A stretch of 64,000 nt of DNA, taken from Tubulanus polymorphus (Eukaryota > Animalia > Nemertea). Within the stretch, counting starts at the first letter, position 1; every line of letters begins with the position of its first letter. The stretch covers positions 17,384,560 through 17,448,559 of the forward strand of contig NC_134027.1 of assembly GCF_964204645.1 (NCBI RefSeq), read 5' to 3'. Below, piece by piece: positions 1 through 64,000 of this stretch. A program made the translations under genes and the position numbers. The notes under the pieces were generated by a model. It did not search any database, was not told the DNA's origin, and saw only the letters and a program-made list of their open reading frames with translations.

Positions 1-1072
1 ATAAATGTGTGATAATAAGTGGATAATAACTGGTTTATATAATGGAGCATTACTATCAGTTGGAACTGTTGGTTATACAATGGTATTAGTAAAAAAGGTA
101 TTGGTAAAAAAGTATTTAGAATGGGAAGTGTTAATGTTGATAGATTTGATATCAATGATATCTTAAAATTAACATTAGCAGTTACTTTATCTAATTTAAC
201 AATTGATTATTTAGAAAAACAAAAATATATTCCTCCTATATAAATGCGTAATTTTTTACTAAATAAATGGCATCTGCAATTATAACTATTATAGGATCAG
301 CAATTGTTAACGCTTTAGCATTTACTCGTGGTGGGTATTTATTTAAGCATATTGATAAAAATAGTTCATTAGGAGAACAAAGAAGTCATAACTTAGCATT
401 AGAGAAATATAATAAAGCTGCAGAAGAATATAGAGTAAAAATACAAAATTATATGGATTATATCAATAAAGGATTATATAATCAAAAATTACACAGATTT
501 TCAATCAGTCGATGAAGCTATGAGTTTATATAATGCAGTAACAAATAAAGAAAAATTACATTTATATAAACTTAATTATCAGATTATTATACACCAAGTA
601 GTGAACAACAAAAATATGAAATAATTTGGATTTTAGGTGGAACAGTTATTTTTATATTTGTAGCATGTAAATTTACGAATTAGTAATTTTTTTCTAAATA
701 AATGGGTGATAAAGTTGATAATAATGATATTATTCCACATGATATAGATAAAACTAAATTAAAATCATATTTGGAAAAACAAATATTAGAATTTGAAAAT
801 GATTTAAAAATTAAAAGAAAAAATATATTTAAAAAGTAAAATTATATATCATTTTACTATTAGTAGTTCAGTTACAAATAGTTCTGTAATAACATTTCTA
901 GCATCATTCTCGCTATTAACACCTTAAGCTATCTCAATTGGAGCTTTAGGTTTAAGTTCAAGTGTTTTAACCGGAATAAGTTCAAAATTACATATGAAAA
1001 GTTATAAAGAAAAAATAAAATCTAATATAAAAGAAATTGATAAATTAAAAAATACACTAGATTATATTATAA
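1..1072 (+). mobile_element. Fragment (copy A) of the AT-rich Polinton-like element: three degraded small membrane-protein genes (5-243, 267-683, 702-1072)
   Basis: Nearly identical to 22315-23370 and to the reverse complement of 46230-47290 (e.g. MASAIITIIGSAIVNALAFT); frameshifts present; homology stops abruptly at ~1072. Confidence 0.9.
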
Positions 1073-1807
1073 AACTTAATATTGGGCTCTGTGATTATGA
1101 TATAACTGCACATGTAGCGGGAGATTTGGCATACGACGTTATTTTAGGTATGGACTTTTTGATACCACAGGGAGTTATTATTGATTTAGGGGAAGGTACC
1201 GTACAATTCCCTGGTAGCGGTCCTCTGATATTACAGAAGCAATACGATCTTGTAAATGATGCCCAAATGCGTGTCAAAGAAACCACGGTAGTTCCACCTT
1301 TTTCAGAAATAGTCATACCGGCAAAAATATCACAATCCGTTTCAGATGGGACCGAATGCATAATTGAACCGAGTCTCAAATTACACAGAACAAATTTGAT
1401 TGGTGCTAAAGTCATTGCTTTAGTCAAGAAGAACTCAGTTCCATTTCGTATTTGCAATCCTACCGTTAAACCCGTGAAACTTTATAGAAACACAACACTT
1501 GGTCATCTATCTACAGGATCGTTTGACATCATAGATACAGATGTACAAAACGAATCAGCAAGTATACCGGGACCCAACATTTGTAATCTTAATTGTCAGC
1601 CTTGGAACCTGAAGTATAAAGACCCACCTGACGTCGACCTAGGTAAATCGCAACTTTCAGGCTCAGAGAAACAGCGTCTGCGTAAACTTCTCTTGAAGTA
1701 CCGTGACGTTTTCGCCAATAGTGATGACGAACTGGGTCATTCAACGTTAATAGAACATCATATCGATGTCCAAGGCCACCCTCCTATCAGGCAACGAGCC
1801 TATCGAC
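1073..1807 (+). pseudogene. pol: Gypsy pol, C-terminal half of aspartic protease plus linker
   Basis: DVILGMDFL protease motif and HHIDVQGHPPIRQRAYR pre-RT motif; the listed ORF 994-1827 is a chimera with copy A. Confidence 0.85.
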
Positions 1808-4169
1808 CGGTTCCTGAACTTCGCTGAAAAAGCTGAAACACTGAAAAGCTGAAACGCTGAAATAAAAACGCTGAAATTTCAGGGAATTTCCGAAAAACGC
1901 CGAAATTTCAGGGAATTCCCGAAAAACGCTGAAATCGTGCTAGGTACCGACAATACACGTTTTGAAATTTTTTCCGGGCCGGTGTCCGCTGACGAGTCCT
2001 GAACCGTGTTTTATGCTCTACCTTCGGTTACAGAGACATGCCTTAAGGTCGACGTCATGATCGACTTGATCGATTGCGGATTGCGTGGATTGTTAGATGT
2101 GTTTTTTGCCATAGTTTTATGTGCATATACCGGTACGATCTAACAATGAAGTTATCACTTCATTTGAATAAATTCTTAATCACAGTAATATTAATTCACA
2201 ATATTTTTTCTTATGTTTGGTGATTTCTTGCAACTTATCATTGCCAAGTCTCATACAAGTAGTAGCTGAATGAAAGTACAGTTAGGCTGAACCTGATAAC
2301 CCAAATTAAGTGCTAGCATGGAACTAATGATTATTTTGATTCTATTTTCGGTGTCATTGAAATTCGTTAAGAAAGGTTCAACCGTCATAGTATACTGTAC
2401 TTAGCATTGCTACAATTGGGTGCCATATTTCTACAATTTCTACAAGGAGGAAGGAATCTTTAAGTGTCTTTGTTCCCGGGTAGGTGGTTCACTTTCTCTT
2501 TCGACTTGCCGGAGACTACTATCTGCAATGTATTGCATGCTTTGATGTGTCTGGCCTATAGGAGTCGAACGATATTTTTTTCCCATACACAGGCTTGGCT
2601 TTAGTGTAGATGAAGGCTAGGCACTGCACATTGTGGATTGACTGGAACTCTTAACTCACAAAATTAAACGAGTCAACAAGAAAGATCCAATAATTGGACA
2701 TTTGTCTAACTATATTATTTAACAGCTTGAAATAAAACATAACACATTCTGCAAGAGTATACAAAGGAAATCAGTTCTTACATTATATCAGAATCAATAG
2801 TTCGCTTAACTCTGGCTAGAATTCTGGTTCCATTGCTTCATATTCTAATGAAATCCACTAGTATACCTTAGAATATCGCTTAGCTTAAGACTAAAAATTT
2901 GGTACCAGGAAACAGGGAAGAAAAGTGGGTGTACTGTACATCCGCAATTGACTTATTTCTCTCAGGTTGAATCAAGTTATTATTGAAATAGCATTCGAAT
3001 AGCCATTTTATTTTTAAAAATTGTGTCGTTCAGCTATCCTGCTGCAAATTTCGCAGTTGAAGTTTACTGGTGCCATCTGATTTCTCAGTATCTCAAAAAA
3101 TTTGCACATTCTAAGCCTGAATCTAAAAATAGAAAAAGGTGCATTTTAGTCGGATATAAAAGAATAGTGGCTAATGCACCCTGGACTATATAGCCTATGG
3201 GGTGGGCCTAGTTTGAAAGCACTGAGGTCCGAGAGAACAGCACTTAGTAAATAAATACTGAAATTAAACTTACAAAACACCCAGTACTTGAGATGATGTA
3301 CTTGACAAGAAGTGTCACCAGCTAAGCAAATCAACTTTGTCTATGACTCCTCCTTTTATAGATTCAGTAGTAGTCTAAAAATAAGAATCGGTACATTTTT
3401 CTAACAGTTGGTATGTCATTTCTTCAAAAAAACTAATTATTATCACGCCACAGCAAATAAATTATTCACAGTTGTTGAATGGTTAGCCCGATTTAGATTA
3501 ATTGGTTGACGCTAATCAGTATGACCCATACGTAGGGGCCTACTGCATGCCATTGGCGTCAATCCATTCCATTCCATTCCACAGTGAATTAAAAAGAAAT
3601 TTAGTTAGATCCCTTTTGTCCAAAAGCTGCATCATTTATATAACTAGCTGTCAAATTTAATTTACCTCCTTCAGAGAATACCATAGTGACATAGTCCGTC
3701 GCCCATCAACGTGTTGACAAAAGAAAAGTTGCTGCATGTTTTATACATGAACGTTCAAATAAGATATTTTGCGTCTTGCAGGGAATATTGAGCATAGTGT
3801 TTAAGTTGGCTTGCACGGTTTGTGAATGGGTTTTCCTAATTATGCTGCCTGTATGCATTAAAAATCCGGATTTCAAGCGAATTAATTTGTCCAACAAGTG
3901 GCCCTCTAGAAATATACTCCACACATACTGTCCATGCATGTCTCTGTAACCGAAGGTAGAGACTAAAACACGGTTCAGGACTCGGCAGCGGACACCGGCC
4001 CGGAAAATATTTCAAAACGTGTATTGTTGGTACCTAGCACGATTTCAGCGTTTTTCGGGAATTCCCTGAAATTTCGGCGTTTTTCGGAAATTCCCTGAAA
4101 TTTCAGCGTTTTTATTTCAGCGTTTCAGCGTTTCAGTGATTCAGCTTTTTCAGCGAAGTTCAGGAACCG
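1808..4169. mobile_element. Non-autonomous TIR DNA transposon (Mutator/Foldback-like) inserted in Gypsy pol
   Basis: ~234-bp TIRs (1808-2041 / 3936-4169) starting CGGTTCCTGAACTTCGCTGAAA, with internal GCTGAAA repeats; 9-bp TSD CCTATCGAC (1799-1807, 4170-4178); removal restores RQRAYRRTPDM. Confidence 0.92.
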
Positions 4170-4178
4170 CCTATCGAC

Positions 4179-7165
4179 GGACCCCAGACATGAGAAAAAT
4201 CGAGGAGGAGGAAGTAGATAAGATGGCACGTGCCGGGATTATTCGAGAATCTAACTCGCCATGGAGTAGCCCGGTCGTGCTAGTTAAAAAGAAAAATGGC
4301 CAGACTAGGTTCTGCGTAGACTATCGGAAGGTCAACGAGGTCACTCGGAAGGATTCATTCCCGATGCCTCGTTGTGACGATATAATCGCCAGTTTAGGTA
4401 GTTCCCAGCCAAAATTCTTTTCATCACTAGATTTGCGATCTGGTTATTGGCAATTAGAGGTTGACGAAGATTCGAAGCCAATCACTGCGTTTACCTGTAG
4501 TCGTGGCCTGTTTGAATTTAATCGCTTACCATTTGGCTTATGTAATGCGTATAGCACTTTTGAAAGATTGATGGAAAATGTTCTCCGAGGGCTTAGTTGG
4601 AAGATATGTCTAATTTACCTCGACGACATTGTAGTATTTTCCAATTCATTTGAAGAACATTTGGAACATTTAGAGCAAGTTTTCCATTGGCTAAGAGAAG
4701 CTGGACTGACTCTGAAGCCGTCCAAATGCAACTTCGCTATGGCAAGCATTCTTTACTTAGGACACATTCTCAGCGCCAAGGGAGTCGAACCCGATCCTGA
4801 GAAGTGCAAGGCAATTTTGGAGTACCCAATTCCAAGAACGTTGAAAGATCTAAGATCATTTGTAGGCCTGGCTACGTATTACAGGAAATTCATTCCCAGA
4901 TTTAGCGAAATATGCTCACCTCTATATGCCATGACCAAGAAAAATGCAAAATTTGATTGGACACCTGAATGTGACAAAGCCTTTAACACATTAAAACAAC
5001 GACTCCCGACTTTAATCTACCCTTTGAACTGCACACAGATGCCAGTGCAACAGCAATAGGGCTGGTATTGTGTCAGCGTGTGGATAATAATGAATGCGTT
5101 ATTGCGTATGGGGGCCGGAACCTCCTCCCTAGGGAAAGAAATTGGGACACAACCCACCGGGAGATGGCTGCTGTCATGGAAGGCATCAAGAAGTTCAAGC
5201 CCTACCTCCACGGTCGCAAGTTCCGTGTCGTTACAGACCACAATGCACTCCGTTGGTTAATGACATTAAAAGAACCTCAAGGACGATTATGTCGTTGGGC
5301 ATTAGCATTGCAAGAATACGACATGGAGATTGTGCATCGTGCTGGTCGGGTACACAATAACGCGGATGCCTTATCACGTCGAAACTATGTTAACACCATT
5401 GATTCAAATCAGATTTTGAACATTTCAAATGATGATAGGGTTGAGTATCAACCAAAGCCAGACAATATCTCATTTATCAAACGCACACAGAGGGATGACC
5501 CTTTTTCTTTAGATTTGATAAAGTACTTGAATGATAGAGAATTACCCGAAGACAAGAAGGCCGCTAGAAACATCATCCTCCAGTCTGAATTTTTCTGTCT
5601 ACGCGAACACGGATTATTATGGCGCAAGTCCAAATTGAACCGATCAAAACATCCGGGTCAAATTCTGTTTCAATTATATATCCCTCCATCATTGAGAGAG
5701 GACGTTCTCATAGCTTATCATGACGATGTTTTGGCTGGTCACTTTGGTTTTGATAAGACCTACGATAAAATACGAACGAAATACTACTGGCCAGGCATGT
5801 ACGAAGATATAGCACACTGGGTCAGGTCATGTGTATTGTGCAATACCAAGAAAGTACCGAAACACAAGCTCACGGCACCCCAGATCCCTTTACCTGCAGT
5901 AGATTCTCCGTTCGATCGAATCGCAATTGATTGCGTATGGCCAATCCATCGCACTAGGAAAGGGAACCAATATATTGTAGTCATAACCGACTATTTGACA
6001 CGTTGGGCAGAAGCCTTTGCCACCAAATCTATTTCTGCAACTGTGATTGCTCGCATTCTGTTTGATGAAATTCTATGTACCCACGGCGCACCACTCACAA
6101 TTTTGAGTGACAGAGGAACGAACTTTCTGTCTTCTCTTGTAAGAGAACTATGTGAATTATGCAATACTACTCAGATCCGTACTTCCGCTTATCACACATG
6201 TACAGATGGACTTACTGGAAAGTACAATGGCACTTTAGTGCAAGGACTGAGCATGTTTTGCAATTCAAAACAGAATAACTGGGATGAATTCATCAAGCCA
6301 CTCCTTCATGCCTATAGAACTACCATCGTCAAAAGCACCGGCTACACACCATTTTTTTCTCATGCACGGTCTTGAAGCTAGGACACCAATAGACACCTCA
6401 CTCCTACCTCCTGAACATGAATTCTACTCAGCTGATGAATATGTCCAAGAAATGGGTAGAAAGTTGCAAGAAGCTCGCATTTGGGCCAAAACAAATCTGG
6501 AAAATACTCAGGTGATCACGAAATTGAAACATGATCAACGACACAAGGTCACAGATCCTGTCTACCAGGAAGGCGACTTAGTTTGGCTTCGGACTCCAAA
6601 GACAATAAAAGGGCTATCTAAGAAGTTGCTTCATCCATATTCTGGACCATTCATTATCTTCAAGAAAACATCGCCCGTTAATTATCTCCTTAAAACACGA
6701 GCTGGTAGAACCCTTAAATCACCCGTGCACGCCAACAGACTTAAAATGCACACTGACCCTAATGCTCGACGTGTCGGAATTCAGAAATTTGATCGTGATT
6801 TGCAAGTTAAAGTACAACCCCAAATACCCAGGAAACAAGCACAGGTTGTCCCTCAACAACAGGGAGGTAGCGATGGCAATAAACCTAAGGATTCCGAGCC
6901 AACGGCCGCATCCGCGAATAATCCAACACCACCAACTACAACTGAGCAAACAATCACAAAGAATCTTCCCGATCCCGAACTTAAATCCCGGAACAAATAG
7001 CAATCAGATGTCTTTCCCGTCGAATGCCTATCAAAATCACGGAAATCGAAAGGTCGTTTACAGTACCTAGTACAATAGGCTGGTAACTATCCTCCCTCAT
7101 GGGAGCCATCAAGAAACGTATCTAAAGACCTAATTGAAAAATTCCGGCTGGATAAAAGACAATGA
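4179..7165 (+). pseudogene. pol: Gypsy pol: reverse transcriptase, RNase H, integrase, GPY/F module and chromodomain (frameshifts/stops near 5020, 6360, 7000, 7077)
   Basis: SPWSSP, RFCVDYRKVN, LPFGL, YLDD; TDHNAL and HNNADALSR; HHCC zinc finger (H..GH..CVLC); RIAID and SDRG core; YSGPF; chromo-like YLVQ*AG..PSWEP. Confidence 0.93.
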
Positions 7166-8320
7166 TCTTATCGTGTCGTTTTCCATCTATTTTTCAGACA
7201 ATGATGATTTATCCAATATTTTTCATACTGATGGTGATGGGTACAGGGACCGGTGCTGCGAGGGAAAGGTTGATACTCCGGAAAGATTACGGTGTCTTGT
7301 TTACGCAACAGGGCCAGATCGACAACGCTGGGTCAGCATGGAGCCACACGTATGCTCTACCTTGGCTGCGTTATCCCCTGCCGCACATGACACCACCTTC
7401 CTGTCCGAACAACCCCGACCAAGCGTGCCAGCACCTACTTACGGCCATCAATGCCCTTGCACAACAGCGCAATAATTCGGCAGCAGATCTCAATTCAACC
7501 ATAAACGAAATTAAGTCCCTAATGCCTGCACGATTATATCAAACTAAGTCAAGGTCAAAGCGAGGATTACTGAATTTTGTCGGAAGCATTTCAAGAAGCT
7601 TATTTGGTACAGCCACTGAAAGTGAAGTCGACGAGATTCGATCCCACATAGGGCAACTTGAACAATCAAATAACCTAATCAAAAATGAAGTCATTCGACA
7701 AGGGAAGGAAATGTCATCATTCATGAATGTGACATCTTCCCGTCTTGAAAATATCATGACTGGTGTAGAAAATAATCACAATTTGGTGAAAAATGTGCAA
7801 TCAAATCTCCTAGAGTTGGCCAGTTTTTCTGAACAGAATAGGGTTCGAGTCACTGATTTAGAAGCTTCAGTGGCAGCAACTAGCACTTTCATTCAGTATT
7901 TCGGTATGACCTTGGAAGTATCAGCACAATATTCACTGGAAGCAAGAGCCTGGTTAGCCGGTATACAAAACATAATCGACGGGTACCTTCCATAAAACTT
8001 AATCCCGACACATATCATAGCAAAAACGCTTAGTTCCATTCGCGAACTCCTGTCTTCAAACTACCCTGGATTTACTTTATCATACTCAAATCCAGGGCAT
8101 TATTATCAAGTTCGGAATGTCCTTTATACACGAACTGATAAAGCTATATATATATATAAATGTTAAATTTCCAATTTCTAAAATGAGTACTATTTTCGAT
8201 GTATTTGCAATAGCAGCTATGCCAGTACCAGTGAATGCCTCCTCCCATAATTGTACACTAATTCGACACTTGCCTGATTACATAGGCGTCACCAAATTTT
8301 CGGCGGCACGACTTACCTGA
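7162..8320 (+). pseudogene. env: env-like class I fusion glycoprotein, stop at 7993-7995 and truncated
   Basis: Hydrophobic signal peptide, furin site RSKR followed by fusion-peptide-like GLLNFVGSISRSLFGTA, heptad-rich helix; lies after pol. Confidence 0.8.
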
Positions 8321-10118
8321 ATTAACCAGAATGTCATGGTGCGCGTACATCCAATTAATGAAAATTATTAACTCTAACTATTTTGATACTTATCTATATC
8401 TTTCATTCCCGGATGGTAAAATGATTGCACTTCAGACACTTGATTAAGTTTACCCAACCACTAAACCTTAATAATCATTAGTTACACGTACTCACAAAAG
8501 TCTTTTGCAGATCGTGAATATCCATTACTGCTGCGACACTAGCTCAGAGATATCCTTTTGTCAAACTACTCATATCTTTCAAATTCTATAACAAAATTTT
8601 ATGAGAGAGCTTCCTACAATGTTTTATTTTGTCTAATCCAAAACGTTCTTTTGCAGGTGCAACAGCTTAAGTTTTTCTTGTTTTTGTTTTTTTTTGCATT
8701 ACGCTATCGTTAAGCTAACTATCTTTTCCTAACTAATATCGGTATCATCCATTTGCGCGTTTGATATGGGAAAGCATGGAGGTAGTTTAATATATCAATT
8801 TGACCTATAATCTATGTAAATGACTCGCATGCGATATAGTCTCAGGTCGATGTCACATCTCCGTCAGAAGTCACACCCTAAATAGTCTCTGAGGAAAACC
8901 ACAGACGCCAAGTGCCCACAATGCGGTCTTCGAATACGAGGCCTCTTCCACAAACAAGTTCTTCCAGACGTATCGGTACTCCACATTGTTTACACCGGAG
9001 ACAGCGATGATAAATCGTAAGAAGTCATCAACTCTATCTAAAGAAGTTATCGCACCAAGCTGACCTTTGTCAGACTCACTACGAGATGGACTGTAGATGT
9101 GAACGTGACAACTAGACATTGCTGGCCCCACCTGCGTCAACATAGGTGGTAAGCCCAATGTCGAATAACCAACAACACACGTCATGTCGAACCGTCCACA
9201 AACCTGTAGTCTCAAGAACATCCGATGGAGAGACGTCCACAAACCTGTATCGAAGCCTGTTGTCCGGCATAGATGTCTAAACCTGATGTCTCGGAGACTA
9301 ACAAAGTGTGCGCTGTGCACTATATCAAATGCTAGCCTTTGCATAACTATATTTGGCTAACACTCTTTGCTTTTCCTCTGGAGTGGTTCCTCCAGCACAG
9401 AAATAACCCGGGAGTTAACCCACTCTCGTCAAGGAGAAAGGGCTAATTGTATGGTTGATACCGTTTGGGGTTTTCTGAGTCCTCTCCCCAACACAGAACA
9501 AAGAGGATCGGCTGTTGCTAATGTTTATTTTTATTTTACAAAACGCGTGCCTCTGTGTCAGCCCGCCTTTTATTAGATATATTTAGTATACTTATTATCG
9601 TGTATGTGGAACTTGATACTTACTTAGTTACTATCGCGCCATAGTTTTCATTTATTTTCGTGCGTGCAGTCCACTTATTGGACTTTGATATTTATTTTAG
9701 AAGTGACAATGATATTTACTGCCGTACTGACCACATTACTATTATTGACAACCTATACGCCTATCTTTAGATGGGTTAAATTCCATTCATATGAATCATG
9801 TACTATCTTTGTTTATTTCTCCTGATGACGCTTAATTGTTGAGTGGTGGACCTGTATACATTTTTTTCGTGTGTCTACGTCTTCTTGCTACAATGATAAG
9901 TCGTTAGTGTCATCCGCGTAATTTAAGTGTCTTCCAGGTTTTCATCCCACTGATAATTGCGTGTTTAAAGGGGAGAATATCATGCAGTATATATGGTTAC
10001 TTTTCATGTTTGGATCTTTTATCGAGTAGCGGTTTTTCACTCGTTGTCAATAGTTTTTTTTTCGTCGGTGTAGTTTAATTTTGAGATTCGAGGACGAATC
10101 AAGTGAAGGTGGGGCATA

Positions 10119-10477
10119 TGATACAGAGGATAGTATTTATTTAATATCTAAGTCATTATTCAGTTTTCATTACAAACATATTATACTATATTTCCGTATG
10201 TTAATCATATCAAAAGCAATATCGTCTTTATCTCTTTAATCCTAACCGTCCACTTCGCTCGGCACTGGTCATTCGGACTTTGTCCTACTGACGTCTGGCC
10301 ATTGTCTAGTGGAGCAATATAAATTCATGTCTCTCTATTCCTCGCTCTCTTTTTCTTTGGCTCTCGTTCTCTCTCTGAGCTCTTTTGTCTTTGACTCGTT
10401 TCAACAATAAATCAAGCTTTAAATTATTTCAATATCGTTTGTGTTTGGTGACTATTCTGAGCTAGTTCCAGGTATCA
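10119..10477 (+). repeat. 3' LTR of the Gypsy element (359 bp)
   Basis: Preceded by purine tract GAAGGTGGGG; termini TGATAC...GTATCA are inverted; AATAAA at 10406. Confidence 0.8.
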
Positions 10478-11017
10478 AATGATTAATTTAGATTTTAAAA
10501 TCTCATTCAACTCATCTCCACACATTTTCTTAGTTTTCGATTCCTTGAGTCCCAACAGCAATTTAAGGTGTGTTGCTGGTAATTGTGGTAATACTGGTAT
10601 GCGCGGTAATTGTTTATTATGTATTACATCGCTCAGAATTGTCACCATTTCTTGATGATAGCCCAAATGTTCTTGTAATTTTTGTATAAAGTAAAGTACC
10701 CCCTTTCCCTACTTCATAATAACTACAAAAAACAGTACTTACATTTAGAACTGTAAACTGTAACTCCTAATTGTGTTTCGAGAGAGAATATCCTATGCGT
10801 CTTGTATATGCGAATGTTGATTTCTAACTGCCAACGTGGCGCACGTTCGACCAAACTGATTATTTCTGTACGTTTGCCTCGATGGTAACTGGCGTTCTTT
10901 TATGATGGAATTGATTAATTCTTTACAATTGAAAACAATCATGCGACAGATGTTTTAGTAAACAACTATATACATACAGGGCTCAAATAGAGTTGCCGGT
11001 TTTCGAACCACTGATTA

Positions 11018-13449
11018 CCCAGGTTGCACAATCACGTTGTATAAACGTTGAGACAGTTATATTTTCAACATTCCAACGTTGTCAAACAACGTTGCGACAA
11101 CGTCGGGACAACGTTATTCTGTTCAGTCGTATTTTGGTTGGCACAACGTTTTCTCCCAACATTCAGCTAACGTTAATAAATAACGATTTCTTAACATTGT
11201 ACCAACGCCAGAAAAAGGCCAAAAAGCTCTTCAAAACGGAAAAATTTCAAATTTCAAATATTGAATACTTTAATCAAACAAATAAGTACATAAAATGGCG
11301 TCATCAAAATTCATCATCAGTTTCGACTGGTGCTGGGGCTGCTTCTGTAAAATAAAAACAATTGTTCATTAGTAGTTGTTCGTTTTAGCATAAACTCTGG
11401 GCTTCATGCTCACCAGGCTCAAGTGTAAAATTAGAGAATGGACATACTCATTTGGTATTTTACAATAACATTGGGAAAATGATTATGTAAAACATTAAAG
11501 TTACAATAAAGAAGAAATTGAATTGAATTGTGCAGGCGGTCGGTCGGTTATGAGCCTAGATATTACCGTAAGGCCCAGTTAATAGACGGAGCCGGGCGCC
11601 CCTGGCGCTCGGAGGACGTCCCTTTGGTAAACGCGTATATGTGGATACTGCGAAGTGTCTTTTTAACCGAATCTGACTTACTGGCAAAGTCAGAAAAAAA
11701 TGACGTCAGAGTACGTCCGGTTTGAAGTTCACGGGGAAATCGGAAGTAGAATTACGTCACGCTAAAATCCGCAGCGAAGTAACTAAAATCCGGCAACTTT
11801 TGGATCGGGAGATTTCAGAATGTATTTATTTCGTGAAATTTCGATCAAGATAGGATCGTTGAATCGTTTAACAATGAACCGCGTTGATCGAACGAGTTCA
11901 AAATAACTGAAATTCCCTTAGCAACCGGGAGCGAATTCAAACGCGCCCGGTCCAGGGCATCGCGCACGGGTTCGAATGCCGGAGAATTACGCTCTAGCGC
12001 TCACGTACAGCAGTCAACCCCAGCCGCAGCACTGAAATATTTAATTATCTTATCAAATTAAATGACTCTAAGACAGTGATGAGAGTCGCGTTAGACTGAG
12101 TCGTACGAATCGCTTAAAATTTCACGGTAGCGCGGCGGATCGCCGATCGGTCTCGCTCGAGCAGCAGCTACATCGCGGTCGGCAACAACATTTAGTGTCT
12201 CCGCCCTTCTTTCACCAAATAAGGAATTCGGTACCGCTAGCCACGTGCACTGCTTATCTACTTGAGCCGTAGATTCCCGGTACTCGACATTACCGGAGGA
12301 TTAGAAACAAATGAATATTTTTCGTAAGAGAAATCAATTTTTGAATTTTCTTGCTTAATTAATTCGATTCTTTCTGGCAGGAAATAATTTTCCGATTGAT
12401 GCGTCTCAGTCTGGCTCAGTTTCACTTCGAAATGTCGGTTACATAGTGGTTTTGCAAAGTGGTTTAAACCATCGAATAATTCTTGATACACTCATCTAAA
12501 TCGAAATAGTTTTTAGCAGTGATAAGCAGAGCCACGGGTAAGCCAAAGACCAAAAATTAATATTAATAAATAATTCAGTTGGAAAATTGGGTCAAGTCTT
12601 TTTCTGGCAGAAAATTGAATTTCATTATCTAAGAAGCCCAAATTTTCTATAACCAGAAATGAATCAAACCTAAGAGTTGCAGTTTCATCATCTTTCCCCC
12701 TCCCCCAACCCTCTGGCATTATTTTTTTCATTTTTCCAAGTTTTATCCAAGAATTGATATGCTTTGGGCCCAAAGTACAATTTCAATTTGAAATAAAATT
12801 GATCAAAGTTACTTTCCAGTTCCATGGGATTGACTACAATTAATTTTCTCTGTGTTCCTAGTCACTGACAATATTTTGAGTGTATTTCGTTATACACTCA
12901 AAATACACAATACGAAATACACGAAATCAAATTAAATCAAGCTGTGACGAAGCGTCCGTCACTTAGATTTCATCTATTACATATTAACAATATGTGAATG
13001 AACACACAATACCTCAAAAGAATATGAAGTTCGTCGACCATGATAGACCTAACACAATAGGATATTGAACTTTAAAACTTCGTGAAAACTCGCTTTTGTA
13101 ATAATGCTGATTGTATCCAGACAAAGAGATGCGCGGTCAACACTATTTCGCACTACTCAGTAGCTGTTGCTCTTGAAAGTAAAATTCACGATAATGCGTT
13201 TCGAATCCCAGTTTTACAGAATAATATTTCAATATTTTTTCTACAATTTTCCGATTCAGTAATTAGAAATTAATAATTGACAAAATACATTTCTCTTAAA
13301 TCACTGAATTCAAAAAAGTTTTAATTCCTATAATATGTAACGTTGATAAAACGTTAAGACAACGTTTTGCTGCTAACGTCAACTGCTGCTAATCAACAAC
13401 TTCAGGCTAACGTTGCATAACGTTGTGAAAACGTTATGTGCAACCTGGG
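11018..13449. mobile_element. Non-autonomous DNA transposon, CMC/EnSpm-like, possibly with nested inserts
   Basis: TIR CCCAGGTTGCACA / TGTGCAACCTGGG, TA on both flanks, subterminal AACGTT repeats at both ends; flanks rejoin to match the paralogous 18340-18460 region. Confidence 0.8.
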
Positions 13450-13451
13450 TA

Positions 13452-14107
13452 AAGCCTCAGAATGCGATTGATTCTGTCTTTGATAATTCCATAATTCAAC
13501 AAATGTCTTTGCTTTAACCAACTGGTCTAAATACAACTGTATATCTAGTTCATTACCTTTCCTGATATTTTCCTTCTTTTCAAGAGGTCTCAGGTTTATC
13601 CAATTCCAGATCAGCTTTTGATTGTATTCATCATTCATGTTGAATTTAGATATTGGTTACACGTGATCAATATGAAAATAATCACCATAATTATCTATAT
13701 TCATTTTATCATCGAATTGAAAAATTTAAAATCCATGATTTGAGAAATTCATCTGAACAACCCAACAAATTAGATAGTGTTTCTGAATGCGTTTCTTTGT
13801 TGAATAATTGTGTTAATCTAGACCTTAAACATTGTTTCATTTTAAAATTAAGATCTGTTTTATATCTTTCTCTCATATATTCTGTCATATAATCATTATA
13901 ATGTTCTCTATTATCTGCTCGATATTGATTAGTATATAGTTTAATACAAGTTTTGCAGCAATATTGAAAACCATCTTTGCTAATCTTACGTTTACTAAAT
14001 GCTGTTATAGCTAATTTATCTAATTCAAATGTAGAACATTTCTTATAGTATATATTTATAACGCCAGCGTTATTTGTAATATTGATTTGTGATTGTGCTG
14101 GCTCCAT
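13452..14107 (-). pseudogene. Degraded paralog of the HNH endonuclease gene at 18399-19052
   Basis: Same N-terminal CxxC pairs and WNWINLRPLEKKEN; frameshifted; 3' end interrupted by the TIR element. Confidence 0.88.
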
Positions 14108-14150
14108 TTATTATACATATTCTTTACTAAAATTGATTTTAGAAGTTACT

Positions 14151-14490
14151 AGTAACAGGGATAATAGGCTTTCAAGCCAAAGGTCGAACGGTCGAGCTCA
14201 TTAAAAAACAAAACATTAAAAGTAATTTAAAACTATAATATATTTTCATAACCGTGTGTATTATAACTAAATATTTATTCTAAGATATTAATAATTTAAA
14301 TTTTAAAAGCATATTGTATTAAATCACAAATTCATATAATCAAATATATTTTAATAATAATTATTCTATTATTCAACTGAAATACACACGGTTATGAAAA
14401 TATATTATAGTTTTAAATTACTTTTAATATTTGTTATTAATGAACTCGACCATTCAACCTTTAACCTGAAAGCCTATTATCCCTATTACT
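14151..14490. mobile_element. 340-bp foldback element with Polinton-like termini
   Basis: ~110-bp inverted arms (14151-14262 / 14381-14490), ends AGTAA...TTACT; no 6-bp TSD. Confidence 0.7.
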
Positions 14491-14588
14491 CTTAAAATAT
14501 TCATGTAAATGAATAACATTTAAATTGACAGATTATTCAATATAAAAGTGTAAGCTCTTATAGAATAGATATATAGATATATAAATAG

Positions 14589-15200
14589 TTATTTTATAAA
14601 TTTATATTCATATGGAAATTGTAGTCTCAGTAATAATTTTGAACCTTTATTATTCTTTAATTTATTCATATATTCATCATGTAATTCAGTAGGTATAATT
14701 TGATTTTCTTCCAATGATTGTTGCATAGATTTTCTATCTTTGTTATAAAATAAAACTAGAAATCTTATATTCTCCCTAAAGTCTTTAACAATTGAATTAT
14801 ATTTTTGATTTAAAACCTATGTTGTTATACCAAAATGTCTCCCAGAGAAAGCTAGATAACATAACTCACTTTCTCTAACTTTTGAATCATGTAAATTAGT
14901 GCAATCATCTACAATGAATAATGTATTTGATCCTTTATAAGTATCAATTGCTATTTTTATACAATTATCTAAATTTTCTTTTACTGTTTTAGGATTTAAT
15001 ATAATAAACTTTTTCATCTTAACTATATCTCTATTATATGTTTTATTCATTTCATAAGTAGGACAGAATAATATTATGTTATCAAAATGATTCTTATAAA
15101 TAGTTTCTAACAAATCTAATATGAAATGTGTTTTACCACAAATGGTTACACCAGTAACTAACATATTATGAGGTTCAAATATAAATAAATCTTTATTCAT
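14589..15200 (-). pseudogene. A32/FtsK-like packaging ATPase (copy C), in-frame stop at 14817
   Basis: Walker A GVTICGKT, Walker B FIVDD, GRH motif; paralog of 41256-41864. Confidence 0.9.
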
Positions 15201-16283
15201 TTATTCTTTTAACTTTACTAGATAAAATCCATTCATTAAATTTATCATCATATCCTTTATATTTCACCAAAGAATACTTTTTTCCTTTAAGAGTTTTTGT
15301 TTTCAATACTTTTTCTATTTTGTATTCTATTTCATCTGGATTTGGTACAAGTGATAATTCTTGTTCATAGAAATAACCTAATATTTCTTCATCTTTTATA
15401 TCTTCTAATTTATAAACAAATGGTTTAGTTAATATTATCTTTTTAATCTTAAATATTTCTTCAGTAAAATTTGGAGTATAACCTTTATAAAATGTTTTTC
15501 TATATTTAGATATTCTTACGTGTTGTCCAATTTTGAATATAGGTTCACCGAAATCATGTGTAACAAATGCTCCATATAAATTATTCCAATCTATTTCTGA
15601 ATTATCTTCTTTTCTAGCTTGTATAGGTTTCATATTTATAGAACTATGTTTAGAATTATTATAACCTTTAACTAAATCATCTAACACATCGATATATTTA
15701 TATGTTTCATTAGCAGTAAAATATTTCCACATTCTAGTTTTCAATGTTTTATTAAATCTTTCTATAATAGATGCTTTTTATCTGAATGTGTTGAAAAATA
15801 ATCTACATCGTTATCAGATAATAGTTTTTTGAAATGTTTGTTATAAAATTCCTTACCTTCATCAAATTGTATCTTATCTGGAATAGCTTCTTTAAATATA
15901 GATTTAAAAGCATTTGTTACTTCTATTCCAGTTTTATTTTTGATTGGAATTGACCATGCGTATCTACTGAATATGTCTATAACATTTAATATCCAGAAAT
16001 ATCCTTTGTTGTATTCCTCTAAGTTCTTCATGTCAATTAAATCTGCTTGCCATTGTTGATCGATATATGAAACCATAACTTTTCTTGTTAAATAAGTTTT
16101 ATCCATTTTCTTGTGGATTTGATATGTTGGTTGATTTTGTAACCATGATTTTAATTCGCTATATTTTATATCACCATTTTCATTATCAGATTTAATTTTA
16201 TTCCATAATTCTGAAACGTTAGAATATGATACTTCACTTTCTGGGTTATAATATAAATCTCTTAAATATTGTTCTTTTTTCAT
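15193..16283 (-). pseudogene. Retroviral-type integrase with C-terminal chromodomain (copy C), frameshift near 15770
   Basis: QWQADLID, IDIFSRYAW, QFDEGKEF, YKIEKVLK..LVKYKGY. Confidence 0.92.
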
Positions 16284-16289
16284 CTTATT

Positions 16290-16661
16290 TTAATCCATTA
16301 ATAATAATTTAGATTTAGTTTCAATGACTTTATGATTTGACTTATTTTCTGGTATGATAGGTTTATTGTCATTGGAATCATTATTGTTATAATCAGATTT
16401 ATACTTATATTCATATATTACACCGGATAATATAATAACTGTTACTAATCCAATTGTAATATATAATTTATAATTACTTCCAGCATTAGAAGAATCAGAT
16501 GGATTATTATTTGAATCAATATCAGATAAAGTCTGTGATTCATTTATATCAGTTAATTTCTTTTTCTTAGCTTTTTTTAATTCTGAAGATCTTTTACCTA
16601 ATTCTCTTGCCCATTTAATTTGTTTCTCTGATCTAGGCTTCTTCTTAACGCTATCACTCAT
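16290..16661 (-). CDS. Polinton-like small basic membrane protein
   Basis: KKPRSEKQIKW basic N-terminus and one TM helix; paralog at 40175-40528. Confidence 0.7.
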   Translation of the reverse strand: MSDSVKKKPRSEKQIKWARELGKRSSELKKAKKKKLTDINESQTLSDIDSNNNPSDSSNAGSNYKLYITIGLVTVIILSGVIYEYKYKSDYNNNDSNDNKPIIPENKSNHKVIETKSKLLLMD

Positions 16662-17256
16662 TTATTTTAGTTAATTTTTGTTCTGATTCATTTTCTGTTT
16701 CGACGTTTGGTTGTAGTACATCTGTTTCATTCTTACCTGATTTACATTCCATAGGCTTGATGTTCGAAAATGTAATGACGCGAGTAGAAATTAATGTCAT
16801 AACCGATCCTAATTGAAATGAAGCATATCCAACCCATTTTTGTAATTCAGTCATAACTAAATAGTCATTTTTCAAATCACTATATAATTTATTTTCATCA
16901 TCAATTGGCATTAACTGGTTACATAACTTAGAATAACATTTGACAATACCATCTGAAATAGAATCATTTATTCTAGCTAATCTTGACTCTTCATAAATCT
17001 TAAAATATTTTATTACTTTATCTGGTTTCATAGCATCTTATTCTTGAAAAGTTATTATTTTTCCCAAGAAATCCTTAGTTTTTCCACCGGCAATCAATAG
17101 TTCTAGATGATGCTTACAATATAAGTAGTATTCATAATCAATATTGTTATTAACTTGAATAGAATTAGAAACAACTGTATCTTTATTATCACTTATACCC
17201 AAATCATCTAATGTCTTTTCAATATCAATACTATTCTTACTCGATTTCTTTGACAT
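16654..17256 (-). pseudogene. Polinton-like conserved hypothetical protein, in-frame stop at 17038
   Basis: Two in-frame ORFs that together match 40476-41066. Confidence 0.8.
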
Positions 17257-18398
17257 TTATATTAGAGAAATTTAATAAGAAAAATATAATAAGTATTCTT
17301 CAAATGATACTAGTATCTCTTTAGATTAATACTAGCTTAGTTAAAGGTAAAGAATTTTAGTATTAGTTATTGTTTTTTTAGTATTTTTTATTTTTGATAT
17401 AAAGTATTCTTTTGAAAAGAAAATATTAAAAAAAACAATAACTAATACTAGCTAGTTGAAGATATGTAATTTTAAATACTTTTTATTTAAATTAGAATTT
17501 AGATTATCTCACTACTATTGTTTATCTATAGGAGCAGTAATTATAACTGTCCAGATAAGTCATTTCGGATTCTTGATAATAAATCCTAAAACTGAAAATA
17601 AATTCAAAGAAACGACTGGTGGAAATACTATTTCATAAACACACATGTATTTTATTCTACAATCATTATCGATTTCCACATTCCAAGCCGCTCCTGAGAG
17701 GAGCGGTAAGTTATGCGTGGAATGCAGGAATCAATAAAGTACAATACAACATCTGTCACTGCGATATTAACAATAGCTGAATATAGAATAATAGAAAATG
17801 CAATTAGGGTAAATATAATGCATTGAAAGCCTATACAGTATGGCTAAACTGCTACAGTCTCATGAGTTGAAATATCCATTATTTCTGATTCCACATCCAT
17901 CTATCTTCACTTTCTTGATTCAATGGTCTGCATTTTGTTATCTAAAAGATAAATATCTAGCGTAGAATAAAACTAACTTGAAGTTGTAGTTGTAAAATAT
18001 TAATTACATCACTTAAACATAGCCATTTGTGACGCATCTTACCAAAATAAGTTTTACATGTTAAACGTTTCCCGGCGCTTAATAACAACAAAAACAGTAC
18101 TTACATTTATAACTGTAAACTCCTAAAATTGTGTTTATAGAGAGAATATCCTATACGTTCCTATGCTTATGTGCTGCGCGTTTATAACTGCCAGTTATTC
18201 ACTAGCTAAACACTGTCTGGTGCAACAGATGTTCCTTCCTTTGTAATATAATTGATTAATCCTTTTCAACTGAAATAGCACATTCGATCAATATTCAAAT
18301 GAGGTACACCCTATTCAACTGATGTTTTTGTAAACAACCTAATACAATTACATACAGGCGGTTTGACATAGATCGAGAGTAACCGGTTTTCTAAGCGT

Positions 18399-19052
18399 TT
18401 AACATTCAACGTATTTTTCATTATGTGTTGAGTTCCATAATTCAACAAATGTCTTTGCTTTATCCAGTTGATCTAAATATAACTGTAAATCTAGTTTGTT
18501 AGATTTAATTATGTTTTCCTTCTTTTCTAAAGGCCTTAAATTTTTCCAGTTCCATATTAGCTTCTTATTATAATCATCACTCATGTCAAATTTAGAAATC
18601 GGCAACACGTGATCAATATGAAAGTATTCACCATAATTATCTATATTCATCTTATCATCGAATTGATATATTATCCATGATTTTAAGAATTCATCTGAAC
18701 AACCCAACAAATTAGATAATGTTTCTGAATGTGTTTCTTTGTTGAATAATTGTGTTAATCTAGATCTTAAGCATTGTTTTAATCTAAAATTAAGATCTGT
18801 TTGATATCTTTCTCTCATATATTCTGCCATATAATAATTATAATGTTCTATATTATCTTCTCGGTATTGTTTGGTATATAGTTTAAAACAAGTTTTACAG
18901 CAATATTGAAAACCATCTTTGCTAATCTTACGCTTACTAAATTCTGTTAAAGCTAATTTATCTAATTCACATTTAGAACACTTCTTGTAATATATATTTA
19001 TGACGCCAGTGTTATTTGAATTATTTATAGTTTGTGGTTGTTCTGGTTCCAT
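18399..19052 (-). CDS. HNH / endonuclease VII-like putative homing endonuclease with N-terminal zinc finger (217 aa)
   Basis: CSKC...CKTC, LLGCS, HIDHVLP, NLRPL, EN..KSNK. Confidence 0.8.
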   Translation of the reverse strand: MEPEQPQTINNSNNTGVINIYYKKCSKCELDKLALTEFSKRKISKDGFQYCCKTCFKLYTKQYREDNIEHYNYYMAEYMRERYQTDLNFRLKQCLRSRLTQLFNKETHSETLSNLLGCSDEFLKSWIIYQFDDKMNIDNYGEYFHIDHVLPISKFDMSDDYNKKLIWNWKNLRPLEKKENIIKSNKLDLQLYLDQLDKAKTFVELWNSTHNEKYVEC

Positions 19053-19124
19053 TTATTATACATATTTTTTTACTAAATTGATTTTAGAAGTTACTCATTT
19101 ATATGTAATTCATGAATACCTATG

Positions 19125-19190
19125 TATTAGATACCCTATTAGATACCCTATTAGATACCCTAATACCTGATACCCTATTAGATACCCTAA
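19125..19190 (+). repeat. 12-bp tandem repeat TATTAGATACCC, about 5 copies
   Basis: Directly visible; the adjacent ~80 bp is duplicated near 19375-19460. Confidence 0.85.
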
Positions 19191-19270
19191 ATACTTAAAA
19201 CCCCCTTTTTAAAAATAAATATTATTTATACAATTTTCAACCAATTTATTTTTATTTTTTCAACTAATAT

Positions 19271-19351
19271 ATGAATAAGTTTGAAAATAATAAAGGTTAT
19301 TTATTATTACTGAGGTTTCAATTTCCATATGAATATCAGTTTATAAAATAA
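19271..19351 (+). pseudogene. 3' remnant of a packaging ATPase gene, inverted relative to copy C
   Basis: MNKFENNKGYLLLLRFQFPYEYQFIK* matches the C-terminus of the 14589-15200 product. Confidence 0.7.
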
Positions 19352-20793
19352 GATATTTTATGTATTAGATTGTATTTAGATACCTTAAATACCTTAAATA
19401 CTTAAAACCCCCTTTTTATTTACCATTATTTTATACAATTTTCAACCAATATTATTATTTGTGTTAAATATAATTAATATCTTAATCACTTTCAATATCA
19501 TACCCTAACAATTTTCTCAAATTCTCTACCGAATCTTCTTCTAATTCTTCATTATTTTTTGACGCCTTATAAAACGTTACCATTATGAAACCTAAACAAT
19601 GCTAACCATTCAGCGTCATTTTACAAACGACAGCCGTAAATCGATGTGCAAAACGTCACAGGTTTATGTGTACACAAACAAGCTATCTGGCAAAATATTA
19701 TTGACATAGATGTAGAATGGCTTCCTGTGATCATATAATGACCTATATTCGAACGTCGAAATGTTATATTGCATTGAATATCATTAGAAGACGTATTGTA
19801 ATAGTAAAGGATGTATGATTATATCAGAAGCGGCAGGCATAAATAGAAATGATAAGTAAATCGGATTATTCGGTTAAATGGCGGATGTATACACGATTTG
19901 GAAGTCTAATATAATAGTCAGACCCTGACGTGGGCATGCCGGTGGAATGACGAAGCTATCTACGATGTGTGTAGGGCAAGCGTGAATTTCATCAGCGGCT
20001 ACAAGCGGTCAATATGAAAATGTGTAAACATATAATTTCAATATTCAAACGTTTTAGAAAATATGTTTGATATTAGGAGTATGCAGGTTTCGTGAGATTA
20101 GCAATTTATAATAGCATAGCTGTCATATACGGCTCCGTGTCCTCTGATGGCATGTATATTAGGTGACAATTCAATTCAATTCTTTATTGATCCTTATTAC
20201 ATTGAAATTTCGGGATAACATTCCCAAATTCAATAAATACAAATTTTAAAATAAATTAATACAACATACATGACACACGGGTAATTCATACAGAACAACA
20301 TAAGCATGTTATTTTAAATGACAATGTCTACTTCAACCCACCCAGACTCAAGACTCTAGGATATCGAGTGACAGCCAAACCCGTGGCCCGGGCCGGCTGG
20401 CTAGGCCACACGATATGCTCGAAGTCATGATGAAGCAGACATCAGAAGAGCTCGTTCTTCAACCATGGAGGCAATGAAGTTGCAGACCAGCTTAGAGGCA
20501 TAAGTAAATGAAGTCGGTCGCAAGTTCGCGATCAATTATTGAGAATTTTCAATAAAAAAATTTAAACCACTACTAGAGTCGAAGACCTGTATCATCTACC
20601 CAATCGCCAAATCTCATCATTCCCCAAATTTCTTAAAACTTCGATTTCAAATTTGCAATTCCACATTAGCTTAGCCCAGAAATTATACATTTTTTCCCCA
20701 GGCGTCAAATAATTTTCTAAAATTAATTTTCTTGTTAAACTTATTCTTCACCCTTTTTACCGAATCTTCTTCAAATTCTTCATTATTTTTATA

Positions 20794-21364
20794 CTAATTA
20801 TTCACCCTTTTTACCGCATCATCAATAGTTACTACTTTATGTTTCATAGAATCTTTATTATCAATATGCTTATCTGTAACTATATCACCATGTGGGTGCC
20901 GTATGGCACCATTTTCATTATCATCTTTATTAGTGTTTTCTCCTAATATTTCATTTACAGTGTTTGATCCTAATATTTTATTAGTATCGGTTAAATCTAA
21001 TTCAACTTTATTAGGTGTTGCTAATAAAAAAATCTTCATATAATTCTTTACCATTTACTTTTTTATTTGAAACAAATTTTGTAACATATCTAAATGGGTG
21101 TTCTATAAATTCTCTTAAACCAACACGTTCTATAACATTAGTAATATGTGAATTTGTATTCATATGTTTATTCCAATTTGATAGAGCGTTTGAAAATTCG
21201 CCTTTACAATAATCACAATAATTTCTATTTTCACTAACATTTAATATTATTGTATTATTATATGTAGAAGGTATTACATTATTAGATGTAGAAGGTATTA
21301 CATTATTAGATGTAGTAGGTATTACATTATTAGATGTAGTAGGTATTACATGTTTATAACACAA
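20794..21364 (-). pseudogene. Zinc-finger protein remnant with 24-bp coding repeat (NNVIPTTS-like x4)
   Basis: CDYC...H..SH motif; tandem repeat at ~21245-21352; frameshift near 21030. Confidence 0.55.
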
Positions 21365-21397
21365 AATATAATAAGTTAACTAAATCGAAACCAATAG

Positions 21398-21630
21398 ATG
21401 AAAATAATGTATCATATTATAAAGAACCAGATATTGAAGCATCAAGTTATATTAAACTACCATTTAAAACTAATGCTGTAATAAATGTACAAAATGAAGA
21501 TGATAAATGTTTTCTATGGGCTATAATAAGTTGTTTACACCCAGTTGAAGATTATAAACAACATAGTTTTAGATTAACTCATTATAAACCATTTGAAAAT
21601 AATTATAAGATAGATAAGTATCCTGTAGAA
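21398..21630 (+). pseudogene. pPolB N-terminal fragment (copy B)
   Basis: DIEASSYIKLPFKTNAVINVQNEDDKCFLWAIISCLHP matches the PolB at 53890-54000. Confidence 0.85.
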
Positions 21631-21941
21631 ACGTAGATGGTAATTCAAATATAATACCTTTTACACACTTTTATATTTATTGCAATTTAATCGAGCCTAC
21701 AAAAACTTTCGAAGCAACTAAAGAAACAATTTGTAATTCTAGTATATTAAATATTTTACCGCTAAAAAATGTTAAACAATTTGGAACTCAAATAAATTAT
21801 AATTTAACAGAATGTGATTTTAAACCTTGCATTCCTAAATTTAATAATTTTAAATTAGAAATAAGAAATCACAATGAATATTTAATTGATTTGAATAACT
21901 TTCCTGTAATTTATGAATTAGTTATAAGATGTAAAGAGTAA
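21631..21941 (+). pseudogene. 3' fragment of minor capsid (penton) gene (copy B)
   Basis: Matches the C-terminal part of 47659-48423 (FTHFYIYCNLI...ELVIRCKE*). Confidence 0.85.
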
Positions 21942-21957
21942 TTTTTTCACTATATAA

Positions 21958-22314
21958 ATGAATATAACTGTTGGGCCGAGTATATGTTTTGGGTTTGATT
22001 TTAAACATGAGAAAGAAATGAAATTTATCGTTAATGATGTAATTACACATATCAAAAATATTGCATTTTCTAATGAAACAACATTTGAGTATGAAAAAAC
22101 AATAAATAAAGAAACTTTAAATGTAGAAAAGATTACTAATTTAATTAGAGAATCTTTAAGATTTTATGAATTAGATGAAGATTTTATTATAGATGATATT
22201 AAAAAAATAATAATTGAAATATATACAAATGAAACTAGTAATGAAATAAATGTTGAATTAATCATAAATAAGATAACTAAATATTTTGATGATAGTAATT
22301 TTTTTGATAAATAA
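21958..22314 (+). CDS. Polinton-like hypothetical protein (118 aa)
   Basis: Intact; near-identical paralog at 47288-47641. Confidence 0.8.
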   Translation: MNITVGPSICFGFDFKHEKEMKFIVNDVITHIKNIAFSNETTFEYEKTINKETLNVEKITNLIRESLRFYELDEDFIIDDIKKIIIEIYTNETSNEINVELIINKITKYFDDSNFFDK

Positions 22315-22986
22315 ATGAGTGACAATAAGTGGATAATAACTGGATTATATAATGGCGCATTACTATCAGTTGGAACTGTTGGTTATTCAATGGTATTAAA
22401 AAAAGTATTCAAAATGGGAAGTGTTAATGTTGATAGATTTGATATAAATGATATTCTAAAATTAACATTAGCAGTTACTTTATCTAATTTAACTATTGAT
22501 TATTTGGAAAAAAAAAATATATTCCTCCCATATAAATACATAATTATTTTACTAAATAAATGGCTTCTACAGTTATAACTATTATAGGATCGGCAATTGT
22601 TAACGCTTTAGCATTTACTGGTGGTGGATATTTATTTAAACATATTGATAAAAATAGATCATTAACAGAACAAAAAAGACATAACTTAGCATTAGAGAAA
22701 TATAATAAAGCAGCAGAAGAATATAGAGAGAAAAGACAAAACTATATGGATTACATCAATAAAGAATTATATGATCAGAAGATTTCACATAGAGATTTTC
22801 AATCAGTTGATGATGCAATGAGTTTATATAACGCAGTAACAAATAAAGAAAAATTACATCTATACAAACCTAAATTATCATATAGATTATTATACCCCAA
22901 GTAATGAACAGAAGAAATATGAAATAATATGGATTTTAGGCGGAACAGTTATTGTTATATTTGTGGCGTATAAGTTTACTAATTAA
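22315..22986 (+). pseudogene. Two small membrane-protein genes (22315-~22540; 22560-22986), each frameshifted
   Basis: Paralogs of intact 47063-47284 and 46616-47038. Confidence 0.8.
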
Positions 22987-23005
22987 TAATTTTTTTGCTA
23001 AATAA

Positions 23006-23440
23006 ATGGAAGATAAAGTTGATAATATTGATATTATTCCTCATGATATAAATAAAACTAAATTAAAAACATATTTAGAAAAACAAATATTAGAATTTGA
23101 AAGTGACTTAAAAGTTAAAAAGAAAAAATATTTAAAATCTAAAATTATATATTATCTTATTATTAGTGGTTCGGTTACAATTATTTCTGTAATAACATTT
23201 TTAGCAATATTCAGTCCATTAACACCTTTAGCTATATCAATTGGCGTGGTAGGATTATCATCAAGTGTTTTAACTGGTATAAGTTCAAAATTAAATATAA
23301 AAAGTAATAAAGAAAAAATTAAAACTAATATAAAAGAAATTAATAAATTAAAGAATACACTAGATTATATAATAAGTTTAAATGGTCATATAACAGTTGA
23401 AGAACAAGATAAATTATTAAAAGAATTAGTTAAGTATTAA
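23006..23440 (+). CDS. Two-TM coiled-coil membrane protein (144 aa)
   Basis: Two hydrophobic helices between coiled-coil segments; paralogs in copies A and D. Confidence 0.8.
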   Translation: MEDKVDNIDIIPHDINKTKLKTYLEKQILEFESDLKVKKKKYLKSKIIYYLIISGSVTIISVITFLAIFSPLTPLAISIGVVGLSSSVLTGISSKLNIKSNKEKIKTNIKEINKLKNTLDYIISLNGHITVEEQDKLLKELVKY

Positions 23441-23456
23441 TTTTTTAGTTATATAA

Positions 23457-24763
23457 ATGGCAGATAGTTTTCCAAAAGCTTTCCAATAAAATATAATATT
23501 CCAGCAATAGATTTTGATAAAAATATTACATATAGAAATGAAGTTTTAAATTCATTAATTGATTTATATATTCATGTTACTGAAAGTAATAATTTACATG
23601 TAAAGATGGAAAATATATTTCATGTGTATACAATTAATTTTAAAAATTTAAATGAGGCAAAACAATGGTTATTAAAATCTAATATGAAGTATTGGCAGAA
23701 CCAATTAAATTTTGCTGTTTATTGCGCAACAACAGGTTGTGGAATTAGTTGGAATGATCATTTAAACAAACCAAGTTTACCATTGATGTTATCACTTTTT
23801 AGATTTCATACTTATTTTCAAATAAAATTAATATTAGATAAATTAGAATGTCATTTACCAGGTTCAAAATATTTTAAAGAATTGAATAATAATATTGATT
23901 TTTCTAAGTTTTATAAGATATGTAATGAATTTAATATTAATTCAAATAAAGATTTTAGAGCAAACATTGGAACAGTGGGTGGATTAGGAATATTATATAC
24001 TAAAGAATTTGGAAAAATAATGACAAATTCAGATATAAGAACACTAAATTGGAATGAATTACCAAAATATTATAATAATATACAACAACAAAACAATAAT
24101 GGTTGGGTTAATTTCTTTTTAGAAAATAGTGAAGGTTTTACTAAAGCTGGAATACAAAGAATAAATCAATCTATTAGAACTTATTTGATATGTATTTTAG
24201 GTGCGCAAGTTGAAACAAGATCCCCAATAATTGGAAATGATAACACTTCATTCGATGCGCAGAAACAATTCAAAGTATTATTTGAAGATTCCATTCATAA
24301 TGATAAAATTAGATCGATTCCAGAAAACATTGTAAGATATCAAAATTATTTAGATAAATCACATATTAGATTAAATTATTGTATAGGCCCTAATCTATTT
24401 ATTATTTCTAATGATTTAGTATTAAAGATGGGAAATATAATTGGTTATAATAATCTAATTAAAACTGCAACAATAAATAATTCATTTGGATTGAATGATA
24501 TAAATAAAAAGATAATTACTGCTCCAAAATTAATGGAAGGTGAAAAAAATAAAAAACACATTCAATCAACAGAAACTAAAACTAATAATATTAAATTAAA
24601 TAATGATTCTAAAATAAAAGATTACAATACATCAGAAAATATTAGAACCGATAATATTCAACATGATATAATTAAACTAAATGATGATAATAAATCCCAT
24701 GAAAATGCTAAATTAGCTTTAACTTGTATAGGAATTGTAATCGGAGGAATATTATATTTTTAA
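23457..24763 (+). pseudogene. Conserved Polinton-like protein with C-terminal TM anchor (probable start 23457, lesion near 23487)
   Basis: MKYWQNQLNFAVYCATTGCG shared with 45828-46145; TAAATG at 23454; C-terminal LALTCIGIVIGGILYF. Confidence 0.75.
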
Positions 24764-24785
24764 TTTTAATTTTTTTATTATGTAA

Positions 24786-26513
24786 ATGGCAGAAGGTGGA
24801 GAAGATATTGGAATTGATACTTTTGGTGACGCTCCCGGTATAAGTGATGAACAACCACCTAATTTTGATGAAACAAGTTTTAGTAACGATAATAAAATAG
24901 AATATAATTCTAATTTAGGTGAAGATGATGATTATGATGATGATGATGATGATGATGATGATCCCGAATTACGTGAAAAATTAAATAAATATTTAAAAGC
25001 TCCTGAAATTGGTAGAATTACAACTAGAAGAGAAAGAAAAGAATTAATGAATCTATTAGAAAAACAACAAGAAAAATATCCTGATAAACCTATGGAATTA
25101 TATAAAATGAAATCTAGAGTAACAGATACAATTGTTAACGAATTATTACCAATAGTTGTAATACATGAAATTGATACAGAAGGTGTTGTAGAACAAATTT
25201 TAAAAGATGACCCATTTTTCATGAATAATTTAGAATTTAAAAATGATACATGGTATTATAATCTTGATTTAAATAGGAATATTGTAACAATTCAATTATC
25301 TAGAAAGGGTCAAGAAAATATTTTTGAACCTGAAATGTTAGCAAGATCTACAATTGAACGTTCAAAAGGTGGCACAGAATTTCTCAGAATTATATGGAAT
25401 GCACTCGAAAGAATAAATAAAGAAAAACCAATTCCTAATATTGATATAAACAAATATTCACCATTTAAAAATCCATTTAAAAATCCAAATCCTACTGATG
25501 TTGATCCAGAAACTGATGAAGATTTTGCAAATCGATTAGATATATTAAGATCTTACACACCCGAAACATCGAGAAGAGATATTCAACAAATTGATAATTA
25601 TTCAAGTCAATTACAATTAGAAAAACAAATTGATAGATTAAGAGATTCAGAAAAAGAGATGAATAGTGCTGGAATAAAAAAAATGCAATCTATACTAAAA
25701 AAAGGATTTCGTAAATTAACTGATGAAGAATTAGAAACATTTCCTGAACAAACACGTAGAGAAATTAAAGGTATACAAGAATCAGCTGATGTAAATGCTA
25801 ATATTAATATGAGTTTTTCTAAAATAACCATGTTAGAAAAAGAATTAGCTAAAGCAGATGAAAAATTAAAACAATTAGAATTAAATAGAGATCATCAAGT
25901 AGTTTATGAAGCTGATTTTGAAAGCAGAAAGTTAGCTTTAGTAAAAGAAATAGATGATTTAGAATATAACAAAGAATTACAGGAAAAAGAAAGAGATATA
26001 TTATTTAAATCATATGATCTTAATCATATTAAAAAATTAAAAGATATTTTTAAAGATATGTTGATAAAACCAAATTCTGAAATATCATTAAAAGATAGAA
26101 TAAAATTATTATCTAAATTAGAAGGAATAACAATTCTTTCAATTCTAACAGCTGTAACTATGGTATTTACAACAATTGGTTTAGCAATATCAAATGCTTT
26201 AAAATCTACTCCTACTCCCAATAAACCAGATAAACCCCCAGATAATAATTCTATACAAGATAAAGTTAAAGATGGTTTAAAGAAATTAGCAAAATATTTA
26301 TGGGAACTATCTAAAAAATCTGTGGCAGCTTTACCAGGAATTATCGCATCAATTGTTGGTTTTATATTGAAATCTGCTGGGAATATTCTTAACTTTGCTG
26401 CTGAACATATTATTTTATTTTTAATTACAGTTGTAAGTGCTATTATTTTTGGGTTAGTGAATATGATATCAAGATATCAAGATATCAAGAAAAAAATAAT
26501 AAAAAATAAATAA
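24786..26513 (+). CDS. Large coiled-coil membrane protein (575 aa) with poly-Asp tract
   Basis: Intact ORF; (GAT)n at ~24925-24962; C-terminal hydrophobic helices; paralog 44290-45717. Confidence 0.8.
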   Translation: MAEGGEDIGIDTFGDAPGISDEQPPNFDETSFSNDNKIEYNSNLGEDDDYDDDDDDDDDPELREKLNKYLKAPEIGRITTRRERKELMNLLEKQQEKYPDKPMELYKMKSRVTDTIVNELLPIVVIHEIDTEGVVEQILKDDPFFMNNLEFKNDTWYYNLDLNRNIVTIQLSRKGQENIFEPEMLARSTIERSKGGTEFLRIIWNALERINKEKPIPNIDINKYSPFKNPFKNPNPTDVDPETDEDFANRLDILRSYTPETSRRDIQQIDNYSSQLQLEKQIDRLRDSEKEMNSAGIKKMQSILKKGFRKLTDEELETFPEQTRREIKGIQESADVNANINMSFSKITMLEKELAKADEKLKQLELNRDHQVVYEADFESRKLALVKEIDDLEYNKELQEKERDILFKSYDLNHIKKLKDIFKDMLIKPNSEISLKDRIKLLSKLEGITILSILTAVTMVFTTIGLAISNALKSTPTPNKPDKPPDNNSIQDKVKDGLKKLAKYLWELSKKSVAALPGIIASIVGFILKSAGNILNFAAEHIILFLITVVSAIIFGLVNMISRYQDIKKKIIKNK

Positions 26514-26533
26514 TTAATTTTTTTGTTAAATAA

Positions 26534-27621
26534 ATGAGTGGGAGTTATATAAGTCCTTCTAAGATTTCTAGAATATCTAATGCTATTAAAGCAGAAAGAT
26601 CATATCATATAATTACTCATAATCCTTCAAATATTAATCCCGATGAAACTTTATATGTTAGAATTCCTAGATTAACACAAAATACTTTTTATGTTCCAAA
26701 TAGTATTTATTTATCAGCTGATATAAAAGTAACTGGCCATGATAACAATTATGTTGTTGATAATGTTGGAAGATATTTGATTAAAAATTTAACTATAAAG
26801 ATTGGACCAGAAACAGTTTTCTCATTAGATGATTATAATTTATTTATGCATTATAAAGATTTATGGTTAACTAAAGAAAATAGAAATAATATGATATTTC
26901 AAGGAATCCAATCAGAAAACCAAAATAAATTAAGATCAGGAGCTAATGACGCAATAGTAACTCGTACCGCAGATAATTTGATAAAAAAGATTTATGGAAG
27001 CAAATATAAAATTCCATTAGACTTTGAATTGATAAATAATAATGCGCCTTTATATAAATACGCAATTCAAGAAGACGTTATATTCGAAATAACATTTGCT
27101 CCTGTAAGTGAAATTGTATTATCTAGCGTTGTTAAAGATATGAGTTATAAATTATCGAATATATGTTTAGAATATGATACAGTAACTGATGAAAATATTT
27201 CAAGTATAATTCAAACTCAATACAATCAAGGATTTTCATTATTATATGATTATATTGATAAATTTAAAACTGTAACTATCAATGCAAATGATGAAATAAT
27301 TAATGAGAATATTAACTTCCCAAGAAGATCTATTAAAGGAATATTAATATTTTTTACCATTGCAACATATTCTAATGGTGCAATACAGGTTGATAAGTAT
27401 TATAATCCTGAAATAACAAAAGTAGAAATAACTATCGAAGGAATAGCAAATAAAATATTTTGTCAAGGAATGAGAATGATTGATCAATGGCCAGAAATTA
27501 GAAAACATTTTATGAATGAAAAAGTGAAATCATCTGAAAATTGTAATATTAATCAAATTGATTATTATACCGGTAATAAATATGCATTATGGTTAGATTT
27601 TAGAACAACAGAGGATAATTC
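26534..27621 (+). pseudogene. Putative double jelly-roll major capsid protein (copy B), 3'-truncated
   Basis: Near-identical to 43023-44269; beta-rich, ~415 aa when complete; homology ends at GAGGATAATTC. Confidence 0.75.
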
Positions 27622-27936
27622 GGCGGTGCTGGATTTGCATCAGTCTTGGGCGGGTTGGCTCGTCCAGCTATTCCACTACTAAAAAATATGGCCAAGCAAG
27701 CGGTTCCTCATTTACTGAGAACTGGTTTACACGTAGCCAGCGATGTGGTAGGCGGTAAGAATATCGCGACAGCCATCAAAGATCGTGGCATCGAAACAAT
27801 GGGTCGCATTATCAAACGAAGCTTAAAAAGACCATCTACCTCAAACCCAAAATCAATAAAAGGTCGTAAACGAAGTAGACGTATAACAACCGGAAAACGC
27901 GTTCGAAAAACCAAAGCATTCGCTGAAGCGTACTAA
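27622..27936 (+). pseudogene. 5'-truncated Gly-rich, basic core-like Maverick protein
   Basis: GGAGFASVLGGLARPAIPLLK amphipathic segment and K/R-rich tail directly upstream of the capsid gene. Confidence 0.6.
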
Positions 27937-27938
27937 TT

Positions 27939-29244
27939 ATGTCGTTATTAGTATATAAGGATTCGCCATTGTGCGTCAAGTCCGAACTCGATTTGTTTAC
28001 AGTTCCCGGAACACAGATAAATTTCAAAGAATGCCGATACGTTAGCTACGAACCCACTACGTCGATTAACGACATGGGGCCGATTGTATTCAGAGTGCCA
28101 AAAACAATATTTAGATTTAAACGTGACGTATCTAAAACTACAGTTCAAAATAGTTAACGCCGATGGAACTAATGTAGGGCCCGAAAAGTCAGTCGCAATG
28201 ATCAATGGCGCCTATAGTCTATTTAGCGATGTACAAATTACGCTTAACGACCGAGTGGTTACCCACGACGGGGGGTTATACCCGTTCAAATGTGAGCTGG
28301 AAAATATGGTTAATTACAACTCTGAAACTAAAAACAACAGCTGGCTACAATGCGATCTTTATGTCGAAGACGAAGCTGGGAAAAAGTCAAATATCGATCC
28401 TACTTTACCAAAAGCAAATTCCGGTTTGGTCAGAAGGAATAACTACACTAAAGGCAGTAAACTGGTTTGCGCTTATTCTCGGTTGTATAGCGATGTACTG
28501 AGAATGAATAAGATTTTCATCAACAATACAGATTTACAAATAAAACTAACTCGACCAAAGGAAAGTTTTGCTCTAGTTTCCCCTGTCGAAAACCCAGATT
28601 TCCGTATAAAGATTGAAAGCGCTCAACTATACATTCGTAAACTAGAACTGGATAGTTCTGTTTTAGTAGCGCATGCTAAAGCACTGGAAAAGAATGCAGC
28701 AAAATATTATTTTTCGAGAACTGAATTATTATCGTTAAATATTCCAAGAGGTCATAGAACAATTATCAAGGATTCCGTTTTCGTCGGTGAGATACCAAAG
28801 GCTATTGTTTTAGCTTTAGTGGACGACGACGCGTTGAGCGGTAATTACAAAAAGAATCCGTTCGATTTCAAGGATTATTCATTGAATTATATAGGGGTTA
28901 CCGTTGATAATGTCCATGCACAAAACTCGCCGTTAATTATAGACTCCCAGGGCGACGGCTGCGAGGTGTATCACGGTTTATATTTAGCCCGGGGCTTATT
29001 GTATAAAAACGAAGGAATTGGGATAAAACGTGAGGATTTCAAAAAAGGCAATTTTATTTGTGGGTTTAACATGTCGCCCGAGTACGGGGATCAGCCGCAC
29101 CTGTCACTAATTAAAAAGGGCTCGCTTAAAATCGAAATGCGATTTGATGAAGCTTTACCGCATAACGTGAATTTGATTGTTTACGCCGTTTTCGACGAAT
29201 TACTACAAGTAACCAAAGAACGTCATATAGAAATCGATTATTAG
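27939..29244 (+). pseudogene. Maverick major capsid protein (PY-type), frameshift near 28100
   Basis: CVKSELDLFTVPGTQ, YLDL..YLKLQ, GNYKKNPFDF, GSLKIEMRF motifs typical of Polinton MCPs. Confidence 0.88.
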
Positions 29245-29249
29245 CGATC

Positions 29250-29716
29250 ATGTTATACACCAACAAAATTTTAGAATTTATGAAAAAAGACGAATGTCTA
29301 AATACGTCTTTCTTTGGTGTTTTTCCATGCGATCGACTACCGGATATAACGAGCTATCCCGCTGGTTTTATAGTAAACACTGATAATCACGACGAGCCGG
29401 GTGAACATTGGCTAACTATATATATATAAACGAATACGGCATCGGTTAATTTTTTGATTTCTTCGGGCAACAACCCGGAACTTATGATAAAATGTTAGAA
29501 AAATACTTGGATGAAAATTGTATAGAATGGAAATATAATAATAAGTTGTATCAAAACGTATTATCCGATGTATGCGGTTATTACGCTATATTTGTACTAT
29601 TACACCTATGTCACGGTAACGATGTACGCGATATTACTAAACTATTGTCAAATAAAACTAATGATAATGATTATTTTGTAAAAAAATTTATCGTGAAATA
29701 TTTTAAGCTTCTATAA
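29250..29716 (+). pseudogene. Adenain-like cysteine maturation protease, frameshift near 29450
   Basis: GVFPCDRLP, VNTD...GEHW, D-FFG, YQ....DVCGYY catalytic motifs. Confidence 0.9.
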
Positions 29717-29946
29717 TAAACTATTATGCATATGAATTTAGTCGTTTTTTCAAATTCTACGAACCCACCAGAAGAGTTTTGTTTAAAACTCTTCAATATA
29801 AAAAACACTGAAGCAAAAAGCGAGGCGAGGCGTTTTAACACTGGCTCTTTCTTGGAAATTGAAATAGTTCTGAAAAGAACTGTTTGAAGTGGGGGGTTGC
29901 CTATGTCGTCGTCGTCGTCGTTGCGGTCATCATTTTCCTCGTCGTC

Positions 29947-30200
29947 TTAGTCGGCGTCTTCCTCACGCGGCACTTCACACATGCCCGTCAATGTTGATCG
30001 GCGCGCCTTCATCAGTTCGAAGTACCATACTCGGCGACACATTGGACATGTTATATATCGTTGGCTCTCTGGCCGTAGTTCGACTAGTTGGACGAAGCAT
30101 CCCATGCAAACATAGTTTGCAAAGAAATGATTTTCACAGGCCACCAACGTCCGACGTCTTTCGAGGCACACACAACACTCCCGCGTTGTAGCGTAGTTGC
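29947..30200 (-). pseudogene. RING-finger-like protein, degraded
   Basis: CVVC...C..H...TCPMCR. Confidence 0.5.
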
Positions 30201-30744
30201 AATAAAAAAATCTTGCTCCAGCTTTGCTTGACTATTTGGATATGGATTGTTCAGATCTTCTTATGAGTATTTTATACGCAATAGCTACTTTGCGTGGCAG
30301 GTGTTTTGCAATGGGTGAATCGTGGGTCTTTAATTACTTAATTGTCTATTCGGTTTGGTTTCTAAACCATTCCGTCACATATCGAGGGTACTGACTAGAT
30401 ATTTTAGACGGCAAATGCTAACAACTGGTCAATGGTTTTTGTTTCTCAATTACTTAATTGCGTAATTTTCGTCCTGCATATTCCGGCACATATGGGGGTA
30501 CTGACCAGCTATTTTAGATGGCAGATGCTAACAACGGGTCAATGGTATTTGTTTCTCGATTACTTAATTACGTTCTTTGATGATATATTGTATAGAAGGG
30601 GCCTAGGCAACGACGAAATGCTTGATTATTATAGAGCAAATAAAATGAGACAGATATGAAATATTATATCCATTGCAAGTTTATTATGTATTAAACATTT
30701 GAATAAGCTTTTATATAAATAATATCAAATTATTATCTGTGAAA

Positions 30745-31554
30745 TTATACTTGGGTTATCATTATACCGTATTCAGTTGCTTTTCTAACCCCGCTTGTGT
30801 CTTTTGCGCAGTACGGGCACCTGTATACCTGATTCGAGTGACTCGAATCGTACCAGCACGGTCTCATATTAGCCATTTCGGATATATCTTCTGTAAAATT
30901 AATGTCTTTCAATTTTTTCCATTGTTCCAATGTTAGTTTTACGCCACATCTAGTCGGATTTACGTCGAAAAGCTCATCGTGTAGATCGTATTTTCGGATA
31001 TCTACGTAAATACGGTGATCGTGACTAGATCTATATATTTTGATAAAGTTCGACCGACCGACGGTCATCACGCCTACGTAATCGATATCTTCTTTAACGC
31101 GCGCAATTTCGTGTTCGATATCGGCTTTACAATAATCTATATGTACCCACTCTTGCAGATCCAAAGCAATACCGTTTTTAGTGGGGTACAGTTGTTTTCT
31201 ACGTTCACAGCATTCGAAAGATCGTAAATCTATACGTTTTAACCCCTGCCACGTTTTCGCACTCGCGTACACAAGCGATCCTAGATAATGAGGCTCGGGG
31301 TCATTGTTCCAGGTATTCCGTTGAACTTTCGACGGAACAGCGTTGTCATTTACGATTGAACCTATAAAACAATAAAAAATATTCTATATAGGTATGCGTC
31401 TAAAAAATAATTACCGGTTTCGAATACGGAGAAGAAGTAGAAACTTACTAAAGTCGAGTTTGTGCGAAGGACGTTTTCTTTTTCTAGATTGAGTAGAGGA
31501 CTTTGGTGTACTACATATTTCTAAGGTAGTTTGTCCACTAGTCGAATCCATCAT
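30745..31554 (-). CDS. Tandem PC4-like ssDNA-binding/coactivator protein, predicted two exons (31554-31449, 31361-30745; 240 aa)
   Basis: IDLR..YPTKNGIAL...W and VDIRKY...PTRCGVKL..EQW; GTAAGT...TTTTATAG intron keeps frame; RKRKR in exon 1. Confidence 0.72.
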
Positions 31555-31782
31555 GTATGTTGATACAGGTCGATGTTGACGGGTCAAAGTCTCTGAGCAG
31601 AATGATTTATTCATGGATTTACAACGCGTTTTTATTGTCAGAAAATGACTTGCCCGAACACGATTTACGGTTTCACATGTTATTGCGAAATATTTTTCGC
31701 CCAAACTCGTTCATGATTTCACAATAGCCGTTAAAAGACGCCATCTTGAAATTATCTCCCGCTTTCCCTCCTCCCCCTCCAC

Positions 31783-31783
31783 A

Positions 31784-31843
<60 letters not shown>
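31783..31843 (+). repeat. (CA)n microsatellite
   Basis: About 30 CA units. Confidence 0.97.
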
Positions 31844-31846
<3 letters not shown>

Positions 31847-31952
31847 CGCGCTTGCGCGCGCACGTGCACAAGAATACGTAATATTGAGCCCGGTTTTAAC
31901 CGATCGCTCACTCGCTCGCTAACGCACGCATAAACAAAACGTGATTTACAAA

Positions 31953-32504
31953 ATGTCTGGCAAATTTTTCACCGTTGAAAATATTTTCCGCAAAGGATCA
32001 TTTACCACGGAACATATCGACTTTGAAGATATCGACTGGTCTACCGGATTTGCAATTTGCAAATATTGTAATACGTCAATTACATACGGTAGCTTTCAAG
32101 TAACGACCTGCTGTAGGAAACCGATTTGCGAAGATTGTTGGTTGGTAAACACTCGGTGGTTATGCGTTCAGCATAATTTTAAATGCCCTATCGAGGATTG
32201 CGTGGCACATTTTAGGATTATAAGACACATCGCGAAAAAAGACTGCTATCGATGTCGCGGACAGGAGGATTTGTTTCATTGTTGCGGTAAAACTATATGT
32301 CGGACATGTTTAAACGACCTCAAAGCGTATGAAGGGTATAAAGAAAACTTTTGTTTTAACTGCGTAACTTTATTTTGTGGCGTAAACACGTGTTTAGTAT
32401 GTTTGGAGATAACTAAACAAAAGACGGACTGTTGCGGTACTTATGTTCACGCTTCGTGTGCGAAGGAATTCGGAGTTAAATCGTGTTTAGATTGTAAATT
32501 TTAA
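31953..32504 (+). CDS. Cys-rich protein with repeated RING-like zinc-binding units
   Basis: Three CxxC...CC...CxxC-type modules; AATAAA right after the stop. Confidence 0.65.
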   Translation: MSGKFFTVENIFRKGSFTTEHIDFEDIDWSTGFAICKYCNTSITYGSFQVTTCCRKPICEDCWLVNTRWLCVQHNFKCPIEDCVAHFRIIRHIAKKDCYRCRGQEDLFHCCGKTICRTCLNDLKAYEGYKENFCFNCVTLFCGVNTCLVCLEITKQKTDCCGTYVHASCAKEFGVKSCLDCKF

Positions 32505-32744
32505 CGGTCAATAAATGTTTTTATTTGTTTTACATTTGTTTTTTGTTTTTTTTGTGGTTTCTTTGTATCACTCGAAATAGGTAATGCTGAAAAAAGCGCC
32601 ATCTAGGATTTACTTTTCCCCCTCCTCACACACACACACGCATAGGATCTCGTAATAGTGGCGCCATCTAGGGAATTCATCAGACTACTAAATCGTTTTG
32701 GAATTTACATAGTCAATGATTTGAATTTTGCCGCCAAAAAGAAA

Positions 32745-33072
32745 ATTCGTAAAGGAAAAAGAAAAAAATCTTAAGGAAAATATCTTAAGGAAAAAAAAAA
32801 TCTTAAGGAAAAAAAAAATCTTTAGAAAAATATCTTGAAGAAAAAAATCTTAAGAAAAAAATCTTGAGAAAAAAATCTTAAGAAAAAAATCTTAAGAAAA
32901 ATATCTTAAGAAAAATATCTTAAGAAATCCCACCATCTTGGATGACGTCACTTCCGGCCGCCATCTTGGATGACGTCACTTCCGGTATGACGTCACTTCC
33001 GGTGTGACGTCATCCTCCTCACTCCTCCTCCCTCACTCCACTGTGGCCCCATAGTGACATCATGTAACTACT
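32745..33072. repeat. Maverick right terminal repeat region
   Basis: AAAAATCTTAAG array (~32760-32927), repeated TGACGTCACTTCCGG (CRE+ETS-like) and CCATCTT (YY1-like) motifs, terminal ACTACT. Confidence 0.8.
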
Positions 33073-33329
33073 AATAGGCTTTCAATTTGTAATCAACATT
33101 TCCAAAACAACCACGTTGTTTTTCGCAGAAATGATTTTTTTTCTTTTTTAATCACCAGTCCCTTAATTCGCTCGAAGATCTATCATATTTTGGGTGATTT
33201 TCTATGGTCACGCCACCGGATGCCTTCCTTCAGCATAAAACATATATAACTATTAAAGCCGTTCGTAAAACATATCAGATAATTGCATATATAATATCAT
33301 ATAAGATTTATTGTCGTATGAAAGATAGA

Positions 33330-33614
33330 ACAAACAAGGCTTTTAATTTGTAATCAACACTCTCAAAGCATACGGTATTTTCGCAAAAAATGAATTCCTT
33401 TTCTATACATGTATTTGATCACGGCGAATCTTCGCTTGAATAGATCTTCGATATTGTGGGTGATTTTCTTTGGCCACGGACCTCGCCGAACACTGTGCCC
33501 CCGCAAAACCTATGTTTTTTACTATGTAGAATTCTATACGAGTTGGGCCTCTATTTATTCATTAAAACTTATGACTGGCTGTGCGCTTCACCAAGTTTCG
33601 ACTTTGACATATTA
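33330..33614 (+). repeat. Dispersed repeat, second copy at ~56530-56834, more diverged copy at 33073-33230
   Basis: Shared ACAAGGCTTT...GACTTTGACATATTA sequence. Confidence 0.85.
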
Positions 33615-33823
33615 AGCGCACAGCTCGCGCCTTCGGCGTTCGCTGGAAGCTCCTTAAGTTAATCACGCGTATGAAGCAATTTCAAATTTTCTATATTTCT
33701 CCATACCGTCCTTCTCAAAAAGTGTAGTTTACATCCGGGACACATGGGCATTGGCTAAATCGCGGCAACGAAAATGACGGTCAAGGACGGACTTTCGTCG
33801 AAACTTGCGGGCCGCGTCTCGCG
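33613..33823 (+). repeat. ~200-bp direct repeat, second copy at ~34713-34913
   Basis: TAAGCGCACAGC...GCGGGCCGCGTC in both. Confidence 0.85.
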
Positions 33824-34279
33824 GGTAGTTTAAATACGTCAATGAAGGATTACAAGATTTTGTGTAATTTTCAGAATATTTACAAAGAATATTCACAAAA
33901 TATTGTCAAAAAATGTTATTTTTAGTTCGTATTTCTCCGTAGAAACCGATTGTAAGACTGGATTCGAATCCCACAAAAAGCACAGTCCCTTAGCAACGGG
34001 TCGAATTTTTTAGAATAACAAGCGCGCCGGTTTCACAGCATCACTAAGGGTCGAGTCCCAGAGAATAAGGCGGGCGCGCGGTCCGCGTGTTACAAAAAGA
34101 CCGTCCCGTTACACACAAGTACTGAATAATTAACTCAAAATTTTGCCAATCCCTGGAGTATAATGCTGTGCGTTTTTTAACATATCGTATCTTTATGTAT
34201 TTTTTACTCCCGTTTTTCAAACGTTATTACCCTTTTCCGTGTCGAGTAAAATACGTATACGCTATAATCTGTACTTTCA

Positions 34280-34700
34280 AAATTGGAATCTGTAAATTAC
34301 GAACAAGCAGTCATCCACTTAAGATCGAGAGACAAAGGTTTATCAATAAACCGAGAGAAACACGCCAGTGCACTACCTGTAACAAAGTAGAAGATGAATT
34401 TCATTTTGTGGAGTGTATAAAATTCAACTCAGCTCGTTCTGAATTGTTAACAAGAATGTACAACACCTATAATGATGCCATTTACTGGAACAAGGAAAAA
34501 GTCTTTATGAAACTATAAACAGATCCAAAACTTTCCTATATCACGGGCAAATTTATAACCGAAGGCTTTAATAGTCTATGATTGACTGAGTATACATGTA
34601 TGTATTATCAACGTCATTAAGTGGATCATGTATATACTGACACTGGGTCCGAATATCCCTTGTATGTAACTGTAATTAGTCATTTGTTTCATATGTATCG
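34280..34700 (+). mobile_element. 3' fragment of a non-LTR retrotransposon ORF2
   Basis: KLRTSSHPLKIE...CTTCNKVEDEFHF C-terminal CCHC-type motif. Confidence 0.7.
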
Positions 34701-37700
34701 TTATTTTATTTTATAAGCGCACAGCGAGCGCCGAAGCTCCTTAAGTTAATCGCGCGTATGAGGCAAATTCAAATTTTCTATATATCTCCATACCGTCCTA
34801 CTCAAAAAGTGTAGTTTACATCATCCGGGACACATGGGCATTGGCTAAATCGCGGCAACGAAAATGACGGTCACGGACGGCCTTTCGTCGAAATTTGCGG
34901 GCCGCGTCGCGCGCATTATGAGAATGCCGGTTTGCTAGCGTATCTATTTAACACCCGTATTGCTCGGGTTAGTTTTACTATCAACGGGTGGCGCTGTATG
35001 TAAATTTCACATAAATCAACGACTTTCGGCTATTAGCGGTACTTAAGACCACTTGAAAACATCATAGTCAATTACGGTAGTAGTGAACATAAAAAGATAC
35101 AGTACAAAGATACAGTACGGTGTACAGAAGGACATGATTCCATAGGACCCATACTAGAGACATTTTGTTCAGTCAAGGACTATTAGTTAAACACTAATCT
35201 TCATTATCAGCAATTAACGATCTGGTGAATTAATTAGTGATTCGGTCTTTCGGTGATTCGAGATAAAATGCCCGCAAAATAAGAACCTAACGAACCAGGG
35301 CTGACCACAAATTGCCCAACAGATAAATTTTCGAAACGACACAATCCAATCATGTTTGGTATCAAATGTGGCGTGGACCATGGTCTTTTAACTGACCAAT
35401 GCATGACCAGTACTGACCATATAGTAAATGATTTGTTTGCAAACAATTAAGTTGTTTGGTGTCAAATAACTAGATATGATGTGGGCATTAATCTAAAAAT
35501 TGTTTAACTGACCAATGCTTGACCAGTACAGACCAGTTACCAGTGCTAACCAGAACCCCCATAAGTAATTTATATGTTTAGTGAATCCTTCGTTAGTACT
35601 ACTAGCTCTTACATTTAAATGTGTCGCTTGAAAAAGTCTTGTCCGATTTTTGTTGTAGGTAGCGAGCTAACTTTGAAATTCCGCTAAAATGCATAAGATT
35701 TTTTCGTAGGGTTTTGAACGAGCAACGTTTCCATTTGTAATTGTAACGTGCGCATTTGAGCCTGTAACGTGCACATTTCACTCGCGTGAACGTGCGTATC
35801 GATACCAACATGCGAGACTTGTCAAACTTTTACGATCAAGACTTTTAAACTGAACAAAGAAGATATCATATCATATTATATATACATGAATAGATGGAAT
35901 GATAATGTAGTAGTTTTAAATGTTTCGTAGCTGCTGTCCACTGACCACAGATCAAAGCTAATTGCCTGATATGAAATATATTTTTGTTATAGAGATGTAG
36001 TAGATCAGTGAGAATTCAAACTTATGGTTAATTTTGAGTGATCACAACGCTAACCAATAGAGAAAGCTGTAAGGCCTAAGAAAAGATGCATTAAGTATAA
36101 CATATCTTTCAATATAATGATGAAGTATTCAACTGGCCATCTGATCACATCAACAATAGTTTGACTTATTGAAAAATACTGGAGTGTTAATAGGAAAACC
36201 TTGAATTCGAAACAATTCCACACTCAATCGTTTACTTTGAAAACACAATTTGCATTTTGTGGACATGTATTTTTTTCTGCACCAAAAGCATGAAGTATAT
36301 TATCTTTGCTTGTAAAAATTTGAAATTTTGGGGAAGATTTTTGGCCTCGTTAACCTGTGAGCACGTCCTTCATATATTTTCTAAGACCGACCCTTGAAAT
36401 AATGCTGAGAGTTTCGAGGATAATTTTGGTAGGATGTAAACTTAGGCCGCTTCGTATCCGTGGAGGGTTGCTAATTATTGATTCTATACACAATAATCAT
36501 AAGTACCATTCGATAGAATATCGTTTTTCAATCATACGTACACGAATTATCGCGATATAAAGATAAATAATATGTTCATATACTTTTTACGTCATATACT
36601 GTATATTTCTTTAGTAGTATAAATAAAGAGGGGATCAGCAGGCCACCTGAGACCATTCCACGATCTAAGGTCAGTTGCCAAAAGTTAGTAAGTTTACCAG
36701 TGGATAGTTAACATTTATAATGACGATTAAATTTTCATTGCTAAAATAACTTTGTACTTGACTCAAAAGCAGAGAATTGAAAATACGATAATACGATACG
36801 AAAACTCAGTGTACAAATTCAAAAAGATTATCTCTAGTGAGAGATCGAATGTTGTGTCGTAATTTTCTAATGATAAAACATGGTTTGAAATTTGAAATGT
36901 GTACATAGTTGATCTTTTTCAGTGTATTTAGTCATGTATCATATTGGATGATGGTTAATTTAAACTATCTTTTGAGAAACGGGTCCCAGAGCTATATCCT
37001 TTACTCCTGTAATAGAGGATGCAATCTATTTGCGACAAACAGCTAGTGCAAATAGCTAGAAAAGGTAACAATAGTGCATTGGGAAACTTAGAGCAAGCGT
37101 ACATTGGTTGTTCAGGTTTTTCGAAGGGGAGAATTTGTGGGAAAATTAATCATTACTGAGATATATCCGTGGCGAGCTTTTCCAGGGATTTAAAAAGTTG
37201 AGCTGTACACAAGGAATTTTGTGTAGTCCAATATCCGTGATTACCTCTGGCGTGGAGAGATACAATCTAAAACCAACCCTAGAGTCAAATATTTTACCAC
37301 AATTTTTTATGATCAATAAAAATATTGAGTAATAGACATTCAAACAGTATTATCTAAATTCCACTCCATTTTAAACTCATTCATCTCTACACTAACTCCA
37401 ACTTGTTGAACAGTCCACATTAAAATTAGGGACCACTATTCTTGCTCATCTACACTGGCTACCAATCTAACAAAGGATTAAATTTGAGTGTTTGATGTTA
37501 TAACAATACCAGACTGAATTATGAATTCGGTTTCTACTTTTTAATTGAACATTTATATCACATATTGGGCATCATTTTTACCAGTATATATGGAATAACT
37601 TATCCATATATCATGTTCAATTTTATATAATCTGACTTTTGAGATGTCATTCAATCAATGCATTCACATGCGGTCGTCGCTTTCAATAGCCACCACGGAC

Positions 37701-39661
37701 TGGCTCCTTATTATTTCTTGGGCGATACCATTGGCGGACGATCCCACACGTTTCTTGATCCAGCCCTAGAATGCTCAATATTCGTCATGAACCCCGATTT
37801 GAATTTAAATTCAAAATACTCCTAAAACACACCTGTTAACTAGATTACTCTAAAACACCTTTATGTGCAAGAATCAGTGAAATTGGCGCTTTATCAGTTG
37901 TATTCATCATTCCTACCCACGAATCTCGTATCGTATCCTATGAATGTGGAGACCCATCCTCGTAAAGTGAATGAATAGGCTCTGTTGCGTTCATAATCAT
38001 TTGATATGAGGCTACGTGTTATCTTCAATTGAAATCACGTTGTTTTTTTCAAGGGTGGGCGAGAATATATTCTTTTGTTTTTGTTTCTCTGAATGTTGCT
38101 ATTTAAGAGTTCAATAATTTCAGTCTACCAAACAAAGGATTTTCCGTATGTTTCGTGACATGTTTTTCCATAACCCTAGGAGAGCATTTTAGGTATTTTT
38201 TGCGGATGACCGAAAGCTGCTGTCCCTTTCTAGTAATTTGATGATATCCGTCGAAATCTAAATTCTAAAAAGGAATCAGGCATATCTTCTTGTTTGACTA
38301 AATATGAACTCAACAACAAGTGACACTCCCTTCAAAGGCGCCGAAGTAAAATCATGTGTCGAGTGAAGATGATATTGTGTCAGAATTTCTTCAAAATCGG
38401 AGAAAATTGAATATTTTGAAAATAATCATTTTACCTGTATGTTTAAATCCGTTATAACTGGAGCAATTTTCATGAAAAAATATCTCTGGAATCAGCGAAA
38501 TGTAATTAAGAAGAATACTATGTTTAAAAAGTTATCAAAGACATTTGAAAAAAGTTTTCTGAATTCGTCAACTGTTAAACTAGTAACAACCAGATGTGTT
38601 CCCATTAAACCACCGACCGCGAGCCGAGTCGATGTGAGATGTGCCCTACACTGAAAATCTCAAGTGCTATACAACCGGTTTTTTAGGTGCCTCTGAATGT
38701 CGGCCGTTAAAAAACTGAACAATTCCCATTTGGAAAGGGCCTACGTAGTTAGAGAAAATTCAAGATGTGTATATCGTGTGATACAGGCTCCATATTTCAT
38801 GTGCGTTTGGAATTTAACCTTGTTTATAACGAAACACGCATGTATTTATGCTATTTTAGATTTAAAAAGAGCGCACGAAAGTGTTTCATGGGACCCGCAA
38901 ATAACGGTAAGTTATTCGTGCATTTTTGATTTATATGAATAAATTTCGCTTCGAAATCTTTAAATTTCTCAGGTGGATTATTCAATAAATTCACAACAGT
39001 CCATTATGGTTTAGTTTGACGCCAATCGTTCTTTTAAAGATCTTTCTTTCTCGAAGAAAGATTTTCTTAAAAACTTTGATTATGGTGAATCTTTTATGTG
39101 TCCGATAGTTAAACCTTCGGGTATTATACTAGAACACAAATCTTTAAAGATATTCATAACATACTGAAGGATATCACAGTTTATACCCGAAGATATGCAG
39201 TTGGATAGATCTTTTTGTTTCGACTCGCATGCGACAGTAAAAACGGTACTTGATATAATAAGTGAACTTCATCATCGATATTTTCACTAATCTACTTGAA
39301 TTCCAAAAAAGAACTGACAATGAAAGTAATTGGAAAAGTGGGCTTCCAGATCAGAGGACGAGAGGACGAGACACCACTCATCACAGCTAGGCTCTAGTGA
39401 GAACGGACGATTGCTCTGTGATACACATATACAGTGAGTGCGCGTAACAACAGCTGCGCGTGGATAGATCGATACAGTGAGTCTCTACTGAGAACGGTTA
39501 TTAACGCGTGTGCTATTACTGTAGTACAGTGATTGCGTGTAAACTGTACCCGGATAAATAGATGCTGTGAGGCTTGAGTGAGAACGGTTAATAGCGTGTT
39601 TGTTATATACAAGGGGAAGTAATCCCCACTCATCACCACAAGTAATTTGTTTTCCTTATAA

Positions 39662-39984
39662 ATGGGAGATAGAAAAGCATTCTTAGCAACAATAAAACAG
39701 AATAAAACCAGCAAAAAACAATTGAAATAAAAAAGTTAGTTGATGTTACAAAAGAAATTGAACATAAAATATTGAAATTAGAAAAGATAAAAACTAAATA
39801 TGGAGAGAAAGTATCAGCTAATTTAAGCTACTGCAATGTTAGTACATCGCGAGAATTTAAAGTATTTTTACCTGATAAATGGGTTTCATTGAGTACAGAG
39901 GAATTAAAAGATTTAGAAGGATTTAAAATAATCTATCATGGAAAAAATGAAGATGGCCATCATGATTTAGAAATTGTTGATTAA
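39662..39984 (+). pseudogene. Small hypothetical protein starting inside the left TIR, disrupted near its 5' end
   Basis: TAAATG start at 39662; the 39772-39984 ORF is its 3' part. Confidence 0.55.
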
Positions 39985-40174
39985 ATTTTAAAAAATAAAT
40001 TAATAAAAATAATGAATATTAAGAATCCGAAATAACTTATCTGGACAATTTAATTGCTCCGCATAGATGGTGCCATAAACAGCACCCACACAGTGATAGA
40101 CAAAAGTAGTGAGATATTCAATTAATATTCAATTAATTTAAAAAAATTATTTTTTTTGCTTTTTTTCTAAAATA

Positions 40175-40528
40175 TTAATCCATTTTTTTTATTATAAATT
40201 TTGGAATTTCAGAAGTATTTTCATTTTTAATAGCAGTTGTTTCAGAATTATTAATATCATGAATTTTATTTGATTTCTTATACCAATTACGCCCAATCAA
40301 AATGAATACAATTACAAATCCAACTGTAAAATATATTCATTTATCAAATATTCTATCATTAGAAGGAGTAGAAATAACAATATTTTCACTATTTTTATTA
40401 ACATTTTTATTACTTATTTTTTCTTTTACAGCTTTTTTATATTCTTGTGATTTAATTCCTAATTGCCGAGACCATTCAATTTGTTTCTGTGATCTCGGTT
40501 TTTTCTTCACTTCTTCCACCTTGTTCAT
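40175..40528 (-). pseudogene. Small basic membrane protein, frameshift near 40340
   Basis: KKPRSQKQIEW; paralog 16290-16661. Confidence 0.7.
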
Positions 40529-41066
40529 TTATTATAGAAATATTTTTACCTTCAATATTTGAAAATGTTATAACCCCAGTTGATAATAATGTCATAAATC
40601 CACCTAATTGAAATGATAAATATCCAATCCATTTATTTAATTCAGTCATAACTAAATAATCATTTTTTAAATCGGAATATAATCTATTTTCATCTTCAAT
40701 TGGTAGTATATAATTACATAATTTACTATAACCTTTTACTACATTTTCTGATATCGCGTCATTCATTCTAGCTGTTCCCGCGGTTTCATAAATCTTAAAT
40801 AATCTAATAATTTCATCTGATTTCATTGTATCTAATTCATTATAAGTTAAATTTTTAGCGGTAAAATTTTTACATTTTCCAGATGCTATTAATATTTCTA
40901 ATTGATGTTTACAATAAAGATAATATTCATAATTATTATTTGTTGTAACATTATTTAAAGCACCATCATCTGGAATTAATTTGTTTTCTGTTATTCCTAA
41001 ATCATCTAAAGTTTTTTCAATTGGAACATCACCATTTTTAGATTTTATTTTCTTTTCACCTACCAT
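40476..41066 (-). CDS. Polinton-like conserved hypothetical protein
   Basis: Open ORF; paralog 16654-17256. Confidence 0.75.
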   Translation of the reverse strand: MVGEKKIKSKNGDVPIEKTLDDLGITENKLIPDDGALNNVTTNNNYEYYLYCKHQLEILIASGKCKNFTAKNLTYNELDTMKSDEIIRLFKIYETAGTARMNDAISENVVKGYSKLCNYILPIEDENRLYSDLKNDYLVMTELNKWIGYLSFQLGGFMTLLSTGVITFSNIEGKNISIINEQGGRSEEKTEITETN

Positions 41067-41255
41067 TTATATAACAAACAAATTAGTTGTGATGTTGCAA
41101 CTAGAATTTAACTAGAATGTAACTAAAAATCAACTAGATTAACAAACTAGTTAAAATATTGTTGAATTTTGTTTGATTTTTGTTTCAAATACCAATAACT
41201 AGAATTCAACTAGAATGTAACTAAATCTGTAATAGATTAACAAGCTAGTTGAAAT

Positions 41256-41864
41256 TTAAATAAATTCATATTTAAACGGGTGTTGTAATCTAAATAGTAA
41301 TTTTGATCTTTTAATATTTTTCAACTTATCCATATATTCATTATGTAAATCATGTGGAATAATATCATTTTCCTCAAGTGCATTTTTCATCGATTTTCTA
41401 TCTTTATTGTAGAATAAAACTAGAAATCTAATATTTTCTCTAAAGTCTTTAACAATTGAATTATATTTTTGATTTAAAACCCAATTTGTTATCCCAAAAT
41501 GTCTGCCAAAAAAAGCTAAATATAATAACTCACTCTCTCTAACTTTTGAATCATGTAGATTAGCACAATCATCTATAATGAATAATGTATTTGATCCTTT
41601 ATAAATATCAATTGCTATTTTAATACAATTATCTAAATTTTCTTTTACTGTTTTAGGATCTAATATAATAAATATGTTATTTCTAGTAATAGTTCTATCA
41701 TAAGTTTGATTAAATTCATATGTTGGACAAAATAATACTATATTATCAAAATAGTTTTTATAAACAGTTTCTAATAAATTTAATATAAAATAAGTTTTTC
41801 CACAATTTGTTACACCAGAAATTAACATATTATGAGGCTCAAATATAAATAATTCCTTATTCAT
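41256..41864 (-). CDS. A32/FtsK-like DNA packaging ATPase
   Basis: Walker A GVTNCGKT, Walker B FIIDD, GRH, LNQ. Confidence 0.92.
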   Translation of the reverse strand: MNKELFIFEPHNMLISGVTNCGKTYFILNLLETVYKNYFDNIVLFCPTYEFNQTYDRTITRNNIFIILDPKTVKENLDNCIKIAIDIYKGSNTLFIIDDCANLHDSKVRESELLYLAFFGRHFGITNWVLNQKYNSIVKDFRENIRFLVLFYNKDRKSMKNALEENDIIPHDLHNEYMDKLKNIKRSKLLFRLQHPFKYEFI

Positions 41865-42992
41865 TTATATATTTTTAATTTTACTTGATAATATCCATTC
41901 ATTGAATTTATCTGGCCATCCAACCCATTTTACTAAAGAATATTTTTTTCTTTTAACAGTTTTTGTTTTTAATACTTTTTCAATTTTATATTCTTGTTCT
42001 AGATTTTCAGTAGTTAAACTTAATTCTTCTTCGTAAAAATACCCATCAACTTCTTCACCATTTAAATCTTCTAATTTATAGACATATGGTTTTGTTGTTA
42101 TTACCTTTTTTATTTTATATATTTCTCTAGTAAAATTTCGATCGTATCCTTTGTCAAATATCTTTTTATACTTAGAAATTCTAACATTTTGACCAACTTT
42201 AAATTTAGGTTCACCAAAATCATCTACAAGAAATGTTCCATATAAATTATTCCAAACAATTTCAGCATTTTCCGGTTTTCTAGCATCAATAGGTTTCATT
42301 CCAATAGAAGAATGATAAGAATTATTATATCCTTCTATCAATTTTGGTAAAACATCAATCCATTTAAAAGTATTATTTGCTGTAAAATATTTCCACATTC
42401 TTGTTCTTAATGTTCTATTAAATCGTTCAACAACTGCTGCTTTTTTATCCGATTTTGTTGAAAAATATTTAATATTATGATTGTCTAAGAGTTCATGAAC
42501 AAGTGAATTATCAAATTCTTTTCCATCATCAAATTGTATTTTTTCTGGTTTTAGTTTATCATCCGAAAGAAATTTTCTTAAAACATTTGATGTTTGTACA
42601 GCAACTTTTCTATAAAGTGGGAAGCTCCATACATAACGACTAAAAATATCAATTATATTCAATAACCACCAATAATCATCATTATCTTTCTTAACATTTT
42701 TCATAGCAATTAAATCTCCTTGCCACTGTTGATCTACATAACTTACCATAGTTTTACGAGTTTTATATTTTCTAACAATTTTTTTTTGTGTTGTGTATGT
42801 TGGTTGTTCTAACATAAATTCATTTATATCTTTATATTTAACTAAATTTTGTGGGATTATCTTATCTAATTTATCTTGTTTTACTTGACGCCATATATTT
42901 TTGGTAGAAGAATAAGCAACCGAACTCTCAGGGTTGTAATATAAATTTCTTAAATATTGTTCTTTAGTATTAGGAGTTTTTTTACCACCCAT
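41865..42992 (-). CDS. Retroviral-type (rve) integrase with chromodomain
   Basis: QWQGDL, QFDDGKEF, VERFNRTLR (DDE); LVKWVGWPDKFNEWI. Confidence 0.95.
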   Translation of the reverse strand: MGGKKTPNTKEQYLRNLYYNPESSVAYSSTKNIWRQVKQDKLDKIIPQNLVKYKDINEFMLEQPTYTTQKKIVRKYKTRKTMVSYVDQQWQGDLIAMKNVKKDNDDYWWLLNIIDIFSRYVWSFPLYRKVAVQTSNVLRKFLSDDKLKPEKIQFDDGKEFDNSLVHELLDNHNIKYFSTKSDKKAAVVERFNRTLRTRMWKYFTANNTFKWIDVLPKLIEGYNNSYHSSIGMKPIDARKPENAEIVWNNLYGTFLVDDFGEPKFKVGQNVRISKYKKIFDKGYDRNFTREIYKIKKVITTKPYVYKLEDLNGEEVDGYFYEEELSLTTENLEQEYKIEKVLKTKTVKRKKYSLVKWVGWPDKFNEWILSSKIKNI

Positions 42993-43022
42993 TTATATAT
43001 CCTTAATTTTAACTTTATATTT

Positions 43023-44269
43023 CTAATATTGAATACTATCTAATTGTGAATTTACAATATTTAATTGTGCGTCAGATATAATATAAATGTGCATTTTGAA
43101 ATTTAAGCTTCCTTTTTTCTTTTTCATAAATAATTGTATTCCATCTTTAGTGTTCTGTAGTTTTTTCCCAGAACCATGTAATGAATTATCCTCTGTTTTT
43201 CTAAAATCTAACCATAATGCATATTATTGCCGGTATAATAATCAATTTGATTAATATTACAATTTTCAAATGATTTTACTTTTTCATTCATAAAATGTTT
43301 TCTAATTTCTGGCCACTGATCAATCATTCTCATTCCTTGACAAAATATTTTATTTGCTATTCCTTCGATAGTTATTTCAACTTTTGTTATTTCAGGATTA
43401 TAATAATTATCTACCTTTATTGCTCCATTAGAATATGTTGCAATGGTAAAAAATATTAATATTCCTTTAATAGATCTTCTTGGGAAGTTAATATTCTCAT
43501 TAATTATTTCATCATTTGCATTAATAGTTACAGTTTTAAATTTATCAATATAATCATATAATAATGAAAATCCTTGATTGTATTGAGTTTGAATTGTGCT
43601 AGCAATATTTTCATTAGTTACTGTGTTATATTCTAAACATATATTCGATAATTTATAACCCATATCTTTAACAACGCTAGATAATACAATTTCATTAACA
43701 AGAGCAAATGTTATCTCAAATATAATATCTTCTTGAATTGCGTATTTATATAAAGGCGCATTATTATTTATCAATTCAAAGTCTAATGGGATTTTATATT
43801 TGCTTCCATAAATCTTTTTAATCAAATTATCTGTGGCACGAGTTACTATTGCGTCATTAGCTCCTGATCTTAATTTATTATGGTTTTCTGATTGGATGCC
43901 TTGAAATATCATATTATTTCTATTTTCTTTAGTTAACCATAAATCTTTATAATGCATAAATAAATTATAATCATATAATGAGAAAACTGTTTCTGGACCA
44001 ATCTTTATAGTTAATTTTTTAATCAAATATCTCCCAACATTATCAACAACATAATTGTTATCATGGCCAGTTACTTTTATATCAGCTGATAAATAAATAC
44101 TATTTGGAACATAAAAAGTATTTTGTGTTAATCTAGGAATTCTAACATATAAAGTTTCATCGGGATTAATATTTGAAGGATTATGAGTAATTATATGATG
44201 TGATCTTTCTGCTTTAATAGCATTAGATATTCTAGAAATCTTAGAAGGACTTATATAACTCCCACTCAT
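43023..44269 (-). pseudogene. Putative major capsid protein, 1-nt deletion near 43222
   Basis: Comparison with copy B shows one missing A; the corrected frame runs to SQLDSIQY* at 43023. Confidence 0.78.
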
Positions 44270-44289
44270 TTATTTAACAAAAAAATTAA

Positions 44290-45717
44290 TCATTTATTTT
44301 TAATCATGTTTACTTGGTATTTTTTTGATATCATATTCACTAACCCAAAAATAATAGCACTTACAACTGTAATTAAAAATAAAATAATATGTTCAGCAGC
44401 AAAGTTAATAATGTTTCCTGCAGATTTCAATATAAAACCAACAATTGATGCAATAATTCCTGGCAATGCTGCAGCAGATTTTTTAGATAGTTCCCATAAA
44501 TATTTTGCTAATTTCTTTAAACCATCTTTAACTTTATCTTGTATAGAATCATTATCATTCGGGGGTTTATCCGGTTTATTGGGAGTGGGAGTAGATTTCA
44601 AAGCATTTGATATTGCTAAACCAATTGTTGTAAATAACATAGTTACAGCTGTTAGAATTGAAAGAATTGTAATTCCTTCTAATTTAAATAATAACTTTAT
44701 TCTATCTTTCAATGATATTTCAGAATTTGGTTTAATTAACAAATCTTTAAAAATAACTTTTAATCTATTAATATTATAATCATATGATTTTAATAATAAT
44801 TTAATTTCTTCTTTTTGTAATTCTATGTTATATTCTAAATCATCAATTTCTTTTTCTAAATATGCATTTCTTTTTTTAAATTCAATTTCTTCAATAACTT
44901 TATTATCTCTATCTAATTTTAATTGTTCTATTTCTTTATTTTTATCAGTTAATTCTTTTTCTAAAGTTCTAATTTTTAAATCTCTTATACTTTTATCATG
45001 CGCAATTTTATCAGCTTCATTTCTTATACTAATAATTTCTCTTATTGCTTTATCAGAAAATATATCTAAATCTTCTAATTCTTGATCTGTTGCATCAATT
45101 AATCCATTCGGTAAAAGTTTTTCAATTGAAACTTTATTTGATTTAAGTTTACTAGTTTTGGAAGTTATGTTCTGTTCAGAAGTTGTTTCTGTTTTTGATT
45201 TCTTTTTGATTATTTCAAATAATTCATTAATTCTTTGTTTAAATACGTCTATATTATCATGTATTTCTTTTTGCGTAACATCAGTTATTTCATTACTATT
45301 ACTTATCATTCTAATTTTATCTGGTTCTAATTTTTTCAAAGTTGATTCCGCTAATATTTTTTTATTATTTTTATAAGTGATATCAATATAATAATCACCT
45401 TTCAAACGATAATAACATTTACCATTATCTAAAAATTTTAATTGATTTGCTAAAAGACCAACGTCTTCATCATTTATGTTAAGTTTAGATTTTTCAATTA
45501 AATCTTCTAATTTAGGTATTTTGTTTAAATTATCTAAATCTTGTTTTACTAAACCTGGGTCTAAATTAATATAATCAGGCATATTTAAATTATTATTATA
45601 TTCTGGCTCATTACCATCATTAAAACTTGTTTCACTAAAATCAGGTTGTTGTTCATCAGTTATACCAGGTTCATCAAAAGGATCCATTCCAATATCTTCT
45701 CCACCTTCTACATCCAT
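44290..45717 (-). CDS. Coiled-coil membrane protein (475 aa)
   Basis: Intact; ends shared with 24786-26513. Confidence 0.8.
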   Translation of the reverse strand: MDVEGGEDIGMDPFDEPGITDEQQPDFSETSFNDGNEPEYNNNLNMPDYINLDPGLVKQDLDNLNKIPKLEDLIEKSKLNINDEDVGLLANQLKFLDNGKCYYRLKGDYYIDITYKNNKKILAESTLKKLEPDKIRMISNSNEITDVTQKEIHDNIDVFKQRINELFEIIKKKSKTETTSEQNITSKTSKLKSNKVSIEKLLPNGLIDATDQELEDLDIFSDKAIREIISIRNEADKIAHDKSIRDLKIRTLEKELTDKNKEIEQLKLDRDNKVIEEIEFKKRNAYLEKEIDDLEYNIELQKEEIKLLLKSYDYNINRLKVIFKDLLIKPNSEISLKDRIKLLFKLEGITILSILTAVTMLFTTIGLAISNALKSTPTPNKPDKPPNDNDSIQDKVKDGLKKLAKYLWELSKKSAAALPGIIASIVGFILKSAGNIINFAAEHIILFLITVVSAIIFGLVNMISKKYQVNMIKNK

Positions 45718-45740
45718 TTATATAATAAAAAAATTAAAAT

Positions 45741-46145
45741 TTAAAATATAATATTCCTCCTATAACAATTCCTATACAAGTTAAAGCTAATTTAGTATTT
45801 TCATGTAATTTATTATCATTATCAGTTTTAATTATAACAACTTACACCACAACCAGTTGTTGCACAATGAACAGCAAAATTTAATTGATTCTGCCAATAT
45901 TTCATATTAGATTTTACTTTATATATATTATATTCATCTCGAGTAAAAGTAACTTCATATGTATTAAATATATTTTCCATTTTAGAAATAAAATAGTTTG
46001 TTTCAGTAACATAAATTTCTAAATTAATCAATGAAGGTAAAACTAAATTTTTAAATATTATCATGTTACTAAAATCTATTGCTGGAATATTATATTTATA
46101 ATATTTATTTGATTTATTATATTGGAAAGATTTTGGAAACCCCAT
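45741..46145 (-). pseudogene. Internally deleted paralog of 23457-24763 (~0.9 kb missing)
   Basis: ATTGCG motif joined directly to the C-terminal KLALTCIGIVIGGILYF. Confidence 0.8.
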
Positions 46146-46161
46146 TTATATGATAAAAAAA

Positions 46162-46596
46162 TTAATAATTAACTAATTCTTTTAATAATTTATCTTGTTC
46201 TTCAACTGTTATATGACCATTTAAACTTATTTTATAATCTAGTGTATTCTTTAATCTATTAATCTCTTTTATATTAGTTTTAATTTTTTCTTTATTACTT
46301 TTTATATTTAATTTTGAACTTATACCAGTTAAAACACTTGAACTTAATCCTAACACACCAATTGATATAGCTAAAGGTGTTTATGGACTGAATATTGCTA
46401 GAAATGTTATTACAGAACTAATTGTAACCGAACCACTTATAATCAAATAATATATAATTTTACTTTTTAAATATTTTTTATTTTTTATCTTTAAGTCACT
46501 TTCAAATTCTAATATTTGTTTTTCTTAATATATTTTTAATTTATTTTTATTTATATCATGAGGAATAATATCAATACTATCAACTTTATCTTCCAT
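46162..46596 (-). pseudogene. Two-TM protein with two TTA>TAA nonsense changes
   Basis: Same 435-nt length as intact 23006-23440. Confidence 0.8.
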
Positions 46597-46615
46597 TTAT
46601 TTAGCAAAAAAATTA

Positions 46616-47038
46616 CTAATTAGTAAATTTATATGCTACAAATATAACAATAACTGTTCCACCTAAAATCCAAATTATTTCATATTTCTGTTGTTCTTTA
46701 CTTGGGGTATAATAATCTGATAATTTAGGTTTGTATAGATGTAATTTTTCTTTATTGGTTACCGCGTTATATAAACTCATTGCATCATCAACTGATTGAA
46801 AATCTCTATGTGAAATCTTCCGATCATATAATTCCTTGTTAATATAATCCATATAGTTTTGCCTCTTTTCTCTATATTCTTCTGCTGCTTTATTGTATTT
46901 CTCTAATGCTAAGTTATGTCTTTTTTGTTCTGTTAATGAACCATTTTTATCAATATGCTTGAATAAATAACCACCACCAGTAAATGCTAAAGCGTTAACA
47001 ATTGCCGATCCTATAATAGTTATAATTGCAGAAGCCAT
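46616..47038 (-). CDS. Small membrane protein (140 aa)
   Basis: N-terminal hydrophobic helix, KRHNLALE coiled coil, C-terminal TM; three copies in window. Confidence 0.8.
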   Translation of the reverse strand: MASAIITIIGSAIVNALAFTGGGYLFKHIDKNGSLTEQKRHNLALEKYNKAAEEYREKRQNYMDYINKELYDRKISHRDFQSVDDAMSLYNAVTNKEKLHLYKPKLSDYYTPSKEQQKYEIIWILGGTVIVIFVAYKFTN

Positions 47039-47062
47039 TTATTTAGTAAAATAATTACGCAT

Positions 47063-47284
47063 TTATATGGGAGGAATATATTTTTGTTTTTCCAAATAAT
47101 CAATAGTTAAATAAGATAAAGTAACTGCTAATGTTAATTTTAAGATATCATTTATATCAAATCTATCAACATTAACACTTCCCATTTTGAATACTTTTTT
47201 TAATACCATTGAATAACCAACAGTTCCAACTGATAGTAATGCGCCATTATATAATCCAGTTATCATCCACTTATTATCACTCAT
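47063..47284 (-). CDS. Small hydrophobic protein (73 aa)
   Basis: Three copies in window; TAAATG start. Confidence 0.75.
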   Translation of the reverse strand: MSDNKWMITGLYNGALLSVGTVGYSMVLKKVFKMGSVNVDRFDINDILKLTLAVTLSYLTIDYLEKQKYIPPI

Positions 47285-47287
47285 TTA

Positions 47288-47641
47288 TTAATCAAAAAAA
47301 TTACTATCTTCAAAATATTTAGTTATCTTAGTGATGATTATTTCAACATTTATTTCATTACTAGTTTCATTTGTATATATTTCAATTATTATTTTTTTAA
47401 TATCATCGATGATAAAATCTTCATCTAATTCATAAAATCTTAAAGATTCTCTAATTAAATTAGTAATCTTTTCTACATTAAAAGTTTCTTTATCTATTGT
47501 TTTTTCATACTTAAATGTTGTTTCATTAGAAAATGCAATATTTTTGATTTTTGTAATTACATCATTAATGTTAAATTTCATTTCTTTCTCACGTTTAGAA
47601 TCAAATCCAAAACATATACTCGGTCCAACAGTTATATTCAT
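47288..47641 (-). CDS. Hypothetical protein (117 aa)
   Basis: Paralog 21958-22314. Confidence 0.78.
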   Translation of the reverse strand: MNITVGPSICFGFDSKREKEMKFNINDVITKIKNIAFSNETTFKYEKTIDKETFNVEKITNLIRESLRFYELDEDFIIDDIKKIIIEIYTNETSNEINVEIIITKITKYFEDSNFFD

Positions 47642-47658
47642 TTATATAGTGAAAAAAA

Positions 47659-48423
47659 TTACTCTTTACATCTTATAACTAATTCATATATCACAGGAAA
47701 GTTATTCAAATCAATTAAATATCCATTATGATTTCTTATTTCTAATTTAAAATTATTGAAATGTGGAATACAAGGTTTAAAATCACATTCAGTTAAATTA
47801 TAATTTATTTGCGTTCCAAATTGTTTAACATTCTTCAATGGTAAAATGTTTAATATACTAGAATTACAAGTTGCTTCAAATGTTTTTGTTGGGTCAATCA
47901 AATTGCAATAAATATAAAAATGCGTAAAAGGTATTAAGTTTGATCTACCGTATATGTTTTCAACAATACTTTTATCTGGAGGAATTCCTAACAGTTTAGC
48001 AAAAGGTTTTTTTACAAAGTAAGCAGGTAAAATAGTACCAATAAGTTTTTCATCATTAAACTTTATTTTAATTTTATTAGAGCTCTCAGTTTTTATGAAT
48101 TTAATATTAAATTTAGAATCACTTCCTAATTTAGCTCGAGCTTTTCTATTAATTTCTTGTTCTAATGTATCTAAATTATATAATCGTGGTGTAAGCATAA
48201 GATGAATCCAGTCATGTATATTTTTATCATAAATAAAAAAGGTTCTATGTTCATTTGTTTTATCTGATACATTATAAAAAGAGTTACATAAACTTATATT
48301 AACTAATTTTAAATCTACACAATTCTTAAATTCTCTATCTAATTGAACTAGTAAATTATGTGATTTATAATTTGTAAGTTTTCTAGAATCAACAAATATT
48401 CTGTATTCTTTTAATTCTACCAT
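47659..48423 (-). CDS. Putative minor capsid (penton) protein
   Basis: IFVDS..., LVNISLCNSFYNV, FAKLLG, YIYCNLI, LIDLNNFP single jelly-roll pattern. Confidence 0.78.
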   Translation of the reverse strand: MVELKEYRIFVDSRKLTNYKSHNLLVQLDREFKNCVDLKLVNISLCNSFYNVSDKTNEHRTFFIYDKNIHDWIHLMLTPRLYNLDTLEQEINRKARAKLGSDSKFNIKFIKTESSNKIKIKFNDEKLIGTILPAYFVKKPFAKLLGIPPDKSIVENIYGRSNLIPFTHFYIYCNLIDPTKTFEATCNSSILNILPLKNVKQFGTQINYNLTECDFKPCIPHFNNFKLEIRNHNGYLIDLNNFPVIYELVIRCKE

Positions 48424-48491
48424 TATTTATAACATAAAAAAATTACCGCTCATCACTAAAAATTAATTTTAATAAAAATTTTCCTAAATAA

Positions 48492-49813
48492 ATGGATGAG
48501 AAGATAGCATGCGAAATTTGTGGTGAACTTCTAAGAAAAAGTAATATGGCTCGACATATGAAAAAACATAAACCCCCTAAACTAAACTGTCCAAAATGTA
48601 ATAAATTATTCTCAAGAAATTATGTTAAAAAACATTCAGAGAAGTGTAAAATTAATGGTGCAACGGCTAATGTTGATAGTAATGAAAGTAATAGTAATTC
48701 TGTTGAAGTTGAACCTGAAGGTATTTGGAAAAGACCTTTCTTATTCTATGATAAGGATAATATAAAAGATCATATCTGTGAGCCTTGTCAAGTAAAATAT
48801 AGCCCTGAAAATATAGAAGATTGGGAGAATGATCAATTTCGTAAAGCACATATAGATAAAATTTCTAATAAATTTGAAACTGAATTCAACGAAAGAAAAA
48901 ATAATTTATTAGAAAAAATAAAATATGAGAAAACGTTACCAGATAATAAAGAAACAGTTGAAAAGTTAGAAAAACAATATAATGAATTAACAAGAAAAAC
49001 ATATTATTGTAAATATTGTAAATTGATTATTACAACAAGTAATTCAAATCTACATAATAGAACAATAAAACATAAAGAAAACGTAAGAAAATACCAAGAG
49101 CTTAATGAAGATCTATTACCAATAAATTATAAACGAAAATGTCCACAATGTAATTACGCGACCTTAAGGCAAGAATGTACTGTGTTATTTTGTAATGAAT
49201 GTGGATGGCAAAAGAATTTATGGAGTGAAGAAAAAACTAGAAATTTTCTCATAGATCCAAAATTAAATTATCTAGATGAAATTTTTAAAACATTTTCTAT
49301 AGAAGATCATACACCAGAATATATGCAATGGCTTGAAAAAATGAAAATAATAGAAAATAGAAATGGTGAAATAACTAAAAAAGATATTATAAAAACAATT
49401 ATTCCGTCAACATTTAACACAAAACAAAAAAGAAAATGTATTTATATTTATTATTTAACGATTATTATGAAAAACCTAAATTAACAGAAGAAGATATGAA
49501 AAATATAAAAAAAATATTCAAACAAATATTAATGTATCATTTGGAAAATAGAATAACAGATTCAATAAATTATGAATTCTTTTTAAATAAGATTGTAAAT
49601 CATTTAAACATAGATATTATAATTCCATTTGATGAATTAACAAACAAAAAGAAACAAAGAGAGCGAGATGAAATGTGGAACAAGATAGAACTTTATTTAA
49701 ATGAGAAAAATGAAATGGAAGAAGAACCTAAACAAATTATACAAGAACAATTAAATGAAAATGAAGAAGCCAATAGTGATTTCGAGTATGATGATATTGA
49801 TTTTATGTTTTAA
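48492..49813 (+). pseudogene. Multi-zinc-finger protein, frameshift near 49435
   Basis: CEIC..H..H, CPKC..H..C, YCKYC..H..H, CPQC..CNEC. Confidence 0.7.
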
Positions 49814-52800
49814 TGGCCATAAGGTAATGTTTTTATACCATCATCTGAAATATGTCTTTTATCATCAAATGGATTTAAACTAGTTTTTTCAACTTCATTA
49901 ATGTACATCTCATGATCTTCTGATCTTAGACAATTCATTTTGTGTTTCATTACAATTGAGTTATATAAACACTTTATATAATCTTGAAATTCTATATGTT
50001 TATCAACCACGTGCTTTGTTATTCCTTTTAACTTTTTAGCTTCATGATCTTTTGTTCTATAACTATACATTTTACTTCTTATCCCAACAAATTCAATCAT
50101 TTCATCACCCCCTAATTCATCTTTAAACTTACCAGGAATCTTTTTATTATCATTGCTAAATAGTTCATGATCTTTGCGATAATTGCTAAAATCAAAATGA
50201 TGTTTTAATGTTTTTAAGTCTTTTGTTATGTCATTTTTCTTGATTTTTAGTATGTAGGCGTCCGTATTTTTGGCTATTAATGGAAATCCACAGTTAAATG
50301 TACCATCTTCAGTTGATAAATCATAAACATAATCTGATGGGTTATATATTTCAAATAAATCTTTAACTTATTCAGTTAAATCTTTTTCTGTGTGGCTTAG
50401 ATTAAAGCAATTTGTTTTAGATTTAATCAATCCAATATTCATATTGAAGCCTAATGAATTACATAATATATTTAACCCTGATATAGCAACTTTTCCTTTC
50501 TGTGCAAAGGTTATCTTTTTATCCTTTGTAAATTTTTTAGCACCATCTGCTGCATAGAATCCAATGAAGAACCATTTTCTTAAATTATTTTTTTCATTTA
50601 ATACATACTCTGGTACTATCTTTTCTTTAGTTGAAGTATAACTTTTCACTATTGCATGAATATAGAATTCATCATTATATTTTGTAGCAAAATTTTTAGG
50701 ATTATTTACAAATATTCTATAAACCGCGGATGATTTCATATGATCCATGATTCTAAATGTTTTATGTGAATAAACCTCTTCGCAGAATTTCTTTATTCTT
50801 TCTAATAATTTTAAGTCTTGATTGCATAAATACCAACGATATTGAGTGCGATTAACATATTTATACACACCTGCTGAACCATCACCCATGAAAAATCCTT
50901 TGATAAAATATTCTTTTTCTTCTAATGTTTCGGTTCTATGTTATAAATATTATCAATTATTTCATCAAATGACATATGATTCATTCTTTGGAAAAATCTT
51001 TTATGTAATAATTCATCTCCAATTTTTATATCAGTTGGTTTTATTTCATCGCCATTTCGTTTAATTAAACTATGATCTTCTGTAACATCTACAAACCCTA
51101 ATTTAGTTCTAACTCTATAGATTTTCTTATTTGTTTTATGTCTAATAATATACTTTAATTTTTTCCATCCATTTCTTGTCCAAACATCCATTAAATCAGT
51201 TATTTTTATTAATTCTTTTTCACCATATGAAATATAACATTCATTTTGTTTTGGAATTATTTCTGAAATTCTTCTTATCAATATTTTATCATTACATTTT
51301 AATAATATTGGGGTGTCAGCTGTTACAGAATCAAAATATAATATTTCAATATGCTTTTCCCCAAAAAGTGGTTTTAAAACATTATAATAAAAATCATACA
51401 TTAATAATTTTGATACTTCTAAAACAGTTGAACCAATGAATATAGGTTTATTAAATTTCATTGACGTTCTTTTAAATTTAACTGCTGTTAAATAATCTTC
51501 AAATCTTTTATTTCCTAAATGTCTAGGACTTGATTGTAAATGTCTTAATCTTTCAGAATTATTTACTAATTCAATATCATTTCTATTTCTAATATTTTCA
51601 CATGTTTTACCATAAAAACTATTATTCATTAATTTGAAGAAATCTTTTTCAAAATCTGTTTTTGATATGGTTCTCTGTTGAGTATTGAAATCTATATATT
51701 TTTCTAACCACTTCGATTGATTAAATTCAATATATCTTTGTACTTTCTTTAATTTCATTCCTTGTTTTAGATAAAATTTTAACATTCTATAATGAACAAT
51801 ATAATTGTATTTATTATTTTGAGTAAGTATTAATTTTTCTGTAAAAACATGATCTTTCGGTTTTATTTTCTTCTGGTATTCACTTAAATAACTATCATCT
51901 ACAGTTAAATGTTCTGGGCAATAAGGTAAGTTTCTTGTTTTAAACTTTATATTTTCAGGATATTCTAAATCAACTACAATGAAATAACCAATTGGTGCTT
52001 CATCTTTTAAACTCGCAATTGCGCTTTCCCAATCAGTTTTATCATCATTTTCAACTTCTGTTAATATAAAATTTTTGTATGGTTGAGGTTGCATCATTGC
52101 CCAGCCATATAAATTATTGGCGTCAATATATAATAATTTATATTCATCATTTGCTTTAAAATACCTATCTCCCATAACACCACTAATTCCACCTCTAATT
52201 GATTTTTCAAATAATAAAACCATATCTGGTTCTTTTAATAAATCTAATTCTACATTTGTATATTTTAAACCACATTGCCAGGTTAAACCAGGACTAGAGT
52301 AGCAATAACAAGGATCAACATTAAAATGATTCAAATTAACTTCTCTAAATTTTTCAAATATGTCAGCCAATATCATAACATCTGATTTTAAATATAAATC
52401 AACTAATTCACCATGATTTTTCATCTTAAAATGGTTCCAAATATTTAATGTTCTATTAAACACTTCATCTTTCACATACACCTCTTTTAATTGATCATAA
52501 AATTGATCTTTTAATAATTCTGTTACATTAAAATCATTGTGTGTTTTATAAAATGAATAAGGAATTACGCCTTTATATCTCAATAATTTAAAATCTTGTT
52601 CATTTGGATAATAATATCGAGTTATAACAAAATCATTATCAACTAAACTTTTTGATAAATTATCTAATGAACTTGCTAGAAATCTATAAGAATCTAAAAA
52701 TCTAATGCAACCAAATTGAAATGAAATATAATTTTCAGATGTTTTAGCTAATAGTTTAAAATCATATTTTCTTACATTTACACCATTCATAGCATTATAT

Positions 52801-54488
52801 TCTTCTATTTCTTGATTAATTGCGCCCAATTTTCCCGATAATTGTTTGATAAATAGATGGGTATCATAGCCTGATAAATTATGAAATAATATTGGCACGA
52901 AATTAACTTTCTTAGCTTGTAAATTGCAATCTTCATGAGCAGCTCCACGATATTTTGAATTTAAATGATCATGATCTCTAACTTTTTTATCAAATGAATA
53001 AAAACGTTTTTCACAATAACAACAATGAGTTGCATAATTAAAATCAATTTCATCTTCTTTTGTCATAACTATTCTTTTATTTTTGTTTAATAATTTTGCA
53101 AAATCACTTTCTAATTCAATCATTTTGTTACAAAAATCATTAACTACATCTTCACCTCTAAAAGAAATATATTGACTTTCATATAATTCAGGATAATTTG
53201 ATTTTATATAAATTCCATAAGCAGCAGCTCTTTGATGAACTTTTTTGATTGTATTTATAATTGGCGGGTCTTGTATTGTGTCTTCATTAAATTCATTTCC
53301 TTTATCCATTGATTTTAATAATTGCTTTTTGTTATATATTTCTTTTCTATCTTGCTCAGTTAATTCTTTATTCAACGATTCAAAATCCCCATAAATTACA
53401 AATGGAACAATATTTTTAAATTTATGATTAGTAAATTTCAATTTATAATCTTTTTCTGTTGGCATTATTAATTTGAAAAAATCTTTATTATCACATAATT
53501 CTTTATGTTTTAATAATGTATTCTCTGTCATAAATTTAGATAAACATTTTCTACATAGATAAATTTTATGATGATGATCACTTTCTGTTCTAAAGAATAA
53601 ATCAATTTGTTTTAACCACATATAATGTTCATTTTCATCTTTTTTGTAATATAACAAATCTATAGCATTTTCATCATCATAATATTCTGTTAAATATAAA
53701 GCTTCCAATGTATAATCTTTAATATTTTCACCTTTTGTCTTTGGTAATTGCATTAATTCAAATACATTTATTTTTAACTTATTAATTTTTTCTATTTTGG
53801 GTATCATTTTTATAGTTACTGGATATTGATCAATTTTATATAATGTTTCATATTTCCGATAATCTGTTATTCTACAAACATTTTCCTGTGTTGGATGTAA
53901 ACAACTAATAATTGACCATAGAAAACATTTATTATCTTCATTTTGAACATTTATTACTGCTATTGTTGTAAATGGTAATTTAATATAAGATGATGCTTTA
54001 ATATCCTTTTCTGTTGTAAAGTTTGAATCATTTTTAAACATTTTATTACTTTTTGATGTTTTATTCCTTTTTGTATTGTAAACATTTAAATCTAAATATA
54101 TAATTTCATTCAATGTTAAGCCAGAACCCTCAAAATATCTTTCTTCAATATGACGTTTGAATTCATTAAATATTTTTTCTAACTTCTCTTTTATTTGCGT
54201 TTTTGAAATTATTTCTTCAGAGAGTGTTTGAATATTATAATCCATTTTTTCTTCTGACTTTATAAAACTTACTTTCCCAGAGATACTAATTTTTGGATAT
54301 TCAACATCTGTTATCAAATCTAGTATTTTTTCTATTATTTCATTAAATTTACGATAATCTTCTATTGTTGTACCTTTAAAAAATCTAAATATAATAGCTG
54401 CAGGACCAATTCTACTATGTAATGTTTCTAAAATTTCAATTGTATCTTTTATTTCTAGTGAATCAATATAATTTCTAACATTTTCCAT
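49810..54488 (-). pseudogene. polB: Protein-primed family B DNA polymerase containing an intein
   Basis: YGDFES, FHNLSGYD, FLDS, YIDANNLY, KLMNNSFYGK, YFD|intein|TDA, KMY, KLKG; lesions at ~50930 and 50368. Confidence 0.95.
50266..51329 (-). mobile_element. Intein with LAGLIDADG homing endonuclease (~355 aa)
   Basis: Block A SVTADTPILL, block B VTEDH, blocks C/E GFFMGDG and GFYAADG, block F YVYDLST, block G LIAKN followed by +1 Thr. Confidence 0.93.
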
Positions 54489-54494
54489 GTAAGG

Positions 54495-54872
54495 TTAATT
54501 TGAAATGGATTTAGTTTTTGAATTTGGTTTTTTTACTTTTTGAGGTTTATCGTTAAAATAATCTTTTCCTAAAACATTATTACTCAAATTTTGGTGGTGT
54601 TTTTGTGATTCGAGATGTCTATTATAATTCCTTTTTACTATAAATTCATCACAAACTTCACATTTTATTTCATCCACATTCATATTTTCTAATCTTTCTT
54701 TTCTTTCATTGGAATTTTCTGGAGTTTCAAAATCTATTACATTTTTTATATGATTTGCAGTTTTTTCATGTCGTGTTTTATTAGATGTATCGACGTATTT
54801 TTTTACAATATGTGCAATAATATTGATTTTTATTAACATTATTGTTTCTGGCTGGTGTTCATTCTCCCCCAT
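54495..54872 (-). CDS. Zinc-finger protein, in frame with polB (possibly its N-terminus)
   Basis: CEVC...RHLESQKH; separated from the polB ATG only by TAA-CCT-TAC. Confidence 0.6.
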   Translation of the reverse strand: MGENEHQPETIMLIKINIIAHIVKKYVDTSNKTRHEKTANHIKNVIDFETPENSNERKERLENMNVDEIKCEVCDEFIVKRNYNRHLESQKHHQNLSNNVLGKDYFNDKPQKVKKPNSKTKSISN

Positions 54873-55602
54873 TTATTAGGGAAAAAAATTACTTGTGGTG
54901 ATGAGTGGTCTCTCGTCCTCTGATCTGAAAGCCCACTTTTACAATTACTAATGAAAAAGGGTTACAGCTGTGACTGATATCACTCAAAATTTCGATTCCT
55001 ATGAACACTTTTCATATAAAGAAAACTATTAACGAAACAGTTTTTAGAGGCGAAGAATCCGCGTTACCATTGAATTTTCAAAACTTGTAGGAATGGTTAA
55101 TGCCTCGGTGACCACTGGTCTAGTACGCGGTTTTCTGAAATGAAAGTGGCCAAGTCTAAAGAACAACTATTGTATCACATGATTTCAAATAACAGGAACC
55201 CAATGCGTTTAATGATTTTAATTAATTGGTATCGCGCAGATTGGTTGAAAGACGAGTGTTAGTCACCTTGTGATTTAATTGTTTTTCATGCATCGATTAA
55301 TTAATCTTATTATAACTTATTTGTAGGCGCTTCCCGCAAACATTTTCTATTCGTTGAGTTTTCAAACGCAGTACTGTTCAGATGATTCGAGTCAAGTAGT
55401 AAAAAAGTTTATGTATTAGCATTACTATGCAGTGAAAATAACGCACTGCGGTAAGTGAGGTGCTGTGATCCAGATGTGTAACCCATTTATGGGTAATAAA
55501 TTTCCATCATGTCAACGCCATTCAAAAACAGTAGCAAAACTTTCTACTGGTTTCTAGAAATAACAATACGACGACAAGCACTTTCGAATTCGACCACGAT
55601 AT

Positions 55603-56000
55603 TTGAGAAGTTTCACTTGGGCAGTGGTGGTCAGTGATAGTCAATTTATGAATTTTAATGGCGAATCCTTTCTAGTTTCACACCAAATGCGGTACCGGTA
55701 TATCGTTCTTTCAAGAAGTTTCAATTGGTCAGTGGTGGTCAGTGATGGTCAATTTATGAATTTTCAATGGCGAATCCTTTCTAGTTTCACATCAAATGCG
55801 GTACCGGTATATCGTTCTTTCAAGAAGTTTCAATTGGTCAGTGGTGGTCAGCGATGGTCAATTTATTAATTTTCAATGGCGAATCCTTTCTACTTAGACA
55901 CCATAACGCGGTATATCGTTTTCATATTCGAGAAGTTTGAATTGGTCATTGGTGGTCAGTGATGGTCAGTGATGAATTTGCAATGATGATTCCTTAGTAG
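55603..56000 (+). repeat. ~108-bp tandem repeat, about 3.5 copies
   Basis: GAAGTTT at 55607, 55715, 55824 and 55932. Confidence 0.9.
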
Positions 56001-59000
56001 TTTGAAATCAAACATTACATGATAAATTTCCGAAATTCGAAGTCAAGTGTTCAGACTCGGGGATATCTCAATTGGTCAGTTACTGACCATCATGGTGTCA
56101 CCATTGTGGTCTATAGCTCAAATGAAACATGTGGAACCGACGATGGGGCCCAAAAGCGTTAAGTCATTTCCTGGAGTGACGTGATCCAAAAATGCCCTAA
56201 CTGGCAAAGGCATTCTCTCAATTGGTTGAAACCAAATCGGACAAGACAATTACAATTTGGGAAGGTCACAGGTAGTGGTCTTTCTACGAAGCCCACGCGG
56301 TGAGCGTATTATTATGAAATCTGTTTTTAAACCACCATGTACCACGAAGTAATAAGCATCGTTGTAAGCACTTGAAACAGCCATTAACCACTTGAAACTG
56401 CCAGATCAAACATCATACCGCATCCCCGCAGAGGGGTGGTTCAGCAAACCGGAGTTTTCATTGGCCTCTCTAGACTACCCCGCCAGTACGGGTAGCCGAG
56501 CAAACCGGAAAACTCATAATGGAAAGACAAAACAAACAAGGCTTTCAATTTGTAATTAACACTCCCAAAGCATGTTTTTTTTTGTTCGCAAAAATGAATT
56601 CCTTTTCTATACACGTATTTGATCACGGCGAATCTTCGCTCGAATAGATCTTTGATATTTAGGGTGATTTTCTTTGGCCACGGTCCACCACGCCGAACAC
56701 AGGTGCCCCCGCAAAACCTATGTTTTTTTTACAATGTAGAATTCTATATGAGTTGGGAAGGGCACTCGCCTCTATTTATTCTTTAAAACTTAAGACTGGC
56801 TGTGCGCTTCACCAAGTTTCGACTTTGACATATTATTATATCTGTATACTCTGTACACATCAATCCGTAATGGATATAACAGTATAATAAAGAGTTTATT
56901 GAATTGAATTGAATTATCTCGAATGTCGTCTGAGGTCTTCCGTAAGAAAGGCCTATAGCCTCACCTCTAACCCTATCCCTAGTTGTGAAACGGAACCCTC
57001 TGGACTCTCTTCTCGCCCTCTTGACACTAACCCTATCGAAACCTTACCCTAAACCCAATATACTGATTTTATTGTTACATAATAGGCCCTATATGGATCC
57101 GGCAAAATGTTATTATATTTTATAAGTCCGTTACCGGATCTGGCTAAATAACCACTTCCTAAAAATTAATTTGGATTTGCCAGTGTTCTGAAGAATTTCG
57201 GAGGCACCCTTATTCTATTAATACAATTCAATTCAATGCCTATTTGGGCCTAAAAGCTGATCTGGCTTTTTGGTGGTCCTACGAGTCAACGTAGTCATGG
57301 CGATGAAAAAAGGAGGTAGGTTTACTTTTAGGACATGGATTGGTGGTGTTAGGGCGCCAACTGTTTGTTACTGCTGATGGCAGTCATTGCAGAGTCTTAG
57401 GCCTATATGTTTATTTTTAATTTGATAGCCGTAGTATCGATTCCGTCTCCCCATATCTATTTCATTGTGCAAATAACCAAATATTCAATCGATATGCTAC
57501 TTCACGGTTCACTGAGAACCTTAGTGTCAGTGGTATATCGCTAACGCAGTGGTTCACGCGAGCTCTTTAGTATAGGCAGTATACGGAGCTCCGCGAACCG
57601 GCCATTCTTAGGACTGGGTGAACTTCACGGAAGATTATGCGTGCACAATCGAATAGGCCCAAACCTCCTGTATTGCCGCGATGATTGCTGATTAGATTTC
57701 GATGATATCGTTCACCGAAATCAGCAAGTTTTACACATCCATGAAGTGTTCAAGGAAAACCTTACAGATGCATCAATCAGATGGCGCCTATACATTACAA
57801 AGATAACATTCTGCGCCCGAGATATTAAGATCCGTGGATCTCTTGTTTCAACTCGTCTTACTTGTCTCTTGTTAACAGTTCCAGAGTTTCAATTACAATC
57901 AAATTCAAATTGGCTGAAAAGTACATAGGACTTAATGAAATGAACTGTTAGTCACTGCAAACCTATTGTTATTATTGTGTTATGTCAATCGTGTTGAATC
58001 ACTTTGCTTGAGTTGAAAGAATCAGATTTTCTATGGTTCAACATCGGTCGAAGAGAGATATCTTTGGGTTGACTGTCCTTGACCATTTAACTTCATGTGT
58101 TTATTGTACATTGGAATCAGCATCATACCCATTTGAACTGCAAAATATTCATACAACATGAAAACCTACAGAACATGTATACAGTTATCAAACTTTCACC
58201 GATGTTGGATATTTGAATGAACGTAAGGCTTATTTCAGAATTCTAAAGCAGGAAATAATAAGCCCAATCAGAAGGCCCTATTCCCATTGGTACAATTGTA
58301 TAATGCGTAAAGCTGTACCGTACACTTATAAGTCAAGATTGGAGAAATCGGTATACCAAACCTACGTAGGCCTACAGCAAAATGTACAGGCCTACAATGA
58401 TTTCTGGTATACAAGCCGTTACCACATGAACGTTTTGGTTCTAGGTTTGACTATTAATGTCAGCAGGCCAGAGAAGGAGAGAAGGTCAAAGAATTTAATT
58501 GCATGGCTCAAATCAATAAGCCTTTCTGCGTGTGAATACTTCACTGTAGGCCTATTGTTTTAAAAATAGGCCTATCGAGTGAATTGGTGCATAGACTGAA
58601 TTAGACTTTCGGCTAGTCCTGACCGAATCCTATCCATGTTATAATGGCACCAGTTATAGTAACATCACTGGAGGGCCGACGAGAGGGAAAAAGTTGTGTT
58701 TGTAGTTCATAGGCATGGTAGGCCTATCGTACTCACTTAATACTTAAGACACTGTTGTTACCTGTACGCAGAGATGCTAGTTTTCCGGAAATATCCGGAA
58801 TTCCGGAAATTTAGGATCGCCGATGTCAATTCCGGAAATTGGGTGAGAATTCCTCGCGGTGACCAGTAATGGCACGGACCGAAAAAGCGTTCGTTTGCTT
58901 GTACTCGTCGTCGCTTCTGTGTTATTTTATCTTGGTCTCTGTTTCCGAGGACGTTCTGCTACAATGTATATAATATATATATTATGTGTGCTTGTTGTGG

Positions 59001-59239
59001 TATCTATGCGTGCGTAGGCGGAGCGCCACTGTTGTGAAGCCATTTCCAATCAATAAACTTTACGTGCCGTTGTACATCGTCCCGCTGACGGCCAACAATG
59101 TGAAGATGCACGTGGTAATAATTAAGATGATATTTAATAAATATCATCTTAATTATTACCACGTGCGTGCTATGTCCTGAGGCACGCAGCTTTGTAACTT
59201 TCTTTTTGCCTGCAGCTGTCAAGCGGGACGGTCGGCAAA

Positions 59240-61764
59240 ATGAGCACACACGGAAAGATTGTCAGTCGGGAGTCGGCCGATATAAAGGCAATTGACAGCG
59301 GTATAAAAAATAGATTTAACTGGCACTGGCTAGAGTGTAAGGACAGTAACGGGGACTACTTATCGAACTACATTCGTAAGTTAGACTTAGCTGGCGTGGC
59401 GTACTGCGTCCTTTGTAAAGACCAGGTCAAATACGGTAGTGGCGGGAAAAAAGATATTCTTCGTCACCCGGATAGCGCGCGGCATAAGAAGGCAGCGAGG
59501 GATGTGAAGCACAACGAATGCCTCCCGTCGTATTTTCAGATGAAAGATGCCGATCGTGATACTGCCGCTAGTACATCGACACAAGGAAAAGTATCCGTCC
59601 CGTATGGAGCTGCTCCGAATATTGAAAATGTAGTAACAGTTACCGAGACAGCTAAACGGCCAGTCAGCCTGATTGACAGAGTTTCGAATGCACAGGCAAT
59701 GACTGTTTCATTCCTGGCTGAACACTCATTACCATTTTCGATGGCACCGCAGTTGATCAGTTTTGCAAAAGAGCTATCGCGGGATGTGAAAGTACTTAGT
59801 CAAATTTCAATGAGCCGGGCCGCAGCTACTTACAAGTTAAAAGAAGGCCTTTACCCTGTCGTGCAGAAACGTATACTTGCGGATATGAAGAAATACCCGT
59901 TTTCAATAAATCCAGACGAGTGCACTGCGACGAATCACGAGCGGATTATAAGTATAATGTCGTCATATTTCTCTGATGATTTGGAAAAGTGTGTGGTTCA
60001 ACACTACGCATCTGTACGAATGACAACCGTTAATGCATCAACTGTAGGCCTACTTGCTGCGGTCATGAATTGATGCGGATGCCATTCCACTTACAAATGT
60101 AATTTCATCATTGTCGGATTCCACAAATTACATGCATGGAAAAATATCTGGCTTTGAAACGAGACTGCGTCAAAAGGCACCGCACCTTTTGGATATTGAC
60201 GGCGACGTGTGCCACCACGTGCACAACGGTGTCAAGAGATTTTGCAGCCACTTCGATAGTTTTTTAGAAAAACTTGACGATGATCTACACACCGACTTCA
60301 AGTATTCGCCGGATCTCCGTGAAGTGTTGTCCGAAATTTGCGAAATCCTGAATGTGGCATATGTCACCCCGAGTGAGAGAATATCGCACCGCTGGCTCTC
60401 TTCGTACGATGTCACAGTGAAAAATCTGGAGTTGTTCAGCAGTCTAACAGTCTTCTATTATGCATGGCTGAAAAAAGATGATGAGGTGCTCTACCAAGAC
60501 CGCGTTGTTGATATCCTGAAGTCTCTACCGGAGAATGCAAGAAAACGTGTATATCAACTGATAGGGCAGATACAGAAGAAATCACTGACAAATGACGGCC
60601 GGCATCGCAAGGAAAGAATTGTTGAAAAACTGTTTTTCAAAAGATGCGAGACGCTGATTCACATGTATTAATATGCGAGAGTTTTGCCACTTTTCAAGGC
60701 TTTTGTCCTGATGTTCGAGTCCAATGAACCGAAAATCCACAAGCTTCACGATGAGCAATTTGATTTGATGCGACACTTTCTCTGCTGTGTTGTAAAAGCA
60801 GAGTTCATTGCTGACCTATCGGCGAGAAAACTGTCAAGATTCGATGTCAATGATGTGAGAAAACACCAGCCCGTTGAAGATATATATGTTGGAGCCGAAG
60901 CTAAGAAGCTGTTGTCGACTTGGGACAAGAAGATGAGCAAACAATACTTGACTAAAGTAAAGGATGCGTACATTGATTCAGCGAACTACATGCTTGGCAA
61001 GATACCGCTAGACAACACACTTTTGCGTTGCTTTTCAGCGTTAGACCCTACCGCACTAGGGCACAGTGAAACGGCAAAGGCATTGACAAAACTACTGGAG
61101 TATTTTCCAACCATTATCGATGCTAATGACCACGAGCAGATCGATTGCTACTCCAACGAGGTGGCAAAACTCCAATTTGACCGCACCCTGCCTGCAGCTG
61201 AGGAGAATACACGCCTGGACATATGGTGGGCAGCAGTGTTTCGACAAATACCCAGTCTTGTCCAAGATCGTTAAGGCTTGCTTAAACATATTTACTGGAC
61301 CGCGGGTAGAACAATCATTGTCTATCATGAATGAAGTCATTGACAAACGGGCAAACAGAATGCATACCAGCACATTCTCTGCCATCCAGACCATCAAGTA
61401 TGATCTTAAGTCAATGGAAACTGATTCGGTGAAACGGTACCACCGTGGCGACGTGAAGACCACACCAGTGGACACTACGTTAGTTTATCATATGCAGACC
61501 GCGTGGTCCAGGTATTCAAAGAAACTGGAGTCAAAAAGCGAGAATAAAAAGGCTGAGAAACGAAAACTTGGTATCGATGTCTCTAGAGAAGTGGAACAGA
61601 GGGAATTAATTCGTCCCAGGGGAATTAATTCGTCCCAAGCGTCGAGGGGAAATCCCACACGTAGACAGCCACAGTCTCGTCGACAGACCATTCATGAGGT
61701 TGCGAAAGCAGTACGCAAGCGTATTATGTCAAATGCTCGCAGGAGCACCAAAAATGCAAAGTAA
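59240..61764 (+). pseudogene. hAT transposase with several stops/frameshifts
   Basis: BED-like CVLC...H....H, PDECT, SDST, CHHVH, HRWLS, WW and VEQSLS motifs. Confidence 0.88.
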
Positions 61765-62247
61765 CTTTTAGTTCATAAACTTCAGTTGTAAATGCGTTAA
61801 TTTTTAGACGTTAGACTCATTCGCATTTTGTTAGTCGGATTACGGTAATGAACGAACTCTCACGGCGTGCGGTTGTGCACGTGGGCGTGTGTTTCTACTA
61901 TGAATCAGTTCAGAAGTTAGTTTTTTTTGTTTGCGTTGCTGCTAAGTTGTGCATATCGTTTTTGTTGGATTTATCAGTGCCTGGATTTACTGTTTATTGT
62001 GAATATGTTGCATAGACCGGCCACACACAGACTCAGCTTTAACATTGAAGTTGAGCGCGAGTTTCGTTTTATAGTTTGTATGCACTTTGGATGGACAGCA
62101 TATTATGGCGCTAGTTGTGAATCAGATGTGCGATTATCAGTGTCGGATTACCTGATTGCTGTTTTCAACGTAATATACACAATATGTTCCCGGTAATTAC
62201 TAAAAATCTCAACCATTTAACCATGCTTTTAGACCACCCAGATCGCT

Positions 62248-62746
62248 GTCTGTCACACCTTCTCTCCGTGCGACGTTTTGGTCCTTAATTTCGTTAATAA
62301 TCGGTTTATCTACCTTTATTACTTATCAATTTGTTCAGTGAAGAATTTGCATTCATGAATAAACAACAATTTTCACTAAAGTTGTTTTTGCTTTCATTTA
62401 TCAGCGATAGTTTACTCAGCATACGCGCGCGTAATGCTGAAATATCAGCTCCGCTTCTCGGAAACGTTACAGTGATGCATCACCTGCTCATTAGCATATC
62501 AAAATACAGTAGGTGGCGCTACGTGACGGGCCATAAAAGCCGTTTTTCAGCATTACGCGAGCGTATGCTAGGTAGGTAAACTATCGCTGATAGATGAAAA
62601 CACAAACAAATTTATGCCAGTTCATGATTTATTTCTGAATGCAAATTCCTTACTGAACAAATTGATGCATAATATTTACAGATTAAGCGATTACTAACGA
62701 AATTACGGATCAAAACGTCGCACTAAGAGCAGGTGTAACAGTAGAA
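62248..62746. mobile_element. Probable MITE nested in the hAT 3' region
   Basis: Imperfect ~200-bp inverted arms (GTGCGACGTTTTG / CAAAACGTCGCAC; CGCGTAATGCTGAAA / TTTCAGCATTACGCG). Confidence 0.65.
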
Positions 62747-63084
62747 CGCATCTCCGGCAATGCAAAAACGCAAAATTTTTTCTGCGGGAGGGTCCCCAGA
62801 CCCCCGTTCTAAATTCCGGAATTTTGGTACTTTGGCCCTAGCATCTCTGTGTACGTGACTGTACAGTGATTTCTACAGGTTAGCCGTATGTGAGTACGTT
62901 GACGCTCAGACTTGCAATATTGGGATTCAAAACCAAACGAAAAAAAAATCCAGTAGTAGTCCAGTGATTTACCCACTGTGCCACAGAACGTAACAACTGC
63001 AGGGTGGATGAAATTTGATTTACAAATAGCCTAGCCTCACCTAACCCAAACTCTATTCTTTCACGCATGCGCGTTTGCAGGTTA

Positions 63085-63305
63085 TAAGAACTCACGTACG
63101 GCATTTGTAGAGAACTCACGTACGTTTAACCTATGGATATCACTGTACAGTCACGTACGGGTAACAACTTCGTACTTAAATGGTATTGGTTACTAGGAAC
63201 TCACGTGCGGCGTTAGTAGGGAGCTCACGTACGGTTAACCTGTGGAGATCACCGTACAGTGACGTACGGGCAACAACTTCGTACTTAAAGTGGTGTTGGC
63301 TACTA
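63085..63305 (+). repeat. ~110-bp duplicated unit rich in CACGTACG; an inverted copy is the hAT target site
   Basis: Units at ~63115 and ~63225; reverse complement spans 58750-58768 plus 62856-62897. Confidence 0.75.
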
Positions 63306-64000
63306 TATAACAGGCCTATAGACAAATAAATACTGGTAGGTTTTCTTAGCTTCCACACTTCACAACCAAACCAACTGACCAACCAGTATATTTTAGTCCC
63401 AGTACGCACCAACTGGCACAGGCCTAACACTGTTTGTCAACTGTGTGTTCCGTAGTAGGCTATCGATAATCACCTGAAACTTTTCTGTCCTTTGTTTTCT
63501 CTCTGAGACGAACGTAATTCGAGTAGCAACCAGCGACTCAAAGTCCTTGATTTTAACTTGATCAATTCAAAATTTATTTATTGACGCTTTTGGTTACATG
63601 AACTGATCAGCAATATACTTAAATGAAATAACCGGAATAACAAGAAATCAATAATATAAAAGAGGTAACAAACGAATGCCCGTTAACCGGTCGGACACGC
63701 GAACTCCGGGCTCGTAAACTCTTTCACTCGGACCCGCTGAGCAATTAATTCATAGGATTGACTTTGAAATTGATTGTGGAGAAGAGAGGGAATAATTCGA
63801 TAGCTCTTCCTCAAAAAGAAGAGAGAAATGTCGGAAGAAAACCGGCATGGCTACTAATTGAACGGGGCCAAATTTCCGATGTTTACGACTCGACAGTGCC
63901 TTTATAACGTGGATTTATCAAAATTCCCAAGGTAAGGAAGCCTTTACACTTTTAACAAAAACTGTGTGGAAAAGGGAAAAAAAAAATAGCTGCAAGCAGC

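Follow-up and report, generated by a model that had tools for sequence, protein, structure and literature searches.

Intein chemistry comprises an acyl shift at Ser1, a transfer to Thr+1, and the cyclisation of the terminal Asn, and the Thr and His residues of block B also take part in it. The pol-c (site III) intein of the Mimivirus PolB protein R322 has a length of 351 aa according to the accessible sections of its description (PMC549080). In the accessible part of a 2018 survey of eukaryotic inteins, nuclear inteins are given for fungi, amoebozoa, choanoflagellates, apusozoa, and a green alga, viral inteins are given for four NCLDV families plus unclassified viruses, and inteins of animals or Polintons do not occur among those given (PMC5784728). 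For Polintons, HNH and VSR nuclease domains have been described in the polymerase pPolB2, in a paper in whose accessible text the words 'intein', 'LAGLIDADG', and 'Hint' occur 0 times (PMC10748475). One sentence in the accessible text of another paper speculates that the pPolB nuclease domains derive from intein invasions (PMC11071308), and a further study mentions inteins as background only (PMC12220804). A published description of a Polinton intein was not found in the main texts of the freely accessible literature.

In this study, we analyze a stretch of 64,000 nucleotides (the window) in which a broken intein lies in the YxD-TD motif of a Polinton polymerase. We hold with considerable confidence that this intein likely goes back to one giant-virus origin and likely spread among Polintons by homing. 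Within a known intein family, the inteins of this kind form a Polinton-specific clade which, as far as the literature was searched, is previously undescribed.

The intein in the polymerase gene

The insert comprises 1064 nt on the minus strand and splits the pPolB catalytic motif (YFD, S…N, TDA). On this strand, the N-extein ends with EILYFD at 51330 and the insert starts with SVTADTP at 51329; it ends with CGFPLIAKN at 50266, and the C-extein starts with TDAYIL at 50265 (Table 1). The motifs VDVTEDH, GFFMGDG (50878-50898), GFYAADG (50542-50562), and YVYDLSTEDG are located within it. A first-pass annotation, made from the letters alone, had proposed from these junctions and motifs a LAGLIDADG intein at the pol-c site inside a Polinton pPolB; the junctions and motifs that it had described were confirmed, and the profile search that it had suggested agrees with this assignment. 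TIGR01445 scored 34.2 bits (cut-off 24.5) with the N-terminal piece and LAGLIDADG_3 29.5 (cut-off 22.5) with the middle piece of the window intein; for PF14890, the window pieces stayed below the cut-off and the unbroken relative P0003 exceeded it. Because both TIGR01445 and LAGLIDADG_3 are above their cut-offs and the full length of the insert can be aligned with an unbroken relative at 62% identity, the likeness is not due to chance, and the insert is, judged from its sequence, a genuine LAGLIDADG intein at the pol-c site of a Polinton pPolB.

The residues of a class 1 intein in the window copy, i.e., S1, TxxH in block B (TEDH in the window copy), the terminal N, and T+1, are shared with all seven aligned relatives. 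The His residue that is usual, though not universal, in the penultimate position of inteins is Lys in the window copy. In the family, KN is the majority state (131/213, compared to 60/213 for HN), and His is found in P0003, P0181, P0192, and P0193. Both LAGLIDADG motifs end in the catalytic Asp-Gly, and both motifs are also retained in the seven aligned relatives. A structural model of the P0001 intein (pLDDT 78) matches inteins bearing a homing endonuclease (HEN) in the PDB (7qsu, E 2e-15) and, in BFVD, PolB entries of phycodnavirus, Pandoravirus, and Megavirus (best E 1e-27).

Two other identities of the insert were rejected. A Hedgehog-type Hint domain, which the first-pass annotation had listed as contrary evidence, was matched neither in Pfam nor in the fold matches listed, and the insert contains an endonuclease domain. 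An assembly artefact is contradicted by an X1 contig piece (51291-51479) which spans the N-junction with 2 differences, by continuous read depth, and by the occurrence of the same junctions in independent proteins.

Table 1 Coordinates of the intein, its host polymerase, and the surrounding Polinton in the window
Feature	Coordinates	Strand	Basis
Intein coding sequence	50266..51329	-	Ser start, Lys-Asn end; 62% identity to unbroken P0001 intein
N-terminal Hint (splicing) part	50934..51329	-	Block A SVTADTP, block B VDVTEDH; TIGR01445 above cut-off
Two-motif LAGLIDADG homing endonuclease domain	50371..50928	-	PF14528 above cut-off, PF05204 just under
C-terminal splicing part	50266..50367	-	Blocks F and G, YVYDLST…IAKN; alignment with relatives
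pPolB N-extein, ending YFD	51330..54872	-	PF03175 E 6e-18; 65-66% identity to intein-less P0312-P0314
pPolB C-extein, starting TDA (Thr+1)	49810..50265	-	73-83% identity to intein-less relatives
Polinton/Maverick element, 15,625 bp	39325..54949		TIRs, TSD, pPolB, integrase, ATPase, capsid-like gene
Left target-site duplication, 6 bp AATGAA	39319..39324	+	Perfect match to right copy
Right target-site duplication, 6 bp AATGAA	54950..54955	+	Perfect match to left copy
Left TIR, outer arm	39325..39364	+	95% complementary to right arm
Right TIR, outer arm	54910..54949	-	Partner of 39325..39364
Retroviral-type integrase with chromodomain	41865..42992	-	PF00665 E 2e-9, PF00385
A32-type packaging ATPase	41256..41864	-	PF04665 E 6e-15
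Probable double-jelly-roll major capsid protein	43208..44269	-	Look-alike clusters only

The window copy is broken in three places. Two of the breaks are inside the intein, a frameshift near 50931 and a stop codon in frame at 50368-50370, and the third is a further in-frame stop at 54495-54497 in the pPolB N-extein. The insert length of 1064 nt itself implies a frameshift in the reading frame. With these breaks, the intein and polymerase copy is dead, and a full-length translation is impossible. The one-base repair of the first-pass annotation corresponds to the frameshift, and the two stops had been missed. The polymerase gene starts at 54872 rather than at 54494: the ORF upstream of the stop at 54495-54497 aligns with the N-termini of the intein-less P0312-P0314 (1319-1365 aa), and the polymerase therefore measures about 1330 aa instead of the about 1200 aa estimated before.

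The host element and the rest of the window

By its termini and gene content, the element that surrounds the intein is an integrase-inserted Polinton; the earlier view that it is integrated is borne out by the TIRs and the perfect 6-bp TSD. Its GC content is 24%, compared to 35-41% in the 5-kb flanks. A second pair of TIR arms (39626-39669 and 54865-54908) is 91% complementary. Within the left end, a short ORF-like stretch starting from a TAAATG is located at 39860-39985, and the AT-rich sequence there disrupts the symmetry of the two terminal repeats. For the capsid-like gene, look-alike clusters score 0.96-0.97, with recognition below threshold, and some of them carry Capsid_N (23%, 83% of members); a paralogue at 26534 is 95% identical and has a weak Capsid_N match. 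A protease gene was not found by Pfam in the element. Ten of the eleven gene starts in the element read TAAATG, compared to 47 of 626 ATGs overall (p 6e-11), and most of them are preceded by a T-rich run about 10-20 bases upstream. TAAATG resembles the poxvirus-type late promoter motif, and its prevalence suggests that the element may use the transcription machinery of a large DNA virus, which would be a setting where Polintons and giant viruses could meet.

Decayed pieces of the same Polinton family, partly inverted with respect to the main element, are located at 1-1100, 13500-17300, and 21300-27700, and their identity to the main element is 80% for the ATPase, 47-71% for the integrase, and 95% for the capsid-like gene. 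Neither a pPolB catalytic region nor an intein was found in these other Polinton remnants of the window. TAAATG also precedes genes of these pieces (e.g., near 250, 685, 22988, 23439, and 24768). An ORF of 407 aa at 28021-29244, richer in GC and without match in Pfam or NCBIfam, may be a capsid gene that belongs to a second Polinton family, and a PC4-domain ORF is present at 30745-31383.

The window also contains a Ty3/gypsy retrotransposon at 928-7995, with protease, RT, RNase H, integrase, and a baculovirus-F-type env; a pair of inverted repeats (1808-2041 and 3936-4169, 97%) bounds an insertion within it. A broken hAT/ZBED-like transposase occupies 59198-61764 in four ORF pieces, and its look-alike clusters are mostly animal, a weak lead. 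Tandem arrays were found at 32760-32936 (units of about 14 bp) and 55599-56012 (units of 108-109 bp). Rfam gave 0 matches within the window, and neither a host gene nor a marker RNA was found there with Pfam and Rfam. The env-bearing Ty3/gypsy element, the hAT-like transposase, and the decayed Polintons fit an invertebrate genome, and the host of the intein-bearing Polinton is likely to be an animal. The insert resides in a mobile element rather than in a host gene.

Filled and empty alleles in the same organism

Reads from 4 of 11 runs of the same organism were compared with positions 49600-52200 at 85% likeness, and the main counts refer to X6, a raw DNA run of which 1934 Mb, or about 12%, were used; one marine-metagenome run with a small share gave only short pieces and was left out of the counts. 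In X6, the mean depth was about 206 over the intein bins, compared to about 363 over the N-extein bins, and the reads were spread across every likeness class (379/2350/1718/1974). The intein stop at 50368-50370 was absent from 171 of 173 reads and the frameshift near 50931 from at least 148 of 236, short reads that cannot span any single intein copy to show it open throughout. In addition, 29 reads with 21 different starts connect position 50231 with 51330 through 34 intervening letters, a net skip of exactly 1064. These reads represent empty alleles, in which the first codons of the C-extein are not the same as in the window. The window copy is a dead representative of a family that is present in many copies, some of them filled and others empty; for an assumed genome size of 0.2-1 Gb, the depth would correspond to about 20-100 intein-bearing copies.

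Relatives of the intein and of its host polymerase

Relatives were collected by three protein searches and one exhaustive search (best 150 of 461). Unbroken proteins consisting of pPolB plus intein are, among the matches listed, P0001, P0003, P0181, P0189, P0002/P0012/P0017, P0192/P0300, and P0193; P0030, P0329, and P0409 are fragments. Unbroken inteins are located at the same site in several other pPolB families, two of which have filled and empty alleles, and the pPolB inteins share only 40-76% identity with one another. In one of these families, the shared N-extein of the filled P0012 and the empty P0015 is 99.5% identical. In the other, the P0181 cluster (136 members, contigs up to 1 Mb), the 15 members listed include 7 filled, 5 empty, and 3 fragmentary ones. 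Both intein-plus and intein-minus copies, whose comparison the first-pass annotation had suggested for this genome, occur in reads of the same organism and in relatives. Empty sites occur in P0015, P0294, P0295, P0297, and P0311-P0314, and the insertion is in frame in the filled relatives. The polymerases nearest to that of the window are all empty, and the 118 further pPolB matches comprise 105 empty, 11 truncated, and 2 filled ones. In many empty pPolBs (P0311-P0428), the Thr in position +1 is replaced by Cys; 39 of 105 read D-C-D-S, and this form of the catalytic motif could make the site resistant to the endonuclease.

The other close inteins are located in RNA-primed PolBs, except for a small number of family members hosted by topoisomerase II and Xrn1-like proteins, among them P0044, P0165, P0187, and P0178; in a quick FastTree tree, the one from Xrn1 is placed within the pol-c inteins. 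Of the 205 pol-c inteins scored as 'other', one of which (P0189) is in fact in a pPolB, 198 follow YGD, and 22 further inteins are at pol-b. Among the 80+80 viral and metagenome loci obtained by alignment scans, 0 of 160 had pPolB exteins, and single-protein scans of viral contigs with the window endonuclease part, P0001, and the neighbouring env gave no matches. Two loci (L161 and L164, 1501-2508) have viral-type PolB pol-c inteins with 37-38% identity to P0001 on archaea-binned contigs, one of them labelled Promethearchaeota; they may be true archaeal genes or misbinned viral contigs.

Phylogeny and origin of the intein

Intein trees were calculated with FastTree for 73 rows, including the best 65 of 96 non-Polinton representatives, and with IQ-TREE (LG+G4) for 35 rows; LG was used with no mixture model, and the trees were rooted on the family's own pol-b inteins. 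The 8 pPolB inteins tested form one clade in both trees (100/100) on a long stem (0.38), and this clade is nested among the pol-c inteins of RNA-primed viral polymerases, with a sister support (93/96) just short of the starred level and weak deeper forks. After extension with 13 loci of giant-virus MAGs and 7 inteins of prokaryote-labelled MAGs, 7 GVMAG rows were placed in the sister clade (SH 96-97), and the rows labelled as prokaryotic took other positions. The AU test rejected the monophyly of the 23 non-Polinton pol-c inteins (p-AU 0.016). The giant-virus ancestry assumed in the first-pass annotation is in line with this nesting. The nearest relatives, for which it had named the Mimivirus-type PolB intein, are found in uncultured giant-virus MAGs, in a comparison whose sequences did not include Mimivirus. 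An archaeal donor was rejected, as the three archaeal inteins stand far from the Polinton clade, and so was a phage donor, for which matches in 6 records were short and weak.

The polymerase tree was based on 330 residues before the site and 55 rows, in which the empty polymerases are represented by 45 from the set of 105 and by 2 others. The 8 filled rows require 7 changes among the 55 rows, compared to a mean of 7.7 after shuffling; repeated loss can also give such a scattered pattern. P0189 is a member of a remote pPolB group, its exteins and those of the window are not matched by BLAST, and its intein groups with that of the window (95/86), a placement to be read with the caveat of its long branch. 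P0012, P0192, and P0193 group together on both the intein and the polymerase tree. In place of the transfer into this particular element that had been proposed, the data point to one older jump, a Polinton-specific clade, and later moves among distant pPolB lineages. Co-infection, the route assumed in the first-pass annotation, is a possible setting of the jump.

Proposed splicing and homing

From the sequence comparisons, we infer splicing, cutting, and the direction and route of transfer as follows. Unbroken precursors are predicted to splice by the standard route via Ser1, Thr+1, and the terminal Asn, and since the insert divides the catalytic motif, an active polymerase would be obtained only by splicing. 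Polinton copies with an empty motif are the predicted targets of the endonuclease, and repair of the cut copies would bring the intein in, sometimes along with flanking sequence; a genome rich in Polinton copies would offer many homing targets. The founding step would have been one jump from a giant-virus polymerase, followed by homing among Polintons. The conservation of the LAGLIDADG motifs in inteins that have diverged to 40-76% identity argues for continued homing.

Between filled and empty members of the P0181 family, 4 of the 7 residues directly preceding the site are different, as are 12-13 positions of the C-extein, compared to only 6-14 differences in the other approximately 1030 N-extein residues. 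This clustering at the site fits co-conversion, and it could also reflect cut-resistant alleles or plain recombination. The flanks of the window site share on average 11.4 of 18 bases with 149 giant-virus-type sites, and the codons for Tyr, Asp, Thr, and Asp form a near-invariant core. The likeness makes the first jump plausible, and a match of only this extent implies that it needed a tolerant nuclease.

Alternative explanations

The pPolB inteins might instead be an old inheritance from a pPolB ancestor, lost in many lines or moved passively by recombination of polymerase modules, with an endonuclease that no longer homes. Their monophyly on a long stem, their low mutual identity, and the common grouping of P0012, P0192, and P0193 on both trees would suit such a history, but it sits badly with the preservation of both LAGLIDADG motifs despite the divergence, with near-identical filled and empty alleles side by side, and with the P0189 intein, which nests with that of the window even though the P0189 polymerase is unrelated by BLAST. 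As 105 of 118 further pPolB matches are empty, inheritance alone would require very many exact losses, and we consider it quite unlikely. A donor outside the Nucleocytoviricota, such as an archaeon, a phage, or a large DNA virus that has not been sampled, or a transfer from Polintons to giant viruses, is in our judgement very unlikely. Some hosts in the tree possibly lie outside the Nucleocytoviricota (P0005 is delta-like), and five contigs in prokaryote-labelled MAGs contain inteins that are 33-38% identical. The four of these five that were placed stand, like the three archaeal inteins, away from the Polinton clade, however, and the extein of the fifth has an identical counterpart among the viral-type proteins; moreover, the GVMAG rows in the sister clade, the weakness of the phage matches, and the AU test, which favours the nested position, all point to a giant-virus donor.

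A third explanation accepts the intein and places it in a host other than an animal (a protist, a fungus, or a symbiont), or attributes the read depth to free virus rather than to the germline. The window has neither a host gene nor a marker RNA that could be recognised, and the closest polymerases are on short metagenome contigs, both of which are compatible with this view. It is nevertheless unlikely in light of the perfect TSD in a repeat-rich flank with 35-41% GC, the env-bearing Ty3/gypsy element, the further decayed Polintons and the hAT-like transposase (the latter a weak lead), and the distribution of the reads over many divergence classes. A single giant-virus origin followed by homing among Polintons is the most likely reading. 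A wider picture has about even chances of being correct: in it, the Polinton polymerases of animal genomes contain tens of copies of a self-splicing intein lineage that is still homing and stems from one giant-virus jump, from RNA-primed to protein-primed polymerases, and the Polintons share cells with giant viruses as virophage-like dependants.

A Polinton-native intein clade would mean that inteins have reached a new class of polymerases and probably animal chromosomes. As homing requires that giant viruses and Polintons share a cell, the clade would also document, at the molecular level, that the two have exchanged DNA. In genomes with filled and empty alleles, homing dynamics would become countable within a single genome, and the question arises whether animal cells naturally splice such a precursor. 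Alignments and annotations of Polinton polymerases should be screened for the insert.

Comparison with known systems

With the pol-c inteins of Nucleocytoviricota, as far as covered by the accessible text of PMC549080, the insert shares the size of about 350 aa, the Ser start, the Thr and His of block B, two LAGLIDADG motifs, the Asn end, Thr+1, and the identical position in the catalytic motif. The host differs: here, it is the protein-primed polymerase (PF03175) of an integrating Polinton, present in multicopy insertions of a cellular genome, whereas theirs are RNA-primed (PF00136). The N-terminal flank of the pPolB inteins reads YFD, YGD, YMD, YSD, YLD, SSD, or ASD, in contrast to YGD in 198 of 205 viral hosts. 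The architecture of Hint plus two-motif LAGLIDADG is the same as in the archaeal HEN-bearing inteins TliVMA (7qsu/7qss), PhoVMA (7qst), PI-PkoII (2cw7), and PI-PfuI (1dq3), which the P0001 model matches in Foldseek with E-values of 2e-15 to 2e-9 at only 13-18% identity; those with structures are mostly from other host proteins or sites, and the archaeal pol-c inteins are distant in the tree.

Like the HNH- and VSR-bearing pPolB2 proteins, the window locus has a nuclease domain inside a Polinton polymerase, but those are described, in the text accessible to us, without splicing parts, whereas the active site of the window polymerase is interrupted by a complete Hint domain, and empty alleles exist. 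The element as a whole corresponds to Polintons/Mavericks and alpha-type adintoviruses, in the available portion of PMC8502044, in its TIRs, 6-bp TSD, PF03175-type pPolB, integrase, A32 ATPase, capsid-like gene, and length of 15.6 kb. It differs from the adintoviruses, in whose available description the word 'intein' occurs 0 times, in having no recognised protease and in the intein that interrupts its pPolB.
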